Of a stretch of DNA of 64,000 nucleotides, positions 1-64,000 are shown one piece after another. How positions within the stretch are numbered: the stretch's first letter is position 1; each line of letters opens with the position of its first letter. The stretch lies in assembly GCA_020696385.1 (NCBI GenBank), contig JAEHCQ010000005.1:104311-168310 (forward strand). Reading direction: 5' to 3'. The position numbers and the translations under genes were made by a program. Below the pieces are notes generated by a model. That model made no database searches. It was not told the origin of the DNA and saw only the letters and a list, made by a program, of their open reading frames with translations. The DNA is from Methanobacteriota archaeon (GTDB taxonomy: Archaea > Thermoplasmatota > Thermoplasmata > SG8-5 > JAGLSY01).

Positions 1-1
1 T

Positions 2-1084
2 GGCGGAGAGCCAACCATATACCCACAGCTCTTCGAGGTCATTGCCAAAGCTAGAGATCTGGGCTTTGCCCAGATCCAAATAGCCACCAATGGTCTGAAG
101 ATGGCCAGAGAGCCCGGCTTCACAAAGAAAATGCAGGATGCTGGCATGCATACGATCTATCTTCAATTCGATGGTCTTCGCGAGGAGAACTACATTGCAG
201 CCAGAGGTGTCCCTCTCCTTAAGGATAAGCTGGCAGCCATAGAGAGTTGCAGGATCGGCGACGAGAACATGTCCATCGTTCTTGTTCCAACTATCATCAA
301 TGGAATTAATGATGACCAGGTTGGCGAGATCGTCAAGTTCGCCATCGAGAACCGCGATGTCGTTAGGTCGGTTAATTTCCAGCCAGTTGCTTTCACAGGT
401 CGTATCGATCAGGATGAGAGGCTGGCAGGTCGTTTCACACTTCCAGACCTGGTTGACAGAATGGGAGCACAAACTGGCATAACTAATAAAGACGATTGGT
501 TCCCAGTTCCAGTCGTCACTCCTGTATCCGAGTTCATGTCCGTTATCTCTGGCGAGCCAAAGGTAGCCTTCACACCACATCCGAATTGTGGACTGGCAAC
601 ATACATATTCATAGACAAGGATGGCAACTCCACACCGATAACAAGATTTGTGGATGTGGAAAACCTGATGAGGGAGATCTATGAACTGGCTCACAAGAGC
701 GAAGGGAAGAAAATGATGCTTCCTGTGAAGCTAAAGGCATTCGATGTTATCAAGAAGCATTTCCACGCAGACAAAGCACCAGAGGGACTCAATGTTACCA
801 AGTTCCTCAAGCTGCTACAAGCGGCCATGTCAACAGACACAAAAGATTCACTGGCTGACTTCGCATGGGACATGATGATGATCGGCGGAATGCATTTCCA
901 GGATGATTATAATTATGACATCGAGAGAGTGAAGAGATGCGTCATCCACTATGTCACACCAGATAATCTCATCATACCATTCTGCGCCTATAATGGCGGG
1001 CCAACCTACAGGACAGAAGTTGAAAAGAAGCACTCCATACCAAACGACGAATGGAGGGCCAGGCACGGCGGTGAAGGGCTATGA
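2..1084 (+). CDS. tes: Radical SAM tetraether lipid synthase (Tes/GDGT-MAS, MJ0619 family), 5'-truncated by the window edge
   Basis: Frame is open from base 2 (GGEPTIYPQL...QIQIATNG); motifs YLQFDG, VNFQPVAFTGR, HPNCG, MHFQDDYNYDIERVKRCVIHY and IIPFCAYN typical of the MJ0619 family; next to a geranylgeranyl reductase. Confidence 0.85.
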   Translation, partial: GGEPTIYPQLFEVIAKARDLGFAQIQIATNGLKMAREPGFTKKMQDAGMHTIYLQFDGLREENYIAARGVPLLKDKLAAIESCRIGDENMSIVLVPTIINGINDDQVGEIVKFAIENRDVVRSVNFQPVAFTGRIDQDERLAGRFTLPDLVDRMGAQTGITNKDDWFPVPVVTPVSEFMSVISGEPKVAFTPHPNCGLATYIFIDKDGNSTPITRFVDVENLMREIYELAHKSEGKKMMLPVKLKAFDVIKKHFHADKAPEGLNVTKFLKLLQAAMSTDTKDSLADFAWDMMMIGGMHFQDDYNYDIERVKRCVIHYVTPDNLIIPFCAYNGGPTYRTEVEKKHSIPNDEWRARHGGEGL

Positions 1085-1251
1085 TCGTGGTAGATCCACG
1101 AATTTGTCTCCATTGCGCACAATGCGTGGGAACATGCCCTCATATGGCACTCGAATTGAATGACATGCATATCGAAGTGAATGAGAATTGCAAATCCTGT
1201 AAATGGTGTGTTATATCATGCCCAGTAGGTGCGCTCACACTGGAGGCCTGA
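1081..1251 (+). CDS. 2x[4Fe-4S] ferredoxin, 56 aa (absent from ORF track)
   Basis: Hand translation MIVVDPRICLHCAQCVGTCPHMALELNDMHIEVNENCKSCKWCVISCPVGALTLEA*; two CxxCxxCxxxCP motifs; ATGA overlap with the tes stop; ends 2 nt before the next ATG. Confidence 0.93.
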   Translation: MIVVDPRICLHCAQCVGTCPHMALELNDMHIEVNENCKSCKWCVISCPVGALTLEA

Positions 1252-1253
1252 AG

Positions 1254-2447
1254 ATGGACGACGAATATGATGCAGTAATTGTTGGAGCTGGCCCAGCTGG
1301 CTCCCATACAGCAAGATTTGCGGCCGAGGGCGGAGCCAAGGTGCTTATCATCGAGAAGAGACAGGAAGTTGGCAGCCCAATAAGATGTGCTGAAGGTGCC
1401 GCCAGGCGATCCCTGGAAGAGGCTGAGGTCATTATCAATCCCAAGTGGGTGTCAGGCGAAATGGATGGAGCAATGATGATCGCCCCCAACGGAAACTTCC
1501 TGGTTGTTGACGAAGCGAGAGCTGGCAATGAGGTTGGCTACGTTGTGGAGCGAGATCTATTCGACCAGGATCTGGCAAAGGTAGCTGTTCAGCGCGGAGC
1601 CGAGCTTGCACTGAAATGCGCATGCACAGGCCTTCTGAAGGATGAGAACGGCAAGATATGCGGTGTCAAGATCAATCACATGGGCGAGGAAAAGGAGATC
1701 CGATCCAAGCTTGTGATCGGGGCTGACGGTCATGAATCTATGATCGGCAGATGGACCGGACTTGCTCCAAAGCTGGAAAAGAACGATATCATCTCTGGAT
1801 TGCAATATCGCATGACCAACCTAGATATTAACCATAAGTTCGTACAATTCTTCCTGACCTCGAAATACGCCCCCGGTGGATATATCTGGATATTCCCAAA
1901 GGATGAGAATACCGCCAATGTGGGTATCGGGATAGTGCTGAGCAAGATAACTCACAAAGGCCATCTCAAAGAGCTCCTGGACGGATGGATCGCCTCACAG
2001 CCCAAGATCGCCCAGGGCGATATAATCGAGATCGTTGGCGGAGGTATTCCGGTTGGAACGCCACTGGATTCCAATGTCATGGATGGCTTGATGCTTGTCG
2101 GTGATGCTGGAAGGCAGACCGATCCGATAACTGGCGGAGGGATCGGTAATGGATGCCGTGCTGCCAGGATCTGTGGTAAGACCATAGCCGCGGCTGTCAA
2201 GGCCAATGATTTCAGCAAGGAATTCTTGCAGATATACGAAACTGGCTGGAGGGAAATTCTTGAGGAAAGGCTTTACCGGAACTGGATGGCGAAGGAAGCA
2301 TGTCTTAACCTTGATGACGATGTCTTCAATAAGATAATAACCACACTGGATGAGGTCGGCATCGAAGAGGTGAATGTCTTCAACCTACTGGTTGTTATTA
2401 AGGAAAAGCATCCGGAATTGGTCGAGAAGTTCCAAGACCTTATCTGA
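1254..2447 (+). CDS. Digeranylgeranylglycerophospholipid (geranylgeranyl) reductase, FAD-dependent
   Basis: GAGPAGS Rossmann motif, PIRCAEG, PGGYIWIFPK (YxWxFP), GDAGRQTDPITGGGI; start taken at MDDEYD. Confidence 0.92.
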   Translation: MDDEYDAVIVGAGPAGSHTARFAAEGGAKVLIIEKRQEVGSPIRCAEGAARRSLEEAEVIINPKWVSGEMDGAMMIAPNGNFLVVDEARAGNEVGYVVERDLFDQDLAKVAVQRGAELALKCACTGLLKDENGKICGVKINHMGEEKEIRSKLVIGADGHESMIGRWTGLAPKLEKNDIISGLQYRMTNLDINHKFVQFFLTSKYAPGGYIWIFPKDENTANVGIGIVLSKITHKGHLKELLDGWIASQPKIAQGDIIEIVGGGIPVGTPLDSNVMDGLMLVGDAGRQTDPITGGGIGNGCRAARICGKTIAAAVKANDFSKEFLQIYETGWREILEERLYRNWMAKEACLNLDDDVFNKIITTLDEVGIEEVNVFNLLVVIKEKHPELVEKFQDLI

Positions 2448-2472
2448 TGTAAGGAAATAAGAAAGCAAAATA

Positions 2473-2513
2473 CCAGCCGAGTAGATAATCTCGGCTGGCT
2501 TCTTTTCATTTTT
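2473..2513 (+). terminator. Hairpin plus T-rich tract after the lipid operon
   Basis: ccagccgag (2473-2481) pairs with ctcggctgg (2490-2498), followed by cttcttttcattttt; between convergent genes. Confidence 0.6.
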
Positions 2514-2522
2514 CTCGAATCA

Positions 2523-3830
2523 TCATGAACTGATCTTGATCTTCTGTCTTACAGCGGTCTTCGATTTGCTCTTGTTCTTTATCCTGTCCCCAAATGCAAT
2601 AGCTGCAAAGCCCGCGAAGAGGTATTGGGCAGGTATGGCTGTGGCCATCGCCACACTTGGCGGCGGTGGTGGCGGCGGTGGTGGCGGAGGCGGGACCGTC
2701 AGTCCCGGGACCGGCATGGCCGAAGGGGAAATTGGCATGGGTGATTTCAATGGTGCGGGTGGAGCCTGAACAAATATATTGCCATAGAATATGCAGGCAA
2801 GATCGTACATATTCCTGTCCACCTCTAACTGGTCCTCAGGATCAAAGGAAAAGGTCTCGATCATACCTTTTCCATATCTGAAATATGAAGCGAATAGTAT
2901 TTGGCTGTCATAGGCATCCGCATATACCACAGGTTTAACCCCCTCATATCCGGGGGTCATGGCCACAACATTGCTTGTAGTGACATTCACGGTAGTGGGG
3001 CCGGCGTACTGTGTCGGCAATTCACCAGTATGATTGAACTGTGCAGTGAACTCTATATTCTCATTTAGTGTCATTACACCGAAGCAACCAGGGAATATCG
3101 ATGGTAGGTCCCTCATTGCTTTTCCTATGAAAACAAAATTCTTTCCATTGGACGCCGCAGACTTTATTCCCATCATGAGATCGGGGTTCATATCCCCATT
3201 GGCTCCCGGATTCTCTATGATGATCAGATCATGATCGGCCAGGTCCACATCCGGGTCCAGATGCCATATTTGCTTGGATTCGTATGGGATCATCATTTCC
3301 TGGAGAAGTTGTTTTGAAAAGCTGTGTTGCATGTAATCCTCATCTTCTCTGCCAACCACCAGAACATTTGTGGCCCTCTCGATAATGTACACACGATCCG
3401 AAACGAACACTGAAGTGACACTATGCAAAGTGACGCTGGGGAATTTTTTCATCACATCTGCCACCAGCGAGGCATTGTGGTCCATGAGAAGTATGGGGCC
3501 TCCAGAGTAATTGGCACCAGCGGGAAATTCATCGGTTTGAATGATCGTGTCAGGTGGTCCTATAAGCCTATAGCACAATGTGTCATTTCTCAGAAGTGCG
3601 TGGACCAATCCGAAGCTCTTTATGATATCATTCTGCTTCTCATCCATCGGGATGACAAGGGCTCCGGCAGGAAATGGGATCATTTCATATTGTTCCCTAA
3701 CTATAAACGGGCTCGCGGCCTGGGCTGGTGTTGCGGAGATCTGAATGAGCAGGATCATGACAATGAAAATTCCCAAAGTGATCGGCAGGAACTTTGTTAT
3801 TTTTTTATGCTTTGTCTTACCCAGTGTCAT
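2523..3830 (-). CDS. Secreted/membrane-anchored hypothetical protein with poly-Pro linker
   Basis: Signal-like N-terminus (KKITKFLPITLGIFIVMILL..AQAA), long Pro run near the C-terminus, then hydrophobic segment and basic tail; start uncertain (3830 or 3884). Confidence 0.6.
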   Translation of the reverse strand: MTLGKTKHKKITKFLPITLGIFIVMILLIQISATPAQAASPFIVREQYEMIPFPAGALVIPMDEKQNDIIKSFGLVHALLRNDTLCYRLIGPPDTIIQTDEFPAGANYSGGPILLMDHNASLVADVMKKFPSVTLHSVTSVFVSDRVYIIERATNVLVVGREDEDYMQHSFSKQLLQEMMIPYESKQIWHLDPDVDLADHDLIIIENPGANGDMNPDLMMGIKSAASNGKNFVFIGKAMRDLPSIFPGCFGVMTLNENIEFTAQFNHTGELPTQYAGPTTVNVTTSNVVAMTPGYEGVKPVVYADAYDSQILFASYFRYGKGMIETFSFDPEDQLEVDRNMYDLACIFYGNIFVQAPPAPLKSPMPISPSAMPVPGLTVPPPPPPPPPPPPSVAMATAIPAQYLFAGFAAIAFGDRIKNKSKSKTAVRQKIKISS

Positions 3831-3953
3831 GTATAATGTACCCACATTTGAATCGACCACTATATTATAAACATTTCTGGACATAATGGCTATTGTATGT
3901 CATGTTCTACAACATACAATATATTTATCTATCACATTTCATTTAGCCCAGCT

Positions 3954-6900
3954 ATGTGGCTGCGAAAGGTAACCTGCATTTTCATCATATTGGCGGTTAT
4001 GCTATCTGGCTTTCAAATAAGTGTCGGCCAGGAAAATGATCTGAACCAAGATGATGACACCCCTATTACCTTCCGTTGCGCCATTGATAGAATATATAAC
4101 ACCAATCCTCTCGAGGAAGACAAGGTCAGCTGGAAAGCGCTCGGTCTCGTTTACGAGGGAGCCACAAAGTATAACCTGGAAACCGGCCGCCTTGACCCGT
4201 ATATAGCGGTTGGCTCTGCCAATGAGTCACGCAAATCTTCAAACATAACCTGGGAAGATTGCACTGTGGACAACTTCGGCTACAGCAAAAAGATCCTCTG
4301 GGAGAATCAGAGCAAGCCGGAGATGATCATCTTCTATGATTTTGAGAACGTATACTGGCATGATGATGTGCAGATGAGCATACGTGACATCATGTTCTCC
4401 TTCCATGCCCATGCAACTTCCCAGTACTCATCTCTTGGACATCCACTGATAGATGAAAATAACTATTCAGTAGATCAATGGATGTCAATCAACATCATCT
4501 GGGAATCGGATGATTCATCCAAGGCCGCGTTGAAATTCGTTTTGCAGAAACCGTACTACAGTGTCTTCTTGCATTATCTCTCATTACCCATCCTACCCTA
4601 TCACATTTGGGGGAGCAAGGTAGGCAACCAGCAAGAAGATGGAACCAGGATCTGGTATGATGAAGATTACGACAGTTCCTTGAATGGCACTGCCTGGAAA
4701 CCAACACTAGCTAAATCTTGGAGTAATGGCCAGCCCATCGGGAGCGGCCCTTTCAAGTGGGGAGAATTAGAGGAAGATAGGTTAACTTTAGTCACGTGGA
4801 GGAAGCATTTTTACAAATCCGGATACAAGTATGACGACCTGGCATCCCAACCTAATATCGATGAGATTTCTTTCAGATTTTATAATAGACGGGATCAAGC
4901 GATATCAGACTTGGAAAACAACGATATTGATTACATAGGATGGACCATGGATGAATCTGATCTCAATCAGTTTTCGAGGGATCCTGATCTGGAGTTCAAT
5001 TATCTGAAAGGTGCAGTGATGGTTGATATAATATACAATATGAGAAAGAAGTCATTTGGATACGATTTGAAGTGGCCAGCATCAGGCATCGATCTCGGGA
5101 AACCCCTCAGAAGGGCCATCGCCCATTGCGTGGATAATGAGGCAATAAATTCTATGACTGATTTCGCCACCGAAGGAGAAAATTTAGGCTTGTTCTATAA
5201 TTGGAATAATATCTCTGCTCCGCGATATGCGTTCGACCCCAATGAAGCAGTGAGTATTCTGAAAAAAGCGGGGTATCTGCTGGAGAACTCGTCATCGCCT
5301 CCTGGAAATGGTAATTGGTGGCTCAATCCTGATGGCACCACTATAGGCAGTAGCCTTGACGGCACAATAGAGCTACTTATTTCCAGGCAAGAACAGGATC
5401 AATTGATGTTCCAGATCGGCACTATGGTAACCCAAGAGTTGAGAAAAATCGGGATTAACATAGAGCTTGTTCCACTGGAAACTGGTGAATTATGGGGGAG
5501 GATCTTCGCCGGAGAATTTGATATGTGCGTTGTGGCACAGGATTATGAGACCCCCATCGATATACTGACTGTGCCCGTTTATTACCCTCATTTATATAAT
5601 AAGCCGCCCAGAATTATCCAATACACCACCACCTATGACAGTAGTCCTTCTCCGAAAAATGGGGCAAATAATGTCGACCCAGATCGAGCACGTTTACGCG
5701 TTTTCGTATCTGACCCTGACGGAGACCCTATAACTGTCAGATTCTATAATTCTATAACCCAGAAACTAATAGGAACAGACATAATCTATTGGGATACCGA
5801 GGAGGGTGTTCAAGCTAGTGTCTGGTGGCCCGATCTCAAAGGCCACACTGATTACTCCTGGTATGTCATTGCGAATGATACGTTTTCCAAGGTACAATCA
5901 CAAACCTGGAGTTTCACCACCAAGACCGGAACCCGAGGAGGTTCTTCTGTCGAAGTAGAGGGTTTTCCGGACATATACCTGAAAAGACCTGAAAATTATT
6001 TCTTCAGCTCTTTCCATTCTGATAATATATACGATGGTTCAAACCTCTACGGGTATCAGAATGCATCGTTTGACCGGTTAATAGAGGATGCCATGTTTTC
6101 AATTGATAGAGATGTGGAAATTCAGCTTGCCCGAGATGCAGTCACTGCCCTGGCATATGATCTACCGAAGGAGCATCTGTATTATCAGTACAAATACGAA
6201 GTTCACAGGTGCGATACCTTTGTGAACTACATCGACGACGGCTCCGGCTCTCTTCTGAACCCCAGATCCATAGCCAGGATAAGGCCCCCTGAGAAGAACC
6301 AAATGAATGTCCGCTTCACCACGATACCTCTCCTAACCATATCGGATTACATGTCCCTGGTGAGAGTGAGAGTAACCGACCAGCACGGGAGATCCATCAG
6401 CGATGCACAGGTCACCATGGGGTCCTCATCAGGAAACTTATCCGCATACAGCGGGCTGACTGATGAGCAGGGCTACTTCACCACCGTCTTCACCGCGCCC
6501 AATGTTCTCCCCGGGACGAACTCATCCAACGGAACGCCTGTGATGGTATCTATATTGCCCGTATCAAAGGAAGGCTACCTGGATGCAGCAGGTAGGGAAT
6601 CGGCAATACTGGTATACCCGGAAAACTACGTAACTCTCTATGTCGAAGCCAATGCTGAAACGGATGTGATAGAGGACCGCATCTCCACCAGCCAGGCAGG
6701 GCACACCGACATTCGTGTCAGAGTCACCGACCAGCATGGAAACCCCGTTGCCAGTGCGTCGGTCATAGTCGAGCTTGATGGTGCACGGATGTTCCTGGAC
6801 CCTCCAAACGGGACCACGGATTACCAGGGATATCTCAAGCTGAAGATAACCGCCACCGAAGTGAATGAGACCGAGGAATGCAGGATCACCATAAGAGCCT

Positions 6901-7088
6901 CCAGGGACGGGTTCCTGGATGGTCAGCAACAGATCACACTGACGATATTGCCCGTCGATTTGACTGTTTACACCATCACGACACAGAACAATAGCTGGCT
7001 CATCATCATGCTCGTGGGATCCGCCGCTGCTTTGGCAGTGGCGGCATTTGTCTTATCGAAGAGAAAGAAGAGAAAGAAAAAAAGTTGA
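3954..7088 (+). CDS. Family 5 (oligopeptide-type) ABC substrate-binding protein with Ig-like domains and C-terminal membrane anchor
   Basis: WHDD..DIMFSF, ILPYHIW, PIGSGPFK, LRRAIAHCVD, YQNASFDRLIE motifs; two VRVTDQHG.PV..A.V Ig-like repeats; TM plus KRKKRKKKS. Confidence 0.8.
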   Translation: MWLRKVTCIFIILAVMLSGFQISVGQENDLNQDDDTPITFRCAIDRIYNTNPLEEDKVSWKALGLVYEGATKYNLETGRLDPYIAVGSANESRKSSNITWEDCTVDNFGYSKKILWENQSKPEMIIFYDFENVYWHDDVQMSIRDIMFSFHAHATSQYSSLGHPLIDENNYSVDQWMSINIIWESDDSSKAALKFVLQKPYYSVFLHYLSLPILPYHIWGSKVGNQQEDGTRIWYDEDYDSSLNGTAWKPTLAKSWSNGQPIGSGPFKWGELEEDRLTLVTWRKHFYKSGYKYDDLASQPNIDEISFRFYNRRDQAISDLENNDIDYIGWTMDESDLNQFSRDPDLEFNYLKGAVMVDIIYNMRKKSFGYDLKWPASGIDLGKPLRRAIAHCVDNEAINSMTDFATEGENLGLFYNWNNISAPRYAFDPNEAVSILKKAGYLLENSSSPPGNGNWWLNPDGTTIGSSLDGTIELLISRQEQDQLMFQIGTMVTQELRKIGINIELVPLETGELWGRIFAGEFDMCVVAQDYETPIDILTVPVYYPHLYNKPPRIIQYTTTYDSSPSPKNGANNVDPDRARLRVFVSDPDGDPITVRFYNSITQKLIGTDIIYWDTEEGVQASVWWPDLKGHTDYSWYVIANDTFSKVQSQTWSFTTKTGTRGGSSVEVEGFPDIYLKRPENYFFSSFHSDNIYDGSNLYGYQNASFDRLIEDAMFSIDRDVEIQLARDAVTALAYDLPKEHLYYQYKYEVHRCDTFVNYIDDGSGSLLNPRSIARIRPPEKNQMNVRFTTIPLLTISDYMSLVRVRVTDQHGRSISDAQVTMGSSSGNLSAYSGLTDEQGYFTTVFTAPNVLPGTNSSNGTPVMVSILPVSKEGYLDAAGRESAILVYPENYVTLYVEANAETDVIEDRISTSQAGHTDIRVRVTDQHGNPVASASVIVELDGARMFLDPPNGTTDYQGYLKLKITATEVNETEECRITIRASRDGFLDGQQQITLTILPVDLTVYTITTQNNSWLIIMLVGSAAALAVAAFVLSKRKKRKKKS

Positions 7089-7124
7089 ACTCTTCGATGA
7101 TCATTCTTCTAATGAATTGGATGC

Positions 7125-7805
7125 TTAGATGTCCTCTTCTTCATCCTCATTCTTGACCCGATCTTCAATATCTTCCTTATCAAGTCCCTTGTACCCCAGC
7201 GCGATAATGTATATCTCCGAGCTGGCACTTCTTGAAGCAATGGGAGAATGGCGTTTCGCCATTCTAAATCTTGTTCGGATCTCTTTATGGAAGAAATCAT
7301 GGGTCATGTCCCCATCAAAAACCTTGACAACATAGCCACCACCAGGCCTCAGATACTTCTCTGCAAAGGACAATGAAAGCTCTGCTAATTCTATCGATAC
7401 CGCGTGATCCATACTGTAATTTCCACTTATATTAGGGGACATATCTGAAATGACAACATTGATCTTGATATCTTTCTCTCGCTCCTTTGCCAGGATATCG
7501 TCGATCATCTTTTTCACGCGCTCGGACTTGGCATTCCCCCTGATGAGATGGACATTCTTAATCGGTTCGATGGGTTTCAGATCAATGCCTATCACCAGAC
7601 CCTCTTCACCAACAAGCTCCTTGGCCATTTGACACCAACCACCCGGATTGGCTCCGAGATCGATCACGATATCGCCCTCTTTAATTATGCGATATCTCTC
7701 GCACATCTGCCTGAGCTTGAAGGCCGCACGGCTCCTGTAATTCTCGGACTTTGCCTTTTTATAGAAATAATCACGTCTTCTATTAGCCTGCCAATTCTTT
7801 CCCAT
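7125..7805 (-). CDS. rlmE: 23S rRNA Um2552 2'-O-methyltransferase RlmE/FtsJ
   Basis: YRSRAAFKL, DLGANPGGW, VISDMSPNISG, VVKVF, SRSASSEIY. Confidence 0.95.
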   Translation of the reverse strand: MGKNWQANRRRDYFYKKAKSENYRSRAAFKLRQMCERYRIIKEGDIVIDLGANPGGWCQMAKELVGEEGLVIGIDLKPIEPIKNVHLIRGNAKSERVKKMIDDILAKEREKDIKINVVISDMSPNISGNYSMDHAVSIELAELSLSFAEKYLRPGGGYVVKVFDGDMTHDFFHKEIRTRFRMAKRHSPIASRSASSEIYIIALGYKGLDKEDIEDRVKNEDEEEDI

Positions 7806-7838
7806 ATCTCTAACTCCATTCCGCATCTTTCACTTTAT

Positions 7839-8426
7839 TCAAATACCCAATTTAGTCTGCTTCGTATCTATCACGAGATTACTCGCAGAGAACTTATTGA
7901 TTATAAAATGTAGTATCATATCATTTAATTCATCATCATACGTTCTTATTGATACATAGGCCGGGTCATTGTACCTGGTCTTGATACCCCGTTTGCTCAG
8001 GATCTTCTTGACCTCGGACCTTTCCTCACTGGATATTTTTTTAACACCATTGCCTGGATTTGTACCAATGCCAGCCCTTTCAAGTTCTTCAAGGAAGACT
8101 GGTCTTCGGAATAGCTTCTGGAAGCTGTAAACTGCGAATGCCATCCTGTCATCCTTATTCATGTCAAGATCTATACAATAGGAACCAATGGTCTCGTAAA
8201 TATCCATATCCACCTTGAGAGGGACTGAATATACCTTTGATGGAGGTATGTCCTTGGCCTTGACAACATTCAGATCCTCCATCGCTCTTAGGTATCCTGT
8301 CAAAATAAGGCGGTGTATGTCATAGCCCTCATCTTTGAGAAGTCGATGTAAGCTCGAAATAGATCTATCTTCACTTTTCAAAGAATCAAGGATTATTTCT
8401 TTGAATGTTTTGTCTGGGATGAACAT
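7839..8426 (-). CDS. Hypothetical protein with probable N-terminal winged helix
   Basis: SISSLHRLLKDEGYDIHRLILTGYLRAMEDLNVV..KDIPPSKVY resembles a wHTH; 12 nt upstream of the longest rlmE ORF. Confidence 0.6.
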   Translation of the reverse strand: MFIPDKTFKEIILDSLKSEDRSISSLHRLLKDEGYDIHRLILTGYLRAMEDLNVVKAKDIPPSKVYSVPLKVDMDIYETIGSYCIDLDMNKDDRMAFAVYSFQKLFRRPVFLEELERAGIGTNPGNGVKKISSEERSEVKKILSKRGIKTRYNDPAYVSIRTYDDELNDMILHFIINKFSASNLVIDTKQTKLGI

Positions 8427-8741
8427 CTGGTAACCAACATGGTAACAGACCTGATAATAAATAAAACCATCGGCCTTAAATCCTGTTACCAGACCTAGTT
8501 CAAAAATCTCTTTAAACCATAGATGTTATGACATGTTTCCACATCCCTGACATTATATTCTGTCACACGCACACTAAGAATATTAACTGTAGCCAGTGAC
8601 AAAATACAATGCCAGATTAAGGCAGGGAGGAGGCCGATACAACGTTCGTTGTATAATGATACAACAGCCGCTGTATAATAGTGGAGGGTGTTCGTTATGA
8701 AGCCAGCACAGACCAAGGAAGGAAGGAAATCTCAAGGAGGG

Positions 8742-10808
8742 ATGGGAATTGGGAACCCGGAATCGACAGAGTTATCTCTGTTCGTGAGAACCTCTGATGA
8801 GGACATCAAAGGATGGGATAAAGCAAAGATCCATGATGCCCTCATAAAGGAAACTAGTATCAGTGAGGATGCGGCGTCCATTGTGGCAAGAGAGGTCGAG
8901 AAGCTTATTATCAATCTAGAACTGGATTATATCACAGCTCCCTTAATAAGAGAGTTGACCAATGCAAAATTGGTAGAGTATGGTCTAGCACAGATAAGAA
9001 AGCAACATACGAGACTCGGCGTCCCATTGTATGATGCAAGGCAGATCATCATAAGCCCGAACAAGGAAAATGCCAATGTCCCACATGGTCCAGAGGCAAC
9101 GAACCTCACCCTCGCAGAGAACATAAAGAAGGAATTCGCTCTGATAGAAATATTCGAACCATCTATCGCAGATGCTCACATGAAGGGTGAGATACACCTT
9201 CATGATCTGGGCATGATAGACAGGCCATATTGTAGTGGCCAGTCCATCGAATATGTGAAGAAGTTCGGATTGAATCTACCGGGAGCAATGTCCATAGCGA
9301 AGCCAGCCAAACATCCGGATGTTCTAATAGAACACGTTGTGAAGTTCTCGGCCGCTCTGCAGGGGCATTTCGCCGGAGCTATCGGATGGGATGCCTTCAA
9401 CCTCTTCCTGGCACCTTACCTGGAAAATGTAGATGATGTGAAAATGAAACAGCTTGCACAGATACTGGTGTACGAGTTCGCACAGCAAGCTGTCGCAAGG
9501 GGCGGTCAATCGATATTCAGTGATCTGAACCTCTATTGGGAAGTTCCCAAGCACTTTGAGAATGTGGAGGCAATAGGCCCAGGCGGAGTTAACCTGGGTC
9601 ATTCCTATGCCGAATACCTTCCCGAAGCGCAGAGGTTCGTAGATGCGCTGTTCGATGTCTATCTGGAAGGAGATGCCATGGGTCGCCCCTTCTTTTTCCC
9701 CAAGCCCAATGTGCACATGACGGAGAAATTCTTCAATAGTGATGGCCATGAAGAATTCCTGAACAAGATATGCACCGTGGCTTCCGAGAAGGGAAATACC
9801 TATTTCGTTTTCGACAGAGGGGACACAGCGAAGATCAGCGAGTGCTGCCGCCTGACATTCAAACTGGAGCAGGGAGATCTGGAAGATGCAAAGACACCCT
9901 GGAAGATGAGATACTCCGCTATTCAGAATGTGACGATCAACCTTCCGAGGATAGCCTATGAGGCGAATATGGACGATGCAAGGCTCTTCGAGCTCATTAC
10001 GGAGAGGATCGAGCTCGTTGCCAATGCTCATGTGAGGAAAAAAGATTTCATCGTAAAACTCCTGGGAATGGGCAAATACGGTCCGCTATCATTATTGGCG
10101 ATGGAATTGGACGGGGAACCATATTACAGAATGCACAGAGCCACCTTCCTGGTTGGAATGCTGGGTCTGAACGAGATGGTGCAGTTCCATACTGGTGATC
10201 AGATGCATGAGAACAAGGATGCGCTGATGTTCGGCCTGAAGATAATCGCTTACATGAACAAGGAGGCCGAAAGAATTGGGGAAAAATACGGCATAAAGAT
10301 GCCACTGGAGCAAACCCCGGCAGAATCAACCGCCTACAGGATGGCAAAATTGGACATGAAATACTACCCACTCCAGGCACCCACCACGATAAGAGGTGAC
10401 AAGAGCACTGGGGAGATATACTACACAAATTCCACTTACATGAATGTGGGAATTGAGCAGAATCCAATTGATAAGGTGAAGAAAGAGGGATTATTCCACC
10501 CCCTGATAGAAGCAGGAGCACTTACCCATGTCTGGCTGGGAGAAAGTAAACCCAATCCGGACAGTCTTGCCAATTTTGTGAAGAAGACGATGTGGAATAC
10601 CCAGAACACGCAGATAGCCTTCAGTCCAGAGTTCACATCATGTCTGGATTGCGGGAGGACCATGAGAGGGCTGAGTGAGGCGTGTCCCAAATGCTCTTCA
10701 TTGAATGTGGAAGGCATAACGAGGGTGACAGGCTTTTTCTCCAAAGTGGGATCATGGAACAAGGGCAAGACCGGGGAGCTGAACGATAGGTTCAAAGCAG
10801 ATATTTAG
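8742..10808 (+). CDS. nrdD: Anaerobic (class III) ribonucleoside-triphosphate reductase with ATP cone
   Basis: ATP cone WDKAKIHDAL, HMKGEIHLHDL, PYC, SECCRL, TPAESTAYR, YYTNS, CxxC...CxxC Zn site, glycyl motif RVTGFF; aggagg just before the ATG. Confidence 0.95.
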   Translation: MGIGNPESTELSLFVRTSDEDIKGWDKAKIHDALIKETSISEDAASIVAREVEKLIINLELDYITAPLIRELTNAKLVEYGLAQIRKQHTRLGVPLYDARQIIISPNKENANVPHGPEATNLTLAENIKKEFALIEIFEPSIADAHMKGEIHLHDLGMIDRPYCSGQSIEYVKKFGLNLPGAMSIAKPAKHPDVLIEHVVKFSAALQGHFAGAIGWDAFNLFLAPYLENVDDVKMKQLAQILVYEFAQQAVARGGQSIFSDLNLYWEVPKHFENVEAIGPGGVNLGHSYAEYLPEAQRFVDALFDVYLEGDAMGRPFFFPKPNVHMTEKFFNSDGHEEFLNKICTVASEKGNTYFVFDRGDTAKISECCRLTFKLEQGDLEDAKTPWKMRYSAIQNVTINLPRIAYEANMDDARLFELITERIELVANAHVRKKDFIVKLLGMGKYGPLSLLAMELDGEPYYRMHRATFLVGMLGLNEMVQFHTGDQMHENKDALMFGLKIIAYMNKEAERIGEKYGIKMPLEQTPAESTAYRMAKLDMKYYPLQAPTTIRGDKSTGEIYYTNSTYMNVGIEQNPIDKVKKEGLFHPLIEAGALTHVWLGESKPNPDSLANFVKKTMWNTQNTQIAFSPEFTSCLDCGRTMRGLSEACPKCSSLNVEGITRVTGFFSKVGSWNKGKTGELNDRFKADI

Positions 10809-10841
10809 TGATCACTAATCATATATCACGATTAACTCCCC

Positions 10842-10894
10842 CTTTTTTTTTGTAAACTGAGAGCGCGGGCTCGCGCTCTCGTTTACAAAAAAAG
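10842..10894. terminator. Long inverted repeat / bidirectional terminator-like hairpin
   Basis: tttttttgtaaac-t-gagagcgcg ggct cgcgctctc-gtttacaaaaaaa; ~22 bp stem with a single bulge downstream of nrdD. Confidence 0.65.
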
Positions 10895-10947
10895 TAAGAT
10901 TGAATATCCTTGGCAGCTTACGGCCAAGGGCAGGGCATCAACCCCAA

Positions 10948-10986
10948 TTAAATTGATTTGCATTGAAGCAGAGCATCGCCGATCCC
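10948..10986 (+). repeat. 39-bp direct repeat, copy 1
   Basis: ttaaattgatttgcattgaagcagagcatcgccgatccc, identical to 11413-11451. Confidence 0.9.
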
Positions 10987-10995
10987 AAAGACAGT

Positions 10996-11370
10996 CTAAT
11001 CAAACCCCTTTGCAAAGAATATCACAAATGATATCATGCCCATTATCATGCTTGGCCATATCAAGGTAACCATCAAGAATAATGAGCCTATCAAAGCGAC
11101 ATCATACCTGTCCTTCTTATATGCAATAAATGCAAATGACAATGCCAGTAAACTAAATATCACTGAAATAAAAGCACATGGTTGATTGGTCTCAAAAAAA
11201 CCACCGCCTATCATTCCCATACCTGCATCATTATCCTCCTGAATTGGATCATGATATAATATTGAATATGTGAGAGAGAATAATGAGCCAATGATAAGAA
11301 GTGCAAGCCCTAATTTGATAATAGGATTGAACTTATCTATTCGTTTAGATAATGATTTTTTATTCTGCAT
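10996..11370 (-). CDS. Small AT-rich membrane protein
   Basis: 124 aa with 3-4 hydrophobic segments; lies between the 39-bp direct repeats. Confidence 0.6.
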   Translation of the reverse strand: MQNKKSLSKRIDKFNPIIKLGLALLIIGSLFSLTYSILYHDPIQEDNDAGMGMIGGGFFETNQPCAFISVIFSLLALSFAFIAYKKDRYDVALIGSLFLMVTLIWPSMIMGMISFVIFFAKGFD

Positions 11371-11412
11371 CGATTACAAATCCCCACGGCTCTAGTAAAT
11401 AGCAATCCCAAG

Positions 11413-11451
11413 TTAAATTGATTTGCATTGAAGCAGAGCATCGCCGATCCC
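11413..11451 (+). repeat. 39-bp direct repeat, copy 2, running into a hairpin
   Basis: Identical to 10948-10986; its 3' end is one arm of ccgatcccg-aattaaa-cgggatcgg (11444-11468). Confidence 0.9.
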
Positions 11452-11487
11452 GAATTAAACGGGATCGGTTGGCTAGACGTCTGGACA

Positions 11488-11715
11488 CTACTTAATAGTC
11501 GCGAACTGAAGTAGAACATTCATTCCCTTCAGTTTCTTCTGGACCTTGTCCACGAAATCAATGACCTGGGTAGGAACGATGTCCTTTCCCTTCCAATCAT
11601 ATACGAAATCATGGCTTCCAAGTGTTGTATTGAAACCAAGGTCGATCAGAGTATTCGTGACTTCTGAAGCAAGACCGCCATCGCTGTTCAAGGTAACTGT
11701 AACATATGTTTTCAT
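11488..11715 (-). CDS. Small hypothetical protein, 75 aa
   Basis: ggagg ribosome-binding site upstream; alternating beta/alpha pattern; co-oriented with the aglB operon. Confidence 0.7.
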   Translation of the reverse strand: MKTYVTVTLNSDGGLASEVTNTLIDLGFNTTLGSHDFVYDWKGKDIVPTQVIDFVDKVQKKLKGMNVLLQFATIK

Positions 11716-11735
11716 TTTTGATCCTCCTTATTACT

Positions 11736-12533
11736 TTACTTCCTCTTCTTTCCAGATGATGATTTCTTTCCAGACATCTTACCATTGATGATCACCATTC
11801 CGAAAAATAGCGCAGTTATGCCTAATATGATGTATAGCGTGGCTGACATATTGCTGCCTTCGACATAGAACTTGTCGTTTATCTCGATGTCACCCATGCC
11901 GGGGTCTGTTATGCCATCATCATTGACATCCACCAATACAGTGGATGTATGCCATCCATCTGCGATCTCCTCAGATACCCATTGGGAGCTCATCTTTGTG
12001 GAACCTCCGGCTGGCAGGTAGGCCAATGTATCAGTTGATATCAGATCATCATCAACATAGAACTCGACAGTTGCATTTCTTATATCCACATCTCCGGAAT
12101 TGAAGATCTCGGCAGATATGACTATTGGCTCAATGACCTTTATCTCGAATTCCCTGACATACCATAGTGCGCCAGATGGAGATGTTACATTGATTATCAT
12201 GACCATATCGCCAATATTTGACATGGCTCCTATGTTCGCACTGAATGTGTCATTTCCGGAAGTCAGATTACCTGCGATCGGTTCGATCTCCAGTGGTGAA
12301 GCTCCTGTTATGTTATCTGCATCGATATGGACACTGTATGCCCAGTTACGATCCTGTGGGTCCATCAGAGTGATCTCGTAGTTGGATGTACTATCCTGTG
12401 CCAGAATATCAGAACCTCTAACATGTATCCTTATATCATCCACATTTCCTTCAGCAGATACCACGGATCCCAGAAGGACCATGCTGATGAAGGTGAATGC
12501 GACGATCAAATGGACATACTTACCGCCGATCAT
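11736..12533 (-). CDS. Secreted CARDB/Ig-like domain protein with C-terminal membrane anchor
   Basis: Signal peptide, ISAEIFNSGDVD..NATVEFYVDD CARDB pattern, TM plus basic tail; ATGA overlap with the aglB stop. Confidence 0.75.
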   Translation of the reverse strand: MIGGKYVHLIVAFTFISMVLLGSVVSAEGNVDDIRIHVRGSDILAQDSTSNYEITLMDPQDRNWAYSVHIDADNITGASPLEIEPIAGNLTSGNDTFSANIGAMSNIGDMVMIINVTSPSGALWYVREFEIKVIEPIVISAEIFNSGDVDIRNATVEFYVDDDLISTDTLAYLPAGGSTKMSSQWVSEEIADGWHTSTVLVDVNDDGITDPGMGDIEINDKFYVEGSNMSATLYIILGITALFFGMVIINGKMSGKKSSSGKKRK

Positions 12534-15500
12534 CTTAACCACCTCTTCTTCTTCATAACATAGAACATTAATAGACCAAAGGAGACCGCGATGATAGTGA
12601 TCACCCCTCCGACTATTGGATCCTCTGTTGATGTGTCATATACGGAATCACCAGATATTGTGATGTTCCCATCATCCATGGATATCACAGGGTATGATAC
12701 AGACAAACTCTCTGAGTCAAATACGGAAGTATCCTTCAGGGAATTGGTTCCGATCACAAGAGAAACAGTCCTGAATGGATTATCGCTTATCTGTTCCAGA
12801 ATAACTGGTATGGTAGCCTTGCCCAGAGCAGGTATCGATACATTGAATACCTCGGTTCTATCATCAGACAGGTCACCTATTGTGTTTCCGAATGTGACAT
12901 TCCAACCATTGGTCCTCAATTCCTCTAAGTTGACGATATAAGCTGTCACATCATCATTATCATTACCAATATTGCTGATATCGACATTCCATTTCAATGA
13001 TCTACCGTCCATGGTAAGAGGTGTGGATGAATATCCAACTTCCAATCCATATGTCTGCTTGATAGAGACATCCAGATTAGTAGTCCTCTGAAGTCCCGGG
13101 CTCTTGGATGAAGCGACCGTGACAATGACCGGATCATGATTGACCAGGGAATCTTCTGTCACTGTGAACTTCGCGGTGAATGTGTACTTGTCACCAAAGT
13201 CGATCTCCACCCTTGGCTCTGATACTGAAGGAGACCAATCAGATCCGCCTCCATTTATCAACAGGTCATAGGTATCTGGAGCATTGCCAAGATTCTCCAC
13301 TGTGATCTCATATTCAACAACTGTTGTTGGAGATACAACTCCAGTGAACAATGGTTTTGAAGATATTGAAAGGTCAAAGACCTCCACCTTTTCCATAGGC
13401 AAGTTCCTTCGTAGATCATCCACAAGCTCGACCTGTGTATCAAGAGCGTATAAAACATCGATGTCGTTCTCGACATTGGTGAGCTCGCCTATCACATCAT
13501 AAGTCCCCTCGGGGAGCCAGATATTATAGTGACCATCAGCCTCTGTCGTGATGTTTATGCTACCATATTCACTATGGAAGTCAAGCATTGTCGCCTTGTT
13601 CTGATTAAGGTTGAAATAAACCTCACCAGAAAGACCATATCCCTCTTCCAATGATATATTCAATATTATCGTATCATATACACCAAAGTTGACGGAATCC
13701 ATGTATGCGTCATTTGTCTCGGAATTGTGAACATATACAACATATGAACCTGGAAGGACCAATGTTTCATAATGTCCATTGGCATCAGAGGTCACATGAT
13801 ATGTGTTATCCTCAGATCTAAAGGTAATATCAGTGCCGACATTGCTAGTAGCATCATCAACAAGTGTGATATTTCCTGAAAGATCAATGAAGAATTCCTC
13901 TCTTTGTAAGGTCAGATCCTTTTCAGCCATTGTACCAGCCATTGTGGAGACAGTGACATTACTGGTACTGTCATCCGCATTGAGGTAATATTCGTAAGCT
14001 GTTGTACCTGCTTCCTCCTGATAGCTTATGAATCCAATGTCGACCCTGTAATTCTTTCCACTAACAAGATATACGGAATATTGCGAATTCTCATCAGTCA
14101 TAGTAAAGATAGGATCATCATTTGACAGATCTGTGAACATTACTTCATGCCCTTCGAAGGTATCAGTTCCATAAGAGACCAGACCAGACAATTCAAATGC
14201 TGGTTTTAGCGATATGGGTAATTCAGACATGGCAGATATATTGAACACGTCACATTCCATGTATATGTCCTCTCCATCCGCATAGTGTGCCTGTATGATG
14301 TAATCACCAGGTACAAGGTATAGATCCATGCCCCCTACGTCAATATCTGCCCCCATGAACTCGGGACCTGTGAAAGAAATGTTTCCTGCGATCGAAGCAC
14401 CTTCGATCAGAAGCTCAGTATTGAATTTGACCCTTTCCTTGACGGTCAAGTTCATCTTGATGCTTGAGCCTGTGTTCAGGCCGGTGTACATGACGAATTC
14501 ATCATCGATCTGCAAGATCACGGTGTCATTGTCCTGCGTGATATTCTTCTCTATATTGACCGCGTACACGCCCGGAACAAGCTTGGCTGTGAATGTTCCA
14601 TCAGTCTCCATCTGAACAGTAGTATCAATTCCACCATCTGCAACAGCAGAAGTGAATTGGATCATGGCATTCTCACCAAGAAGCAATTCATCATCCTGGT
14701 AAATCACACCATCTACAGATACCATTTCAGGAACCATCTCTTCGATGAATGAAGCTGCCACCATCTGTGTGTGGGACATGCGTCCAAGATCTATTGAATG
14801 ATATCCGGTTTTGACTGCTTCGATCGTGTAATAAACATTGGTATAAAGTGATCTATTGGATATACCCAAAGAGTCAGTGACAGAAGTTATCACCTGGCCA
14901 TTGTCCAGTTTGTAATATATGACAACACCCTCAAGACCTTCTCCTTCCTGAGCGAAGCCATCGCCATCTATGTCTCTGTATATGACCATCGTATTCTCAA
15001 AGGCCTCTGCCAGAGATATTGGAAGATCATCATTGTTTGAATTAAAGGTCTGGCGAGATGCATACACAAATTCGCTAGAGTCATAGACCGCTGAAGAATA
15101 TACATCATATATTCCGGGTGGTACATTTATGCTGAAGGTTCCCTCATCATTGCTGATAGCGGTGAGGAGGAAATCATCATCCACGGACTTGATGTATACG
15201 GCCTGATTGATACCTGGCTGGTCTACATCTGTTCGTGAGACCTCTCCTTTGACCTTCACACCATCTACCAATTCGATGTCCAAGGCCATATTATTGAATA
15301 GCTCCATTCGTGAAGAGTATACATATTCCTTATCTCCGACAGGATAGCTGCAGTAAAGCATACTGACACCCACGCCGAGATTAGCATCGAAGTATCCATC
15401 ATCATCTGTCACCAGAAGAACATCATACTGATCACCGCCACCGAAGGTCACCCTTAGATTGGCCTGAGAAGCTGCTTTGCCACCAGGAAGTGATATTGTT

Positions 15501-18500
15501 CCCTGTAGTATTATTGAATCTTCCAGGGTCAAAGTTATTGTATTGTTCTCAAGGTACTTGATCTCTGTTGAGGTCAATTGACTTGCCTGGCCTTCGTATG
15601 TGGCCTGGATAAGATAATCACCATACAGAAGATTGTCGAACTCAAAGGATCCATTATCACCAGATATTGTGAATTTGGATTCTTCATTTCTAATCCATAT
15701 CTCAACTTCAGCTCCGATGACAGGCTCACCCTCTGGTGTATTGACTGTACCGGCCAAAGGCGTTGGCTCAAGTCCCCATTTACCCTCATTAGGTCCAGAA
15801 ACATAGGCCTGGCTAAGAGTTGTGATAGGCCTTCCTGCATATGATATTTCAATAGAAGCTGACCCAGGTACGAAATTATCGACCATGAGTCTTCCGTACT
15901 CATCTGTGGTTCCAGTGATACTCATCTCAAGATCATTGCTTGTTATAGTAACCTCTGCGCCCACCATAGCCTCATCATCCGCGGCTATGAAGGAGCCATC
16001 ATCGTTATTATCCCAGTAGACCATTCCATCAATGGAGGCACTTGGTATGACAACATCATGATTGATCAGATAGTCATATACGCCATCTCCATTCTTATCT
16101 ACTTTCTCTCTCATGGCCTGGTAATCCTCAATAAACATCTTTGTGGAGTTCAATTCAGAGCCGATGAGCGTCAATGGATTGAGCTCTCCATATGATACTG
16201 TGACCTTGATATCATCATATGGTACGATAAGTGAGTATTTGCCGTCCACATCAGTGGTCACCGTGTGATGAGGTATGTCGAAGTTATCATGGACTGTTAC
16301 ATGAGCGCCTTCAACAGGAGTTCCATCATCCAGGGTGACTGTACCACTGACTATGGCTCCATCGTAGTATTTCAAGATCATAACACCCTGATACATGCTG
16401 GATCTATCGCTTAGATCAGATATTCCATTTCCAGACAGCTGTTTTTCATAGGCATCCCAGAATTCAGTTGCCTCCCAGGCATCTGTGTGGTTCTGTATCT
16501 CACTCATACTGTATGGGTTCCAATAAGCAGTTCTGTGCTCCAGTTTGAAATGAGTCATGTTCCAAGCAGGCATGATAGGTGTTTCGGTCATGCTTGGGCT
16601 GACAGCAGGTATTCCACCATCTTCATTGGTCATTCCAACGTCTTCACCACTGTATCCTACAAAGGCCTTGTAAAGCATTGAATTGTAGAACATATCCTGG
16701 TATGCGATCTTGTATGGATTGGTTGGATCCAGGTTAACATCAGGTGGTACATCGCTGAGATCATATTCACCGCCGAATTCTCCAACTGCCTTTATCTGCC
16801 AGAAATCATATGGCTGATTACCTTCATCGCCACCTGTTATTCTGTGATCTGAAAGTTTTGCAGGCGCGTAGAAGATACCTGTGTTCTGTGCACTGAATGG
16901 GAATAATCTACTGTCTATTGCGAAGTATCTTATTGAATCTCCAGTAAGATCAGTAATATCACTATATAGAGATACTATCTCATCCAAGTCAAGGTTCTGT
17001 GTGATCTCTCCCCTGATAGCAAGATATCTTGCATTTGCAGACTGTATCACATCATCCCTTGGACTGTAAACATCAGGATTGGCCCATATCATTTCTTTGT
17101 AATCATCAGGGTTATCCAGCATATCCGCGATCCTATTGGAATCCAGACCATATGAATCGAGAAGAGTTATCATCTCAGGGGTCATCTGGGAATTACGATC
17201 GGACAGATCACCAAATCGATCTGCCTCTATTAACCTCGTGATAAGAAGACCTATGGCATCTGCCTCGCCCTGAGCCATTATGAAATTACCCGCCAACTGA
17301 TGACCACCTAAGAAGTTATCAGCAACTGTAGGGTGCTTACCTTCATTCACAGCCTCGAAACCATAATCCCACCAGCTAAGGTATGCTGGCCTGTCCTCAG
17401 GTGGATATATATCCGCATCCTGAGTTGCCAACCAATCATATGCTGCCGGGTAATATTTACTGTTCAATGGCAAGGAATATCCAAAGGCTCCAAAGTACCA
17501 GTTAGTTCCATTGACCGCATCGTAGGATTCTGGCTGCAGGAACAATGGCATGGTCTCATACACTTGTTTATCATAATCCAATTTTGTCTCATATGGTATA
17601 CCAGCATCAATTCCGGTCCATACATTTGGTAGAATTATGAAGAAGGCGAGGAATAGAACCCCAGCCACAAATGATATCTTGCTTTTCCTGATTATGAGTA
17701 GTAGTACAATATCAATAAAGAGCATGGCGCCGAGAATGAAAGCATGTGTTGCGGTTGTCAATTCCCAGTTACCGATGACAAAGCCATACATGTAGACCAG
17801 TGCCCCACATATTGGGACCAATAAGGCCAACAGATAGTATGTCCTGTTCGGGTTCAGCTCTGCAATTGTGTTCATAAGCAATACCGAGACAAGTCCAAGT
17901 ATTCCAACTACCAGAATAGCCATGGCAATTCCGATATTTGTGGAAAGACCGGCTACCACAGCCAACAATACCGCACCAGATATCAATAACCAGATCCTGA
18001 AGCTCTTGGGGATCGGGGCACTTACGAGACGCTTCTGCGTTTCAATGAACTCTCTGAAGTCAAGCTTCTCGATTATCAAAGCGGTTACCCATGCTGCTGT
18101 TACGGCAAACACAGGAGCTGCATTGAACATGAAACGAGCTGCGTTTATGGCCATGTAAATAGATGTCGCGGTCCATACCAGCATGAAGATATAATCGAAC
18201 TTCATGCGCTTTGGCAACTGATACGCTGCCCATGCAACACCAATAAAGGAAAGCCAGAAGGTCATAAGACCGAAAGAAAGTGCAAGGTTACTGAATGGTG
18301 GTGCTTGCGCCTCTGCAATGGTCTCATACTGCTTGTTCCTTACAAAGTATCCAGCTCCACTTGCTACCGCATTCATTATGGTATCATATGTTTCGGGTAT
18401 TGCCAGTTTCATGACGAATACTGTAATTATTGCAAGAACCAAAGAACCTGCTATGACCAATAGCCATGGAAGCTTCCTGGTGACCACCAATACCGCTCCT

Positions 18501-19744
18501 ATGGCCACAGCGGCCAGGAGTATGTATGTGGGAGTATCGAACCAGCTAGCTATCTGCAGTGATTGATAATAATACGGATATACTAACAGAAGTGCCAGAC
18601 CGACCGATATGAAATAGATCATGAGAACACCGAGAGAATCGACATTCCTCAGCCTGTCCATAAGCAACTGGATCAGAAGGTATACAGTCAATATAACAAT
18701 GACATAAGCATAACCTTTCCAGGTCAATGCAACGGCTGCCAGTGAAATAGCTGCCAGCATTGCGAATAGTATGGAATTTTTATTACTACGTATGAGATCT
18801 GGAACTCCGTCCCTGATCTGGTCCATTTTCATCCAGTCTTTGACCCATGTCTTCTCCTTCAGACCCTTCAAGGATTTCAAGAAGAAATAGAAGGTCAAAA
18901 CAATGAAGAATAGAGCGAATGCGTCGTGATCAGCGTTAGTAAGGACACTACGTTGAATATGACCAGGCATGATAGCCAGCAGGAAGGCGGCGATATAACC
19001 GGTCTTCTTGCCAAATACCTCACTGGCCAATAGATATGTAGGTACGATGGTCAAGGCACCCCAGAAAGCAGTTGAGAATATGAAGACATACCAGGTAGCT
19101 TCATAGTTATCTCCTCCAAAGAAAGGAGTTAGAGCTATGCCTCCGAGATAGACAGACCAGTCATAGAGCGGAGGACGTGGGTTCCTTGTGCCTACGGGAT
19201 AATTAAGCATATCATCCCAAAACCAAAGATCACCGGTTTCCTGAGCATTGGTGATCACAAAGTGGTGGTAATAGGAATCAGACCCACCAGATAGCAGAAA
19301 GCCATCTTCTGTGGCTGGTTCTAAACCAAAATATGCTCTCATGAACATTCCCAAAGAGAATATCACCATCAATAGCATTATCGTTTTCCAGTTCTTATCG
19401 AACCAGGAGCCCTGCCACTTGAGATTTAGGTTCATTGGCTTCTTCGCGGTCTCCTTTGCTGGTTTGGAATGCCCTTCGTCATAGTGCTTGGTCTTGAGCT
19501 TCTTCACTCCCCGTGGGAGATCTGGCTCTTCTGGCATTTCCTCGCCTGACTCGATCCCATTGTCATCCCCTGTGTTTGAAGCTGCCTTGTTCTTGAGCTT
19601 CTTCTTTTTCTTCAGGGATGGCTCTGGGCTGGATTCTTGAACCGTGGATTCAACAATAGTATCCTCGGTCTGCTCAGGTATCTCAACAACATCCGGCGCA
19701 TCAATAACGTCAGATGTATCCTCAATTTTCTTTTTAGTAGACAT
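12530..19744 (-). CDS. aglB: Oligosaccharyltransferase AglB/STT3 with a long C-terminal array of Ig/carboxypeptidase-regulatory-like repeats
   Basis: GSDSYYH, LNYPVG, NADHD, TIAE and catalytic WWDYG; multi-TM N-terminal half; repeated G.V...G.PV.GA.V.....TD..G.Y units; terminal TM. Confidence 0.9.
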   Translation of the reverse strand: MSTKKKIEDTSDVIDAPDVVEIPEQTEDTIVESTVQESSPEPSLKKKKKLKNKAASNTGDDNGIESGEEMPEEPDLPRGVKKLKTKHYDEGHSKPAKETAKKPMNLNLKWQGSWFDKNWKTIMLLMVIFSLGMFMRAYFGLEPATEDGFLLSGGSDSYYHHFVITNAQETGDLWFWDDMLNYPVGTRNPRPPLYDWSVYLGGIALTPFFGGDNYEATWYVFIFSTAFWGALTIVPTYLLASEVFGKKTGYIAAFLLAIMPGHIQRSVLTNADHDAFALFFIVLTFYFFLKSLKGLKEKTWVKDWMKMDQIRDGVPDLIRSNKNSILFAMLAAISLAAVALTWKGYAYVIVILTVYLLIQLLMDRLRNVDSLGVLMIYFISVGLALLLVYPYYYQSLQIASWFDTPTYILLAAVAIGAVLVVTRKLPWLLVIAGSLVLAIITVFVMKLAIPETYDTIMNAVASGAGYFVRNKQYETIAEAQAPPFSNLALSFGLMTFWLSFIGVAWAAYQLPKRMKFDYIFMLVWTATSIYMAINAARFMFNAAPVFAVTAAWVTALIIEKLDFREFIETQKRLVSAPIPKSFRIWLLISGAVLLAVVAGLSTNIGIAMAILVVGILGLVSVLLMNTIAELNPNRTYYLLALLVPICGALVYMYGFVIGNWELTTATHAFILGAMLFIDIVLLLIIRKSKISFVAGVLFLAFFIILPNVWTGIDAGIPYETKLDYDKQVYETMPLFLQPESYDAVNGTNWYFGAFGYSLPLNSKYYPAAYDWLATQDADIYPPEDRPAYLSWWDYGFEAVNEGKHPTVADNFLGGHQLAGNFIMAQGEADAIGLLITRLIEADRFGDLSDRNSQMTPEMITLLDSYGLDSNRIADMLDNPDDYKEMIWANPDVYSPRDDVIQSANARYLAIRGEITQNLDLDEIVSLYSDITDLTGDSIRYFAIDSRLFPFSAQNTGIFYAPAKLSDHRITGGDEGNQPYDFWQIKAVGEFGGEYDLSDVPPDVNLDPTNPYKIAYQDMFYNSMLYKAFVGYSGEDVGMTNEDGGIPAVSPSMTETPIMPAWNMTHFKLEHRTAYWNPYSMSEIQNHTDAWEATEFWDAYEKQLSGNGISDLSDRSSMYQGVMILKYYDGAIVSGTVTLDDGTPVEGAHVTVHDNFDIPHHTVTTDVDGKYSLIVPYDDIKVTVSYGELNPLTLIGSELNSTKMFIEDYQAMREKVDKNGDGVYDYLINHDVVIPSASIDGMVYWDNNDDGSFIAADDEAMVGAEVTITSNDLEMSITGTTDEYGRLMVDNFVPGSASIEISYAGRPITTLSQAYVSGPNEGKWGLEPTPLAGTVNTPEGEPVIGAEVEIWIRNEESKFTISGDNGSFEFDNLLYGDYLIQATYEGQASQLTSTEIKYLENNTITLTLEDSIILQGTISLPGGKAASQANLRVTFGGGDQYDVLLVTDDDGYFDANLGVGVSMLYCSYPVGDKEYVYSSRMELFNNMALDIELVDGVKVKGEVSRTDVDQPGINQAVYIKSVDDDFLLTAISNDEGTFSINVPPGIYDVYSSAVYDSSEFVYASRQTFNSNNDDLPISLAEAFENTMVIYRDIDGDGFAQEGEGLEGVVIYYKLDNGQVITSVTDSLGISNRSLYTNVYYTIEAVKTGYHSIDLGRMSHTQMVAASFIEEMVPEMVSVDGVIYQDDELLLGENAMIQFTSAVADGGIDTTVQMETDGTFTAKLVPGVYAVNIEKNITQDNDTVILQIDDEFVMYTGLNTGSSIKMNLTVKERVKFNTELLIEGASIAGNISFTGPEFMGADIDVGGMDLYLVPGDYIIQAHYADGEDIYMECDVFNISAMSELPISLKPAFELSGLVSYGTDTFEGHEVMFTDLSNDDPIFTMTDENSQYSVYLVSGKNYRVDIGFISYQEEAGTTAYEYYLNADDSTSNVTVSTMAGTMAEKDLTLQREEFFIDLSGNITLVDDATSNVGTDITFRSEDNTYHVTSDANGHYETLVLPGSYVVYVHNSETNDAYMDSVNFGVYDTIILNISLEEGYGLSGEVYFNLNQNKATMLDFHSEYGSINITTEADGHYNIWLPEGTYDVIGELTNVENDIDVLYALDTQVELVDDLRRNLPMEKVEVFDLSISSKPLFTGVVSPTTVVEYEITVENLGNAPDTYDLLINGGGSDWSPSVSEPRVEIDFGDKYTFTAKFTVTEDSLVNHDPVIVTVASSKSPGLQRTTNLDVSIKQTYGLEVGYSSTPLTMDGRSLKWNVDISNIGNDNDDVTAYIVNLEELRTNGWNVTFGNTIGDLSDDRTEVFNVSIPALGKATIPVILEQISDNPFRTVSLVIGTNSLKDTSVFDSESLSVSYPVISMDDGNITISGDSVYDTSTEDPIVGGVITIIAVSFGLLMFYVMKKKRWLR

Positions 19745-19923
19745 AGTTTCACCGAAATTCGACGGAATGTCCTTCTTCCGTTGTTCGAATGAATATATTT
19801 TTTTATTAATGGGTTATCGTCGCTGAAATATCCACTTTTATAAATACTTATGTATGATTTAGCAGTGTTATGGCATAAATATATCTATATATGGGTTATT
19901 TTAATTGAAAAAAACCAATTATG

Positions 19924-20622
19924 TCAGGGATTATTGGCGACAATATTGACATAAGCCGCCCATTTTCTGCTTTTCGGGGAAGAAGTGAGCAAACGATTAT
20001 CGATCTTGAAGGCCACACGAGACAATGCTCTTGTGATGCCTTTCAAAGGCCCAGGCATTCTTGGGACAATATGTGGCATGAGGTAGAAGGTTATGAAATG
20101 ATGATCGACCCTATCGGTCTTGAAATATCGTTTGACAACCTCTTCCAGATCATTGAAGGGAAGAGGTTTTTCGCCCTCATCATGGTGGGTGGTCGTTATT
20201 CTTTTCCTGACGATATTGGCAAAGGGATTACGATCCAAGGGTTCTTGGATGATCAAGAAACCACCTGGTCTCAGAACCCTTTTGATCTCCTTCAGTGCTT
20301 TATCCAGCTCATCTGGAACATGATGGAGCATCGCGTGAACCGTCACCAGGTCTGCGGAAGAATCCTTGAAAGGAAGATCCAATCCACTGCCAAGAATATG
20401 CCGAACATCATTATCTATGACTCTTGGCTCAAGATCTATGCATACGACCATGGCCTCGGGGTGGCTGGACCTTGCCTTGTTTCCAAAACTGCCGCTACCG
20501 CCTCCGATATCTATGATCAGATCAAGCTTCTCGCATCTGGCAGATACTTCGCCCGGTACACTATTAAGTGCCTTCCAACCCATTCGGTTAACCTCTGGGT
20601 CCACGTTCCAATCTACTTCCAT
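19924..20622 (-). CDS. Class I SAM-dependent methyltransferase
   Basis: IDIGGGSG, LPFKDSSADLV, LHHV, EIKRVLRPGG. Confidence 0.88.
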   Translation of the reverse strand: MEVDWNVDPEVNRMGWKALNSVPGEVSARCEKLDLIIDIGGGSGSFGNKARSSHPEAMVVCIDLEPRVIDNDVRHILGSGLDLPFKDSSADLVTVHAMLHHVPDELDKALKEIKRVLRPGGFLIIQEPLDRNPFANIVRKRITTTHHDEGEKPLPFNDLEEVVKRYFKTDRVDHHFITFYLMPHIVPRMPGPLKGITRALSRVAFKIDNRLLTSSPKSRKWAAYVNIVANNP

Positions 20623-20768
20623 TGTATCTATACTCAAGGCAGTGGAACCTAATAAATATATTTATATCTACCCCATAAATAATAATAACATAAATAATGA
20701 TGATAATAATATTATACCACTAACAATAGGTTTTTATTCTCCCTGTATAATGAGGGTTCGGTGTTTAT

Positions 20769-21473
20769 TTGTCAGATAAGCCAAGAATAAAAACATACAT
20801 CCAGGGTTTGGATGAGCAATTGAATGGTGGGGTTCCAGTAGGGCACGTTTGCCTAGTATCTGGAATGCCAGGTACTATGAAATCTTCTGTTACCTACAGC
20901 ATACTCCATAACAATGCAAAGCATGGTGGAAAGAAAGGTCTTTACATTTCACTTGAGCAGGGCCGTGACTCTTTGATAGAGCATATGGATGGCCTTGGAA
21001 TGCCCAATGAAGAGGTTGATGGGTTAGTCAATATCGTTGATATCGGTTATCTCAGATTGAACATGGATACCTCATCTGAACAACAGAGCTGGATGCGAAT
21101 ATTCAAGATGTACGCGGAAAACCTCCATGTCAGCAATGAATACGAGATACTGATATGCGATTCATTACCTGTTCTGGAATTACTGGCAGATGTTGATAAT
21201 CGCCGAGCGGAATTATTCCATTTCTTCGGCTGGCTCAGGGAACTTGGTGTCACCACCTTCCTTATAGCCGAGGCATCGGATCAAGCAAATGTCGTGCATG
21301 ACGAAGACTTCCTGGCAGACGGTATCATCAGGCTGAGAAAAGAGCAGATGGGATACGATGTCAGCAGGCAGATCGTCATTGACAAGATGAGGACGACCAA
21401 ACACAATACTGGTTACTTCAGTCTGATGCTCGATGGAGAGCCCTTCTCGATAACACGTGTTATCGGGGATTGA
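20769..21473 (+). CDS. KaiC/RAD55-like RecA-superfamily ATPase (single domain)
   Basis: TYIQGLDEQLNGGVP, Walker A GMPGTMKS, YISLEQ, ICDSL, FLADGII, KMRTT. Confidence 0.88.
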   Translation: MSDKPRIKTYIQGLDEQLNGGVPVGHVCLVSGMPGTMKSSVTYSILHNNAKHGGKKGLYISLEQGRDSLIEHMDGLGMPNEEVDGLVNIVDIGYLRLNMDTSSEQQSWMRIFKMYAENLHVSNEYEILICDSLPVLELLADVDNRRAELFHFFGWLRELGVTTFLIAEASDQANVVHDEDFLADGIIRLRKEQMGYDVSRQIVIDKMRTTKHNTGYFSLMLDGEPFSITRVIGD

Positions 21474-21544
21474 AGCCTCTCGAAATAGCCTATTAAAATT
21501 GATTGATTAGCCTCGGCTCTGTTAATCAAATGAGCTATTCTGTT

Positions 21545-24433
21545 TCATTTGATATAGATCCCTGGCTTGAATGGAAATGCCCCATCTTTCTTGTTCTGAG
21601 GATCATCGATATTTGACTCATCGGCCTGATAGACATGGACTTCGCAATTGAATTCCTTTTTTAGGAATTCCTTTGCGGATTTCAGAATGGTGCTTTCATT
21701 CAATCCCTCTGACACCCATTTCTTGTCAGAGTCTGAGAATTTCATGGCATTCTTCATAAGCCGCTTGCCGAATGAGCTAAGTTCCTTCGCACGAGCTTTA
21801 AGGTCGGCATCAGCCATTGCCAATTTCATAAGCTGGCCCATATTTATCCGGCCATTCTCCAATAGATCAAGGCCAAGTGAGAAATACTTAGTCTTATAAT
21901 CTGGTAAAGTGTAAATGCAGATCTTGGATGGGCTTATCTTCGTCATTTTTATTATGCCATTGATATCAGCCAGAACATCCTTCACATAATTCTCTGAAAG
22001 GAGTTTGCCCTCATTCATATCGAACTCACTGGCCTCGGGGAAGCTGGCCACCGATACAAGACCATCATTTCCAAGCGTCTCCCACAGCTCTTCAGACATA
22101 TGTGGTGTGAAAGGAGCCATGAGGCGTGTCCAGGCCCCCAGAACTTTCTTAATGAGTTCTGGGTTATTTCCTCCACGCCTCGTGTACCATTTCAGATCCG
22201 ACATGATCTCGAAGAATATACGATTGGAAGCCTCTCTCAATTCGAACCTGTCGAGCGAGTCCCTGACATAGGCGACATTATTGGACATTCGCGAGCTCAG
22301 CCAGCTGTCTAGATATTCATCTGACTCACCCTTGATGTCCATCAGATCATTGGCCAGATTCCAGACGCGGTCCATCCTCTGCCTGCTATTGTGGACATTG
22401 GCCTCATCCCACTCCACATCCACGAAAGGATTGGCGATGTGTGAATAGTAAAGTCGCATGCCATCCACCGTGAATTTGCTGGCTGCATTCGGGATCGGCT
22501 CGGCTCCACCCTTGGACTTACTCATTTTACCGCTCTTTCCAGATATCCACCAGTTGACCAGAATTCCCTGTGGCCAGTCCTTTTCCGGCATGATGGCCAC
22601 GTGATTCATCAGGAAGAGCGGAAAGTGCACGGTCATGTGCTCCTTGCCACCCAGATTGATGTCCAGAGGATACCAGTAATTGAAATCCTCGCGCACCCTA
22701 TTTAGGGTTTCAACAGATATTCCAGTGGTTTCACTCACACTGGCATTATCTCCGTTTCCGAGGAAGACGAAATTGAAGAATATATCATTCAACTGCTCTT
22801 CTTTTATCAGGCCAGCATTAATATAAGGAGATATTATATAAAAAGCAGAATATAAAGTAGAATCCGATATTGGCTCGATTATCCAGCGATCGTCCATTGG
22901 CAGTCTTGTACCCAGCCAATTTCCAAGTCTGGCACATGCTCTCTCCTTGAACCAATCGAGAGCCCCGGGCATGTTTTCCTGGTAATCCTGTGGCAGGATG
23001 TTCATCTTGGGGACAAAGGCCTTGGCGGCTTCCGTAACCTTCTCATTACCATAATCGATGAACCACTGGTCCGGTATCTTCTTCATGATGACCTTTTCAC
23101 CACATCTGCAGATGACTGGCTCTGAAAGATCGTGCATGATATCCGCTACACCGAGGTCAAGCATCATTTCTTTAACCTGATCCTTGGCAATACTGACAGT
23201 CAAGCCAGCATATTCCCCGCAGATATCGCGCATGACGCCAGTGTGGAAGCCAGACTTGTAGATCTCCTTGGTGGCCTCTTCCAGCCTTGGGTCATTTTGA
23301 TCGGTGATGTTCATTTTTTCTACTATCTCGACACCTGGATTGTCTCCATAGCCCTTGGATTTGATTATCGGAATTGGCTCAATGGCCTTGACCATCGCAT
23401 TGTCGATACCGAACTTCTCACAAGTGGCAGGATCATTGGCCAGGTCCACCAGAGCGATCCAATCATATGGAGCGTCTGAAGGGACGCTCGTAACAAGGCC
23501 AGTACCATAATCAGGGTCTGTGAAGGATGATGGTAGAATAGGAATTTCACGCTCGATGACCGGAGCCGTCACTATCTTGCCGATAAGCTCGGTGGCCGGA
23601 ACTTTTCCAATGACCTCCACATCGTCCTTTTGGAAGCTCAGTTTCTCGGCCCCTTCCGGACTCACAATCCACACCTCGCCATCAACTCTGGCTCGGACAT
23701 ATTCCACATCTGGATTGGCCCAGAAATTCGTCTGGCCATATACCGTTTCTGGCCTGAGCGTGGCAGCTATCACGAACTCATCGCCCATCTTGAATTTAAG
23801 AAGTGTCCACTCCTGCTTCTCCGCATTCCCACCCTGAGAGATATCGGTCTCCGAAGCATCCACAGCAACTGGTCCGCAATTAAGACATGCGGAGCCAAAG
23901 TATGGCTTCTGGATAAGCATCCCGGCCTTGTCCAGTTTCCTGAACTGCCACTGGATGAATTTCTGGTATCCGGGGTCGATAGTGGTTGTGAAACAATCGT
24001 AACTGGCTAAGAATCCAAACTTCTTCCAGTAATCGTCAATGTAGATCTGGCTGAAGAATTTGACAACCTCAAGAGGGTCCTTCAGTCTTTCAAGATCTTC
24101 ATCACTGCATCCATTGGCCTTCAGCATATTGATATGATCTGGAATATTCCTCTCGATCTTCCTGGAGAAGGCCGGGGCTATATTGCCAGATGGGTGAGCG
24201 CCAACAGGAAAAAGCACATTGTAGCCGTCCATGCGCTTGTACCTGGTTATCACATCGGAATACGTGTAACCGCGCATATGTCCCACATGCAGATAGCCGG
24301 ACATTCCAGGGTAGGCGAACATGAGGAAGAATTTCTTTTGGTCTGGCACTGGCTGGGGGTGGCATATATCCGAATCAAACCACTTTTTCTGCCATTTGGC
24401 CTCCACTTCGGAAGCAATGTAATCTCTTTCCAT
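21545..24433 (-). CDS. leuS: Leucine--tRNA ligase, archaeal type
   Basis: AYPGMSGYLHVGH (HIGH), ATLRPET, VTSVPSDAPYD editing domain, GKEH, KMSKSKG, C-terminal AFPFKPGIYIK. Confidence 0.96.
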   Translation of the reverse strand: MERDYIASEVEAKWQKKWFDSDICHPQPVPDQKKFFLMFAYPGMSGYLHVGHMRGYTYSDVITRYKRMDGYNVLFPVGAHPSGNIAPAFSRKIERNIPDHINMLKANGCSDEDLERLKDPLEVVKFFSQIYIDDYWKKFGFLASYDCFTTTIDPGYQKFIQWQFRKLDKAGMLIQKPYFGSACLNCGPVAVDASETDISQGGNAEKQEWTLLKFKMGDEFVIAATLRPETVYGQTNFWANPDVEYVRARVDGEVWIVSPEGAEKLSFQKDDVEVIGKVPATELIGKIVTAPVIEREIPILPSSFTDPDYGTGLVTSVPSDAPYDWIALVDLANDPATCEKFGIDNAMVKAIEPIPIIKSKGYGDNPGVEIVEKMNITDQNDPRLEEATKEIYKSGFHTGVMRDICGEYAGLTVSIAKDQVKEMMLDLGVADIMHDLSEPVICRCGEKVIMKKIPDQWFIDYGNEKVTEAAKAFVPKMNILPQDYQENMPGALDWFKERACARLGNWLGTRLPMDDRWIIEPISDSTLYSAFYIISPYINAGLIKEEQLNDIFFNFVFLGNGDNASVSETTGISVETLNRVREDFNYWYPLDINLGGKEHMTVHFPLFLMNHVAIMPEKDWPQGILVNWWISGKSGKMSKSKGGAEPIPNAASKFTVDGMRLYYSHIANPFVDVEWDEANVHNSRQRMDRVWNLANDLMDIKGESDEYLDSWLSSRMSNNVAYVRDSLDRFELREASNRIFFEIMSDLKWYTRRGGNNPELIKKVLGAWTRLMAPFTPHMSEELWETLGNDGLVSVASFPEASEFDMNEGKLLSENYVKDVLADINGIIKMTKISPSKICIYTLPDYKTKYFSLGLDLLENGRINMGQLMKLAMADADLKARAKELSSFGKRLMKNAMKFSDSDKKWVSEGLNESTILKSAKEFLKKEFNCEVHVYQADESNIDDPQNKKDGAFPFKPGIYIK

Positions 24434-24516
24434 CAGAACAGGAGAAATGGAAATCGCTAAAAAAGGTTGCTATCGTAAGATTATTAAGTACAGAGAACAA
24501 TATTGTATATGATAAT

Positions 24517-24825
24517 ATGGCAAAAAAAGAAGACACCCAGCAGGAATTGATCGTGCTCAAGAGGGATGCGGAGTTCATCCTATCATGCCTCGAACCCTTC
24601 AAAGAGGGATTTGTTTCAGGGTACTCATGGGGCAGACTTCCACGCGAGAACTTGAAGAAGATAATCGAGCTCTACAATGACATACTGGCCAAGGCACAGA
24701 AACTGCAGAAGTCCGAGAAGACCATACAGGGACTGAAGCCAGTTGACATCGATGATTTTAATGAATTCGACCTGCTGATAAACGTGGCCATGCTGAATAA
24801 TCATATTATCATCAATGACCTATAG
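24517..24825 (+). CDS. Hypothetical protein, 102 aa
   Basis: Clean ORF divergent from leuS; protein-like composition; no family recognised. Confidence 0.6.
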   Translation: MAKKEDTQQELIVLKRDAEFILSCLEPFKEGFVSGYSWGRLPRENLKKIIELYNDILAKAQKLQKSEKTIQGLKPVDIDDFNEFDLLINVAMLNNHIIINDL

Positions 24826-25046
24826 GGTACAAGAACATTTTGAATTCAAGCATGCCCCGTCTGAATGACAGTATACTGTCATCTGGAGGGCGGGGTACTC
24901 CCAGTGTTTTCTCAGTGAGTGACAGTTACAATGTACCAGTGGGAAGATTACCCACTCGCAGATTTGAGCGAGTGGTCAATTCAAACCCCGGTTGGAGTCC
25001 AACGATGGCCGGGGTCCTTATCCACACCCGGCTCAACAAACCCATC

Positions 25047-26588
25047 CTACTTCTTCACCTGATATATCACATCTATAACAGTGCCATCTCTGTACGCGAT
25101 AATGGCAACAACCCGATCGGTATAATTCGGCTCGGGTGCTTTTCCGCCTGCTTTCTGCTCCGCTATCCTGGCCAGGTCCTGAATGTCTATCACATTCAGG
25201 TTTGCTTCTTTTGCCATTTCTATCATGTCATCCCGCAGAGGGTTTATCGCGATGCCAGCTTCCGTAACTATGGCATCGATGGTTTCTCCCGGCGTTGTTA
25301 CATTCGTCACCTTGTCCATGACGATCGGCCAGTTCTTCCTGTGGGTGGGGCAGGTGATCACAGTCATCTTCGAGCCAGCAGCGACATCCTGATGACCGCC
25401 AATTCCGTGTAGTAGATAGCCGTCAGAGTGGGTGTTCACATTGACATTAAAGTCGGTATCAACTTCTGTCGCACCCAGGAAAGCCAGATCCACCATATTG
25501 ACCAGCTGGCCTCTATTGAAAGGATTGGCGTAAAAGTCAGGCTCAATTTCGTGATGTTTTGGATTGGAATTGAGTGATTGGATGCTGGGGATATCAAAGC
25601 TCTGGGTGTCCAGTATCTTCTCGATGAGCCCCTCTTCCAGCATCTTGACGATATGGCCAGTTATTCCGCCATGGGCGAAACCGGCCTTGATATTCTTCTT
25701 CTTCATCTTTTCGCGGATGAAGTCGAGGGCGGCCAGTGATATTCCTCCAGCTCCTGCCTGGAAGGAAAAGCCATTCTTGATCACGCCACAAGCATCAGCT
25801 AACTCGACAGTTTGTCGCGCGATGTCCAGACGCATTGGATCTGTGGTCGGCTGCATGGTGCCAGTTGCGATTCCCTCGGGGTCTCCAATTGAATCGACCT
25901 TCACCACCCAGTCAACATAAACTTGAGAAATTACCGGGGGCATGACCGGATATGGCTGAATATTATCTGTTACGACGACCGTGTTCTTCGCGTATCGAGA
26001 GTCAGCCAGAGCATAACCCAGGGGCCCACAAGCGGACTTACCTTCTCTTCCATTCGCATTGCCGTATACATCGGCAATGGGAGCTGCGACGAAGGCCGTG
26101 TCGATCTTCAGCGCGCCTATGTGGATGGCGCGAACTCGACTGCCATGTGATCGGAGAATTGCGAGGTCGTGCATCTTTCCCTCAGATACAGTTCGACCCA
26201 CCGGGCCATTCATACTGCCCTCGATGGACGATATGGTGCCGTTCTCTATCATCTTCACTATGGGTTCATGTACAGAGAATAAAGCGCTCTGTGCCAGCTT
26301 AAGACCCTTTAGACCGCGTTTCTGGGCCACATCCATCACCATATTGATGACATGATCGCCGTTCCTCAGGTGGTGGTGGAAGGATAAGCATGCGCCGTGG
26401 GTGATGCCGCATTTGTCAAATGAATCATCTATGCTGGATACCATTTTATCAGGTGCATAGCTGGTGGGCTTCAGGGGCAGGGGGACCTTCCAGCCCCTGG
26501 CATGCCTCTCAAAAGCTCCCTTATAAGGTACAAGATGTCTTCCTCCGACTAATGACGGTATTTCCCTGCCTACTGCATTGACTGGCAT
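25047..26588 (-). CDS. citF: Citrate lyase alpha subunit / citrate CoA-transferase, copy 2
   Basis: NAVGREIP, SFHHHLRNGD, RSHGSR, CGPLGYA, FSFQAGAGG, LGATEVDTDFNVNV, GGHQD, TTPGETID, YRDGTVID. Confidence 0.92.
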   Translation of the reverse strand: MPVNAVGREIPSLVGGRHLVPYKGAFERHARGWKVPLPLKPTSYAPDKMVSSIDDSFDKCGITHGACLSFHHHLRNGDHVINMVMDVAQKRGLKGLKLAQSALFSVHEPIVKMIENGTISSIEGSMNGPVGRTVSEGKMHDLAILRSHGSRVRAIHIGALKIDTAFVAAPIADVYGNANGREGKSACGPLGYALADSRYAKNTVVVTDNIQPYPVMPPVISQVYVDWVVKVDSIGDPEGIATGTMQPTTDPMRLDIARQTVELADACGVIKNGFSFQAGAGGISLAALDFIREKMKKKNIKAGFAHGGITGHIVKMLEEGLIEKILDTQSFDIPSIQSLNSNPKHHEIEPDFYANPFNRGQLVNMVDLAFLGATEVDTDFNVNVNTHSDGYLLHGIGGHQDVAAGSKMTVITCPTHRKNWPIVMDKVTNVTTPGETIDAIVTEAGIAINPLRDDMIEMAKEANLNVIDIQDLARIAEQKAGGKAPEPNYTDRVVAIIAYRDGTVIDVIYQVKK

Positions 26589-26636
26589 TTAATTTATCTC
26601 CATTTATTAAATTGTTAATATATTATTGCGCATATA

Positions 26637-27443
26637 TTATTTATATTCATCTGGCAGATCGCATTCATCAGGCCCATCATAATCGTGTTCTGATGAGTAC
26701 ATCTTGCGCATTGGCCTCTCACGACTCATCTCCTCATAGGCTTGGGCCACGAGGCCAGCAGTTCTCCCCATTAGGAAAAATGCCTTGCCCAGACGGTGAT
26801 CGAAGCCCATATCGGACATAACGGCGGCGATAGCCCCATCCACATTGATGGGTAGCTTGCGACCAGTCTGTGATTCCAATTCCACCTCAATAGCCTTGGA
26901 GAGCTCCACATGCTTGTCAGCGATCTCGTATTCCGCGGAAAGCGCGAACAGCTTTCCGGTCCTTGGATCCGACGTATGAACTCTGTGGCCGAAGCCTGGT
27001 AATCTCTTTTTCTGTTCTCGGGATTCGGCAACTATCTGCCTGGCGACCTCGGTTATTTCGAGGTCCTCTCCATTCGCCCTGATGACACCTTCCTGAAGAA
27101 GGAGCGCGCCCTTTTCGATAGCTCCACCGTGAACATCGCCAACTGCCATGATGCCAGCGGCTACCGCGGTTGGGAGCGGGACACCGGAAGAAGCGACGGT
27201 ACGCGCCGCCCTTGCTGAAGGCGGCGTTATCCCGTGATCGATGGATGATGTAAGAATAGCATCCATCATCTTTCCCTCATTCTCTGTTGGCATCCTGCCG
27301 CTCAGTATCAGAAATACATTGTGAGAGAAGGGCACATTGCCGATAAGATCCTCCTGCCTGTAGCCACGAGTTACGATATGATTGGGTTTGACAGTGGTTA
27401 TGCCAGTCTTCCAAATTGGGTCATCTTCTGCCAAGAAGCTCAA
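26637..27443 (-). CDS. ccl: Citryl-CoA lyase (citrate-synthase-family C-terminal fold)
   Basis: WKTGIT..PNHIVTRGY, DHGITPPSA, HGGA, PGFGHRVH..DPR, PINVDGA; 268 aa; TTG start overlaps the upstream citF stop. Confidence 0.85.
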   Translation of the reverse strand: MSFLAEDDPIWKTGITTVKPNHIVTRGYRQEDLIGNVPFSHNVFLILSGRMPTENEGKMMDAILTSSIDHGITPPSARAARTVASSGVPLPTAVAAGIMAVGDVHGGAIEKGALLLQEGVIRANGEDLEITEVARQIVAESREQKKRLPGFGHRVHTSDPRTGKLFALSAEYEIADKHVELSKAIEVELESQTGRKLPINVDGAIAAVMSDMGFDHRLGKAFFLMGRTAGLVAQAYEEMSRERPMRKMYSSEHDYDGPDECDLPDEYK

Positions 27444-28981
27444 TCCTCCCTTTTCACTTCGCGGACCACATCGGTCACGGTCCCATCTCTGAACTTGATC
27501 ACACCAACGAATTTATCCGTGTACTCAAGTGGCTCGGGAGCGCCAGTGATATCATAGGCCATGTCCCTGAGAGCCTCAATTGGCTTTGGATCGAACTCAG
27601 CCAGGAGCTTCCAAAGGTCCTGCCTTTTCGGGTTAATTGTAATACCCTGGTCTGTCGCGATCACATCCACGCATTCGCCAGGTGTTGTTACAGTTGTTAC
27701 CGAATCCCTCACGATGGGATTCGTTTTCCTGACTATCGGAGTTGTTATGAAAGTGACCTTCGAGCCAGCAGCCGCATCTGGATGTCCTCCACTGCCGTGC
27801 AGGAGAAGTCCATCCGAGTGCGTGTTCACATTCACATTGAAGTCCACATCCACCTCTGTGGCTCCCAGGAAACAAGCGTCCTGCTGATGGGTTATGCAAC
27901 CTCTTGAATGCGGATTTCCAAAGTGATAGTGCGATACCTCGACATGATCTGGATCGTTCAGAAGTGAATCGATGGCCGGAATATCGAATGCCTGGGCATC
28001 CAGTATCTTTCTCAGCGTGCCACCGTGAAGCATGTCCACCACCTGGCCGGTTATCCCACCCATGGCGAAACTGCCCACGACGCCTTTCTCCAGCATCCTC
28101 TCATGAAGGAACTTGACAACTGCCAGTGACATTCCACCGGCTCCCGCCTGGAAGGAAAATCCATCTTCCAGCTGGCCGATGGCATCCATCGCATCCACAA
28201 CCTGCTGAGCGATCTTAAGGCGTACAGGATCTTCTGTGATCTTCATCGTGCCAGTGGCGATTCCCTTTGGATCTCCAATATTGTCCACATTGACAACAAA
28301 GTCCACCTGATGCTCCGGAATACTAATTGGAGTGCATGGGTATGGCTGAAGATTATCCGTGATTATCACAACTCTGTCAGCGAACCAGGAGTCTGCTATT
28401 GCGAATCCCATTGGCCCGAACTTCGACTCACCCAGTACACCATTGCAGTTACCGGAATCATCAGACCCGGAGGCTGCGAGGAAGGCAACGTCAATGTGCA
28501 TATTGCCTCTTTCCAGATCAAGAGTTCTTGCACCATGTGTCCTGATGACAACTGGCTCGACGCATGGATTCTCCGATATGTACTTCCCGAGGGGACCATT
28601 CAAATTACCCTCAAAGCTGGTGACAACACCGTTCTTGATGTGCTCGACAAGTGCTTCTGTGTGAATTGCAAAAACAGATGAATGGCGCATTCCGATATTC
28701 TTGATGCCTTTCCTGGCGATCTCCTCCAGCACCATGGCGACGACATAGTCCCCATTCCTCAGGTGATGGTGAAATGAAATATTCATCCCGCTCTTCAAGC
28801 CAGACTTGTCAATTGCCTCGGATATTGATGATAAAAGCTTCTTCTTTCCAGGATGGCTAGACCATATCTTCCTTGCTATGGCATTGCCCCTCGGTGTTGT
28901 TGCAAATGCTCCTTTAAAGGGCTCCAATTCTATACTGCCTATCTTCTCAGGGATCTCCCTGCCAAGCGCGTTCATTACCAT
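27440..28981 (-). CDS. citF: Citrate lyase alpha subunit / citrate CoA-transferase, copy 1
   Basis: NALGREIP, SFHHHLRNGD, RTHGAR, FSFQAGAGG, LGATEVDVDFNVNV, GGHPD, FRDGTVTD. Confidence 0.92.
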   Translation of the reverse strand: MVMNALGREIPEKIGSIELEPFKGAFATTPRGNAIARKIWSSHPGKKKLLSSISEAIDKSGLKSGMNISFHHHLRNGDYVVAMVLEEIARKGIKNIGMRHSSVFAIHTEALVEHIKNGVVTSFEGNLNGPLGKYISENPCVEPVVIRTHGARTLDLERGNMHIDVAFLAASGSDDSGNCNGVLGESKFGPMGFAIADSWFADRVVIITDNLQPYPCTPISIPEHQVDFVVNVDNIGDPKGIATGTMKITEDPVRLKIAQQVVDAMDAIGQLEDGFSFQAGAGGMSLAVVKFLHERMLEKGVVGSFAMGGITGQVVDMLHGGTLRKILDAQAFDIPAIDSLLNDPDHVEVSHYHFGNPHSRGCITHQQDACFLGATEVDVDFNVNVNTHSDGLLLHGSGGHPDAAAGSKVTFITTPIVRKTNPIVRDSVTTVTTPGECVDVIATDQGITINPKRQDLWKLLAEFDPKPIEALRDMAYDITGAPEPLEYTDKFVGVIKFRDGTVTDVVREVKRED

Positions 28982-29166
28982 TTTCAGACACCTCGATCAT
29001 TATTGCATCCTGCATGCGTATCATGTGCATACGGGCATATGAAAGGTGAATGATAACTCGTATTATTAAAGGTAATGTTGGAAGTAAATAAATAGCATGA
29101 GCTTCAGAAATTGACAGTTTCATAAGTAATCATTAATAACTTGCAAGGAGTTCAAGTGCTGGTGAT

Positions 29167-30390
29167 TTGATAAGCGACCTATCCTCTCTGGTAGTTGCCG
29201 CCATTCTGGCATTTGCCGCACCTCTTATTTGTGAAAGACTTAAGATACCAATTGTAGTTGGCGAGATAATCTTCGGTCTGGCAGTAGGTCTTATTGCATT
29301 CGCCGCCCTGGAATTCTACGATATCAGTATTCTCGAATCTTCAGCTTCTCTCGAATTCCTGGCTCTTATCGGTTTCATCTTCCTGATGTTCCTGGCTGGC
29401 CTGGAGATCGATTTCGAGATCCTTCAGGAACAGGGCATTAAATCCCTGATATACGCGATCATGATATTCGGTTTCACCCTGGCCATATCCTATTTCATAG
29501 TCAGTGCCTTGAGCATATCCGAAGATCCCTTTTTCATGTCCCTGGTCCTCAGCACAACTTCTGTAGGCGTGGTATTGCCCACGCTGAGGGAAACCGGCCT
29601 TAGCAAAACGAAGGCCGGCCAGACAATCATACTATCAGCCATTGTGGCTGATTTCGCCACGATGATACTCCTGACCTATTATGCAATTGGCATGACCATC
29701 GATGTTACTGGCCCTGGAGCCATGATGCCTCTGATATTCATCTTCTTCATCGTATCACTATTCTTCACCATACATCTGGCAGGCAGATTGGCCATCTGGC
29801 ACTTCCCAAATACCCTGGTAAAGTTCTTCTCTCAGGATGATGCCACCGAGATGGGAGTTCGGGCTTCCATCGCCATCCTTTTCATCTTCGTGGCAATGTC
29901 CCAGACCATTGGAGGAGAGGCCTCCACCAGCATAGCCATTCTTGGGGCTTTCATGGCCGGTGCTGTGATATCATTCACCTTTACGAAACAGGCTATACTC
30001 GAAAAGAAATTGTTCGGACTGGGCTTCGGATTTCTCATACCCTTTTTCTTCATACATCTTGGAATCTCATTCGACTTCCAAAGCATACTGGAAGGCACAG
30101 ATCTTCTTGGATTAATGCTCGTGTTCCTGGCAATTGCCTTTGCAGTGAAGCTGATACCATCTCTATTTCTACTGCCCACCTTCAAGGCCCGCAATACACT
30201 GGCCATCGGATTCCTGCTGGCATCCCGACTCAGCTTGATAATAGCAGCTGCTGAAATTGGTCGCGAGCTTGACATAATTGATGAGTCCATGAGAAGCGCA
30301 CTTATTCTTGTGGGGATCACAACCAGTATCGTCTGCCCCATGATATTCAGAAGAATTTACAAGCCAGGCGTAGAGGAGGCGATCTCGTGA
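29167..30390 (+). CDS. CPA2 cation:proton antiporter (Kef/NapA-like)
   Basis: IPIVVGEIIFG, FLMFLAGLEID, STTSVGVV, ILGAFMAG, FLIPFFF, SRLSL; many TM helices. Confidence 0.9.
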   Translation: MISDLSSLVVAAILAFAAPLICERLKIPIVVGEIIFGLAVGLIAFAALEFYDISILESSASLEFLALIGFIFLMFLAGLEIDFEILQEQGIKSLIYAIMIFGFTLAISYFIVSALSISEDPFFMSLVLSTTSVGVVLPTLRETGLSKTKAGQTIILSAIVADFATMILLTYYAIGMTIDVTGPGAMMPLIFIFFIVSLFFTIHLAGRLAIWHFPNTLVKFFSQDDATEMGVRASIAILFIFVAMSQTIGGEASTSIAILGAFMAGAVISFTFTKQAILEKKLFGLGFGFLIPFFFIHLGISFDFQSILEGTDLLGLMLVFLAIAFAVKLIPSLFLLPTFKARNTLAIGFLLASRLSLIIAAAEIGRELDIIDESMRSALILVGITTSIVCPMIFRRIYKPGVEEAIS

Positions 30391-30439
30391 GATCGACACA
30401 GAAAGCGATCTTCATTAGTTCACCACGGGGGGTGAAATA

Positions 30440-31807
30440 ATGAACAAGGTGATAATCGTAGGGGCGGGAGACACTGGCCAAGCAGTCAAGCACAGGATTA
30501 AAAATTCGGTTCTTGTCGATGCGGATCCAGGCAAGGTCATCATGCTCAGCCGTGAACATCCGGACTGGAAGATCATCGGAGGAGATGCATCCGACCCCAA
30601 TGTGCTGAAGACCGCGGGATTAGAAAATACTGAATACCTTTTAATAACCACGAATAAGGATTATTTCGCCCAGAAAATAGCTATGACTGCGAAGAAGGTG
30701 AATGACGATATCAAGATGATCTCGGTACTTCATGACATAAAGAATTTCCATGATCTCCGGGAGGCTGGCATTGAACATCTGATCTCACCCATCAGCGAGA
30801 CCATTGACGCGATACTTGGTCAATTGATACCAGTGGGCGAGAATATCACCGAGATCGCCATCACACAACATTCCATCGCACTGGGCAAGACCATCATGGA
30901 TGTCGAGCTTCCGCAGGATACCATCATTGGAGCTGTATTGAGAGGTCATCATCTTATCAGGCCAGAGGCGAATACCATCCTCCAAAAGGGCGATGTGATA
31001 TCACTGGTCAGTCTGGGGCATCTGGAGGCCGATGTGGTAGATGCAATAAGTGGTGACCACAAGACAGTGGTGCCATTGGACAATTTCTTATGTCTTCTGA
31101 AAGACGAAAATGATCTGATGATACTGGATGAGGTTCTTCATCTGGCATCTCGAAGTGTGGCCAAATGCAGGTTCATTTTCCCGGAATCCCTTATCAGTTC
31201 CAGAGAATTGATAGAAAAGAAAGCGAAGGATCACGGAGTCGAGATCACTTGTGAATCCTATATGGGAAATATCCTGGAAAAATTCGCCAGCCAGGCACGA
31301 GAATTGGATGCAACCACTTCCAATCCCCTGATCATACTACCACAGAGAAAACTCAGTCTTCTTAAATATCATCTGCCAGCAAAATTCCTTGAGAACCTGA
31401 TAATAGAAATTCCATTCCCCTTCTATATTCCAAAATCCATGCAGTACAAGAAATTCGACCGCGTGCTTCATTTCATAACAGATCAGCATCATGATGGACT
31501 ATGTGCCAGTTGCGCTGTTGGGATGGCCAGGGTCAATGATGTGCCAATAAAATCCCTTGTCTTACACAATCCGGAGAACACCTATGCGGAAGAGATCCTC
31601 ATCCACACAAAGAGGATAGCCAAGGTGTATGGGATTGATGTCGTGGAAGAGGTCATTGAAGGCAATCCGACTTTGGAATTCATTCAAGATGTCCGAAGCA
31701 CTGCCAACCAGTTAGTGATAATCAACTGGGAGTGTTCGACTTTGAGGCGGGACATTATGAGAAAGATCATTAACGAGGCTAATGCCAGTGTGCTATTGAT
31801 GAAATAA
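30440..31807 (+). CDS. TrkA-N/TrkA-C (RCK) regulatory protein with C-terminal USP-like domains
   Basis: IVGAGDTG, IGGDASDPNVLKTAGL, RCK_C IGAVLRG..LIRP...LQKGD, USP-like EGNP...IINEANASVLLMK. Confidence 0.8.
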   Translation: MNKVIIVGAGDTGQAVKHRIKNSVLVDADPGKVIMLSREHPDWKIIGGDASDPNVLKTAGLENTEYLLITTNKDYFAQKIAMTAKKVNDDIKMISVLHDIKNFHDLREAGIEHLISPISETIDAILGQLIPVGENITEIAITQHSIALGKTIMDVELPQDTIIGAVLRGHHLIRPEANTILQKGDVISLVSLGHLEADVVDAISGDHKTVVPLDNFLCLLKDENDLMILDEVLHLASRSVAKCRFIFPESLISSRELIEKKAKDHGVEITCESYMGNILEKFASQARELDATTSNPLIILPQRKLSLLKYHLPAKFLENLIIEIPFPFYIPKSMQYKKFDRVLHFITDQHHDGLCASCAVGMARVNDVPIKSLVLHNPENTYAEEILIHTKRIAKVYGIDVVEEVIEGNPTLEFIQDVRSTANQLVIINWECSTLRRDIMRKIINEANASVLLMK

Positions 31808-31933
31808 GAAGATAAAATACCAACCCAGCCTTGCCAATTGCCAAAGCATACCTCATCGATATGGTATATCTCGACATAATTTCAACAGATAGAAACTTTT
31901 TATAGCCCATTGACATATATATGTTCGATAATC

Positions 31934-32593
31934 ATGACATCATCCTATCTTGATGACGACGACCGGGTATTTTACGGTGGAGAGAAATCGAGCGAATCCT
32001 CGAATACAGAGGCAAAACAGCCAGCATCTAGTTCAAACACAGGATCGAGCTCAAGCTCGGAACAAAAACAGGAACCTGTAAAGACTGGCCCGACCGAGAA
32101 GGAACTGGAGAAGCAGATCCAGGATACCAGATTGGATAAGAGAAAAGCAGAGAGTGTTCATGACATCACGATTTTAAGACAGAGGGGCGCGGAGCAGAGC
32201 CAACAGGCTGCCAAGTATTACAAGAAATACAGAGTTGAAGAGGCTGCCCAGGTCAAGCACGAACAGATGGTCTTCAGGAACCGCAGGAAATCCGAAAAAT
32301 ACCTTGAGAAGGTCAAGGATGTGGAGGTCAAGATCGCGGATAAGGAAGCAGCCACTGCATATCTTGAGGGAAATAAGAAAGAGAGAGCGCACATCAAGGT
32401 TGCCAAGCTCAGAGGGAAGATCGCCAAGCTGAAGGCCAAGAGCAGTAATGCGGAGGCGGTTTCGGCCAAGCACAGGCAGAAAGCTGTTGCCAGGCAGAGA
32501 AAGGCAACAGAACTTCTGGAAAAGAGCAAGATCCACGAGGCAGAGGCAAAATCCTACTGCAATCGCGCGGACAAATTGGAGAAGATCAGCTAA
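31934..32593 (+). CDS. Basic coiled-coil hypothetical protein
   Basis: Ser-rich disordered N-terminus followed by a long Lys/Ala/Glu-rich helical region. Confidence 0.65.
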   Translation: MTSSYLDDDDRVFYGGEKSSESSNTEAKQPASSSNTGSSSSSEQKQEPVKTGPTEKELEKQIQDTRLDKRKAESVHDITILRQRGAEQSQQAAKYYKKYRVEEAAQVKHEQMVFRNRRKSEKYLEKVKDVEVKIADKEAATAYLEGNKKERAHIKVAKLRGKIAKLKAKSSNAEAVSAKHRQKAVARQRKATELLEKSKIHEAEAKSYCNRADKLEKIS

Positions 32594-32681
32594 AATTCAT
32601 TCTTGGCAGATAACTGGCCGAACCAATTACGGCCAGGTATTTCACTCTTTAATTTTAATTATATTAATAACTAGCATAGAC

Positions 32682-35354
32682 TTATTTCTTATTTTTCTTG
32701 CCTTTCTTTTTAGCCTTGCCTTTCTTCTTGACCTTGCCCTTATCTTTCTTCTTGGCCTCATCCAGCTTATCTTTTTCCTTGGAATAGTATCTGGCTTCCA
32801 AGGTTTCCTTTATTCCCTGGGCGATGCCTTTTCCAATTCCTTTCACTTCCTGAAGTTCCGCTGTCTCGGCATCCATGATCGCCTGAGCGCTTCCAAAGTG
32901 CGATAGTAGTCGCTGGGCGAGGACTGCTGAGATATTGGGCAGTCCTTCAATTATAAACTGCTGGCGTTCCTGAAGCAGCATGGTTCCCTTGTCGGATCTT
33001 AGGGCGGGTATCCTGCCTTCAGCATGCTCCCGCTTGGCTATCGTACCAACAAGTTCCGCTGTTTCAGCCGCATCCTTGACCGTCATGATCGACACCCCGA
33101 AATCCACAGCGATGGAGGCAATGGCTCCCATTATCGCCGGCTTGCCCAACCCGCTTCTGGAATAGAGGTTCTCACCCTCGATTATCATCAATGGGCTGGG
33201 GAAGGTGCGCTTGAGTGCGCGTATCTGCGTGAATAAACGTCCATCTTTCATGGAGTGTATGAGATCATCCACTTCCTTTCGCTCGATGCCAACGCGATCC
33301 GAAACAATATAATCTCCGACATCCAGTGTCTTGGAATCTACTATGAAACCAGCCATGGAAAGCTGGCGAACAACTGATGAATTGAATTCTCTTGTATCGA
33401 CGATGATCCTGACCAGATCATCGTCGCCAGAAGGCTCGTAAATGTCAATGGAAGTTGGTCTTTCCTCCTCCACAACTTGCTCGATAGCGGGAGTGACCAG
33501 TTCTTCGTCGGAAGCAGGGATACCCGAGGCCTTCTTCACGGCCTCGGTCTTGCTCTTTTTCTCGATCTTGGGCTCACTTATGGCCTTGATTATGGGTTCG
33601 ATCTTTAGCTCAGCCTTTTCATCTGGCTGGCCCTCAGCTTTTACCACTGGCTGAGCTTCGGGTGTGGATTTGGCTTTGGTCTTGCCAGCTCCCTCAAAGT
33701 CCATAAGCGACCTTTGAGGTTTGCCCGCGCCATTGCCAGCATCTTCATACATGGCCGCATGCTCATCGCGGCCATTCATGCTGACACTACCCGAGCCAAA
33801 TGTCTCGAAATTGCCCATACGAGATTCGCCCACCCACAGCACATCCTTCAAGTCCCTTCGGAGCTTGTCCAGCTCCTTCTGCATTCGAGCTTCCTTGTGC
33901 CTGCTGGACCAATAATAGGATTCGTCCCTCGTTCCCTTGTAGATCAAAATGAATACCTTGCCAGAGCTTTGCCTGCCAGTTCTTCCACGTCGCTGGATGG
34001 TCCGGATCTCGGAAGGTACTGGCTCATAGAAAATTACCAGGTCAGTAGCTGGTATATCGAGCCCCTCCTCGGCGACAGACGTTGCCACCAGGACGTTTAT
34101 CTCACCACCCTTGAACCGGTCGATGAGCTCCACCTGCTTTTTCTGATTCAATCCTTTATCACTGCCCTTACTGGCCTGACCGACGAACCTGGCTGGTTTG
34201 ATGCCATCCAGTTTCTCCAGCATCTCAACAACTTGCTCCGATGTCTCACGATAATGAGTGAAGACGATCACCTTGGAGTGTTTGTGAGCTCTAAGCTGCT
34301 GCTGGACGATATCAGATACCATTTTCAGCTTGGGATTGGCCATCTTATCCAGCTCGATCACCTTGGACTCGTGCATGGCCAGCTGGAATTTCGGGAGGGC
34401 GATGGTGGTCTTCGAGGCCTTAGACGAACCCTTGGAACTGGCTTCGGTCGTCAGCTTCTCAAAATACGACCTCAATGCTCCAAGACCCTGAGTTTCAGCC
34501 ATCTCCTGGGCGTGATTCAATTTCATAATAACGGCCACCACACTGGATGCCTCGAACATGGAGGGATCCTCAGATCCACTGCCGATGGCGGCTCTGATCT
34601 CCCGATTGGCGGCGAGAAGGTCCTTGGTGGACGCATACTTGCTGCCCTTCATGTAACCAAGTTTTTGAAGTTCGGCCAGTTGTTCTTTTTTTGCTTCTTT
34701 TAGGAAGTCAAGTATCTTCTTCATCTCCTTTGGAACTTTAACTTCTTTCCAGAATATCTTCACGTCATGAACGTACTTCACAACATCTGGATCATAATCA
34801 TGGCGTATCTCCACACCCTTGATCCTCAGATTGTCGCAAACCTCCATGATCTTCTCCTTATCATGACCAGGAGAAGCAGTCATTCCAAGAACATGCCCGC
34901 CCTTAACGCGGGCATATTTCTCCGCAATAAAGACATAGGCATAATCACCTGTGGCTCGATGCGCTTCATCAAAAACGATGAGAGAAATATCATTGAGATC
35001 TATCTGGCCGGATATCAGGTCATTGGAGACCACCTGGGGAGTTGCACATATTATCTGGCTACTGCCCCATATTGCCTTTCTCTTGGCCGGCGGCATCTCG
35101 CCCGTCAGCACGATCGGCTTATCAGATACGAGGAATTTCTTGACAGAGCTGGCATGCTGTTCCACCAGGGGTTTCGTGGGAGCTAGAAAAAGAATATTAC
35201 CCTTCTTGGTCCTGAGAGTTTCGGCCATCAGCATCAGGGCGATGACCGTTTTCCCTATGCCAGTGGGAAGTACCACCAGTGTCGAACGTTGGATCGCGGA
35301 GGCTGATATCACCTCCTGGTAGAGCCTGCGCTCGATGGTATCTATGTTGATCAT
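32682..35354 (-). CDS. hef: Hef helicase-nuclease (FANCM-like SF2 helicase plus ERCC4/XPF nuclease plus HhH)
   Basis: RLYQ, PTGIGKT, DEAH, TASPG, ATSVAEEGLD, QRRGRTGR; nuclease VDTRE, GDY, ERK; two HhH motifs. Confidence 0.95.
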   Translation of the reverse strand: MINIDTIERRLYQEVISASAIQRSTLVVLPTGIGKTVIALMLMAETLRTKKGNILFLAPTKPLVEQHASSVKKFLVSDKPIVLTGEMPPAKRKAIWGSSQIICATPQVVSNDLISGQIDLNDISLIVFDEAHRATGDYAYVFIAEKYARVKGGHVLGMTASPGHDKEKIMEVCDNLRIKGVEIRHDYDPDVVKYVHDVKIFWKEVKVPKEMKKILDFLKEAKKEQLAELQKLGYMKGSKYASTKDLLAANREIRAAIGSGSEDPSMFEASSVVAVIMKLNHAQEMAETQGLGALRSYFEKLTTEASSKGSSKASKTTIALPKFQLAMHESKVIELDKMANPKLKMVSDIVQQQLRAHKHSKVIVFTHYRETSEQVVEMLEKLDGIKPARFVGQASKGSDKGLNQKKQVELIDRFKGGEINVLVATSVAEEGLDIPATDLVIFYEPVPSEIRTIQRRGRTGRQSSGKVFILIYKGTRDESYYWSSRHKEARMQKELDKLRRDLKDVLWVGESRMGNFETFGSGSVSMNGRDEHAAMYEDAGNGAGKPQRSLMDFEGAGKTKAKSTPEAQPVVKAEGQPDEKAELKIEPIIKAISEPKIEKKSKTEAVKKASGIPASDEELVTPAIEQVVEEERPTSIDIYEPSGDDDLVRIIVDTREFNSSVVRQLSMAGFIVDSKTLDVGDYIVSDRVGIERKEVDDLIHSMKDGRLFTQIRALKRTFPSPLMIIEGENLYSRSGLGKPAIMGAIASIAVDFGVSIMTVKDAAETAELVGTIAKREHAEGRIPALRSDKGTMLLQERQQFIIEGLPNISAVLAQRLLSHFGSAQAIMDAETAELQEVKGIGKGIAQGIKETLEARYYSKEKDKLDEAKKKDKGKVKKKGKAKKKGKKNKK

Positions 35355-35497
35355 CTGATGTTTGACGTACACGAATGTAAATCTGCCTGGACATATATAA
35401 AGCATATAGGGGGGTGGGCGAAGGTATTAATTGTTCAACACAAACCATAAATCAGTGGTTTACTTTGTAAGGGTCAATTTGAGGAAGGGTGATAAAC

Positions 35498-37261
35498 ATG
35501 ATCAAAAAAATTATTTCTATTTCTATGGCGTGTATGCTGGCTACCGCGATCTTCGCAGTGCTGGCCAGTGAGAATGTTGCTGCAGAAGGCTATATTGAAG
35601 AAAGGCTGAATTCTTATCTGTATGATGCAGATCTACCAAACATTCACGATGGTAAATTGGTTGTTCGCGAGGATAGTGATATTTATATGTATAATCTGGA
35701 AACTGGTGAAAGAACTGCAATTTGCACGAATTCAGCAGGTGATCAATATGCACCGGACATATGGGGAGATATAATTGTCTGGCGTGACAGCAGAAATGTT
35801 GACACGGATATCTATGCTTACAGTCTGGTAAATAACACAGAGTGGCAGATCACTTCAGGAGGCGGAGATGAGGTATCTCCTGCAATTTATGAGAATATCA
35901 TCGTATGGTCAGATGGTAATATCCAAATGCATGACATCACTACTGGTCAGACAATGCCAGTATACTCTAATCCTTTCACACAAGCGCATCCAGATATTCA
36001 TGAAAACATAATAGTATGGGATGATTCCAGGAACGGCAATTTGGACATATATATGTATGACCTGGCCACATCGACCGAAACAAGGGTCACCAACCATGCA
36101 GCAATCCAACAAAAACCATCGGTCTACGACAATTATATTGTATGGGACGATGCGAGATCAGGTGGCTATGCAGTTTGGGCTTATGATATCGCCTCATCTA
36201 CCGAGTTTGAAATATCAGGTACGTTTGGCGGTTCACATCCTCAAATTTATGATAATAATGTAGTATGGGAATTCTCGTTTAACAATATTTGGTATATTCA
36301 ACAATGCGATTTGGATATTGGGGGCATAAATGATATACAATATAGCCCAAGTGTTGCTTCCTATCCAGTTATCAGTGAGAATTGGATAGCATGGGATAAT
36401 GACGGTGGCGGGATACACGGAATTTATCTCGATCATGACCTGGATGGCATTCCTGACTCGCAGGACGCTTTCCCTAACACTTCCACTGAATATCTGGATA
36501 CCGACGGTGATGGCATCGGAGACAATCTCGATACCGATGCAGATGGCGATGGCTGGCTAGACGATGTAGAGATACTAGCCGGAAGCGGCCAACTCAATGG
36601 AACATCGGTGCCTCTTGACACTGATGGTGATGGGCAGCCAGATATCTATGATCTGGATGATGATAATGATACATACGAGGATGAAATAGATGACTTTCCA
36701 AAGAATTCCACAGAATACCAGGATACTGATAATGACGGTATTGGAGATGTGGCGGACCTGGATGATGACAATGACGGTATAGAGGATGTGAATGACACCT
36801 ATCCTTTAAGCAAAATAAATGATCTGGAGGATGCCGTGGCCGTTCTCGATGATCGACTGGTATTCCTTGGAGATCACCAAGGGGATCTGGCCACAAAACT
36901 CGACACTGTGAACATGACCCTTGAGGAACTGGATGCTCTGGTGGCAATACTGGCAGATCTCGATGCCCTGAATCTCACCCTCGAGGAATTAGATGCTCTT
37001 GAGACAATACTGGCAGGCCAGAGTGGACTTGAGCAGGGAATATCGGACCTTGAAGATGATAATGAAGTATCGGAAGGAAATGATTACACACAATTGGCTC
37101 TCCAAGCCACCATTATCGTCATGCTGGCACTTGTATTGATCACGAACCTTATGAAGGGCAAGAAGACAGCAGATCAAAGACCACCTAAGGAAGAATTGGA
37201 TGATCCGGAAACTGAAGCAGAAACAGATAGCGAGCCAGATGATGAAATGATAGAGGGTTAA
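35498..37261 (+). CDS. Cell-surface protein: TolB-like beta-propeller repeats, thrombospondin type-3-like Ca-binding repeats, C-terminal TM
   Basis: Signal peptide; repeated QxxPxIxxxxIVWxDxRxxxxDIYxYxL; DxDxDG/DAFP repeats; TM and acidic tail. Confidence 0.85.
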   Translation: MIKKIISISMACMLATAIFAVLASENVAAEGYIEERLNSYLYDADLPNIHDGKLVVREDSDIYMYNLETGERTAICTNSAGDQYAPDIWGDIIVWRDSRNVDTDIYAYSLVNNTEWQITSGGGDEVSPAIYENIIVWSDGNIQMHDITTGQTMPVYSNPFTQAHPDIHENIIVWDDSRNGNLDIYMYDLATSTETRVTNHAAIQQKPSVYDNYIVWDDARSGGYAVWAYDIASSTEFEISGTFGGSHPQIYDNNVVWEFSFNNIWYIQQCDLDIGGINDIQYSPSVASYPVISENWIAWDNDGGGIHGIYLDHDLDGIPDSQDAFPNTSTEYLDTDGDGIGDNLDTDADGDGWLDDVEILAGSGQLNGTSVPLDTDGDGQPDIYDLDDDNDTYEDEIDDFPKNSTEYQDTDNDGIGDVADLDDDNDGIEDVNDTYPLSKINDLEDAVAVLDDRLVFLGDHQGDLATKLDTVNMTLEELDALVAILADLDALNLTLEELDALETILAGQSGLEQGISDLEDDNEVSEGNDYTQLALQATIIVMLALVLITNLMKGKKTADQRPPKEELDDPETEAETDSEPDDEMIEG

Positions 37262-37309
37262 GACAGACACAATAATTGCTTGCTCACTTTATCGATAAGA
37301 GAACGATAA

Positions 37310-38344
37310 TCAAATGGCCAAGAACGACAGGTCACTTATGGCCATAAAAATTCCGATCAAGATCACCATGGTGTAGAACAGGAAGGCGAATAAACCCGCC
37401 TGGCTATGCAGATCCGACAGTTTTCTTTTCAGAAATCCTAATATGAACACGATGCCGAACATTATCATCATTACCAGGGACAGAAGTCCGTGGAGGGAAT
37501 AGAAGATATCTCCACGATTTAGCCATGTGGCGTATGTCCAGTAAGCGAATGTGATGATCAATACGATCGCGAAGATAATGGATAACGCTTTGTGAAATTG
37601 CCAATTTATGAAGTCCGGAAGTTCATGCCATGTCTCGCTATTGCCTTCGATCTTATAGCCAGATATCACCATCAATCCACATAGTATGTATCCGAAAGAA
37701 AGCAAATACGCGTGGACGGTCCATTCACCCAGAGGAGTGATACGAGCATCATCACTCCACCCGCGGCTCTCCCAATAACCTTCATAGTCATAGCCAACTA
37801 CCTCAATTTCGGTTATCCATTTCACCCATTTGTAACCATAATGACCAGGCACGACGATCTTGAGAGGGAACCCCTGATCATGGGGTAATGGCTCCCCATT
37901 CATTTCGTAGCAGAGAAGCACATTCTCCGCCCTGGCTTCTGTCATATTCAGGGAGGATGAATAACCATCCGCGGCCCAAAATATCACATCCTGGGCATTT
38001 CTATTTGCTCCGGCCATATCAAGGATATAGCTTAATGGGACGCCTTTCCAGACCGCGCGATCAGATGGGCCAGACACACACTTCAATGTGGCATCCAGTG
38101 AAACACTGGGCAGTGACGTTATATTATCATATTCAAGCTCAAGAGGATCGCTCACCAGACCATCTATCTTGAGCCTGTAATTATCCATATTGAAGACGGG
38201 AGTACTTCCTATCTGCATGATGAAAAATTCATCATTGGATGTTATCTTATTATTCTCCACTGTGACAGAATATACTGAGACTAGAGGGATGGATAATATC
38301 AAGAGCACCCCGATCAGAAATATGATCGACCTGTTCAACTGCAT
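37310..38344 (-). CDS. Sulfite-oxidase-family molybdopterin oxidoreductase fused to a 4-TM His-containing (cytochrome b-like) domain
   Basis: LKCVSG (Mo-ligand Cys), AVWKGVPL, MNGEPLPHDQGFPL..VPGHYGYKWVKW, GYWESRGW; four C-terminal TMs each with a His. Confidence 0.85.
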   Translation of the reverse strand: MQLNRSIIFLIGVLLILSIPLVSVYSVTVENNKITSNDEFFIMQIGSTPVFNMDNYRLKIDGLVSDPLELEYDNITSLPSVSLDATLKCVSGPSDRAVWKGVPLSYILDMAGANRNAQDVIFWAADGYSSSLNMTEARAENVLLCYEMNGEPLPHDQGFPLKIVVPGHYGYKWVKWITEIEVVGYDYEGYWESRGWSDDARITPLGEWTVHAYLLSFGYILCGLMVISGYKIEGNSETWHELPDFINWQFHKALSIIFAIVLIITFAYWTYATWLNRGDIFYSLHGLLSLVMMIMFGIVFILGFLKRKLSDLHSQAGLFAFLFYTMVILIGIFMAISDLSFLAI

Positions 38345-38446
38345 TATTCATCTATACGAGTATACGATATTAAGTAATTATAACCTGAATTATACCATGA
38401 TTTGATAAGATTAGTATTAAATCCTTGTTCACTTACCCCTACAGAT

Positions 38447-40411
38447 ATGGAATTTCACGGGCTAACCCTGGATAAGTTCCAGATGGAGGCATGCGATCAC
38501 ATCTCAAAAGGAGAGTCCGTGGTCGTTTCCGCATCTACTGGAACTGGCAAAACCCTCATTGCAGAGTATGCCATCGAGTTTTACACGAACTGGGGTCAGC
38601 GTTCGATCTATACTTCCCCGATCAAGGCATTGTCCAATCAGAAGTACAAGGATTTCGTGGAGCAGTTCGGCTCAGATAAAGTAGGAATACTGACCGGAGA
38701 TGTTTCCATAAACCCCTTCGCCCAGATATTGGTCATGACCACCGAAGTTTATCGTAACATGGCCATAACCGACCCAGATAGTATTCTTGATGTCGGCATT
38801 CTCATCATGGATGAAGTGCATTTCATGAACGACCCTGAGCGTGGGACCGTGTGGGAGGAATCCATCATATTTTCGCCGGATAATGTTCGCTTCCTGGCCC
38901 TCTCGGCCACCATTCCGAATGCGCATGAGTTCGCGGACTGGATAGCGAAGATCCACAAGCACAGGGTGCAGGTGATCCAGCATTTGAAAAGGGCTGTCCC
39001 CCTCCACCATAATTTCTACTTCGGAAGCGGGCAGATGGTGCAGAGAGAGAAGCTGAAGGAACAGGCCAATTTCATGGAGGATAAGAAATACCAGTCAAAA
39101 GCCCAATCAAAAAGACATCGTGGGAGAGGCGGAAAAAATAGTGGAGGCAAACCGAAAAGACCAAAGGGAAGCCAACCGCCTGGACATCTGGAACTTGTTA
39201 AGTTCATGAGAAAGAATGAGAATCTGCCTTGTTTATTCTTCAGCTTTTCACGAAAGAAGTGTGAGACCCAGGCGATCGAGACAGCATTCAACATGAACTT
39301 CTATGAAGAAACCCCTGAAGAGATATTCGATATAATCGACAAACATCTTTCAGATCCAGAGATCGAGGACATGGACTCGATCAAGAGCCTGAAACAGTCC
39401 CTGATGAAAGGAGTTGCCTTTCATCACGCTGGCATGCTACCCGCGGGAAAGCAGGCTGTTGAGGAAGCTTTCAGCCTCAATCTCGTGAAGGTCCTGTATG
39501 CGACAGAAACCTTCGCGGTCGGTATAAATTATCCAGCCAGAACAGTCGCCTTCGATGGATTGCGAAAGTATGATGGCACGCATTTCAGATATGTGGATTC
39601 CAAAGAATACTTCCAGATGGCTGGCAGGGCTGGCCGAAGGGGTATGGATGAAAGTGGGACAGTGATCACCATCGTGGACAAGTGGAGCGATGATATGAAT
39701 GATATCGCCAGGCTGACCAAGGAGGATAAGATTCCGATATTCTCCCAATTCAAATTATCTTATAATACTGTGCTTAATCTGATTGACAAGCATTCGAAGA
39801 ATGAGATCAAGCAGATATTGGAGCGCAGTTTCGAATCATACAGGAAGCAAAGGGCCGGGATCAGGGTCAATGTCTGGACATCCTGGTACAATCGTGTCAG
39901 AACACTTGAGAAACTCGGATTCGTCGATGGCATAAACCTGACACAAAAAGGTCGATTCGGAACCCGTATTTACACTGAAGAACTGGTAACCACCGAGGTA
40001 TTCCATGACGAGAAATGGAAAAGATGGGATGACATTGATATCGCCTGCATGGCGGCTGCCATAACCTATGAGATCAGACATCGCAGAGGTGGCAGAAGAC
40101 CCGAAAAAGGAAATCGGTTCTACCGCCTGACGAGCAGTATCTCGGATAATAACTACCTGATGCGCAACCTGAGCCTCAATGGACTGGCAATGCGAATTCC
40201 CATCATCGAATATTGGGCGCATGGCTGGACCTTCCAGGAATTGGTGGAAGAATTCGAAATGGCCGAGGGCGATCTTATTCGGATATTCAGGCAGACCATC
40301 GATGTGCTGGAGCAGGTGAAAAGAGCAACAGATCATCATGAACTGAAGGATAAGATATCCGAGGCGGTGACCATGCTGGATAAAGAAGTTGTCAGTGTTA
40401 CTTTTGAGTGA
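38447..40411 (+). CDS. Ski2/HelY-family DEVH RNA helicase
   Basis: LDKFQ, ASTGTGKT, SPIKALSNQK, DEVH, LSATIPN, FHHAGMLP, QMAGRAGRRG, DSHCT-like EGDLIRIFRQ. Confidence 0.92.
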   Translation: MEFHGLTLDKFQMEACDHISKGESVVVSASTGTGKTLIAEYAIEFYTNWGQRSIYTSPIKALSNQKYKDFVEQFGSDKVGILTGDVSINPFAQILVMTTEVYRNMAITDPDSILDVGILIMDEVHFMNDPERGTVWEESIIFSPDNVRFLALSATIPNAHEFADWIAKIHKHRVQVIQHLKRAVPLHHNFYFGSGQMVQREKLKEQANFMEDKKYQSKAQSKRHRGRGGKNSGGKPKRPKGSQPPGHLELVKFMRKNENLPCLFFSFSRKKCETQAIETAFNMNFYEETPEEIFDIIDKHLSDPEIEDMDSIKSLKQSLMKGVAFHHAGMLPAGKQAVEEAFSLNLVKVLYATETFAVGINYPARTVAFDGLRKYDGTHFRYVDSKEYFQMAGRAGRRGMDESGTVITIVDKWSDDMNDIARLTKEDKIPIFSQFKLSYNTVLNLIDKHSKNEIKQILERSFESYRKQRAGIRVNVWTSWYNRVRTLEKLGFVDGINLTQKGRFGTRIYTEELVTTEVFHDEKWKRWDDIDIACMAAAITYEIRHRRGGRRPEKGNRFYRLTSSISDNNYLMRNLSLNGLAMRIPIIEYWAHGWTFQELVEEFEMAEGDLIRIFRQTIDVLEQVKRATDHHELKDKISEAVTMLDKEVVSVTFE

Positions 40412-40609
40412 TCTTATCTCGATCTGGCAGGAGCCTATTGATATCATATTATCCCAAAGCAGATATTACTTTCGCCCACCCTCAATTTTGATTTAAATAG
40501 CTTGCATCATTTCTGAAATTGTGTTGATGCAAGGTCAATACTATGGGAGAATAAATAAGTAATAAACCTTAAATAAGTGATAATACATAACCAATAATGG
40601 TGATAAGAT

Positions 40610-40837
40610 ATGGTCAATATGACGCTGGCGATTCCCGAAGATCTCCATGAGGTTATGAAACGTCACACAGAAATAAAATGGAGCGAAGTTGCCAGAAAGG
40701 CAATGTGGGAATATGCAAAAAAACTGGAAATGCTCGATAATATGGTCGCGGAAAGTAAGATGAAAGAAGAGGATATCGACGAGATAGATCATATTGTGAA
40801 AGCAGCCATTTTGAAACACTATCGGAAAAAGAAATAG
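40610..40837 (+). CDS. RHH/CopG-type antitoxin (VapB-like)
   Basis: MVNMTLAIPEDLHEVMKRHTEIKWSEVARKAM; abuts the PIN gene. Confidence 0.85.
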   Translation: MVNMTLAIPEDLHEVMKRHTEIKWSEVARKAMWEYAKKLEMLDNMVAESKMKEEDIDEIDHIVKAAILKHYRKKK

Positions 40838-41266
40838 ATGAAGCTGGTAATTGACACAAATATAATCATTTCCGCAATTTTGAGGGATTCGCTGACAAGG
40901 AAGATCCTCCTGTCACCTTATTTCGATCTTTATACTCCAGATCATGCTATGTCAGAGCTCAAGAAGCACTCAGACTTTCTTGCTAAAAAAACAGATCTGG
41001 ATAAAGAAACGATAGAGCAAATAATAGCATTGATCATGGATTCGATCATCATTATTCCATCTAGCACATTCGAGAAATACCTCCCGATTGCCATGGATGA
41101 GATGAAAGATATAGATGAAAATGATTCTCCATTCATTGCCCTGTCACTTTCCTTTTTAAATGATGGAATATGGAGCAATGACAGGCACCTCCAAAAGCAG
41201 AAGCTTGTTCGAGCATGGACAACCAGTGAAATGCTGATGGAATTACAGAATCCCCGAAAACCATAA
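40838..41266 (+). CDS. PIN-domain toxin (VapC-like)
   Basis: LVIDTNIIISA, DENDSPFIAL, IWSNDRHL acidic PIN residues. Confidence 0.9.
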   Translation: MKLVIDTNIIISAILRDSLTRKILLSPYFDLYTPDHAMSELKKHSDFLAKKTDLDKETIEQIIALIMDSIIIIPSSTFEKYLPIAMDEMKDIDENDSPFIALSLSFLNDGIWSNDRHLQKQKLVRAWTTSEMLMELQNPRKP

Positions 41267-41304
41267 TAGCAGGTTTGTGTTTATTGTTATTGAGAGGTTC
41301 ACAC

Positions 41305-41817
41305 ATGGCCAGCACTTACAAATACACAATATTTCCAAGCAGAGTGGGAGACATCTTCATAGCCAGCACACCCAAGGGTATTTTCAAACTTCATTTCCCG
41401 GCCAGTGATATCAAACGGGAGAGTGTTGAAGCCTATTATGATTGCAAATTGGAAAAGGATGACAAGGCTTTCACTGACATCAAAAAGCAAATGCTCGCAT
41501 ACCTGGCAGGCGACCTCAAGGAATTCGATGTCAAGATCGATTTTATCCGTGGAACCGAATTCCAGAAGCAGGTATGGAACAAGCTGCTGGAGATACCCTA
41601 TGGTGAGGTGCATTCCTATCAATGGATGGCTGAAGAAGTACACAGACCAACTGCGTTCAGAGCAGTTGGTGGCGCGAATCACAATAATCCCATCCCGATA
41701 ATCGTACCATGCCACAGAGTGATCGGTAAGAACGGCAAAATGGTCGGCTATGGTGGCCCGAGCATCAAAGGCCAGGAATTGAAAAGAAGTCTTCTGGAGA
41801 TGGAAGGCGCATTGTAG
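41305..41817 (+). CDS. ogt: Methylated-DNA--protein-cysteine methyltransferase
   Basis: GTEFQKQVW, IPYGEV.SY, RAVGGA, active site PCHRV. Confidence 0.95.
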   Translation: MASTYKYTIFPSRVGDIFIASTPKGIFKLHFPASDIKRESVEAYYDCKLEKDDKAFTDIKKQMLAYLAGDLKEFDVKIDFIRGTEFQKQVWNKLLEIPYGEVHSYQWMAEEVHRPTAFRAVGGANHNNPIPIIVPCHRVIGKNGKMVGYGGPSIKGQELKRSLLEMEGAL

Positions 41818-41920
41818 TTTCCTACTCCACTTGGCTTACAAAATTATCCATTTTACTCAATTTGCTCAATATATATTTATTAAGCAATGTTTAAGTATTC
41901 ATAGAATATTCTGAGTAAAC

Positions 41921-42898
41921 ATGTCAGTCTCTATTATAGGCACACGTGGGTGCGGAAAATCTACATTCATCGGACTTCTCCATCAGGGTATGGAAATGTA
42001 TACAAACAAGAATCCAGATAATTTCGTTTATTATGTAACTGCTGAAGTGGGTGATAAGATCCTGGACATAAGGAACAACCTGCTCCAGGGAGAATATCCC
42101 GCTGCCACCACTCGGCATCAGCTGGAACAATTGAGATTCCTCATGGGTTTCAAACCAGTGGGTGTGGAGAAGGTAGTCAATCTCGTTAAGAACTTCTCAT
42201 CCTTCGGCCAGTACGGAGATTACCTGGGTATGATCCTCAGTGTTTATGATATCGCGGGAGAGGATATCCAGGAATTCAAGATCAATAAGCAGGTGACGCA
42301 GATCCTGAAGCAGGTCTTCGAGTCCAATATCCTTGTTATCATTGTGGATTGTGCTAAGTTCACCAATGCCACCAGTGGCAGAAAATACGTGGACATGCTC
42401 GAATATGACAAGGAACTGGCTGTCATCATAGCTGCCTATGTCGAATACAGAAGCAAGGGCAAGTTCAAGGAGAAAGTGAACCCCATCTTCGTATTCGCAA
42501 AGATGGACGCACTGGACACAGAAATTGCCAGTAATTACTTCGACAAGCTGGAAAGAAAATACGATGATAAATACAATTACGATACAGGCAATGAGCTTAT
42601 GGAATCCTACCTCAGTGCTTCAAGAGCCGCAGTATATGGGGCGCAGAAAGTTGGCGTGCCATTGGAGACCGCGAAGTTCTTCTACAGCTGGGTTCAGGAA
42701 GACAAGATCGACGGAGTTGCCCAGGCTGGTGCACAGCATAAATTGATGATCACAAAGCCGGATGGCGGACATACAAGAAATGTATTCCCGGATCACATGT
42801 ACGAGGAGTTCCTGAATTACATCAGAACACTGTCATACATGTACTCGGATCCAAAGGAACATGTCGAGGATATCTTCGGTAAGGTCGGCGGCAAATAA
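41921..42898 (+). CDS. TRAFAC-class GTPase domain protein (double-GTPase-like)
   Basis: G1 GTRGCGKST, G2 PAATT, G3 YDIAGE, G4-like AKMD; 325 aa. Confidence 0.75.
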   Translation: MSVSIIGTRGCGKSTFIGLLHQGMEMYTNKNPDNFVYYVTAEVGDKILDIRNNLLQGEYPAATTRHQLEQLRFLMGFKPVGVEKVVNLVKNFSSFGQYGDYLGMILSVYDIAGEDIQEFKINKQVTQILKQVFESNILVIIVDCAKFTNATSGRKYVDMLEYDKELAVIIAAYVEYRSKGKFKEKVNPIFVFAKMDALDTEIASNYFDKLERKYDDKYNYDTGNELMESYLSASRAAVYGAQKVGVPLETAKFFYSWVQEDKIDGVAQAGAQHKLMITKPDGGHTRNVFPDHMYEEFLNYIRTLSYMYSDPKEHVEDIFGKVGGK

Positions 42899-42942
42899 GA
42901 ACATGCCAGTTCACGATCCCTATCTCAAAGGTGGTAGCGCGT

Positions 42943-45207
42943 ATGCAGGATGAACTTCATATAGGTGAATTCGACAATAATCCCTTCACAATAGAGGGCG
43001 GTAAATTCCTTACTGGCCGAACCGCGGTCATGGGGATGAGCGGCTCTGGCAAGAGTTATCTCATCGGAGTTCTGTGCGAGGAGCTTTGCAAGGCGGACCT
43101 TCCCTTCATCATTATCGATCCAGAGGGAGAATACAAGAGCCTGAAAGAGAAGTTCGATATTGTCTGGGCCTGTAATGACCCGGAAGCTGATGTGCTTCTC
43201 AATTTCCAAATATGCGAGAAGCTGGCAGAGGTCGCCGTCAATAAGAACCTCCAGCTTATTTTTGACACATCCGAGTCGAGTAATGAGTTCGACCTTGTGG
43301 AAGAATTCCTCAAACATTTTTACATTATCGAGGACAAGGTAAGAAAACCCATGCTTCTAATAATGGAAGAAGCAGACAGGTTCGCTCCCCAGAGCAAGGG
43401 CGATAGGATCGACGAGCTGATGGAAATAAGCAGGCGCGGTAGAAAGCGAGGCATCGGCCTTGTGATCGCCACCCAGAGACCTGCGATGGTGGACAAGAAT
43501 ATCTTATCCCAGTGCGGAAACCAGTTCATCGGCAGGCTGAGAACGGAGAATGACCTGAATGCGGTCAGCCTCTTCTTCAGGTCAAAGTCCACACTCAATA
43601 CAATTCCAGATCTGGAAGACGGCCATTTCTACTCAATGGGCGATATTTCTTCCACCATCCAGAACGTGCATATCAGAACAAGGGAGACCACACACGGTGG
43701 CGGAACTCCCGGAAGAGCCAGCAGTAAAAAGAATGAACTGAAAGACCTGAAAATATTCCAGGACAAGCCGATGGTGATGCCATCGACACCATCACCGCCA
43801 ATAGCTGGATCTCCTAATCTCGTGATCGAGGATGTTTTCCTCATCTACAATGATGGAAGATTGATCAATCATCAAACTCGTAGGCTCAAGCCGGATGTGG
43901 ACAATGAGATACTGAGCAGTATGTTCACGGCAGTCCAGAGCTTTATCAAGGATTCTTTTGGAAGTGGTGGCAGGACGAAGGTTCTCGAGCGTCTGGACTT
44001 TGGAGACAATTCGGTATTCATCGAGCATGGTGAGAATTGTTATCTCGCCATGGCCGCGATGGACATTGGGGAGGAGGTACTGCAGGAGCAGCTCAAATGC
44101 GCCAGCAGGGACATATCCAGAGAATATTCCGCCCCCTTGCGAAAGTGGAACGGGGACTTCGATGAATTCGCTGGTGTGGAATCTTATATCCAGAAGCTTC
44201 TGGCAGGAGAATACAAAAAAGGATGTATGCTCATCAATCCTTCGAAGGCTGCATCAACCGGATCAGAGATCTCGGCTTCAGACATGAAATCCAAAACCGA
44301 GCCAGTGGTGGAGAAAGCAGATGAAATATCTGATACAATTCAAGATCCGGGAAGCAAGCCAGCTCCCTCGATCATTAATAATATTAGCAGTAGTAATAAC
44401 AATAAAGGAAGAGATAAAATGGAAATAGATCATTTTGTGTGGTATCCTATCCACGGAAAGGGGTACCAGGATAAGCCAGTAGCGATATCGGGGGATTTCA
44501 ATCCAGGATTGTTCACCAATGTGTTCAAGAAGGAGTTCGCTCCGCTTATGATGAGTTACAGTCAGAAGGATTATCGTGGCTTCATGCTCTTTGACAAGCC
44601 CAATATACGCCATGTTCTCTTCTCCTTCATCTACCACAAGGTCATCGACGAATACGGTAGAAAAGGGGTGATCCATCATTCTGCCATCATTGACAGAAAG
44701 GATCTGCAGAGCGGTAAAGTTTCCTTATTCGACATCGAAGAGGCTATGAACAAGTTCGACGAGGCAAACCCCGCGCCAAAGGGAGACATACCGCCTTTGG
44801 AAGTTCCAGCCTATGAGCCTGGGCAATACAGATACCAGGACAAGATATTCAAGTACATTTCAAAGGCTGCTGTCGAAATACTGGCAACCAGGATGATGAC
44901 CGCCAGCCGTAACCGAACATCATTCAGATGCCAGGGCGCGGGCACGAAGGCCAGGAAGAATATCGCATTATATCTGGTCGAACTGCTGGGCTTCAGGGGT
45001 GGAATACCGATCTCATTCACGACAGAGAGACCGATATCGGCTGAATATTACGGCTTCTTCAATCTCGCGGTTACCGAGCGCGCGATAGCACCAGATGCGA
45101 ATGCCGAGGACTGGGCAGTGATCAACTGGGATGAATTGAATGTCGGCATGCCCAGGGTGGGCGGCAAAGAGGAAGTTTACAAATTAATTGATGATGCCTT
45201 CTCCTGA
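42943..45207 (+). CDS. HerA/DUF87-type ATPase fused to a longin/roadblock-like domain and a C-terminal GAP1-N-like domain
   Basis: Walker A GMSGSGKS, IDPEGEY, Walker B LLIMEEAD, RGRKRG, ATQRP; middle IEDVFLIYNDGRLI..LSSMFTAVQSFIKDSF; C-terminal DEYGRKGVIHHSAI; GTG start at 42931 also possible. Confidence 0.75.
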   Translation: MQDELHIGEFDNNPFTIEGGKFLTGRTAVMGMSGSGKSYLIGVLCEELCKADLPFIIIDPEGEYKSLKEKFDIVWACNDPEADVLLNFQICEKLAEVAVNKNLQLIFDTSESSNEFDLVEEFLKHFYIIEDKVRKPMLLIMEEADRFAPQSKGDRIDELMEISRRGRKRGIGLVIATQRPAMVDKNILSQCGNQFIGRLRTENDLNAVSLFFRSKSTLNTIPDLEDGHFYSMGDISSTIQNVHIRTRETTHGGGTPGRASSKKNELKDLKIFQDKPMVMPSTPSPPIAGSPNLVIEDVFLIYNDGRLINHQTRRLKPDVDNEILSSMFTAVQSFIKDSFGSGGRTKVLERLDFGDNSVFIEHGENCYLAMAAMDIGEEVLQEQLKCASRDISREYSAPLRKWNGDFDEFAGVESYIQKLLAGEYKKGCMLINPSKAASTGSEISASDMKSKTEPVVEKADEISDTIQDPGSKPAPSIINNISSSNNNKGRDKMEIDHFVWYPIHGKGYQDKPVAISGDFNPGLFTNVFKKEFAPLMMSYSQKDYRGFMLFDKPNIRHVLFSFIYHKVIDEYGRKGVIHHSAIIDRKDLQSGKVSLFDIEEAMNKFDEANPAPKGDIPPLEVPAYEPGQYRYQDKIFKYISKAAVEILATRMMTASRNRTSFRCQGAGTKARKNIALYLVELLGFRGGIPISFTTERPISAEYYGFFNLAVTERAIAPDANAEDWAVINWDELNVGMPRVGGKEEVYKLIDDAFS

Positions 45208-45210
45208 GGT

Positions 45211-45546
45211 GTGATGATTATAGAAGAAGTTGCTGATCAACCTGAAACTGAGAATGAGCCAATTAAGGACGATGCGACATTATCTTTGATATTTGGAATA
45301 GTGTCATTGATACTGAATCCCGTGTTCATCATGTTCCCCCTGTCCTTCATTGTGGGAACTCATTTGCTCGGGATATTCATCAGCACGCCATTCGCATTAT
45401 TGGCGATCTTATTATCATATCATTATTGGAGAAAAGATAAGGAGGATTTTAAGTCGATAATCGGGATCACATTTTCATTGACCACACTGATGTTCATCAT
45501 CATATTGTTCTCCGTTCTCCTATACTCTGGATTCGAGGTATTTTGA
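45211..45546 (+). CDS. Small membrane protein (DUF4190-like)
   Basis: ATLSLIFGIVSL...ALLAILL...SIIGITFS pattern; 3 TM segments; 3 nt after the HerA fusion. Confidence 0.55.
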   Translation: MMIIEEVADQPETENEPIKDDATLSLIFGIVSLILNPVFIMFPLSFIVGTHLLGIFISTPFALLAILLSYHYWRKDKEDFKSIIGITFSLTTLMFIIILFSVLLYSGFEVF

Positions 45547-45572
45547 TCGATAAACATATGTCTAGCTGAGCA

Positions 45573-47078
45573 TCATTTCACAACTTGGAACTTGTAAACA
45601 GGATCCCCATCCAGTTCTTCCGCATTCTGTACTATCTCCGGAAGGTCATACAGTTTCCTGTTCTCATTGTAGATTTTGAGAAGCGGCTCCCAGTATCTGA
45701 TCGAATCCTGATACATGATCACATCATCATGCTTGAGTATCTGGCATATTGAGAAAAGACCACCGGGATATGTCCTGATGACATCGATGATCCTCTGATT
45801 CTCATTGTACCATCTGTAGAATTTATTGCCTTTATTCCACTTCATGATGAATTTTGTAAGATTGTTCCGGACATCTTCATCATTGGCGATCCAGACCATG
45901 ACCTTGACTATGTCATTGTCCGCCAAGAGGTCGATCTTCTTCACCAGCGGCCCGTAATCCTTATTGTCCCAGTCATTGAAGATATCCTTCCACCCTTCAA
46001 TGTTATCCGGGGCCTGGATACCATGCTCGGCGATAAAAGCAGCTTCCTCCGCTTGCTTCTTCGCCTCCTCGTCCATCTTCTTCTTTTCCTCAAGCTCCAG
46101 GATACGGAGTTTCTCTTCCTCGACCTTTCTCTTCTCCTCTTCGATCTTCATCTGAGCCTCTTCTTCCTTCCTGGCCAACTCCTTCTGCTCCATCTCAAGC
46201 CTCACTTGCTCCTTCCTCTCGGCGATCTTCAGGGCTTCCATCTCCATGGCCTGCCGTTTTTCCGCGGCAGCCTTGGCCTGGATCTCGATCTTGCGCCTTT
46301 CCTCTTCCTTGATCCTGAGGTGATGCTCCATCTTCAGGCGCTCTTCTTCTTTCGCCTTCAGAAGGCGACCGGCTTTGGCAGCGTCAGCCCGGCTTTTTTC
46401 GTATTCGATCTTCGCCCTGGCTTCCTCGCCCTTCTGGAGCTTCATCTTCATCTTAGCAGTGTGTGCTTCCTGCTTTTTCAGCTTGGCCGCGCTTTCATTC
46501 CTGAGCCTTTCCTCGACCAGAACCTGCGCCTGAAGCTGGGCTTTCAATCTTTCCTCTTCCATGAGCTTGGCCTTCAGCTCATGTTGGGCGCGTAGGTCTT
46601 CCTGCTTTTCCATGTCCAGCTCTTTTTTCAGGCGGATCTCCTCGGCCATCTTGAGCTCATGTTCTTTTCTCAATGCCTCGGCCTCTTCCTTCTCCTTGGC
46701 CCAGCGTGCGTCCCGCCTCTCTATCTTTTTCTTCAGATTGGTGATGTCGCGCTTGGCATCGCTCAGTTTGTCTGGGTCTTGTAATTTGTAATCAATTGCA
46801 TAAAAATCAGATTCCAGGGTGCGGATATCCAGTGCCCGGAGCTTCGTGCGCTGGGTGTTTATCTCCAAAAGGGCTTTCTCAAAACTTGCAAAGGCCTCCT
46901 CCACATCGGAAATTTTGCCATCATCTATGATCTTCGACAGACAGTTAACTACAAAACCCTGCTTTTTCCAGAATTCCAGCTTCACCCTGAAGCCATCCCT
47001 GGCCTCCATGTCCTCACGCTCTGTTGTTCTATTCTCCGCAACCCGATCGATTATTGATTTGGCACACATTTCAATCAC
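45573..47078 (-). CDS. Coiled-coil protein with globular N- and C-terminal domains
   Basis: ~250 aa E/K/R/A-rich helical core; no family recognised. Confidence 0.65.
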   Translation of the reverse strand: MIEMCAKSIIDRVAENRTTEREDMEARDGFRVKLEFWKKQGFVVNCLSKIIDDGKISDVEEAFASFEKALLEINTQRTKLRALDIRTLESDFYAIDYKLQDPDKLSDAKRDITNLKKKIERRDARWAKEKEEAEALRKEHELKMAEEIRLKKELDMEKQEDLRAQHELKAKLMEEERLKAQLQAQVLVEERLRNESAAKLKKQEAHTAKMKMKLQKGEEARAKIEYEKSRADAAKAGRLLKAKEEERLKMEHHLRIKEEERRKIEIQAKAAAEKRQAMEMEALKIAERKEQVRLEMEQKELARKEEEAQMKIEEEKRKVEEEKLRILELEEKKKMDEEAKKQAEEAAFIAEHGIQAPDNIEGWKDIFNDWDNKDYGPLVKKIDLLADNDIVKVMVWIANDEDVRNNLTKFIMKWNKGNKFYRWYNENQRIIDVIRTYPGGLFSICQILKHDDVIMYQDSIRYWEPLLKIYNENRKLYDLPEIVQNAEELDGDPVYKFQVVK

Positions 47079-47181
47079 CAGTCCCCACTTTCTTGAAAAC
47101 TAGAATGAAATGTTGATGTATTAAGTTTTGCTCTTACTCTTGCTCTTGCAAAGGTTATTACGTGCATAAGGACATCCTGCT

Positions 47182-47676
47182 TTGAACAATATGCTTCCCG
47201 AATGGCTGATCCTGGATCTTACGCAAAATCAACTGTATGGCCTTGTCTTTCTTATAGGCTCTTTCACAGTGGCCACCCTGAGCGATCTGAAGTACATGAA
47301 AGCACAATCGGAATTCGTCGAGATCTGGGTGCTGGCCTTCATTGTTTTTCTGGTTATCGACATCTGGAAATGGGATTCGCTGGATCAGACCCAGACCATG
47401 ATAAAATGGGCTATTATTTTCATATTCATGCTCCTTTCCCATCATTCGATCGGGGTCATATTCAAACTGGCTAGGGGAGATGTATTCGCATGTGCGGCGG
47501 TCATGGCACTCATGTCACCAGCTTTGATAGTCGTCTTCATCATAATTCTAAAAGTATCCGACCTATTGTTCAGGCCCATTCTGAGAAAGTTCGGGAGCGG
47601 CAATGCCTACCCCTTCATGCCCATTGTCATGTGTGGGACATTGGCGATAATGGGAATTGGACTGTATCTGGCGTAG
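47182..47676 (+). CDS. Polytopic membrane protein resembling A24 prepilin peptidases
   Basis: Several TMs; LSDLK and ARGD aspartates; C-terminal YPFMP. Confidence 0.5.
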   Translation: MNNMLPEWLILDLTQNQLYGLVFLIGSFTVATLSDLKYMKAQSEFVEIWVLAFIVFLVIDIWKWDSLDQTQTMIKWAIIFIFMLLSHHSIGVIFKLARGDVFACAAVMALMSPALIVVFIIILKVSDLLFRPILRKFGSGNAYPFMPIVMCGTLAIMGIGLYLA

Positions 47677-47763
47677 ACAGATACTGGCTAACACTAATTC
47701 TAATACAAATCGAGCAATTTGTTGATAGGAGTGAGAGTTATCGCATTATCTATCAGAGAGCAT

Positions 47764-49638
47764 TCAGAGAGCATTCCCACAGCTTGGGCAGGCTTTCCAG
47801 CCAGGCTGTGTCTCGGACCCACAATGTGGACAAGATGGTTTGCTGGACAGGGAACCTCCGCAAGCCGGGCAAGCTTTCCAGCCCGGCTGGGTGTCAGCCA
47901 TACAGCTTGGGCACTTATTGCCGCTCTGTTGCTGCTGAGCCGGCTGCACGCCTTGCTTGGATTGATCCACTGTGATGACATTAACTGGCTGCTGGCCAAC
48001 TCCATATCCTCCGCCCCCCACATATTGTGGTACATTCTGTTTGGATGATTCCATCATCTTCGCAGCCTGGCCAGTCATATCCACCTGATGATTTCTCTCG
48101 CGGTCCTCCGCGTCGCGGTAGGTGCTGATATTGTGCTTCTGACCCTCCGAGCGCATGAATTCCTCGGATGCCTCGCCTCCAACTGTTCCCAGCTGTCGCT
48201 TGGTAGCTTCCTGCTGTAGGGACTGCATCTGGATGGTCTTCTGATCGTACATTTTCTGAAGTATCTCCAATTTTTCAGTTGGAGCATCGATGATCTTCAT
48301 CTCCAGTTCGTGGATATCCGTTTGTAGCTGAGATATCTGGGCGTCAGCTGTCGTGACACCCATCTGCTGGGTATCCACATCCATCTTCTTCATGTCCTCG
48401 ACATGATCCTGCTCCTGAGCCTCCCTCATTCGCTTCGCTTCTTGAACCTGAGCAAATGCGTCCATGGCTATCTGAGCCTCGCCTTTTTCCTTGTCGATAT
48501 CAGCCTGATTCTGCGCCCTCTGGATATCCACATCGGTCATTCCAGCATCGCGTTGCTGGCGTATGTTCTCATCATGAGCCATACCGGACATGTCACGATC
48601 ATGCGTCTGGGCCATACTGTCCCTCTCCAGGGATGATGTCAATTGCATGGATGCCAGGCGATCGGCTCCCGCTTGCCCTCCGAAGGCAAGCGCCCATTCC
48701 TTCTCATTACTTGTCTTGTCAACTTCATAATCGCGATTCAGGATATTGATGCTGGCCTTCATGTCAAAGTCCTTGTCGAACTCCGCTTGTTCGAAGATCT
48801 GCGTCTGTTTCTTCTTGTGGGCTGCGAGTGCGTCACTGGCTGTCCTGTCAAAGACCATGTATAACTTGAGTAAGTTCAATCCCCACATTTCCATGGTCTT
48901 TCTTAGCTCGACCTCGGCCGTGGTCTCGATCTGCTTGATGAGATCCAGGTTCCCCTTGATATCACTGGCTTCAACCGCTGACAATTGTGGTGTGAGAACG
49001 CCTACCAGTGCCTCATCGTTTATCAATTCCTCAAGATCGGATTTGAAAAGGAACTTGCCAACTGCCATATCTGTCCTGTTCTGGAATGTGAGCTTCTTGA
49101 GTATGCCGCCAGTGAAGATATTCCTGTTCCTACCCCACCATGTGCTGTGCTTCTCATTCTGTGTTGGCTGGTATGGTTCGGCAGACCTCATCAGATTTAT
49201 GATCCTGGTGACATTGTTCTGGTTTATCTGGACACGCATGGTGCAGGTTCCCTTGACCTCTTCATTATCGCGTGAAAGTATACCTTGAACTTCCCATTCT
49301 GGCTGACCGTTCTGATCGACCTCGGGTTTTCCAGAAGGATCGAGCTTCCACATGCTCTTTCCGATCTGAAGGTTCATATCCATTGGAACCGTTGAAACAA
49401 ATAGAAGTTGAACGGATTCTCCTCCGCCCATCTTGGACCTGAACCAGTCGATGACCCCTTGCCTTGATACTTCCAGCTTGGTCTGTGTGAGAACATCCTC
49501 GATCTTGCCGTTCCTGATGTACATCACGGCTTCTCCAGGACCTACTATTGCTTCCTTTAAGAAATTCGGTATCTGGTCTCTGTCCACTAATTGAGCGATT
49601 ACTTCTTCGCCATCTATGTTATTCCACATTTGTATCAT
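47764..49638 (-). CDS. SPFH/band-7-like domain plus coiled coil plus double zinc ribbon protein
   Basis: IVGPGEAVMYIRNGKIED SPFH-type N-terminus, ELRKTMEMWGLNL, long coiled coil, C-terminal CPSC..CPACG..CPHCG..CPSCG. Confidence 0.75.
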   Translation of the reverse strand: MIQMWNNIDGEEVIAQLVDRDQIPNFLKEAIVGPGEAVMYIRNGKIEDVLTQTKLEVSRQGVIDWFRSKMGGGESVQLLFVSTVPMDMNLQIGKSMWKLDPSGKPEVDQNGQPEWEVQGILSRDNEEVKGTCTMRVQINQNNVTRIINLMRSAEPYQPTQNEKHSTWWGRNRNIFTGGILKKLTFQNRTDMAVGKFLFKSDLEELINDEALVGVLTPQLSAVEASDIKGNLDLIKQIETTAEVELRKTMEMWGLNLLKLYMVFDRTASDALAAHKKKQTQIFEQAEFDKDFDMKASINILNRDYEVDKTSNEKEWALAFGGQAGADRLASMQLTSSLERDSMAQTHDRDMSGMAHDENIRQQRDAGMTDVDIQRAQNQADIDKEKGEAQIAMDAFAQVQEAKRMREAQEQDHVEDMKKMDVDTQQMGVTTADAQISQLQTDIHELEMKIIDAPTEKLEILQKMYDQKTIQMQSLQQEATKRQLGTVGGEASEEFMRSEGQKHNISTYRDAEDRERNHQVDMTGQAAKMMESSKQNVPQYVGGGGYGVGQQPVNVITVDQSKQGVQPAQQQQSGNKCPSCMADTQPGWKACPACGGSLSSKPSCPHCGSETQPGWKACPSCGNAL

Positions 49639-50156
49639 TATTTCCACCCCCTCAAGAAATCTTCCCTATCCTTGTAAGAATTCCTTGAACCGGTAATATA
49701 CTGGCGAAGGCTTCTGAGTTCCTTCACGGCATCAATTTCATCGCCATTCATTATCATTCCCTCGATAACTCCCGTGGCTTCGGTGACATTGACGATATTT
49801 TCCAAAATGTTGAGATCGAACTCCACCAGGGTCTTGAGATCACCTTCACCTGGCGATCTTGATTTGTTAGTTGAAAAGAAACTGTACTGATGGCCAACCA
49901 CGGACATTGTGATATCATTGGAGAAGATATCCAGCTCGTCCTTGACCTTTTTAAGTGAGTTTATGGAGTCCGTATCCTTCTTGTCATAGAGTATGTCCAG
50001 GATATTCCGCGTATTCTTCACGGACTTGTCGATCTCGGCCATCAACTTCTTTCTGACCAGATTGTCATCCTCTTTTACCTTATCCTTTCTGTATCCCGTG
50101 TACCCGGACACCATTTTGCAAACAGAAGTTATCGCAGTGATCAGAACCATATTCAT
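49638..50156 (-). CDS. Conserved helical hypothetical protein coupled to the SPFH gene
   Basis: SGYTGYRKDKVKEDDNLVR, YSFFS, LVEFDLNIL; TAATG stop/start overlap with the SPFH gene. Confidence 0.7.
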   Translation of the reverse strand: MNMVLITAITSVCKMVSGYTGYRKDKVKEDDNLVRKKLMAEIDKSVKNTRNILDILYDKKDTDSINSLKKVKDELDIFSNDITMSVVGHQYSFFSTNKSRSPGEGDLKTLVEFDLNILENIVNVTEATGVIEGMIMNGDEIDAVKELRSLRQYITGSRNSYKDREDFLRGWK

Positions 50157-50213
50157 ACTCCCCTGTGTTCTTATGTATTGAAAGGTTATTTAAGTTAATA
50201 AGGGTTTCGGGAT

Positions 50214-52103
50214 ATGGAGGTTGAATACTTGATCCATAAAGGGTTCGGAAGGACAAGAGCCATTGTCATATTATGCATGACCTTTCTTTTATTCAGTGGT
50301 CTCTCTCCACTTATGATACATAATGCCAGTGCCAATACAGTCTCTGGTTACATATACCCGGATGAATACGTGATCTATTACATCGATGTCGATTCCTATA
50401 CATATATCGACATCTCGGTAAGCTGGTATGACAGCTCCAATGATATCGATCTCTACCTCTACGACGAGTCTTCCACATTGGTTGACGATAGTGAACTTAC
50501 AAGTACAAACACCGAGTCCATATACTACTATCCATCAAGCACTGGCTCTTACGCCCTTTACATATATGGATACAGTATCTCCGGCAGTGAATATTATACC
50601 CTTTACTGTAACTTCTATGCCTCCCTGAGCACGGTGGACGATACACCAACGACCACGGATGACAGCTACGAGCCAGATGATTCATATTCGTCCGCATCGT
50701 ACATATCAGATGGCAGTGTCCAATCACATAGTATTCTGGATGGTGGGCTGGATGTCGATTGGGTGACCTTCACCATATACGAGACCAGTGATGTGGTCAT
50801 TGAAACATCAGGTTCAAGCGGCGATACCCAGATATATCTGTACGATGACTCGGGAGTGCCATCCGTCTACTCCGATGTGAATGATGATGGAGGAACTGGC
50901 TCCTTTTCAAGAATCAGCAAGAATTTCCTGGCCTCGGGCACTTATTATGTTAAGATAATAGAATATGGCCAGGATCAGGAAATATCATCATATAGTGTTG
51001 AATTTTCAGCCGAGCCCAGCCTCGATCTCGGTATTGGCGACATCGAGAACCTGGTCTATCTGGACTATATCTGCTTTTTCATATTCTTTATAATTTTCAT
51101 AGTGATAGTTGCGGGAATAAGATCATCCCGCAAGAAGAAAAAGAAAAAGAAGCAAAGGAATCTGGAGCAACAGATCCAGTCCCAGCATTATCAATCTCAA
51201 CAACAATACCAGCAGCAACAGTCTAGACAAGCTCAGCAATATGCTCCACAGCAGGCTCCGCGTGTTCAGCAGCAACAAGTCAAACAGACTCAGCAGACCC
51301 AGGGGGTTCAGCAGACCCAGCAGGTCCAGCAAACCCAGCAACCACAATACCAGCAACAATACCGAACCCCAGTGCCAGCACCAGTAGTATCCACTCGGCA
51401 AGATACTGCTAAAGAAGATCGTTCAAGGCAAGAGGCGGAGCAGAGGCAGAGGGACGAGAGAGAAAGGAAGGAGAGGTTCGAAGCTGACAAACGAGTGAGG
51501 GAAGAGAATGAGAGAAAAGCCAGGGAGGAAAAAGGACGCCTGGCTCGGATCGAGGAAGAGAAACAGAGATCAAGAAGCTATGACACACCTCAGGCCGAGA
51601 TGGACAGGCGAGCTACACAATACGAATCCATGGCCAGTATGCAGGAGAAGGAAAGCGAGAACATCCACGCGATGCTGCATACCAGTGAGGAATATGGAAG
51701 GCCATTACCTCCACCGCCACCACTTGATATGCCTCCGGCAGATGATCTCCATTCCCAGCCGAGCGAGAAGATGACCAAAGCTCTGGAAGATTCATGCAAG
51801 CTCATCATGCCAACATATCTTGAGCCGGATACCACATCCGAGATAATCATAGACATTGAGAATGATTCTGGAATGAACCTGGGCAATGTCACTGTCGACC
51901 TCTCTGATCTGCAGAAATATTTCGAAATTCAGGATAAGATAGAATTCCCGGGTATTCGAAATGGCATGACCCTGAGAGAAGATGTCAAATTCAAACCCAA
52001 ATACGATGAGGGATCCTTCCCCGTGGTGGTGTCCATAGTTTCAGAAGGTTCCACTGTGAAATTAAATTACACGATCAAGGTCGGAGGCACGGAGATATAT
52101 TAG
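50214..52103 (+). CDS. Single-pass receptor-like protein: two PPC-like extracellular domains, TM, Q-rich and coiled-coil linker, Ig-like IKVGGTEIY domain
   Basis: Signal ..ASA; NDIDLYLYD and DDSYEPDD..DVDWV..GDTQIYLYD PPC motifs; TM plus RKKKKKKK; C-terminus IKVGGTEIY. Confidence 0.8.
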   Translation: MEVEYLIHKGFGRTRAIVILCMTFLLFSGLSPLMIHNASANTVSGYIYPDEYVIYYIDVDSYTYIDISVSWYDSSNDIDLYLYDESSTLVDDSELTSTNTESIYYYPSSTGSYALYIYGYSISGSEYYTLYCNFYASLSTVDDTPTTTDDSYEPDDSYSSASYISDGSVQSHSILDGGLDVDWVTFTIYETSDVVIETSGSSGDTQIYLYDDSGVPSVYSDVNDDGGTGSFSRISKNFLASGTYYVKIIEYGQDQEISSYSVEFSAEPSLDLGIGDIENLVYLDYICFFIFFIIFIVIVAGIRSSRKKKKKKKQRNLEQQIQSQHYQSQQQYQQQQSRQAQQYAPQQAPRVQQQQVKQTQQTQGVQQTQQVQQTQQPQYQQQYRTPVPAPVVSTRQDTAKEDRSRQEAEQRQRDERERKERFEADKRVREENERKAREEKGRLARIEEEKQRSRSYDTPQAEMDRRATQYESMASMQEKESENIHAMLHTSEEYGRPLPPPPPLDMPPADDLHSQPSEKMTKALEDSCKLIMPTYLEPDTTSEIIIDIENDSGMNLGNVTVDLSDLQKYFEIQDKIEFPGIRNGMTLREDVKFKPKYDEGSFPVVVSIVSEGSTVKLNYTIKVGGTEIY

Positions 52104-52131
52104 GCTGGATGGCCTTTGAGATGGTGATACA

Positions 52132-52950
52132 ATGAAAGTCGCGTTTAGATCAGATGTCGGAAAACTAATGCAGATCAATGAGGATATTGCAGGATGGGTG
52201 ACCTTGAGGACATCCGGGATGTCAGAGATGTTGAATACCCCTGGTACCTCTGAAATGTCTGTGATATCAAAAATATCACAGCAACCAGGCATTGATCGAA
52301 TTGATATTCTTTTCGTATCGGATGGAATGGGCGGCCATAAGAAAGGAGATGTGGCAAGCAGGATAGCCACCCAATACCTGACATACCTCGTCCAGAACGC
52401 CATATCCCGATCAGAGGGCGACATAGTTCAGGAGCTGGTCGTGAAACTGCCTGGCTACATGAAGAACATAAACACTCATTTGAGATCCCAGGCAAGCGGC
52501 AATCCAGACCTAAGTGGAATGGGATGCACGCTCACTGCCGCCATAATGATCGGAAACAGCATGGTGATAGTCCATGCTGGTGATAGCCGGCTTTACCACA
52601 TAGCTGACGGGCGATTGCGCCAGGTGACAAAGGACCATTCTTTTGTTCAAGAGCTTCTTGATAAAGGTGAGATACAGCCAGATGAGGCTTTTGACCATCC
52701 AAAAAAGAATAAAATTCATACCGCCCTCGGCCCCAAGGATGACATAAATGCTGATGCCTTTGTCGAGGTCTGGGAAAGTGGTACATTACTCTTCTGTACT
52801 GATGGCCTGAATGACATGCTGAGAGATCACGAGATACTGGATATCGTGAATGCCAATCCAGATCCCGAAGATATGTGCGAGAAATTGGTCGAGGCGGCTC
52901 TTGAAAAGGGCGGGCATGATAATGTCAGTGTGTTGGTTGCCAGTAAATGA
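52132..52950 (+). CDS. PP2C/Stp1-family Ser/Thr phosphatase
   Basis: SDVGK...NED, VSDGMGGH, MGCTL, HAGDSRLY, TKDHS, CTDGL, GGHDNVS. Confidence 0.95.
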   Translation: MKVAFRSDVGKLMQINEDIAGWVTLRTSGMSEMLNTPGTSEMSVISKISQQPGIDRIDILFVSDGMGGHKKGDVASRIATQYLTYLVQNAISRSEGDIVQELVVKLPGYMKNINTHLRSQASGNPDLSGMGCTLTAAIMIGNSMVIVHAGDSRLYHIADGRLRQVTKDHSFVQELLDKGEIQPDEAFDHPKKNKIHTALGPKDDINADAFVEVWESGTLLFCTDGLNDMLRDHEILDIVNANPDPEDMCEKLVEAALEKGGHDNVSVLVASK

Positions 52951-53048
52951 TCGGATCTGAAATTTGAGGAGATGGTAAAATTATAACAGACTGGATATTC
53001 GACAATGTTTTCCTTTTCATATTCTTATTCTTCTTTTTATTCTTCGCC

Positions 53049-53630
53049 ATGGCCTATGTCATGTACTACATATTCGTGAAGAAGAACCCCGCGCTTGAAC
53101 ACCTGGGTGTCGGCAAACAGATGGACAATATCCTCAAGCCCACACAGCAACAACAGCAACATCAACAGCAGCATCCGAATTATCAGACACAACCACAACA
53201 TCAAGCATACCCTGGCTCTGCACCACCTGTGAGCCAGGGGCAGCGCGTGCAACCGCAACAACAGCGACCAGCTCCCTCACCCCCTGGAGAGGGGATGTCC
53301 AGTATCAACCTGAAAGATCATTATTCGATCCAATTACCGCATTTTATCAATTCTGGCATGACTGAATCGGTCATAGTCACCCTGTATAACAATACCAGCA
53401 CGGAAATAGATGACATAAGTATCGATCTTTCAGACATGACGGATTACTTCGATATCGAGGGAGAGGTGAAAGACTATCGATTGAAACCAGGAGCCGAGAT
53501 CGTCAAGACCCTGAGGATTAGGCCAAAATTTGAAGAAGGTGTGTTCCCATTCAAGATAAAAATAAGTACTGGTTCGATCTATGTAGAAGACGAGCACTCG
53601 ATCAAGGTCGGGGGCACGGAGATCTATTGA
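53049..53630 (+). CDS. Membrane-anchored Q-rich protein with IKVGGTEIY domain; true start probably near 52980
   Basis: Frame open upstream to 52968, encoding a hydrophobic helix; Q/P-rich linker; same C-terminal domain as 50214 and 53640. Confidence 0.8.
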   Translation: MAYVMYYIFVKKNPALEHLGVGKQMDNILKPTQQQQQHQQQHPNYQTQPQHQAYPGSAPPVSQGQRVQPQQQRPAPSPPGEGMSSINLKDHYSIQLPHFINSGMTESVIVTLYNNTSTEIDDISIDLSDMTDYFDIEGEVKDYRLKPGAEIVKTLRIRPKFEEGVFPFKIKISTGSIYVEDEHSIKVGGTEIY

Positions 53631-53639
53631 GGTAGGAAA

Positions 53640-54500
53640 ATGAGCAATCAAAAAGAATTCACAGGAAGTTGGATACTATTGGTCCTATTGTTCATCATAT
53701 TCTTTCCACTTGGGATTATCTATTTCTTTGTCATGTTGAAAGATAGAGGTTCAGCCTATGCTCCTCCATATTATCAGACAGTCCAGACCAATCAGACAAG
53801 AAATGCATATGCACCACCTCAATATCAGCCGAGTACCCAGCAACCACCAGCACAGTATTCTGGACAGAGCACCCAGAGACCATCCGGTCAAAATACCAAT
53901 CAGACAAGAAGTGCACAACAGGGTCAGTATTCACAGCCCTCACAATCATCACAGCCAGCCCAGAATGTGCCTCAGTACGAACAGCCAGCTCAATACAGCC
54001 AGCCACAGTACAAAGCTCCACAATACAATTCACCTCAGCAAACGAATCAAATGCAAAAACCACCAGCCTACACAACATCGCAGACAACAAGCCAGAGCCC
54101 ACCAAATGTGGCTAGAGCTCCTGCGGCCCAGCAGGCTCCAATAGCAGTAAGGCCTCAGAAAATCATGTCCGAGGGCGATATCAGCTCCCTTTACAGTCTC
54201 CAGGTTCCCAGCTTCATGGATCCTGACATGACGGAAGAGATCATGATCAGGCTGAACAATGACTCTGGCGATGATATCGAGAACATGCACATAGATTTCT
54301 CGGATCTCAGAAGCTTTTTCGACATAGATGAGGATGTCAATATCCCCTACTTTGGAGATGGTGTCGTACTGGAGAGAAGGGTGAATATCAAGTCGAAGGA
54401 AAGCTCTGGCAGCTTTCCCGTTAGAGTGAAAATATCCGCGAATGGAAAGACAGTCACGGAGAGGTTCACTATCAAAGTTGGTGGAACCGAGATATATTAA
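53640..54500 (+). CDS. Membrane-anchored Q/P-rich protein with IKVGGTEIY domain
   Basis: FTGSWILLVLLFIIFFPLGIIYFFV TM, Q/P/S/T/Y-rich linker, same C-terminal domain. Confidence 0.85.
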   Translation: MSNQKEFTGSWILLVLLFIIFFPLGIIYFFVMLKDRGSAYAPPYYQTVQTNQTRNAYAPPQYQPSTQQPPAQYSGQSTQRPSGQNTNQTRSAQQGQYSQPSQSSQPAQNVPQYEQPAQYSQPQYKAPQYNSPQQTNQMQKPPAYTTSQTTSQSPPNVARAPAAQQAPIAVRPQKIMSEGDISSLYSLQVPSFMDPDMTEEIMIRLNNDSGDDIENMHIDFSDLRSFFDIDEDVNIPYFGDGVVLERRVNIKSKESSGSFPVRVKISANGKTVTERFTIKVGGTEIY

Positions 54501-54543
54501 GTAAGCAATTCCCGATTTTGTCAAGACTAATTAATAGATTACG

Positions 54544-56967
54544 TCACTTATTCGTGTTGAAGGCGACTCCATCCTGCAAATTGATGTCACCGCCGCCTTC
54601 CCCAATGTTCGACTTGTAGATCACACTGTCCTTAATATCGACATTGTAGGTGACCTGGGTCACCAGCATCGCCTTTTCCAGCCGGATCGCTCTGTCAATA
54701 GATTCAAACTGTCCCTGCAGGAATTTTTCTGCAATATCCGGGTCTATGGAATAACCATCGAATCTGAACTCGATGGTGCCATCCTCTTTTCTCCAACCAC
54801 CGCATAACATCAGGAAACTGAGCGGACTCTTCGTGGGCTTTCCAGCGTATAGAAGCTGGAAACTGTTCACGTCCTCGTACTTGCCCACGCAATGGAGATT
54901 GCTGCAAGCATCGGATAATCGAGATCTGGCCTTCTCTATCGTGATATCACTGTACATGATCTGACGCGATGCCCTTGGCAAAGTCTTGATGGACATCATG
55001 AATTCATGCTCTCTCATCTCCAGTGGCTCGATGAGCGGCATGATGTTTCCAGTGTCCACCACGGGCGCGTTTATGCGCCTTTTCTTGCCCATGTGATCGT
55101 GATATGAAATGTCAAAGTGTATCTTGGCCTTCATCGCTCTCTTGGCCTTCATGATGAAGGTTATTGCCTGCGATTCATTGGAACCCAGGTATGGAATATC
55201 CCGGACTCGCGAATCTGGCTGTAATAATTCCAGGCCTTCGGGTATGTCCAGTGTGATAGATACCCGATTGTGAGTGTATGGAGATACGTTATTCAGCTTA
55301 AGCTGAACATTGATCTTATCACCATCAATGGTCCTGTCAACCTCGGCATCCAGACCTCCTGAACTGGGTCTGAAGCTCTCGCCGTATCTGAAGTACAGGT
55401 CCTCGTCACGGACCAGTCTTCCGCCAACTCTGACTTTCATCGGAACCGTGAAGTCCCCGCCAGAGCCTGCATCCTTCAGGGTCATCTTTCTTTCATGGTA
55501 TCTTTCCTGACCTGGCATCAGATCGTATTTGAGGTTCAAATCCTTATCACAGGTGAATAATTCACCCGCGCCCACGTAATCGACAACGATATTCTTCCAT
55601 GGAAGATCCGAATTGTTCTTCACTGTCGATCGGAGATCAAGCTGATTGCCATTCCAGTCCCATGATGTGGTGATCTCCAGATCATTGATCTCCTCATAAA
55701 ATTCCTGTATCTTGTTCTTGTCGCTGATGAATTCAAGGTGAATGTAAGGCTCTCTGGGCTTATCCGGATTATAGACCAGCCAGATATCGTCCCCGTCCTG
55801 AAGTTTTTTGAATTTACCGGAAATTACACGAGCCTTGTTCAGGAAAGTTCCATTGTGACTGTCGCAATCGGTTATCACCCAGTCCCCGCTTCCCGCGGCA
55901 TTCATGATCTCCGCGTGTTTCGGGCTGGACACGTATTTCGCAGGCAGGTATACATCATTCTGCGGTGACTTGCCGATCCTGTTCTTCGATTTTTCCAGAA
56001 AGAACACCGTCCCGGGCTTCACACTAGGGTCCTGGCTGTTTATCACTTTGATGAGCGGTTTGAATCGAATTATATCCTCGATACCGGACAGCGTGACCTC
56101 CACATCCCTCAATCTGAATCTCAATTGAGGGTGGCGCTGGGTACTCCCCTGTATCAGGTTGCTGAATATACTAGCTCTGCGAAGACTGAGATAATCCTTG
56201 TCATTTGCCAGGAATGGTGGGGATGAGCTGGATAGGAGGAAATACAATGTCGCGCCCAATGAGAAGATATCATTGGCCTTCGTGGGCTTTGTCCTCGCCA
56301 TGACTTTTCCGGGCGGAGGTGGGGGAGGGAAATTATGGTTATTGTTGCTATGTCCAGGAGGTGGTGGTGGGAATCTGGAATTGTTATTGTGATTATTGTG
56401 ACCACCATTCTGTGAAAGCTCTGGTGGTGTGTATGAGCCATGGGACACATTGGCAGTCACGAGCTCATCATGATGGACATTATAGGCAGTTCCGAAGTCA
56501 ATGAGAATGGGTACCTTGTTCGGGCCCAGCAGGATATTTTTTGGGCAAATATCCCTGTGGATTATTCCCTCACCATGCATGTATGATATGACATCGCACA
56601 GTCTTTTCAAAATGTCCAGGGCTTCCTCATTGGTCGCTTTACAGCAATCATACACCTCTGCCAGGCTCTTTCCCTCGACATAATTCATCACAAGACCATT
56701 GCTCTTGTGAATGTACTCCACGAACTTCACGATCTGGGGATGATCCAGCATGGCCATGACATTGGCTTCCTGCCTGATGGAATCACAATATAGATCATAC
56801 TTATGCTTGACATCATGCTTTGGGAGTTTCAGGACCAGCTTATCATCACTGCCCACGGCCTTGACAACATATAGTATGCTCATGCCGCCGCGACCCAGCT
56901 CGCGCTCGACCACGTATCTTTCCTCTACGATGTCGCCTTTGGACAGAACTCTCGAACCATATAGCAC
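54544..56967 (-). CDS. Hanks-type Ser/Thr kinase plus FHA plus Ig-like and adaptin-appendage-like C-terminal domains
   Basis: LGRGGMS, LVLK, HRDICPKN, DFG, YTPPE, DIFSLG; FHA RIGK...VSSPKHA...DCDSHNGTFLN...LQDGD. Confidence 0.9.
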   Translation of the reverse strand: MLYGSRVLSKGDIVEERYVVERELGRGGMSILYVVKAVGSDDKLVLKLPKHDVKHKYDLYCDSIRQEANVMAMLDHPQIVKFVEYIHKSNGLVMNYVEGKSLAEVYDCCKATNEEALDILKRLCDVISYMHGEGIIHRDICPKNILLGPNKVPILIDFGTAYNVHHDELVTANVSHGSYTPPELSQNGGHNNHNNNSRFPPPPPGHSNNNHNFPPPPPPGKVMARTKPTKANDIFSLGATLYFLLSSSSPPFLANDKDYLSLRRASIFSNLIQGSTQRHPQLRFRLRDVEVTLSGIEDIIRFKPLIKVINSQDPSVKPGTVFFLEKSKNRIGKSPQNDVYLPAKYVSSPKHAEIMNAAGSGDWVITDCDSHNGTFLNKARVISGKFKKLQDGDDIWLVYNPDKPREPYIHLEFISDKNKIQEFYEEINDLEITTSWDWNGNQLDLRSTVKNNSDLPWKNIVVDYVGAGELFTCDKDLNLKYDLMPGQERYHERKMTLKDAGSGGDFTVPMKVRVGGRLVRDEDLYFRYGESFRPSSGGLDAEVDRTIDGDKINVQLKLNNVSPYTHNRVSITLDIPEGLELLQPDSRVRDIPYLGSNESQAITFIMKAKRAMKAKIHFDISYHDHMGKKRRINAPVVDTGNIMPLIEPLEMREHEFMMSIKTLPRASRQIMYSDITIEKARSRLSDACSNLHCVGKYEDVNSFQLLYAGKPTKSPLSFLMLCGGWRKEDGTIEFRFDGYSIDPDIAEKFLQGQFESIDRAIRLEKAMLVTQVTYNVDIKDSVIYKSNIGEGGGDINLQDGVAFNTNK

Positions 56968-57082
56968 GATTACCAGTATATCGGATGATAATTAATAACT
57001 TACTGATAGACTTGACCACCGCCTCAGGACTAAATATCAAACATCACAAAACAATAAGACATTGAAGGCCCATCAGCCTTCA

Positions 57083-57379
57083 ATGGAGCTGGAGACGAAT
57101 ATCATACTTGGATATCTGGGACTCATCAATCTGATCGCCCTGATCATGTTCGGCATTGACAAATCAAAGGCCAAACGGGGTGGCAGAAGGATATCGGAGG
57201 CTGGCCTTTTCATGATATCGCTGGTAGGTGGGGCTTTCGGTGGTCTGCTGGGAATAGTGCTATTCCGACATAAGACCAGGAAGCTGGGTTTCAAGGCCAT
57301 CATGTTCATAATTGTTTTAATCAATATTTATTTATATTATTGGCTTTATACTAATTATATTATAGAAATTGCAATATAA
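57083..57379 (+). CDS. DUF1294-family membrane protein
   Basis: FGIDKSKA...RRISE..L...GGAFG...FRHKTRK. Confidence 0.88.
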   Translation: MELETNIILGYLGLINLIALIMFGIDKSKAKRGGRRISEAGLFMISLVGGAFGGLLGIVLFRHKTRKLGFKAIMFIIVLINIYLYYWLYTNYIIEIAI

Positions 57380-57606
57380 AAATTATAATATAATTGATAT
57401 GCAATAATTATATACACCGCGTTGGTAAAAAGGATCTATGATACATATATTAGATATCAGACCTGCCAATATTAGCCATACGTCAAAAATACGCCATTAA
57501 TACGTTTAAAGTACATTAAAAATACATAATTACGTATTAATGGTGTTTTATCCCACATACCATAGCAAGCAAATCATTTAAATCATGCCCACACATATAG
57601 TCAAAC

Positions 57607-58161
57607 ATGGACGGTAACTGCAAGGGCGCGATCTATCGTGGAAATATAGAATACGTCACCCGAAAGTTCGGTAAACAGGGCATTCAGCAATTGATGGATG
57701 ACATGAAGAAGCATGGCCATAAGCTGGAACTTGACAATCTGAAGGATGGTCTTTGGTATCCATTAGATGCCAGAATGCAATTTCTCCGCTCCTCAGTTGA
57801 ATTGTTCGAGATCGATGACGAACAATTGATCGAACTGGGTAAGTCGGGCTTCAAAACATCCACCATCGCCCAATTCTATCTGAAACTGGCAGGCACACCC
57901 AAGAAAATATTCGAGATGGGACCCAATATCTGGAAGCACAATTATGATGTCGGAGTTCTAAAGACAGAATATGGAGGAAATAAAGGCTCGTATTTCAGAG
58001 TGATGGATTTCGATGCGCCACCCATATTCTTCCAGTACCTTATTGGGTATTATACCGCGGCCTTCGTGCAAGTGGGTGTGAAGGACATCATTGTCACACA
58101 CGAGACCATTGAAAAAGATGGGAAGCCATGCCAAGAGTACCTTATAAAGTGGAATGATTGA
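57607..58161 (+). CDS. Hypothetical protein, DUF2378/V4R-like ligand-binding fold
   Basis: KGAI, WYPL, IWKHNYDVG, GYYTA, C-terminal CQEYLIKW pattern. Confidence 0.55.
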   Translation: MDGNCKGAIYRGNIEYVTRKFGKQGIQQLMDDMKKHGHKLELDNLKDGLWYPLDARMQFLRSSVELFEIDDEQLIELGKSGFKTSTIAQFYLKLAGTPKKIFEMGPNIWKHNYDVGVLKTEYGGNKGSYFRVMDFDAPPIFFQYLIGYYTAAFVQVGVKDIIVTHETIEKDGKPCQEYLIKWND

Positions 58162-58165
58162 TCTC

Positions 58166-58300
58166 TTATACCTGATCCTTATCGAACCGATCACTGGCTA
58201 CCTTCACCCTCAGCATATCGGGGTAATCCGCGCTTCCGCTGAATTTACGGAAGCGCAGCCCTGGGATGTCAGGCATATCATCCACCACTATCTCGGTCAT
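58166..58300 (-). pseudogene. Truncated 44-codon fragment resembling a GNAT acetyltransferase N-terminus
   Basis: MTEIVVDDMPDIPGLRFRKFSGSADYPDMLRVKVASDRFDKDQV*; resemblance from memory only. Confidence 0.35.
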
Positions 58301-58570
58301 GCATTAAGAGTGAATGGGAAACCACTAATAAATTTTGGCTAAACCTCAGGCCAAAAGTTATTATGCATTCCTTTATTGGCTATTCTTGATGGATACCGTC
58401 ACTATACTACTGATAGCCATAATCATCATGTTCTTCGGCGTTTTTTTCTTTTATCCCTCGCTGTGCTGGCCCACCTTCCAAAAGAAAAAAATGCGGTTAA
58501 ATAAGAAAACTCAGGTAGGCCTGCTCGCTCGGCAGTTGATTTTTATCAAATGTAGACATTGGGAGGTCGC

Positions 58571-59314
58571 ATGGAACCTGTTGTGATACTATTGATAGCC
58601 ATTATCATCATGTTCTTCGCAGGCATGATGCAGGGCCTAGCCGGGTTTGGATTTTCCCTGGTATCAGTTCCAATATTGATCATGCTGGTGGAACCCACGA
58701 TGATGGCTCCCATGATCATCATCCATTCGATCGTGATCAATTTCGTGCTCTTCATGAAGATCAGGCAGGATGCGGAACTGAAGCGCATCTGGCCCCTCAT
58801 AGCCGCTGGAATTGCAGGACTTCCATTTGGCGTCCTGCTTTTGCTGGCCATCGAACCACAGAGCTTCAAGTTGATCATCGGAGTGTTCATCGTTCTCTTT
58901 GGTATCGCCTATTTGAAGGATTTCAAAAAGGAGCTGAAGAATGAGAAACTCACTTTCCTGCCAGTGGGTTTCATAAGTGGTGTCCTCAATAGTTCGATAA
59001 CTCTTTCAGGACCTCCAGTCATTTTCTGCCTGACCAATCAGGGCGTGGAGAAGAAGATATTCCGCGCCAATATGATATCATATTTCTTATTTCTGAACCT
59101 GGCTACAATTCCTTTCTTTATTTGGAAAGGGATTTTCACCATAGATGTCGTGAATTTCTCCATGACTTTGTTGCCTGGCATGATATTCGGAGCATTTATC
59201 GGTTCCATCCTCGTGACAAAGGTATGTGAAAGAACCTTCAGGAATATCGCACTCATCGTGACCATAGGCTCGGGTGTCCTGTCGATAATAACTGGATTGG
59301 GCATATTTGGATAA
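58571..59314 (+). CDS. TauE/SafE sulfite-exporter-family membrane protein
   Basis: QGLAGFGFSLVSVP, GFISGVL...SGPP, FRANM; ggaggt RBS. Confidence 0.9.
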   Translation: MEPVVILLIAIIIMFFAGMMQGLAGFGFSLVSVPILIMLVEPTMMAPMIIIHSIVINFVLFMKIRQDAELKRIWPLIAAGIAGLPFGVLLLLAIEPQSFKLIIGVFIVLFGIAYLKDFKKELKNEKLTFLPVGFISGVLNSSITLSGPPVIFCLTNQGVEKKIFRANMISYFLFLNLATIPFFIWKGIFTIDVVNFSMTLLPGMIFGAFIGSILVTKVCERTFRNIALIVTIGSGVLSIITGLGIFG

Positions 59315-59534
59315 AAGTGGTCTTTAGTTAGTATCAATATTTGACATATTTACAATATCATAATTCACTTTAGTCTGGCTTTAAACATTAATTATTGAAA
59401 GATCAACTGTCGATGCCCTTCCTATGTAGGCAAAACGTTTATATTATAGTGTACATTGAATCTTAACAATGGTTACTAACAATAGTTAACCCGCGTCAAT
59501 AATTCAAAACCTGTAAAATATGGAGGAGAAAAGC

Positions 59535-62500
59535 ATGAAAAGATCGATTGCAATAATTTTAGCAATAATAATGACAGCTACTAGTATGATCGCGGCTACG
59601 AACGTAGTCTCTGCGAATACTGGCGATCCTGTTGAACTACCACCTGGCAGTGGATATTGGGAAACTGCCGGAGATTGGTTCGTGGATACGTCAACTTCGT
59701 TTAGCAATGTGGAAATATGGGTTCAGGGAGACCTGACTGTAAATGGGGCCTCTGCCTTATTGACCCTCACCAACTGCCTTATCACCATAGAAGGTGACCT
59801 GATAATTGAGAACGCGGGAACCCTGACACTCAGGGGCACCGAGGTTCGAATATTACAGCCTGGCCTTGTTGATGGTGTGTATAATATCTATGTCAGGACC
59901 GGTGGAGTCTTCACCGCAACAGACATTGACGGTATACCATCCACTGATGATGGCTCACTCATCACTGCCGTAGGCACCACTTATGAATACGATTTCACTG
60001 TAGAGACCAATGCTGGTGCTTTCAGCCTTGTGAACTCCGAGATATCACAGTGTGGATACAATGATGCAAATCCGGGTCTCACCATCGAGATCAATAATGT
60101 CTTGATGAGAGATTCACACATATTTGATTCATACAATGGTACGACCTTCGATGGTGCAACACTCACATCGATATATCTCAAGAACATGAAATATGAAGAT
60201 AATGTCAATGGAGTGGCAGTGCATCATGGTGCTGTTGTCACATTTGATGATTCCTGGTTGCACAGCTCTTCGACCTATGAGGTGGCTGTGATCGATTCAG
60301 ATGTCTATATCTATGACACCACTATAGATTCAGATCATGACTCTGAGAGAGGAATTTGGCTATACAACAATGGAACTGCAAATATCTACAATTCAAGGAT
60401 CATGGATGCCAATGATTACAATATATATGTGCAATATTACTCATACCTGAACATCCAGGACTCGAACGTATTCTCTGCATCAGATGATGGTATATACATC
60501 GACGATTGGTCAGACGCAGATATATCCAATAATGAAATATTCAGCAATACAGATGCGAACATCTATCTGGATGATTTCTCAACTGCCGAGATCTTCAATA
60601 ATGACCTATTCGCAAATGGCAATAGTGACGAAGGTGTTTGGGTAAATGATGGTTCCTATGCCAACATATATAATAATAAGATATGGGACAATGGTGAAGA
60701 AGGTATTCAGGTAGAGGATGCAAATGCATCTATAACGAATAACTGGATATACTCCAATAACTGGGATGGAATTTATCTCAATGATGCTGATGAATGTTAT
60801 ATTGCAGATAATGAGATAATTGAAAATGCCGCAAGCACAACTTATGCTGGTATTCAGGTCGATGGGGGTTCCATGTGGAATGATATAGAGAACAATCTCA
60901 TCCAGGAATCTTACTACTACAATATACGCCTTGAGGGAAATTCCCACAACAACACCTTCTCTGATAACATGATCTATGACATCACAAGTACTGGAAGCAC
61001 ATACGCTGGTGTGTACATTAATGGAGCAGGAACAAGGGACAATACCTTTGATTCCAATGCCATAAATATGAATTATTATGGTATCTATATGATCAATTCT
61101 CCATACAACTACTTTGTCGACAATAACATAGACCTCAATGATTACAGAGGTGTGTATCTGAACAATGCGGATTTCAACCTATTCGAGTACAATACGATCA
61201 CAAGGAGTGGAAATGGTGGAGCCAACCACGGTCTTTACATAGAGCAGACCTCTGGAGACAATGAATTCTATTACAACTCATTATCCAACAGGGTGAATAT
61301 TCTTTGTAACAATGGAACTGTTGTGGACAATACCGAATTCGACTACAACTACTATTCGGATTACACCGGATTCGACACTACAGCTGACTGGATAGGCGAT
61401 ACAGGAGACTATACAATTCCTGGAACAACAATGCATTACGACGCTCACCCACAGACAAAGATCAGCCCCACTGGCGGCAATGCCACTACATATGCAAGTA
61501 TCGGAACCTCATTGAATATCGACACTTCAAGGGACATACACCTGCCTGCTCAAACACCAAATGCAGGAAGCAGGACAATACCACAGGTCGGTATCTGGTA
61601 TGAATACAACCTCTACATGAATGATGATGATAACCCGAATAATGACAATGTCTACTTTCACGGCGATGGCCCAGATAGATCCTTCGTTGATGGATATCAC
61701 GCTGGCAATGTCTTTGAGTTCGAGGATTGCGATTATATCAGATTCGACAGCCTGAGCATTGACAATGGTAGTGGAGACGGTATCTACTGGGAATTCTACG
61801 AGGGCGAAGATGTTCAGATCTGGGATACAGATTATAACCTGAATCCACAGATAGACATCACCAACTGTGAGTTCGAAAGCAGTGGAAGCGACGGTATCGA
61901 GATAGGGGAGTTCGATAATTATGGATTCCAGTACCTGTCAGATACAGGCGACGCATTCCAGCCAGTGAATGTCTTTGACCTATTGGGCAACCAGCACATA
62001 TTCTGGGTAGACCCATGGGATGACAATGGTGCCCAGATATGGTACATGATGACTGATCTGAATGGTAATGTCCTCATTAATGGAACAGCGATCACGCCTT
62101 ACAACAATGATTATGACTTAAAGAGGCCGATCCCACTTGTGGACTCCCAGAACCATATAAATCTAGTATGGAAAGATGACAGGTTCACACACGAATCTAT
62201 TGACACAGCACATGACCTGTTCTTCATGAGATTGAACCCATACCTGGATGACCGTGATGGTAGCCCGGCAAACCCGGATGTGATCAAGGTCGTTTATGAC
62301 ACACAGATAATCACCTTCCCATTGGACGATGATGGATATATCAGCTACGAGAACGAGCTGCAGATGGCCGGAGCGGACATTGACAGCGATGACAATATCC
62401 ATTTGTTCTGGTGTGAAGAGGACATCGAGGATTGGTTATACTACAATAAGATAGACCGAAACGGAAACACCCTCATTGGTCCAAATGAGCTCATATTCTA

Positions 62501-64000
62501 TGACGGCAACACTGCAAATTCCAATGCACGTCCAGACCTGACAGTTGACAATAATGACAACCTGCATTTGGTATGGACTGATGAGTACTTGACTGGCGGT
62601 GACGACAATGACGGAGATGATGAATTATTCTACGCCATGTTGGACAAGTTCGGTAATAAGCTCATTGACAGGACCATGATCTCCAATGATGATGATTATG
62701 TATCTCAGAGAGGTCAGGTAATGGTAGACTCGCAGAACATCGTGCATGTTGTATGGAATGACAATGGAAATGACAATGATGGCCCAGAGGTCATGTACAC
62801 CAAATTCAACCCATACGTGGATGACATGGACGGCGACAGGGCGATGATGGCAAACATGAGGCTGGTCCCGAACAAGTACATATCTGGATATGGTGTCAAC
62901 ACAGACGATGAGAAATCCCGACATCCATATACAGCAATGGACTCCAATGACGAGATCCATGTGGTATGGCATGAAAAGGACAGAGATTATGAAGTGACAT
63001 ATGCCAAACTGGACAATGATGGAAACATTTTGGATCGATTCGACATAACACCGTATGATCTGATCGACGATCCAACATATGGCGATGAACACAAGATAGC
63101 TGTTGATCAGAACAATATGCCACACATTGTCTGGGGAGATGACTCCAACTATGATATCGCGTACTACAACCCATACAATACCATGTACGGTTCCCTTACC
63201 ATGAACATCAATGACTGTAACTTCATTGACCAGACTACAGATGGTATCTACATAGATGAGACATATTTCATTGATCTGAACTTGAACATCAACAATTGTC
63301 TTTTCGAGGACAATGATGATGATGGAATTGAATTGGATTGGATCGTTCAGAGAGAACACGAAACATCTACCATAAACATCCAGAACAGTGTATTCATCGA
63401 TGATGATGTATCAACAGACACTGGTATCTACATCAACAATATCGAAGGTGGAGACGCTGTAGTGAACATAAGGAACAATGAATTCTACGGCGATGATCAG
63501 ATGGATGCCATATACTGGGATTATACCAATGATGATGCAGAAGATGATTCAGCAGATATACCAATTGGCTTTGTGTGGTTGAATGTGGAGGACAATTACT
63601 TCTACGAGTGTGATTATGGTCTGTACATATACGAATTCTACTTCACGGACTACCTCATAAACTTCAACTACAATGTCATGGAATTGATAGATGATGAGGC
63701 CATATATGTTGACTACTTCGAGTCAAGTGCAGGAACCTTCAATATCATAGGAAATGATTTGAATCAAGTGGACGACGGTTTCTACTTTGACTATCCAGCA
63801 TACTTCGATGATGCGCACGATATGGGTTATACCGAGGCCATGATGAGGCCGACATATCTGAACTTCATCGACAATACCATGTTGGGTGTGGAATACTACG
63901 GAATATATGTCTATGAGAACTACTACGCACCATTATATGTGAACATCGACAACTGTCACATCGAAGGAACTGGAGATGATTTCAGTAGTTTCTATGGTAT
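59535..64000 (+). CDS. Giant secreted parallel beta-helix (pectin-lyase/NosD-like) protein with inserted beta-propeller; 3'-truncated (absent from ORF track)
   Basis: ggagg RBS, signal MKRSIAIILAIIMTATSMIAATNVVSA; many GIY/NN.I beta-helix repeats; same frame confirmed at spot checks and no stop reported before the window end. Confidence 0.85.
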   Translation, partial: MKRSIAIILAIIMTATSMIAATNVVSANTGDPVELPPGSGYWETAGDWFVDTSTSFSNVEIWVQGDLTVNGASALLTLTNCLITIEGDLIIENAGTLTLRGTEVRILQPGLVDGVYNIYVRTGGVFTATDIDGIPSTDDGSLITAVGTTYEYDFTVETNAGAFSLVNSEISQCGYNDANPGLTIEINNVLMRDSHIFDSYNGTTFDGATLTSIYLKNMKYEDNVNGVAVHHGAVVTFDDSWLHSSSTYEVAVIDSDVYIYDTTIDSDHDSERGIWLYNNGTANIYNSRIMDANDYNIYVQYYSYLNIQDSNVFSASDDGIYIDDWSDADISNNEIFSNTDANIYLDDFSTAEIFNNDLFANGNSDEGVWVNDGSYANIYNNKIWDNGEEGIQVEDANASITNNWIYSNNWDGIYLNDADECYIADNEIIENAASTTYAGIQVDGGSMWNDIENNLIQESYYYNIRLEGNSHNNTFSDNMIYDITSTGSTYAGVYINGAGTRDNTFDSNAINMNYYGIYMINSPYNYFVDNNIDLNDYRGVYLNNADFNLFEYNTITRSGNGGANHGLYIEQTSGDNEFYYNSLSNRVNILCNNGTVVDNTEFDYNYYSDYTGFDTTADWIGDTGDYTIPGTTMHYDAHPQTKISPTGGNATTYASIGTSLNIDTSRDIHLPAQTPNAGSRTIPQVGIWYEYNLYMNDDDNPNNDNVYFHGDGPDRSFVDGYHAGNVFEFEDCDYIRFDSLSIDNGSGDGIYWEFYEGEDVQIWDTDYNLNPQIDITNCEFESSGSDGIEIGEFDNYGFQYLSDTGDAFQPVNVFDLLGNQHIFWVDPWDDNGAQIWYMMTDLNGNVLINGTAITPYNNDYDLKRPIPLVDSQNHINLVWKDDRFTHESIDTAHDLFFMRLNPYLDDRDGSPANPDVIKVVYDTQIITFPLDDDGYISYENELQMAGADIDSDDNIHLFWCEEDIEDWLYYNKIDRNGNTLIGPNELIFYDGNTANSNARPDLTVDNNDNLHLVWTDEYLTGGDDNDGDDELFYAMLDKFGNKLIDRTMISNDDDYVSQRGQVMVDSQNIVHVVWNDNGNDNDGPEVMYTKFNPYVDDMDGDRAMMANMRLVPNKYISGYGVNTDDEKSRHPYTAMDSNDEIHVVWHEKDRDYEVTYAKLDNDGNILDRFDITPYDLIDDPTYGDEHKIAVDQNNMPHIVWGDDSNYDIAYYNPYNTMYGSLTMNINDCNFIDQTTDGIYIDETYFIDLNLNINNCLFEDNDDDGIELDWIVQREHETSTINIQNSVFIDDDVSTDTGIYINNIEGGDAVVNIRNNEFYGDDQMDAIYWDYTNDDAEDDSADIPIGFVWLNVEDNYFYECDYGLYIYEFYFTDYLINFNYNVMELIDDEAIYVDYFESSAGTFNIIGNDLNQVDDGFYFDYPAYFDDAHDMGYTEAMMRPTYLNFIDNTMLGVEYYGIYVYENYYAPLYVNIDNCHIEGTGDDFSSFYG

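Follow-up and report, generated by a model that had tools for sequence, protein, structure and literature searches.

Gene cluster for a possible phospho-switched sub-membrane scaffold for tagged membrane proteins in a Thermoplasmata archaeon

Organization of the gene cluster

Twelve genes that together span about 15 kb (positions 41921-56967) were found in a Thermoplasmata archaeon, within the window, i.e. the whole stretch of 64,000 nucleotides that was analysed. The open reading frames were confirmed at the following coordinates.

g01, 41921..42898, + strand: 325 aa, TRAFAC GTPase of the DO-GTPase2 kind
g02, 42931..45207, + strand: 758 aa, HerA/FtsK-type ATPase core, 'mid' domain and GTPase-associated C-domain
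g03, 45211..45546, + strand: 111 aa, small, with 2 hydrophobic segments; begins 3 nt past g02
g04, 45573..47078, - strand: 501 aa, coiled-coil (by eye), conserved N- and C-terminal parts, no family
g05, 47182..47676, + strand: 164 aa, membrane protein with 5 hydrophobic segments
g06, 47764..49647, - strand: 627 aa, SPFH, charged helical region and double zinc ribbon
g07, 49638..50156, - strand: 172 aa, helical SPFH partner of no known family
g08, 50214..52103, + strand: 629 aa, signal or TM, PPC ectodomain, TM, linker and Ig-like C-terminal domain (CTD)
g09, 52132..52950, + strand: 272 aa, PP2C phosphatase, between g08 and g10
g10, 52980..53630, + strand: 193 aa from the ATG at 53049; CTD at nt 53295-53630
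g11, 53640..54500, + strand: 286 aa, N-terminal TM, Q/P-rich linker, CTD at nt 54165-54500
g12, 54544..56967, - strand, convergent: 807 aa, Hanks kinase, FHA, CTD-like Ig, adaptin-appendage-like region and IKDSVIYKSNIG

The direction of transcription alternates along the cluster, giving at least five units, and the pair g07/g06 and the genes g08-g11 diverge from a spacer of 57 nt, an arrangement that is the same in genome G001. The cluster is flanked at one end by genes for a Ski2-like helicase, PIN and Ogt, and at the other end by DUF1294 and TauE. The single FHA, the single PP2C and the single long Hanks kinase of the genome all lie inside the cluster. No integrase or other mobile-element gene, no vWA domain and, by Pfam, no AAA+ gene was found in it, and Pfam, NCBIfam and PADLOC detected no effector family, be it nuclease, protease, NADase, pore or another, in the 12 proteins. 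The PADLOC check that had been proposed gave matches of g02 to HerA/mad8 and of g12 to mad6/PD-T4-6, which are generic ATPase and kinase domains only.

The genes may be arranged in three cassettes, which would make up one modular system and would also work apart in other genomes: a nucleotide switch (A; g01 and g02), a scaffold (B; the presumably cytosolic g06 with its dedicated partner g07, g04 and the small membrane proteins g03 and g05) and a phospho-switch (C; g12 and g09, plus g08, g10 and g11 with their putative cytoplasmic Ig-like tag). Counts given below refer to 63 metagenome SPFH/g07 loci, 301 genomes of the class, and 12 fetched regions.

The GTPase and the ATPase fusion protein

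The TRAFAC GTPase and the HerA fusion that a sequence-only reading had recognized were both recovered. Protein g01 is a P-loop GTPase, with DO-GTPase2 as its best, borderline, Pfam match (E 5.4e-6, 26.7 bits vs a cut-off of 27); the same family is the top match of 11 of 13 relatives, and five relatives exceed the cut-off. The alignment shows the motifs GTRGCGKS, DIAGED and AKMD, which are conserved in alignment A6, as is among the relatives the Glu after the Walker B Gly (DxxGE). Such relatives occur in 35 of the 301 class genomes, mostly as two paralogues each.

In g02, an ATPase core (aa 1-265; DUF87 at aa 10-77, E 5e-15; PADLOC HerA E 6e-26) is followed by about 500 aa without an assigned family. 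This stretch contains the 'mid' domain (aa ~293-443, nt 43807-44259) and the C-domain (aa 495-758, nt 44413-45204), for neither of which a Pfam family was found. Assignment of g02 as a full-length HerA was rejected, since the NCBIfam equivalog scored 57.9 bits vs a cut-off of 970 and only the P-loop core of some 265 aa matches. Relatives of the C-domain adjoin GTPases in 8/12 regions, being fused to HerA in two of these. Eight of the 63 loci have a HerA-like ATPase and/or the mid domain next to their SPFH/g07 pair or fused to it. A GAP1 partner was not detected, neither in g02 aa 280-440 and 480-758 (no match at E<=1) nor in any of seven scanned relatives of the C-domain (E<=0.01). The C-domain is a constant companion of DO-GTPase2-like GTPases, in the place of GAP1.

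The GTPase raises the question whether the cluster serves against viruses or in another conflict, as a system of the DO-GTPase type. The switch would then consist of the GTPase and its partner, the fast-evolving Ig-tagged membrane proteins would sense an invader at the envelope, kinase, FHA and PP2C would set the threshold, and the HerA ATPase, an SPFH cage or the membrane proteins would execute the response. The DO-GTPase2 affiliation, the usual pairing of the GTPases and the PADLOC matches of g02 and g12 agree with this explanation, but those matches are generic, and the lack of GAP1, of effector families, of a vWA domain and of mobile-element genes counts against it. Together with the evidence added in the sections below, we consider it somewhat doubtful.

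The SPFH protein and its partners

That an SPFH-zinc-ribbon gene is coupled to a partner gene, as had been proposed, is borne out by the 10-nt overlap of the end of g07 with the start of g06 and by the domains of g06. These are an SPFH domain (aa ~15-270), a long charged helical stretch and a double zinc ribbon (DZR; aa 579-627), the last being the sole Pfam family found in g06 (E 6.6e-9). Although g06 itself does not match Band_7, six of the nine sequences in alignment A2 (g06 aa 1-330 and eight relatives) do. The predicted model of g06 has a pLDDT of only 69, and in the Foldseek check all matches listed at E<=1e-3 were SPFH proteins (stomatin, HflK/C, prohibitin and flotillin, with E down to 4e-6). 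As judged from its relatives and from the predicted fold, g06 genuinely belongs to the SPFH proteins and carries a double zinc ribbon. It has no hydrophobic segment.

In 51 of the 63 metagenome loci, the gene immediately upstream of SPFH is a g07 relative; in four of the remaining 12 it lies close by, and in eight the end of the contig cuts it off, so that inserts or contig ends explain the exceptions. No relative of g07 was found in the PDB (sequence search) or in a known family. Since g07 has no hydrophobic segment above threshold, an anchoring role for it is unsupported. The g07 family is present in 48/301 class genomes, and in one archaeal family, whose genomes are mostly near-complete, in 22 of 36; this frequency is more in keeping with a role in cell biology than with sporadic defence and weighs against a conflict system.

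The earlier recognition of small membrane proteins and of a coiled-coil protein was correct for g03 and g05 and for g04, respectively, and the membership of these middle genes, which had been called uncertain, gains support. Relatives of g04, for which Pfam gave no family match, lie beside GTPases in two of the 12 fetched regions (L137, L138) and, as neighbour family 8, beside the SPFH gene in four of the 63 loci. In L065 and L138, a hydrophobic protein of 183 aa without sequence match to g05 is encoded between the SPFH and g07 relatives.

A link between the kinase and the SPFH loci is formed by the motif IKDSVIYKSNIG in the tail of g12 (aa 778-789, nt 54601-54636), the only one of 13,035 six-frame ORFs of the genome that carries it. 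The motif marks neighbour genes in 39 of the 63 SPFH loci, where 46 of 343 ORFs bear it, and 45 of these 46 have the same orientation as the SPFH gene.

Kinase, phosphatase and proteins with the Ig-like domain

The three proteins g08, g10 and g11 have in common an Ig-like CTD of about 110 aa (nt 51768-52103 in g08) and all end in IKVGGTEIY, in line with the shared domain noted before; the membrane status that was attributed to all three depends for g10 on its start. Upstream of the ATG of g10 an in-frame stretch encodes a TM helix (hydrophobicity 2.78) and resembles the TM coding sequence of g08 (repeat D8), and the only possible upstream starts are ATT (52980) or ATA (52983). Thus, g10 would be a membrane protein only if translation begins upstream of its ATG. 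In g08, a PPC domain (Pfam, E 2.5e-7) is accompanied by a linker that is K-rich and then Q-rich and charged. The PP2C gene inside this operon was confirmed as g09 (PP2C_2, E 2.2e-13, 50.7 bits vs a cut-off of 24), which also reaches 219.5 bits with the NCBIfam Stp1 equivalog, just below the cut-off of 230.

For the convergent kinase-FHA protein g12, orientation, kinase domain (aa 18-190 and beyond; Pkinase E 9e-32) and FHA domain (aa 330-396, E 1e-13) were as predicted, whereas the claim that it carries the same domain as g08, g10 and g11 holds marginally. A CTD-like Ig domain at aa ~440-525 was aligned by hhalign at a probability of 70% and E 4e-5 (hmmsearch E 0.004), and the CTD profile, run over the 13,035 genome ORFs, matches only g08, g10 and g11, and then g12. 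Homology of this domain to the CTD is a marginal assignment. The adaptin-appendage-like region (aa 538-788) likewise has sub-threshold scores, with Alpha_adaptinC2 at E 6.6e-4 and 20.4 bits, below the cut-off of 27.6; the atlas comparison, with scores of 0.76-0.80 to ear families of adaptin and coatomer, offers leads only.

Weaker relatives of the CTD directly precede kinase domains in four of 12 proteins scanned. Other carriers of the CTD are RnfD, an EMC3/TMCO1-type insertase adjoining SecY, and soluble proteins of the HEAT, TPR, LRR and Kelch kinds. These occurrences weaken the interpretation of g08, g10 and g11 as variable receptors, and the fusions to the insertase and RnfD argue against a conflict system. 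On the other side, repeats of the HEAT, TPR, LRR and Kelch type are listed as common effectors of conflict systems in the available text of Kaur, Burroughs, Iyer and Aravind (2020, eLife, PMC7159879).

Distribution in related genomes

The whole cluster is syntenic in G001. Between G000 and G001 identity declines from 97% for g01 and 91% for g02 to 84% for g05, 50% for g10 and 47% for g08, so that g08 and g10 are fast-diverging as compared to the flanking genes (~81%), a gradient that suits a conflict system. In the nearest relative, G002, three blocks are missing (g01 with the ATPase core, the g02 C-domain, and g04-g12), while g03 is kept. This loss and the presence of the GTPase in only 35 of 301 genomes make up a patchy pattern that can also be taken as a sign of conflict functions. 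AbiEii and HEPN-type genes occur near some related loci, which the same explanation may count in its favour.

The neighbourhood analysis showed that homologues recur together, rather than never co-occurring. A contiguous run in G250 (L138) comprises two GTPases, the C-domain, a g04 relative, SPFH, a TM protein and g07, and in G205 (L146) two GTPases, the C-domain, a HEAT-kinase and PP2C lie on one strand. The grouping of GTPase, g04, SPFH and g07 and that of GTPase, kinase and PP2C occur in separate families. At the genome level, both GTPase and g07 relatives are present in only six of 301 class genomes; one family has g07 in 22/36 genomes and the GTPase in 0/36, and another has the GTPase in 11/37 and g07 in 0/37. 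The cassettes are largely independent at the genome level, which counts against a single system.

Accordingly, one may ask whether two or three independent cassettes are no more than neighbours in a variable region, each working on its own. Most genomes that have one cassette lack the others, as would be expected in that case, and the alternating transcription would fit it too; none of kinase, PP2C and FHA recurs as a neighbour in the 63 SPFH/g07 loci. Furthermore, in four genomes outside the genus (G036, G017, G021 and G010) no relatives of cluster genes were found in the fetched contigs bearing CTD genes, and Pfam detected no kinase, PP2C or FHA in the ORFs beside those CTD genes; in G036, which is 72% complete and has CTD proteins, no FHA, Pkinase or g06 body was found. 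However, pairwise links recur across families, as in L138 and L146 and in the eight loci that combine SPFH/g07 with HerA or mid, and such recurrence in other genomes indicates that the genes are not a chance row. The kinase bears the client motif of SPFH operons as the sole such ORF in the genome, and G002 lacks parts of all three cassettes. Independent neighbours are an unlikely explanation.

Comparison with described systems

The sequence-only reading had regarded the locus as not characterized in archaea. This view must be qualified, as similar parts occur in archaeal ESCRT loci, but stands in that those loci carry Vps4 and ESCRT-III, which were not found here. According to the available text of Makarova et al. 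(2024, mBio, PMC10936438), an SPFH-coiled-coil-zinc-ribbon protein, adaptin-appendage-like Ig domains, kinase, phosphatase and FHA are found in archaeal ESCRT neighbourhoods, in the clades Main, Halo_FHA, Meth_adaptin and Halo_adaptin. The likeness includes, as far as that text goes, Ser/Thr kinases with Ig repeats of the adaptin-appendage type, an appendage-like region joined via a TM linker to an ectodomain (cf. g08), and HEAT and beta-propeller proteins with Ig domains (cf. the wider CTD family). These loci also feature an adaptin appendage composed of an Ig and a TBP-like platform, for which the adaptin-appendage-like part of g12 is a candidate. The same text describes Vps4 and ESCRT-III as the defining genes, always present in these sorting loci, and only a minimal ESCRT system for Thermoplasmata. 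As NTPases, the cluster has a GTPase that resembles DO-GTPase2 and an ATPase of the HerA type. In the 94%-complete genome, Vps4_C gave no match (control positive in four archaea), nor did Snf7 and PspA_IM30, the Snf7 control being weak (Sulfolobus only, below cut-off). Membership of the archaeal ESCRT sorting loci was rejected on this ground, with the weakness of the Snf7 control in mind.

With DO-GTPase/GAP1 systems, as described in the available part of Kaur et al. (PMC7159879), the cluster shares a DO-GTPase2-type TRAFAC GTPase with DxxGE, usually in two copies in relatives, a constant partner gene, membrane-proximal components and, as in some loci, an active kinase with PP2C. The theme of kinase and PP2C, with vWA, is reported there for GAP1-N2 conflict systems from actinobacteria; that it accompanies such GTPases was anticipated by the earlier reading, is seen also in one Thermoplasmata-class genome, and speaks for a conflict function. 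Unlike the systems in that account, the cluster has a partner without GAP1-N, -M or -C match that is fused to HerA, no vWA, no recognizable effector, one GTPase instead of two, and an archaeal host. Membership of these systems was rejected, since neither GAP1 nor an effector domain was found in the cluster.

A further parallel is the PspA-YdjGHI (SamGHI) system of Bacillus subtilis, which in the available descriptions (PMC13713150, PMC11237479) has a cytosolic SPFH protein with C-terminal zinc ribbon and small membrane proteins, the SPFH protein being a platform by which another factor reaches the membrane. Membrane proteins recruit SamI/YdjI, which in turn recruits PspA (PMC13713150, in the part available). 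Compared with these descriptions, the cluster differs in that no PspA was found, g07 has no match to a family or solved structure, and the presumed clients are motif-bearing proteins and a kinase.

The MADS defence system, in which kinase and ATPase come with methylation genes, was rejected as well, because only mad6 (kinase) and mad8 (ATPase core) match among the PADLOC families, and the NCBIfam MAD6 score is 102.6 vs a cut-off of 460. Sulfolobus ArnA/ArnB with the kinases ArnC and ArnD are another system for comparison. The cluster, unlike ArnA/ArnB, has no vWA, no ZnR-FHA protein and no link to the archaellum, and the structural match to these proteins, with which PDB entries 5a8j and 8s05 are presumably associated, is no better than that to many Ig-like domains. 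The cluster appears to be a variant, undescribed so far, of the membrane-sorting or conflict systems of archaea.

Proposed function

We tentatively prefer the explanation that the cluster encodes a phospho-switched sub-membrane scaffold for tagged membrane proteins, which we regard as possible rather than probable. In such a scaffold, g06 and g07 would form a platform of the SPFH type along the inner membrane face, on which g12 would dock via its C-terminal IKDSVIYKSNIG, the motif of variable 'client' proteins whose genes accompany SPFH/g07 pairs elsewhere. The Ig, adaptin-ear-like and FHA parts of g12 could then bind the Ig-tagged membrane proteins in a phosphorylation-dependent manner, with the PP2C g09 resetting the state, and the GTPase g01 and the HerA ATPase g02 may power assembly, release or remodelling. 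The likely output would be that tagged membrane proteins are clustered, sorted or turned over. In this respect the cluster would resemble the sorting loci that are linked to ESCRT in archaea, although it would operate with neither Vps4 nor ESCRT-III.

Beyond this scaffold function, a more far-reaching and decidedly improbable proposal is that archaea of the Thermoplasmata class possess an ESCRT-independent SPFH cargo machine, in which an Ig 'ear' tag and a client motif act as addresses and DO-GTPase and HerA replace Vps4. The ear tag (ending IKVGGTE[IV][YF]) would be carried by membrane and repeat proteins, and the client motif, a short beta-strand IKDSVxN[RK]SNIG, would dock clients, here the kinase-FHA-adaptin-ear protein, on the SPFH/g07 cage, where it might become part of the C-terminal cap. 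If this proposal is true, these archaea would have a second archaeal route to adaptor-like sorting of membrane proteins.

Composition and setting of the cluster

Twelve ORFs lie between an Ogt gene and a DUF1294 gene in the window, in a host genome (G000) of 2.28 Mb that is 94% complete.

41275-41817, Ogt gene, left border
g01, P-loop GTPase (best Pfam family DO-GTPase2, scoring 26.7 bits where the cut-off is 27)
g02, HerA/DUF87 ATPase core (about 265 aa) and, after it, some 500 aa without a family (mid domain and C-domain)
g03 and g05, small hydrophobic proteins
g04, charged, helical protein of 501 aa
g06, protein with a double zinc ribbon as its sole Pfam match
g07, overlapping g06 by 10 nt
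g08-g09-g10-g11, tight row on one strand, with g09 a PP2C and the other three membrane proteins with an Ig-like C-terminal domain (CTD)
g12, protein with Pkinase and FHA domains, convergent
57062-57379, DUF1294 gene, right border

The cluster proposed in the sequence-only reading is real, several independent contexts tying its genes together, and it is modular in build. No system-level PADLOC match was obtained for it, and membership of the MADS systems was weighed and rejected. Promoter and terminator scans used bacterial models and were uninformative, the host being an archaeon.

At the left edge, a PIN_2 gene (40838-41266) is situated between a Ski2-like helicase gene and Ogt, with the same placement in the related genome G003; the equivalent intervals of G001 and G002 gave no PIN match, and its presence or absence constitutes a second small indel at the cluster edge. 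To the right, 59520-63998 encodes a beta-helix/NosD-type surface protein of more than 1493 aa, whose frame is still open where the window ends and which is 94% identical in G002. One metagenome representative (P0043) is a similar protein that bears the Ig tag.

Variation among related genomes

The entire cluster is present at the same site in G001, where g01 is 97% and g02 91% identical to the proteins of G000, as compared to 47-50% for g08 and g10 and 58-81% for flanking housekeeping genes (81% for both the Ski2-like helicase and Ogt). The values for g01 and g02 (41921-45207 versus L034/L038 of G001) suggest either very strong constraint or recent exchange. Genome G002 is closer to G000 by its flanks (93%) and keeps from the cluster only g03 and an intact, stand-alone 155-aa mid-domain gene, which is 86% identical and sits under the g01 upstream region. 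Three clean gaps in the DNA alignment (41920-43805, 44260-45189 and 45553-57048) have domain-precise edges (L033, G002:C22, 6775-8050, versus window 41877-57349), and in this unrooted comparison parsimony suggests that the missing blocks were lost.

The SPFH protein, its partner and a shared motif

An Atlas look-up gave Band 7 as a lead for g06 (score 0.92), and a homologue search returned eight relatives besides g06 itself, three with a precomputed Band_7 assignment. When g06 aa 1-330 and these relatives were scanned singly, six of the nine sequences matched Band_7, g06 not being among them. With a structure model of g06 aa 1-330 (pLDDT 69), every match listed at E<=1e-3 was a stomatin, HflK/C, prohibitin, flotillin, erlin or QmcA chain. 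The earlier assignment of g06 as an SPFH protein holds.

Scanning metagenome contigs with the SPFH alignment yielded 63 loci; a search of viral contigs gave no match. In 51 of the 63 the gene immediately upstream, in the same orientation, is a g07 relative; 4 more have one nearby, and in the remaining 8 the SPFH gene begins at most 170 nt from a contig end. The commonest further neighbours (30 loci) are one to five tandem genes with varied N-termini (HEAT, SAP, TM and others) and a common C-terminus, in which the motif IKDSVLNRSxVGG precedes a SHOCT domain. A regular expression for this motif found 46 of the 343 called ORFs in 39 of the 63 loci, and 45 of these ORFs share the strand of the SPFH gene. 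Among the 13,035 ORFs of the window's genome it found a single one, the C-terminus of g12, where the motif is conserved in G001.

Other parts of the cluster recur in these loci as well: 8 of the 63 encode the g02 mid domain (in a 146-aa gene of its own or joined to the SPFH protein), a divergent HerA-like ATPase, or both, and 4 encode a g04-like protein. No relatives of the kinase, PP2C or FHA were found among the ORFs of the 63 loci with the window proteins as queries, nor in the SPFH-locus families scanned with Pfam.

The GTPase and HerA modules

GTPase relatives occur in 35 of 301 class genomes, most of which have a pair of paralogues separated by 0.1-1 kb. In 8 of 12 fetched regions they are adjoined by a homologue of about 270 aa of g02 aa 495-758, and in G066 and G023 this C-domain is fused to a HerA core without the mid domain. 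The C-domain partner proteins scanned gave no match to any GAP1 family. Complex prediction for g01 with the g02 C-domain (0.52, 0.00 and 0.00 in three runs) speaks neither for nor against binding. Profiles of g07, g01, the g02 C-domain and the mid domain found nothing below E 0.03 among PDB sequences; since the mid domain has no such match, its possible Roadblock/longin-like look is a reading of the alignment only.

Two arrangements combine these genes with other parts of the cluster. In G250 (L138) the row is C-domain, GTPase, GTPase, g04-like, SPFH-zinc ribbon, TM protein and g07-like, an order also found in metagenome locus L065. In G205 (L146) one strand carries C-domain, GTPase, GTPase, a 1027-aa HEAT-kinase, three unknown proteins and a PP2C. 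At the genome level the modules are largely separate, with g07 relatives in 48 of the 301 class genomes and both the g07 and GTPase families in only 6. Mere adjacency of the genes, to which this separation could point, is improbable in our view, given the independent contexts in which they are found together.

A tubulin/FtsZ-family gene is present 1.5 kb from the GTPase/SPFH cluster of G250 (C6, 6237-7121). A 2024 ESCRT paper (PMC10936438) links a CetZ-like protein to Halo_adaptin loci; the proximity in G250 may be coincidence.

The C-terminal tag

Within the genome, mutual CTD matches are confined to g08, g10 and g11, and the predicted structure (pLDDT 89) is a sandwich of the Ig/macroglobulin-like kind, with no specific relative. 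When the g11 CTD was the query of a word-based homologue search, only g11 itself came back. A profile search of 1.84 billion representatives gave 178 proteins at E<=1e-3, 42 of them at E<=1e-30, and the end of the domain coincides with the end of the protein in 66 of the 68 best rows. A locus scan with a 10-row alignment found 7 loci in genomes, from two Thermoplasmata MAGs and one Woesearchaeota MAG, and none in metagenome contigs; a partial match of 35 residues at the edge of a viral contig was not counted.

A scan of 48 strong members showed HEAT repeats in 14, no family in 24, and other N-terminal domains in 10, namely EMC3/TMCO1, PPC, bPH_3, LRR, Kelch (two), fn3+NosD, CARDB, DUF835 and TPR, while in 4 of 12 weaker members the CTD directly precedes a protein kinase domain. 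The tag is present in 6 of 41 related genomes. In G036 it is fused to an EMC3/TMCO1-type insertase directly after SecY in a ribosomal-protein cluster (L016, C304, 5190-8150) and to RnfD (L015, C159). Because it is found on so many protein types, including the insertase and RnfD, the CTD is a general cytoplasmic tag, and the proposal of a receptor-specific module is not borne out.

The CTDs of g08, g10 and g11 are 28-36% identical as protein, whereas their last 33 nt (52069-52101, 53596-53628 and 54466-54498) show 79-91% DNA identity, far more than elsewhere in the domain, which points to strong constraint or gene conversion at the common end IKVGGTEIY. The g10 frame runs upstream of its ATG (52968-53048) through a clear TM helix (…DNVFLFIFLFFFLFFA-MAYVMYYIFV…), a stretch that resembles the TM-coding DNA of g08 (repeat D8) and contains no ATG, GTG or TTG. 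It does hold a GGAG 8-11 nt upstream of ATT or ATA, and a non-canonical start is likely.

The kinase-FHA protein

A CTD profile run against the 13,035 six-frame ORFs matched g08, g10 and g11 at about 1e-43; the sole further match was g12 aa 452-530 (E 0.004), a region that hhalign aligns to the CTD with 70% probability. Further on, g12 aa 538-788 has a sub-threshold Alpha_adaptinC2 match and Atlas leads of 0.76-0.80 to adaptin and coatomer ear families; over 255 aa it shares 22% identity with a protein of G023 that is not a kinase and is encoded beside a double-zinc-ribbon protein. Around aa 186-220 (56310-56410), an Asn/His/Pro-rich low-complexity insert (…NNHNNNSRFPPPPPGHSNNNHNFPPPPPPG…) breaks the kinase domain past the catalytic core.

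The only FHA, PP2C_2 and long Pkinase matches of the genome are inside the cluster, one of each; a further kinase-family match outside it, of 209 aa, is presumably Bud32-like. No FHA was found in G002, G003, G004 or G036, and the last, which is 72% complete, also yielded no kinase.

The G023 row (L041, C87, 6613-12419) starts with an AbiEii-type gene and a Prok-RING_2 plus double-zinc-ribbon protein with two copies of the DSV-type motif. Next come a 668-aa protein related to the C-terminal region of g12 and a coiled-coil protein truncated by the contig end. The likeness of g04 to a coiled-coil protein of G023 was dismissed as low complexity only (E 0.01).

Relation to known systems

The cluster would resemble two kinds of known systems. 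One comprises DO-GTPase switch systems (PMC7159879), from which it differs in having neither GAP1 nor an effector. The other comprises archaeal ESCRT-linked sorting loci with SPFH-CC-ZnR, adaptin-like Ig, STK, STP and FHA proteins (PMC10936438); in this case the difference is that Vps4 and ESCRT-III were not found in the window's genome. The B. subtilis SamGHI/YdjGHI system is described as an SPFH platform in PMC13713150, and PMC11237479 proposes a membrane-anchoring role for SHOCT-like domains; together these serve as a working analogy.

A conflict system, as suggested by the likeness to DO-GTPase switches, is in our judgement somewhat less likely than the reading favoured below; a defence system of this make-up would lack any recognisable effector, and that too would be of interest. 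Because of the likeness to both known kinds, the absence of the defining features of both, and the SamGHI/SHOCT analogy, we tentatively favour a phospho-switched sub-membrane scaffold handling tagged membrane proteins, each step of whose mechanism we infer. We found no published description of the gene set, the g07 family, the C-terminal tag or the motif, and the supplements of PMC7159879 and PMC10936438 may hold related loci. Searches of Pfam, NCBIfam and PADLOC, and sequence searches of solved structures, gave no match for the g07 family, the Ig tag, the motif or the C-domain of g02.

If the scaffold reading is true, archaeal SPFH scaffolds would come with partners of their own, the g07 family, and with a client address motif, giving a testable handle on how SPFH platforms select their contents. 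In archaea, DO-GTPase modules, hitherto regarded as switches of bacterial conflict systems, would act with a different partner protein. Moreover, the themes of adaptin ear, kinase and FHA known from archaeal ESCRT loci would operate in the absence of ESCRT as well, with a GTPase and a HerA ATPase in its stead, which would bear on the assembly of membrane-sorting parts before eukaryotes.

Follow-up and report, generated by a model that had tools for sequence, protein, structure and literature searches.

GarA-OdhI and the T6SS proteins Fha-PpkA-PppA are modules of FHA domains, Hanks-type kinases, and PP2C phosphatases, and FHA domains show a preference at the +3 position of their ligands. The T9SS CTD and PGF-CTERM are C-terminal secretion or sorting domains. 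In euryarchaea, the genes at ESCRT-linked loci encode Ser/Thr kinases with adaptin-type IG repeats together with phosphatases, FHA domains, and SPFH-coiled-coil-Zn-ribbon proteins, and the part of that study considered here proposes the sorting of phosphorylated proteins for these loci and calls the Thermoplasmata ESCRT minimal (Makarova et al., 10.1101/2024.02.06.579148).

The window analysed here is a stretch of 64,000 nucleotides from a Methanobacteriota archaeon (contig JAEHCQ010000005.1; genome G000). It holds an island with three genes for proteins sharing a C-terminal domain (CTD; proteins A, B, and C), a PP2C gene, a kinase-FHA gene, and four further genes (Table 1). Like the ESCRT-linked loci as described in that part of the study, it brings together an adaptin-ear-type Ig-like sandwich, an IG-repeat kinase, a phosphatase, an FHA domain, and a protein possibly of the SPFH-coiled-coil-Zn-ribbon kind, and distant relatives in which the domain is joined to a kinase and, at the C-terminus, to a helical part (a Thermococcus sp. 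kinase is one example) fit the kinases reported there (10.1101/2024.02.06.579148). The ESCRT accessory set is thus represented by the kinase-FHA-sandwich protein, the PP2C, and the 627-aa Zn-ribbon protein, whose N-terminal part is possibly SPFH/Band-7-like (a lead with an Atlas score of 0.90 and 173 shared features; a PDB sequence search gave nothing useful). The locus differs in that G000 gave no match to Vps4_C (PF09336) or Snf7 (PF03357) at E ≤ 0.01, the Snf7 model having low sensitivity in archaea, where its control matched weakly, below cut-off, in Sulfolobus only. The family defined by a terminal GGTEIY is also absent from the descriptions in the part of the study considered here (10.1101/2024.02.06.579148), and none of the papers searched mentions GGTEIY.

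Table 1. Positions, in the window, of the island, its genes, and their parts
Feature	Position	Strand	Remarks
Island, 11.5 kb	45553..57048	.	Found in G000 and G001; the syntenic site in same-genus G002 lacks it
501-aa protein	45573..47078	-	Glu/Lys-rich coiled coil; no family match
164-aa protein	47182..47676	+	Multi-TM; no family match
627-aa protein	47764..49647	-	Coiled coil, Gln-rich stretch, double zinc ribbon (DZR E 6.6e-9)
172-aa protein	49638..50156	-	Helical; divergent from the A-PP2C-B-C operon; no family match
Protein A, 629 aa	50214..52103	+	CTD gene; PPC matches in two stretches, E 2.5e-7
A, TM helix	51066..51119	+	
A, CTD	51717..52100	+	
A, tail codons	52074..52100	+	
PP2C	52132..52950	+	Ser/Thr phosphatase, Stp1-like; inside operon, between A and B
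Protein B	52980..53630	+	Probable non-ATG start; ATG ORF 53049..53630 has 193 aa
B, TM	53007..53078	+	Gln/Pro linker follows
B, CTD	53250..53627	+	
B, tail	53601..53627	+	
Protein C, 286 aa	53640..54500	+	Gln/Pro-rich linker of ~150 aa
C, N-terminal TM	53673..53729	+	
C, CTD	54120..54497	+	
C, tail	54471..54497	+	
Kinase-FHA	54544..56967	-	Soluble, Hanks-type; convergent with A-PP2C-B-C
Pkinase match	56398..56916	-	
FHA	55780..55980	-	
Beta-sandwich 1	55384..55680	-	
Beta-sandwich 2	55069..55353	-	
Alpha/beta platform	54658..55011	-	

The genes for A, PP2C, B, and C are tightly packed, with intergenic gaps of ~30 nt or less, and all three CTD reading frames end in IKVGGTEIY followed by a stop. 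A sequence-only reading had described this common ending, together with two PPC-like domains in one of the proteins (A), a PP2C gene inside the operon, and an adjoining kinase-FHA gene, and each of these observations holds. Over the last 127 residues, the proteins show 31–39% identity to the first sequence, and the final nine columns of the alignment are invariant. That the tail codons differ only synonymously, also claimed in that reading, is confirmed by the DNA alignment of A, B, and C and extends to nine gene copies from three genomes (three in G000, four in G001, and two in Woesearchaeota G697): six of the nine codons vary synonymously, with zero non-synonymous changes, and Thr and the first Gly each use all four of their codons. 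These synonymous differences between copies rule out gene conversion as the source of the identical tails.

Protein A runs from a signal-like N-terminus through two PPC ectodomains, a TM helix, a poly-Lys stretch, a Gln-rich linker, and a charged coil to the CTD. The stretch RSSRKKKKKKK directly follows its TM helix, and other type-I members of the family have K/R-rich stretches past the last TM. Since the domain comes after TM and K/R-rich stretch in type-I members, the CTD is predicted from topology to lie on the cytoplasmic side. Protein B probably starts at ATT 52980 or ATA 52983, downstream of a GAGGAG box, because the ATG at 53049 would split the TM helix, the reading frame stays open as far back as 52968, and its ortholog P0005 in G001 begins with MIIDWIFDN at the equivalent point.

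The CTD comprises ~100 aa and is predicted to fold as an Ig-like beta-sandwich (AF2, pLDDT 89), without a platform in A, B, and C. In the model, the last strand stops at residue 121 (...IKV), and the final block, of lower confidence, places GGTEIY as an exposed coil past that strand. The tail Thr, which the sequence-only reading had suggested as a phosphosite, is therefore not buried in the model. None of the three CTDs reached a Pfam or NCBIfam family above the curated cut-off, the sole match being that of B to AP3B1_C (E 0.026; 14.9 bits, cut-off 27). By structure, the sandwich matches that of the alpha ear (E 4.8e-4), and its protein-language-model neighbours include the CARDB / NPCBM_assoc families (scores 0.88–0.89). 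These are comparable in size and strand pattern, but the CTD reaches neither Pfam model, and they are typically extracellular, whereas the CTD is predicted to be cytoplasmic and has a defined tail. Our best explanation is that the shared module is a cytoplasmic Ig-like beta-sandwich, hitherto without annotation, whose structural type is that of adaptin appendages and CARDB.

An hmmsearch gave 104 relatives of the domain, and tails were counted in the 70 best cluster representatives from 1.84 billion proteins. The terminal tail [IV]K[VI]GGT[EDR][IV]Y-COOH is kept in 61 of these 70, whose domain bodies are ~38% identical against 97% for the tails, so the strong selection on the C-terminus postulated from the three copies is fully borne out. 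Thr is present in all 61 canonical tails, with Ser replacing it in two variant tails, and the tail is terminal in 61 of the 63 GG[TS]-type cases, which suggests that the free carboxylate matters. Some homologs extend beyond the motif; the tail of G036, for example, is GGTEVF plus an acidic extension (GGTEVFGGEEEDDN). A sister subgroup ends in VEG[KRM][ED]SY, lacking the Thr, and in other branches the domain comes with another short motif at the C-terminus, ...REK..SLLDLLK. The tail is missing altogether from kinase fusions, the LLDLLK group, and P0067, although these relatives retain the fold signature (DLS[DE]..YF, PK..G.F); in 13 of 29 distant members scanned, the CTD-like domain lies 20–49 residues upstream of a Pkinase domain. 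We found no relatives in viral contigs or in two metagenome-contig scans (domain alignment; P0049), and a word-indexed search with the CTD region returned the query alone among 26 candidates, which we read as a limit of the word index given the hmmsearch result.

The N-terminal parts of the carriers are highly diverse. Among 32 canonical-tail proteins scanned, 12 carry HEAT, two Kelch, and one each TPR, LRR, bPH, DUF835, PPC, and beta-helix+fn3 parts, and 12 match no family. The description as membrane proteins applies to A, B, and C but not to the family, most of which is soluble: a TM is present in 16 of the 61 carriers, 37 lack both TM and signal-like segments, and eight are short. A C-terminal secretion or sorting domain of the T9SS CTD or PGF-CTERM type does not fit, as 37 of 61 carriers lack such segments and the CTD of type-I members is placed in the cytoplasm. 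That nine residues at the C-terminus stay invariant over ~60 protein clusters whose N-terminal parts are unrelated points clearly to a common molecular reader.

The island is dispensable. G000 has its sole FHA match, its sole Hanks-type kinase (plus a Bud32-like one), and its only PP2C_2 match within it; the PP2C matches NF033484 with E 4e-65, below that model's cut-off. In G002 (93% complete), which lacks the island, there are no FHA or PP2C matches and the only kinase match, of 209 aa, is Bud32-sized. G001 keeps island and enzymes, its kinase again adjoining a CTD gene, and within the genus the CTD carriers and the sole kinase, FHA, and PP2C show exact co-occurrence. Across genomes, FHA was found together with the tail in G000 and G001. 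FHA and PP2C are not adjacent to the second CTD locus of G001 and were found neither in G697 (exact tail; completeness not given) nor in G036 (72% complete); nor was FHA found in the divergent-tail genomes G017, G021, and G010, of which G010 alone is neither incomplete nor of unknown completeness. The interpretation in the sequence-only reading is thus supported in part: fully for the selection on the C-terminus, and by context for the candidate phosphosite/FHA ligand. We set aside a defence function for the island; PADLOC gives only generic kinase, HerA, and PP2C models, none on the CTD proteins.

The kinase has no membrane anchor of its own. Its FHA domain, whose PDB matches include GarA and OdhI, retains the pThr-pocket residues Ser, His, and Asn-Gly; the canonical Arg that contacts phosphate is replaced by Lys (GK for GR). 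Beta-sandwich 1 is weakly related to the CTD (hmmsearch E 0.05; hhalign probability 32%), and residues 543–623 match Alpha_adaptinC2 (PF02883; E 6.6e-4, 20.4 bits, under the cut-off of 27.6). The C-terminus, sandwich 2 plus platform, was modelled as resembling adaptin/COPI appendages, with a pLDDT of only 68 for the kinase model. It matches ear domains in Foldseek (E 2.5e-10 to 2e-7) and aligns with the gamma-COP, alpha, and beta2 ears over 199–221 residues (VIA Z 12.5–13.8, rmsd 6–8 Å; 6–9 Å across the eukaryotic ears overall). The likeness to eukaryotic ears (AP2 alpha/beta2, gamma-COP, BBS9) extends to the order of sandwich and platform, to the sub-threshold Pfam matches of the kinase and of B, and to the many carriers built as HEAT solenoid, linker, and sandwich, the layout of adaptin large subunits. 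In contrast, sequence identity is ~10%, a single sandwich alone gives a Z of ~13 (TRAP-beta), so that the platform adds little to the score, and clathrin/coat genes are absent here. The modelled C-terminus resembles ears in structure; any homology would be tentative.

The tail is probably a handle for docking or for a phospho-switch. Tentatively, and at somewhat less than an even chance, we favor an exposed docking peptide with the Thr as a candidate phospho-switch. The sandwich would act as a portable handle, placed at the C-terminus of many unrelated proteins, and from it GGTEIY-COOH, six residues past ...IKV, would protrude as a free short linear motif. In A, B, and C, long disordered Gln/Pro linkers may hold this handle beneath the membrane, A carrying its PPC ectodomains as well. 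The soluble kinase would contribute two putative peptide-reading modules, the FHA domain and the adaptin-ear-like sandwich plus platform, besides the sandwich weakly related to the handle. We infer that the kinase could be recruited to the handles and phosphorylate the tail Thr, that its FHA domain could then hold pT-E-I-Y, with a hydrophobic/aromatic residue at +3, and that the PP2C of the operon could reset the switch; the outcome might be a split receptor-kinase or a phospho-dependent sorting device. This full sequence of events, too, seems to us plausible but somewhat short of even odds. The locus resembles known FHA/kinase/PP2C modules in grouping the genes for a kinase, a pThr reader, and a PP2C, and in its proposed ligand, pT-x-x-hydrophobic; unlike them, it has an FHA domain with GK that is fused to the kinase, and a portable domain whose invariant extreme C-terminus is the candidate ligand.

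The invariance of the tail beside diverging bodies, its exposure, the kept Thr, the tight packing of the operon, the uniqueness of the enzymes in the island, the distant kinase fusions, the retained pThr-pocket residues, the ear-like kinase C-terminus, and the make-up of the ESCRT-linked loci count for a phospho-switch, and T-E-I-Y, lying in coil, offers an exposed Thr with a selective +3 residue as FHA ligands do. The Lys in the FHA pocket, the Thr-less sister subgroup, the second CTD locus of G001, the weak relationship between CTD and kinase sandwich, and the genomes G697 and G036 count against it, as does the invariance of all nine residues including IKVGG, which exceeds what a phospho-acceptor and a +3 residue need. 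This breadth of conservation would suit the main rival, a docking motif that acts independently of phosphorylation and is recognised, free carboxylate included, either by a conserved partner or by a second sandwich, which we regard as quite possible though rather doubtful. If sandwich reads sandwich, a variant we hold equally doubtful, carriers might form a lattice or hub. With either reader, the kinase link would be a lineage-specific add-on. The same tail on very different carriers, its terminal position, the carrier genomes without detected FHA or PP2C, and the other short motif of the LLDLLK branches all fit such docking. Against it stand the strictly kept hydroxyl residue and the exact co-occurrence within the genus, and no candidate reader turned up: the ear/sandwich profile A4, searched without a positive control, gave no match in G697, G036, G017, G021, and G010.

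A structural cap, conserved solely to complete or stabilise the sandwich, would agree with IKV forming the end of the last strand, and terminal aromatic residues often pack on sandwiches; we nevertheless consider it improbable, because GGTEIY lies outside that strand with lower pLDDT, relatives without the tail keep the fold, and core strands vary freely whereas the tail does not. Still less probable, indeed very unlikely, is a processing or conjugation signal, whether for cleavage after Gly-Gly, which ubiquitin-like modifiers undergo, or for a tail-specific protease. The Gly-Gly four residues before the C-terminus and the post-motif extensions of some homologs speak for it, but the Ig-like sandwich is not a beta-grasp, on which ground we rejected a ubiquitin-like reading of GG, and no E1-like, JAMM, or protease family occurs among the island proteins scanned. 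To our knowledge, a four-residue propeptide on a membrane-tethered domain has no precedent.

A broader reading, which we think unlikely, takes sandwich plus GGTEIY-COOH as a portable cargo/adaptor tag of an archaeal sorting system, read in a phosphorylation-gated manner by the kinase-fused FHA and adaptin-ear reader. It is similarly unlikely that the tag acts in the cytoplasm both on soluble scaffolds, the HEAT/TPR/LRR/Kelch proteins being "mini-adaptins" of solenoid, linker, and ear-type sandwich, and on single-pass receptors. If true, prokaryotes would have an equivalent of the adaptor networks built on ear domains and short motifs, one that does without a recognisable Vps4/ESCRT-III core and that Thermoplasmata genomes share with those of DPANN (Woesearchaeota).

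Little is known of motif-and-reader pairs in archaea, and this locus offers a compact set: three handles, a kinase bearing two candidate reader modules, and a phosphatase. Should the phospho-switch fail, the family remains a new domain that is easy to recognise and deserves a database model. If the phospho-switch is true, archaeal Hanks-kinase signalling would gain a defined substrate motif, and the recently proposed "adaptin-like" archaeal sorting components would gain a concrete ligand.

Three neighbouring genes of the window encode proteins, here A, B, and C, whose table-11 ORFs end in IKVGGTEIY directly ahead of the stop codon, as the sequence-only reading had noted. That reading also held that the C-terminal domains (CTD, ~105 aa) had clearly diverged ahead of an identical tail and that the tail codons differed only synonymously. 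Alignment of the final 127 residues bears this out, with 31-39% identity to the first sequence, invariant final nine columns, and exclusively synonymous differences among the nine tail codons. The codon pattern extends to all exact-tail gene copies available as DNA, three from the genome of the window (G000), four from its congener G001, and two from the woesearchaeotal genome G697. Across these nine copies, six of the nine tail codons vary with zero non-synonymous changes, and the Thr and the first Gly each use all four of their codons. Because the codons vary, and only synonymously, the pattern indicates that the tail peptide is maintained by purifying selection and does not reflect recent gene conversion.

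Using a profile of the three CTD copies against 1.84 billion cluster representatives, we detected 104 relatives at E ≤ 1e-3, 69 of them at E ≤ 1e-10. Among the best 70 of the 104, 53 end in exactly IKVGGTEIY and 8 in variants of one or two residues (TEVY, TDIY, TRIY, VK.., IKI..), so that 61 carry a terminal canonical tail. Five others terminate in V[EK]G[KRM][ED][SA]Y, two extend beyond the motif, and two (P0029 and P0067) show no motif by the search pattern within their last 60 residues. Pairwise identity, averaged over the 56 canonical members that reach 105 aa or more, is 38% for the body versus 97% for the tail, which supports the proposed strong selection on the free C-terminus. The description of A, B, and C as membrane proteins is correct at the locus, where all three have a transmembrane (TM) helix, but does not extend to the family: 37 of the 61 canonical members have no TM, a TM is predicted for 16, and the other 8 are short or fragmentary. 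A Pfam scan of 32 canonical members found N-terminal HEAT repeats in 12, Kelch in two, and TPR, LRR, bacterial PH, DUF835, PPC, and beta-helix plus fn3 in one each; the remaining 12 had no N-terminal family. In G036, another tail-carrying genome, an EMC3/TMCO1-type (YidC-like) insertase gene (L028:7002-8153; G036:C304) that adjoins secY within a ribosomal-protein gene cluster is fused to the sandwich domain and ends in GGTEVF followed by the acidic extension GGEEEDDN.

Coordinates of the features discussed, as window positions
Feature	Position	Strand	Remarks
CARDB protein gene	11736-12542		directly downstream of the 2,404-aa ORF
2,404-aa ORF	12530-19744		STT3 (AglB-type oligosaccharyltransferase) N-terminus, many CarboxypepD_reg-like repeats
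Partial citrate synthase region	25047-28981		gene with only the C-terminal part of the domain, flanked by two CitF (citrate lyase alpha) paralogs
325-aa ORF	41921-42898		directly upstream of the HerA-like gene
HerA-like protein	42931-45207		758 aa
~150-aa domain of HerA-like protein	43806-44259		residues 292-442; no Pfam match
Island	45553-57048		11.5 kb, nine genes
Protein A	50214-52103	+	629 aa
TM helix of A	51066-51119		single; followed by RSSRKKKKKKK
PP2C	52132-52950		between A and B
Open frame upstream of B	from 52968		possible starts ATT 52980, ATA 52983
Mini-ORF	52972-52986		ATG GTA AAA TTA TAA
Protein B	53049-53630	+	193 aa from ATG
Protein C	53640-54500	+	286 aa
Ear-like module	54658-55353		kinase residues ~539-770
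Low-complexity insert	56100-56400		kinase residues ~190-290

Protein A opens with a signal-like N-terminus, matches PPC twice, and, ahead of its CTD, has a linker that is first Gln-rich and then charged; protein C starts with a TM, which a Gln- and Pro-rich linker of ~150 residues follows. Protein B most likely uses a non-ATG start, since the ATG would halve its own TM helix, the frame is open upstream, a GAGGAG box precedes the ATT and ATA codons, and the G001 ortholog P0005 starts (MIIDWIFDN) at the equivalent position. A mini-ORF of four codons lies directly past this box and overlaps the probable start. The positive-inside rule, together with the finding that most family members have no signal-like segment or TM, places the CTD on the cytoplasmic side. 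The genes for A, PP2C, B, and C follow one another with gaps of no more than ~30 nt and presumably share a transcript.

The CTD has no Pfam or NCBIfam model; the best match, AP3B1_C on protein B (E 0.026), is below the cut-off. AlphaFold2 (35-row alignment) modeled it as an all-beta sandwich with a mean pLDDT of 89, in which the last strand runs to the V of IKV (residue 121) and GGTEIY is coil (block confidence ~77). Foldseek against the PDB returned generic Ig-like sandwiches only (TM 0.4-0.6), among them sialidase linker domains, TRAP-beta, complement MG domains, the alpha-adaptin ear sandwich, and PapD-like domains, and the protein-language-model neighbours include CARDB/NPCBM_assoc clusters. 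By the model and these matches, the CTD is a sandwich of the Ig-like type that lacks any close relative of solved structure.

The same sandwich occurs with other C-termini. Hanks-type kinases make up 13 of the 29 lower-scoring matches scanned, and in all 13 the sandwich comes first, with 20-49 residues between it and the kinase domain. These domains, one of them from Thermococcus sp., share the DLS[DE]..YF and PK..G.F signatures with the CTD, and in one fusion the domain ends in ...IEVGKEESY ahead of the linker, resembling the Thr-less tail subgroup. Another lower-scoring member sits ahead of an AAA ATPase, and a further branch terminates in ...REK..SLLDLLK-COOH. One and the same sandwich thus bears alternative C-terminal "outputs", which supports taking GGTEIY for a functional short motif rather than a part of the fold. 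In P0071, P0072, P0078, P0087, P0093, P0095, and P0096, a basic stretch precedes the acidic ...SLLDLLK-COOH type tail; such tails may resemble the MIT-interacting motifs of ESCRT-III proteins.

The kinase-FHA protein has no TM, and its FHA domain and further modules come after the kinase domain. Alignment with GarA and CHFR shows that the FHA domain retains the pThr-pocket residues Ser, His, and Asn-Gly and has Lys at the canonical Arg position. Residues 410-807 are modeled (pLDDT 68) as two sandwiches and an alpha/beta domain. Between the first sandwich and the CTD the relationship is weak (hmmsearch E 0.05; hhalign E 4.8e-4, probability 32%). Taken together, the second sandwich and the alpha/beta domain find their best two-part structural matches in the appendages of gamma-COP, AP2 alpha, and AP2 beta2 and in BBS9 (Foldseek E 2.5e-10 to 2e-7; VIA Z 12.5-13.8 over 199-221 residues, rmsd 6-8 Å). 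The modeled resemblance to an appendage ear is a good lead, not proof, because a lone sandwich reaches a similar Z. The same sandwich and platform module, at 22% identity, occurs in a 668-aa protein of the Thermoplasmata genome G023 (L023:262-2268) that has no Pfam family. The kinase domain itself is split by a long Asn/His/Pro-rich low-complexity insert (..GGHNNHNNNSRFPPPPPGHSNNNHNFPPPPPPG..) past a TPPE (APE-like) motif, and its Pfam match is limited to profile positions 1-174.

The proposed neighbourhood, with PP2C inside the operon and the kinase-FHA gene next door, was recovered within a genomic island. In G002, a congener (93% complete), the flanking genes are 80-91% identical in DNA, the island is absent, and a 111-aa membrane-protein gene directly abuts a DUF1294 gene. 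Besides A, PP2C, B, C, and kinase-FHA, the island encodes a coiled-coil protein, a small TM protein, a 172-aa protein, and a 627-aa protein that bears a double zinc ribbon and, over its N-terminal 300 residues, resembles SPFH/Band-7 clusters (Atlas score 0.90; a lead only). The single FHA match, the single Hanks-type kinase, and the single PP2C_2 match of G000 all lie here; the genome additionally encodes a Bud32-like kinase. In G002 we found no FHA or PP2C match, and its kinase match is Bud32-size only. In G001, both the island and the three enzymes are present, and the kinase, too, adjoins a CTD gene. Thus, within the genus, the entire Ser/Thr phospho-signaling kit and the tail-bearing proteins were gained or lost together, which, given the kinship of the three genomes, counts as only one or two independent events.

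Upstream of the island, the 325-aa ORF has a sub-threshold Double-GTPase 2 match (E 5.4e-6, 26.7 bits vs. a cut-off of 27) and is mostly without counterpart at the syntenic G002 site. The ~150-aa domain of the HerA-like protein recurs in dozens of large proteins (open frames of 200-2,300 aa) in all four searched genomes of the family; it forms a lone 164-aa ORF in G002, whereas in G000 and G001 it is the middle part of a fusion that has a HerA-type ATPase head and ends in a tail of 315 aa.

The CTD family is rare in reference genomes, with matches in 7 of 41 relatives' genomes, 6 of 401 class genomes, and G000 alone in a phylum sample of 401. A pattern scan across genomes of 185,579 species found one Thermoplasmata MAG and one Woesearchaeota MAG only. 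For several metagenomic members the longest contig listed is one and the same, of 67.6 kb, suggesting that they form paralog clusters.

What the tail does can be read in more than one way. The reading we tentatively regard as most likely is an exposed docking peptide with its Thr as a phospho-switch. The soluble kinase would be recruited to the membrane-tethered handles and would phosphorylate the tail Thr; the FHA domain would then bind pT-E-I-Y, and the operon PP2C would reset the switch, while the ear-like module may serve as the reader of the motif in its unphosphorylated state or of another partner. The expected kinase linkage of homologs is seen in the 13 distant fusions, but FHA and PP2C were not found in the carrier genomes G036 (72% complete) and G697 (completeness not given). 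This speaks against a phospho-switch, as do the second CTD locus of G001, which has no signaling neighbours, the tail subgroup without Thr, the Lys of the FHA domain, and the nine invariant residues, which exceed the needs of a phospho-acceptor. A phospho-independent reader of the tail, or self-association, is the main rival and only slightly less probable. The earlier interpretation of a phosphosite and FHA ligand, or of a docking tail, is plausible and unproven.

Euryarchaeal ESCRT-linked loci combine Ser/Thr kinases carrying adaptin-type IG repeats, phosphatases, and FHA proteins with adaptin appendage (IG+TBP) and SPFH-coiled-coil-Zn-ribbon proteins, and were proposed to sort phosphorylated proteins (Makarova et al., 10.1101/2024.02.06.579148). 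The island has the accessory parts of these loci as described in the cited portion of that work, the SPFH part being a lead only, but neither Vps4_C nor Snf7 was matched in G000 (for archaea, the Snf7 model is a weak one), and that portion does not mention the tail-bearing C-terminal family. A literature search for "GGTEIY" likewise found no mention. The domain and its tail constitute a real, strongly selected, and unannotated family, whose fold class and kinase association fit this recently described archaeal theme.

Follow-up and report, generated by a model that had tools for sequence, protein, structure and literature searches.

The appendages, or ears, of the eukaryotic AP and COPI coat subunits possess aromatic and basic ligand pockets that bind DPF/W, FxDxF or WxxF-type motifs. 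In the accessible part of Brindefalk et al. 2013 the ear platform is placed in the TBP-domain superfamily. For archaea, the accessible text of Makarova et al. 2024 describes IG+TBP regions as 'adaptin appendage' in ESCRT loci ('Meth_adaptin'), accompanied by SPFH–coiled-coil–zinc-ribbon proteins, as well as proteins that combine WD40 or PQQ with IG in 'Halo_adaptin' loci. Other clades in the same text have PP2C together with kinases composed of an N-terminal transmembrane (TM) segment, Ig repeats and a PCI-like end. The group arCOG15284 is assigned there to Methanosarcinales-type methanogens, Archaeoglobi and Loki-/Thorarchaeota, and among 32 of the 34 rows of that record none is from Thermoplasmata. 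AP Pfam domains were also reported from Asgard archaea, where they are 'not fused to each other' (Eme et al. 2023). Here, we describe an archaeal protein kinase whose C-terminal region resembles such an ear. On balance we consider it probable that residues 539–779 of this kinase form an ear-like docking module that belongs to a mobile archaeal family, has the neighbouring Ig-tag proteins as its likely partners and operates without ESCRT.

The kinase gene and its N-terminal domains

The minus strand of the window (i.e., the whole 64-kb stretch of DNA that was analysed) contains at 54544..56967 a gene for a Ser/Thr kinase–FHA–Ig–appendage-like protein of 807 amino acids, with GTG as start and the stop codon included in these coordinates. 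Since its kinase and FHA matches are above the Pfam cut-offs and orthologues exist, this ORF is a real gene; all features of it given below are on the minus strand. The Hanks-type protein kinase domain (PF00069) covers residues about 18–300 (56068..56916, the C-terminal limit near 300 being set by eye) and reached 110.9 bits over residues 18–190 in the Pfam scan (cut-off 31.7). Lysine, HRD, asparagine and DFG are the textbook catalytic motifs of Hanks-type kinases. In alignment A2 the Gly-rich loop, Lys47, HRD137–139, Asn144 and DFG157–159 are invariant across three orthologues, and judged from these intact motifs the protein is a Hanks-type Ser/Thr protein kinase that is apparently active. 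The same alignment reveals an N/H/P-rich low-complexity insert in the kinase domain (residues 186–232, 56272..56412) that is missing from both orthologues.

The kinase domain is followed by an FHA domain (PF00498; residues 330–396, 55780..55980), which belongs to this family with 51.8 bits against a cut-off of 20.7 and has its motifs intact, and by a first Ig-like sandwich (residues about 425–527, 55387..55695). This first Ig domain is a paralogue of the C-terminal Ig tag found in the neighbouring genes (alignment A3; profile match with E 5.2e-30) and also shows a weak match to the HMM of the appendage module. A hydropathy scan of the whole 807-residue protein detected no TM-like segment, which means that the kinase is to be regarded as cytosolic. 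That the Ig domains are surface-exposed (CARDB-like) was also considered, but we rejected this since the kinase has neither a TM nor a signal segment.

Predicted fold of the C-terminal module

An appendage-like module at the C-terminus of the kinase had been proposed in a sequence-only reading of this DNA, and the predicted fold supports that interpretation. All nine peptide strings quoted for it are present in the stated order within residues 552–750 of the minus-strand ORF, and the architecture is as described, with a run of β-strands in residues ~539–648 and a succession of helix, strand, helix, four strands and a long helix in residues ~649–779. The interval 54682–55353 assigned to the module corresponds exactly to residues 539–762, but the module extends about 17 residues further, to about residue 779. 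We distinguish an appendage-like β-sandwich subdomain (residues 539–648, 55024..55353), an appendage-like platform subdomain of the TBP-like or helix-grip type (residues 649–779, 54631..55023) and a tail that is predicted to be disordered (residues 780–807, 54547..54630). The tryptophan of the ear motif that had been given there for comparison, P..(I/M)....F...W..L, is not evident in the module sequence.

An AF2 model of residues 530–807 reached a mean pLDDT of 85.3 and a pTM of 0.72. It shows an all-β sandwich (model residues 10–119, pLDDT > 90), then the helix–strand–helix–four strands–long helix unit, with the final 34 residues disordered. When this model was compared with the PDB by Foldseek, as the earlier reading had proposed, both subdomains matched AP2 and COPI ears: ranks 1–16 are all AP2 α/β2 ears or COPI coat chains, with both subdomains covered, 228–247 aligned columns and E values from 1.4e-10 to 1.1e-6. 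Thereafter come a Fanconi core chain and BBSome subunits, and then matches of the Ig part only. The ear matches have TM-scores of 0.31–0.38 and a global rmsd of 10.3–11.4 Å versus 2–3 Å per subdomain. Both subdomains thus match, yet in the model (predicted, pTM 0.72) the angle between sandwich and platform is unlike that of solved ears. The modelling thus supports a build of residues 539–779 from a sandwich and a TBP-like platform, as in the ears of α/β2-adaptin and β/γ-COP.

The platform alone (residues 640–780), folded separately, gave a pLDDT of 87.2 and a pTM of 0.78. Foldseek with this second model placed the β2 ear on top (E 2.8e-4), and the model was also compared with all 48,161 PDB representatives without Foldseek. 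Among these 48,161 chains five appendage platforms outrank every other helix-grip protein; after the ear platforms follow KA1 domains (Chk1 9.6, AMPK 9.2, SAD 8.9, MARK 8.5), the COR domain of Roco (9.3) and START/Bet v 1-type proteins (8.8 or less). According to these platform-alone searches the platform subdomain, which the sequence-only reading had made decisive for its proposal, is present and has ear platforms as its nearest solved relatives.

KA1 is a domain of about 100 residues with β-α-β4-α topology that ends a kinase, and a KA1-like autoinhibitory or membrane-binding role is the main rival explanation. The α/β domain would then fold back and autoinhibit the kinase and/or bind acidic membrane lipids, with the Ig domain as a spacer. 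We hold this to be rather unlikely. In comparison with the present module the KA1 domains of MARK, SAD, AMPK and Chk1 score below the ears and lack the first helix and first strand as well as a preceding sandwich, and the module is found also in proteins without a kinase.

The preferred reading, an ear-like docking module, may include a further docking peptide in the tail of 28 residues. This tail has pLDDT values < 50 in the AF2 model and contains two copies of a (V/I)x(I/V)xD(S/G)(V/I)... motif that is conserved in the rows of alignment A1; in a six-frame scan of the own genome (13,035 ORFs) the motif was found in the kinase ORF only.

Sequence evidence for kinship with eukaryotic ears

Sequence support for homology with ears is faint. 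In the Pfam scan residues 543–623 of the kinase match Alpha_adaptinC2 with E 6.6e-4 and 20.4 bits, below the cut-off of 27.6, and at E values up to 1 this family was matched by 4 of 34 aligned members. The orthologue P0004 passes the curated cut-off of B2-adapt-app_C (25.5 bits versus 22.6, residues 613–714); this family represents the platform subdomain of the β2 ear. Searches against PDB sequences returned no appendage for residues 421–807 (phmmer), no match at E up to 10 for the profile of alignment A1, and for the P0004 module (phmmer) a single chance match which is no appendage. Since these PDB sequence searches yielded no appendage, homology with eukaryotic ears rests on the fold and on one marginal Pfam match of an orthologue.

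It could be argued that the resemblance is convergent, i.e., that by chance a generic Ig sandwich of the E-set type stands before a generic helix-grip domain, with neither the descent nor the working mode of an ear. This explanation appears improbable to us. It is at odds with the structure search, in which only ears and the related GAE+platform pairs of the BBSome align across both subdomains in the same order, and with the first five ranks of appendage platforms among the helix-grip proteins. The B2-adapt-app_C match of P0004 above its own cut-off and the repeated, if weak, Alpha_adaptinC2 matches of the sandwich point in the same direction, namely to an ear-like module.

Relatives, fusions and distribution

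The closest relatives of the C-terminal region are orthologues with 68% (P0003) and 46% (P0004) identity. A word-index search for homologues retrieved P0003 as sole relative of this region and none for the Ig tag. With residues 530–807 as query, an exhaustive HMMER search yielded 36 cluster representatives with E values up to 1e-3 (5 of them at 1e-10 and 2 at 1e-30), most of which align over query residues about 17–275 and therewith over sandwich and α/β domain as one unit; the module columns align cleanly in MAFFT even when full-length relatives are used. The Pfam scan comprised 33 of the 36 representatives, P0009, P0036 and P0037 being left out as very long proteins in which only the Ig part matches. 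Among these 33 proteins WD40 propellers (4), PQQ/FG-GAP propellers (3), HEAT (1) and TPR (1) were detected as fusion partners, further zinc ribbons (6), a TPM domain (1) and kinase–FHA (1, P0004), while 15 contain no Pfam family. HEAT-bearing relatives are P0006 and the protein at L044:11612-13363, and another relative of the module occurs in a protein of a Methanosarcinales MAG. Within the archaea the ear-like module is a mobile unit that has been joined to many scaffolds.

The own genome (2.28 Mb in 50 contigs, 94.5% complete) has one copy of the module. Counting this genome, the module is present in 6 of 61 related genomes, and a broader sample of the phylum yielded it in 26 of 401 genomes, corresponding to 19 of 162 genera. 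Only the own genome, genome G001 of the same genus and the clusters P0003 and P0004 showed the fusion with a kinase. A search of species-representative genomes with alignment A2 led to a single match (L002) on a short Thermoplasmata contig without gene context, and 14 loci of a metagenome scan match the kinase domain only, the module being found in none of the 14.

Ig-tag genes, phosphatase and putative partners

Upstream in the window, on the plus strand, lie three genes for proteins with a C-terminal Ig tag and one for a PP2C-type protein phosphatase (52132..52950; PF13672 with 50.7 bits, PF00481 with 44.1 bits). N1 (50214..52103) consists of a signal/TM segment, PPC domains, a TM segment, poly-K, a Q-rich linker and the tag; N2 (53049..53630) of a Q/P-rich linker and the tag, with a weak Pfam match to AP3B1_C (E 0.026); and N3 (53640..54500), which is convergent with the kinase gene, of an N-terminal TM segment, a Q/P-rich linker and the tag. 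Two of the three proteins are thus membrane-anchored. Their tags are homologous (29–44% identity) and share the identical C-terminus IKVGGTEIY, which a six-frame scan of 13,035 ORFs found only in N1–N3 and in one internal, probably chance match. All three Ig-tag genes of the genome are located within 5 kb of the kinase, beside the PP2C gene.

In the same-genus genome G001 the kinase gene and a tag gene are convergent as well (G001:C392), and a PPC-tag gene is again followed by PP2C; such gene-order conservation within one genus is weak support for a functional link. The Ig-tag family occurs in 7 of the 61 related genomes. In more distant ones the tag ends an EMC3/TMCO1-like insertase beside SecY, a LamG–fn3 surface protein and polytopic proteins. 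Because the tag genes of G017, G021 and G036 are not adjacent to kinases, the link between tag and kinase may be local to one genus. Two more specific proposals were weakened. The threonine of GGTEIY was considered as a phospho-Thr site read by FHA, but G017 and G021 have K or M at this position, and in G036 the motif does not form the end of the protein. The GTPase gene at 41921-42898, mentioned already in the sequence-only reading and detected here as DO-GTPase2 with 26.7 bits (slightly below the cut-off of 27), was considered as a constant partner of the module. Of the 26 genomes with the module 7 also have this GTPase, versus 4 of 375 others, but 5 of the 7 co-occurrences come from one genus, and both genes are on one contig only in G000 and G239. 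For a neighbouring protein of 172 amino acids the Atlas gave no family.

In eukaryotic vesicle coats the ears serve as interaction hubs (compare Makarova et al. 2024), and the docking analogy is based on this property. By analogy, the ear would act as a protein–protein docking module that brings kinase and FHA domain to their partners. The most likely candidates are N1–N3, which could be bound via the shared cytoplasmic Ig tag or via motifs in the long, disordered Q/P-rich linkers. The FHA domain would read the resulting phospho-sites and the adjacent PP2C would erase the phosphorylation.

A more ambitious version, an 'adaptor and tag' system, would be self-contained and ESCRT-independent: various membrane proteins would share a cytoplasmic Ig tag at the end of a long disordered tether, the ear of the kinase would recognise the tags or motifs of the tether, and kinase, FHA and PP2C would switch the clustering, sorting or turnover of these proteins through phosphorylation. 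We regard this version as quite unlikely; if true, it would represent a prokaryotic forerunner of cargo selection by ears under the control of a kinase. Tag carriers of relatives to which it would refer are PPC and LamG proteins of the surface, an EMC3/YidC-like insertase and a polytopic protein, RnfD/NqrB-like by eye.

The question of ESCRT

According to the accessible text of Makarova et al. 2024, modules of this kind as well as kinases, PP2C and SPFH–coiled-coil–zinc-ribbon proteins are located in ESCRT neighbourhoods. The window contains a 627-residue protein with a double zinc ribbon and an SPFH candidate (Atlas score 0.92); the SPFH gene named in the sequence-only reading can be kept as a lead only. 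These data would fit an accessory of ESCRT, in which the module would serve a Vps4/ESCRT-III machine as cargo or adaptor component, as in the 'Meth_adaptin' and kinase-bearing loci. Such a role is nevertheless very unlikely for this genome: Snf7, Vps4_C and MIT gave no match in its 2.28 Mb (94.5% complete), and Pfam revealed none of the three in the 64-kb window. As the control search for Snf7 was positive in 1 of 14 control genomes, and this below the cut-off (Vps4_C in 4, MIT in 3), a divergent ESCRT-III could be missed. The docking system suggested here, with the ear-like module on a soluble kinase, appears to work without ESCRT.

Significance

The occurrence of ears in archaea has served as an argument that components of the endomembrane system are older than the eukaryotes (Makarova et al. 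2024; Eme et al. 2023). As archaeal ear-like modules have been published in these papers, the module presented here is not a new kind. What is new is its fusion with kinase and FHA, the host from Thermoplasmata and the fact that no ESCRT was found in the genome; the accessible parts of the searched literature contained no description of a kinase–FHA–ear fusion. The ear module now extends beyond Asgard archaea and the ESCRT loci of methanogens and is joined to an enzyme of phospho-signalling. An ear-like module alone does not demonstrate trafficking in the organism. It offers a tractable handle on binding by archaeal ears, with a soluble kinase and with candidate partners and a phosphatase encoded next door.

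Comparison with known systems

The solved ears used for comparison are those of AP2 α/β2-adaptin, AP4 β4 and COPI β/γ (PDB 1b9k, 1w80, 1e42, 3h1z, 2mj7, 1r4x, 1pzd). The module shares about 10–16% sequence identity with them and differs in the predicted angle between its subdomains. It is carried by a kinase–FHA–Ig protein without hinge instead of an adaptor subunit with HEAT solenoid, and its host is a prokaryote without known coat. With the GAE+platform pairs of the BBSome (BBS9, BBS7, BBS1; PDB 6vbu, 6xt9) it has in common that both subdomains align in the same order; unlike it, those pairs belong to a ciliary coat complex of eukaryotes and have no kinase.

Among archaeal proteins those of arCOG15284 (Makarova et al. 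2024, accessible part) are similar in having an IG-like plus TBP region. They often occur with zinc ribbons, as do relatives of the present module, and kinase, PP2C and SPFH-like genes belong to the locus. Their loci are associated with Vps4/ESCRT-III, in contrast with the genome described here, where no ESCRT gene was found. The kinases of the same accessible part consist of an N-terminal TM segment, Ig repeats and a PCI-like end, whereas the kinase presented here possesses an FHA domain and a full ear.

C-terminal tail and insert of the kinase

The kinase carrying the appendage-like module (Ig-type β-sandwich plus platform) ends in a tail (window 54547-54630, minus strand) with two copies of the short motif (V/I)x(I/V)xD(S/G)(V/I)(V/I/A)x(K/R/N)(S/T). 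This motif is predicted to be disordered and is conserved across the module family even better than the fold itself. In genome G023 it also occurs without the module, in a protein that combines a RING domain with a double zinc ribbon (L010:7734-9284), and it is possibly a docking peptide. The kinase domain itself is interrupted by an Asn/His/Pro-rich insert of 47 residues (56272-56412, minus strand) that contains two poly-proline runs, is located between the PPE motif and the next helix and is missing in the orthologues P0003 and P0004.

Ig tags and surface proteins

Unrelated membrane proteins share an Ig "tag" at their C-terminus, which is cytoplasmic and held on a tether that is charged or rich in Q. 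The terminal consensus of the tag reads IKVGG-T/K/M-E/D-I/V/S-Y/F and no Pfam family covers it. Genes with this tag are found in the kinase cassette (50214-54500, plus strand) and at loci L041 (7002-8150), L027 and L042 (5956-7638). The carriers include surface proteins of the PPC and LamG-fn3 types, an EMC3/TMCO1-like insertase adjoining SecY and a polytopic protein that by eye is RnfD/NqrB-like. The window additionally encodes two very large surface proteins, namely a protein of 2,404 aa that combines an STT3 oligosaccharyltransferase with numerous CarboxypepD_reg-like domains (12530-19744, minus strand) and a protein of more than 1,493 aa with β-helix/NosD repeats and D/N-rich segments that runs off the window (59520-63998, plus strand).

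The GTPase and its neighbours

The P-loop GTPase (41921-42898, plus strand) scores 26.7 bits against DO-GTPase2, slightly below the cut-off of 27, and shares 28% identity along its entire length with a GTPase of genome G239 (L044:7756-8721; E 1e-33) that sits amid four module genes. Within the phylum sample the GTPase is present in 11 of 401 genomes, seven of which also have the module (five of them from one genus), and only in G000 and G239 are both encoded on one contig.

Four genes separate the GTPase from the kinase cassette. They encode a 758-aa HerA-like ATPase (42931-45207, plus strand), the middle part of which was labelled as putative longin-like in the sequence-only reading, and, all on the minus strand, a 501-aa E/K-rich coiled-coil protein (45573-47078), a 627-aa protein with coiled coil and double zinc ribbon (47764-49647) and a conserved helical protein of 172 aa with no family assigned (49638-50156). 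The 627-aa protein has an SPFH lead (Atlas 0.92) and no Pfam hit, and the start of its gene overlaps the end of the 172-aa protein gene.

HEAT repeats fused to the module

In G239 (contig C168, L044:11612-13363) a 584-aa frame represents HEAT repeats fused to the Ig-plus-platform module, with a single TGA within the match. Its HEAT part matches Adaptin_N weakly (27.1 bits, below the cut-off of 37). The relative P0006 from a Methanosarcinales MAG shows the architecture HEAT, CARDB, module and zinc ribbon. According to Eme et al. (2023), the AP domains of Asgard archaea do not occur fused to one another. The G239 frame resembles an adaptin large subunit in miniature, and its host is a non-Asgard archaeon.
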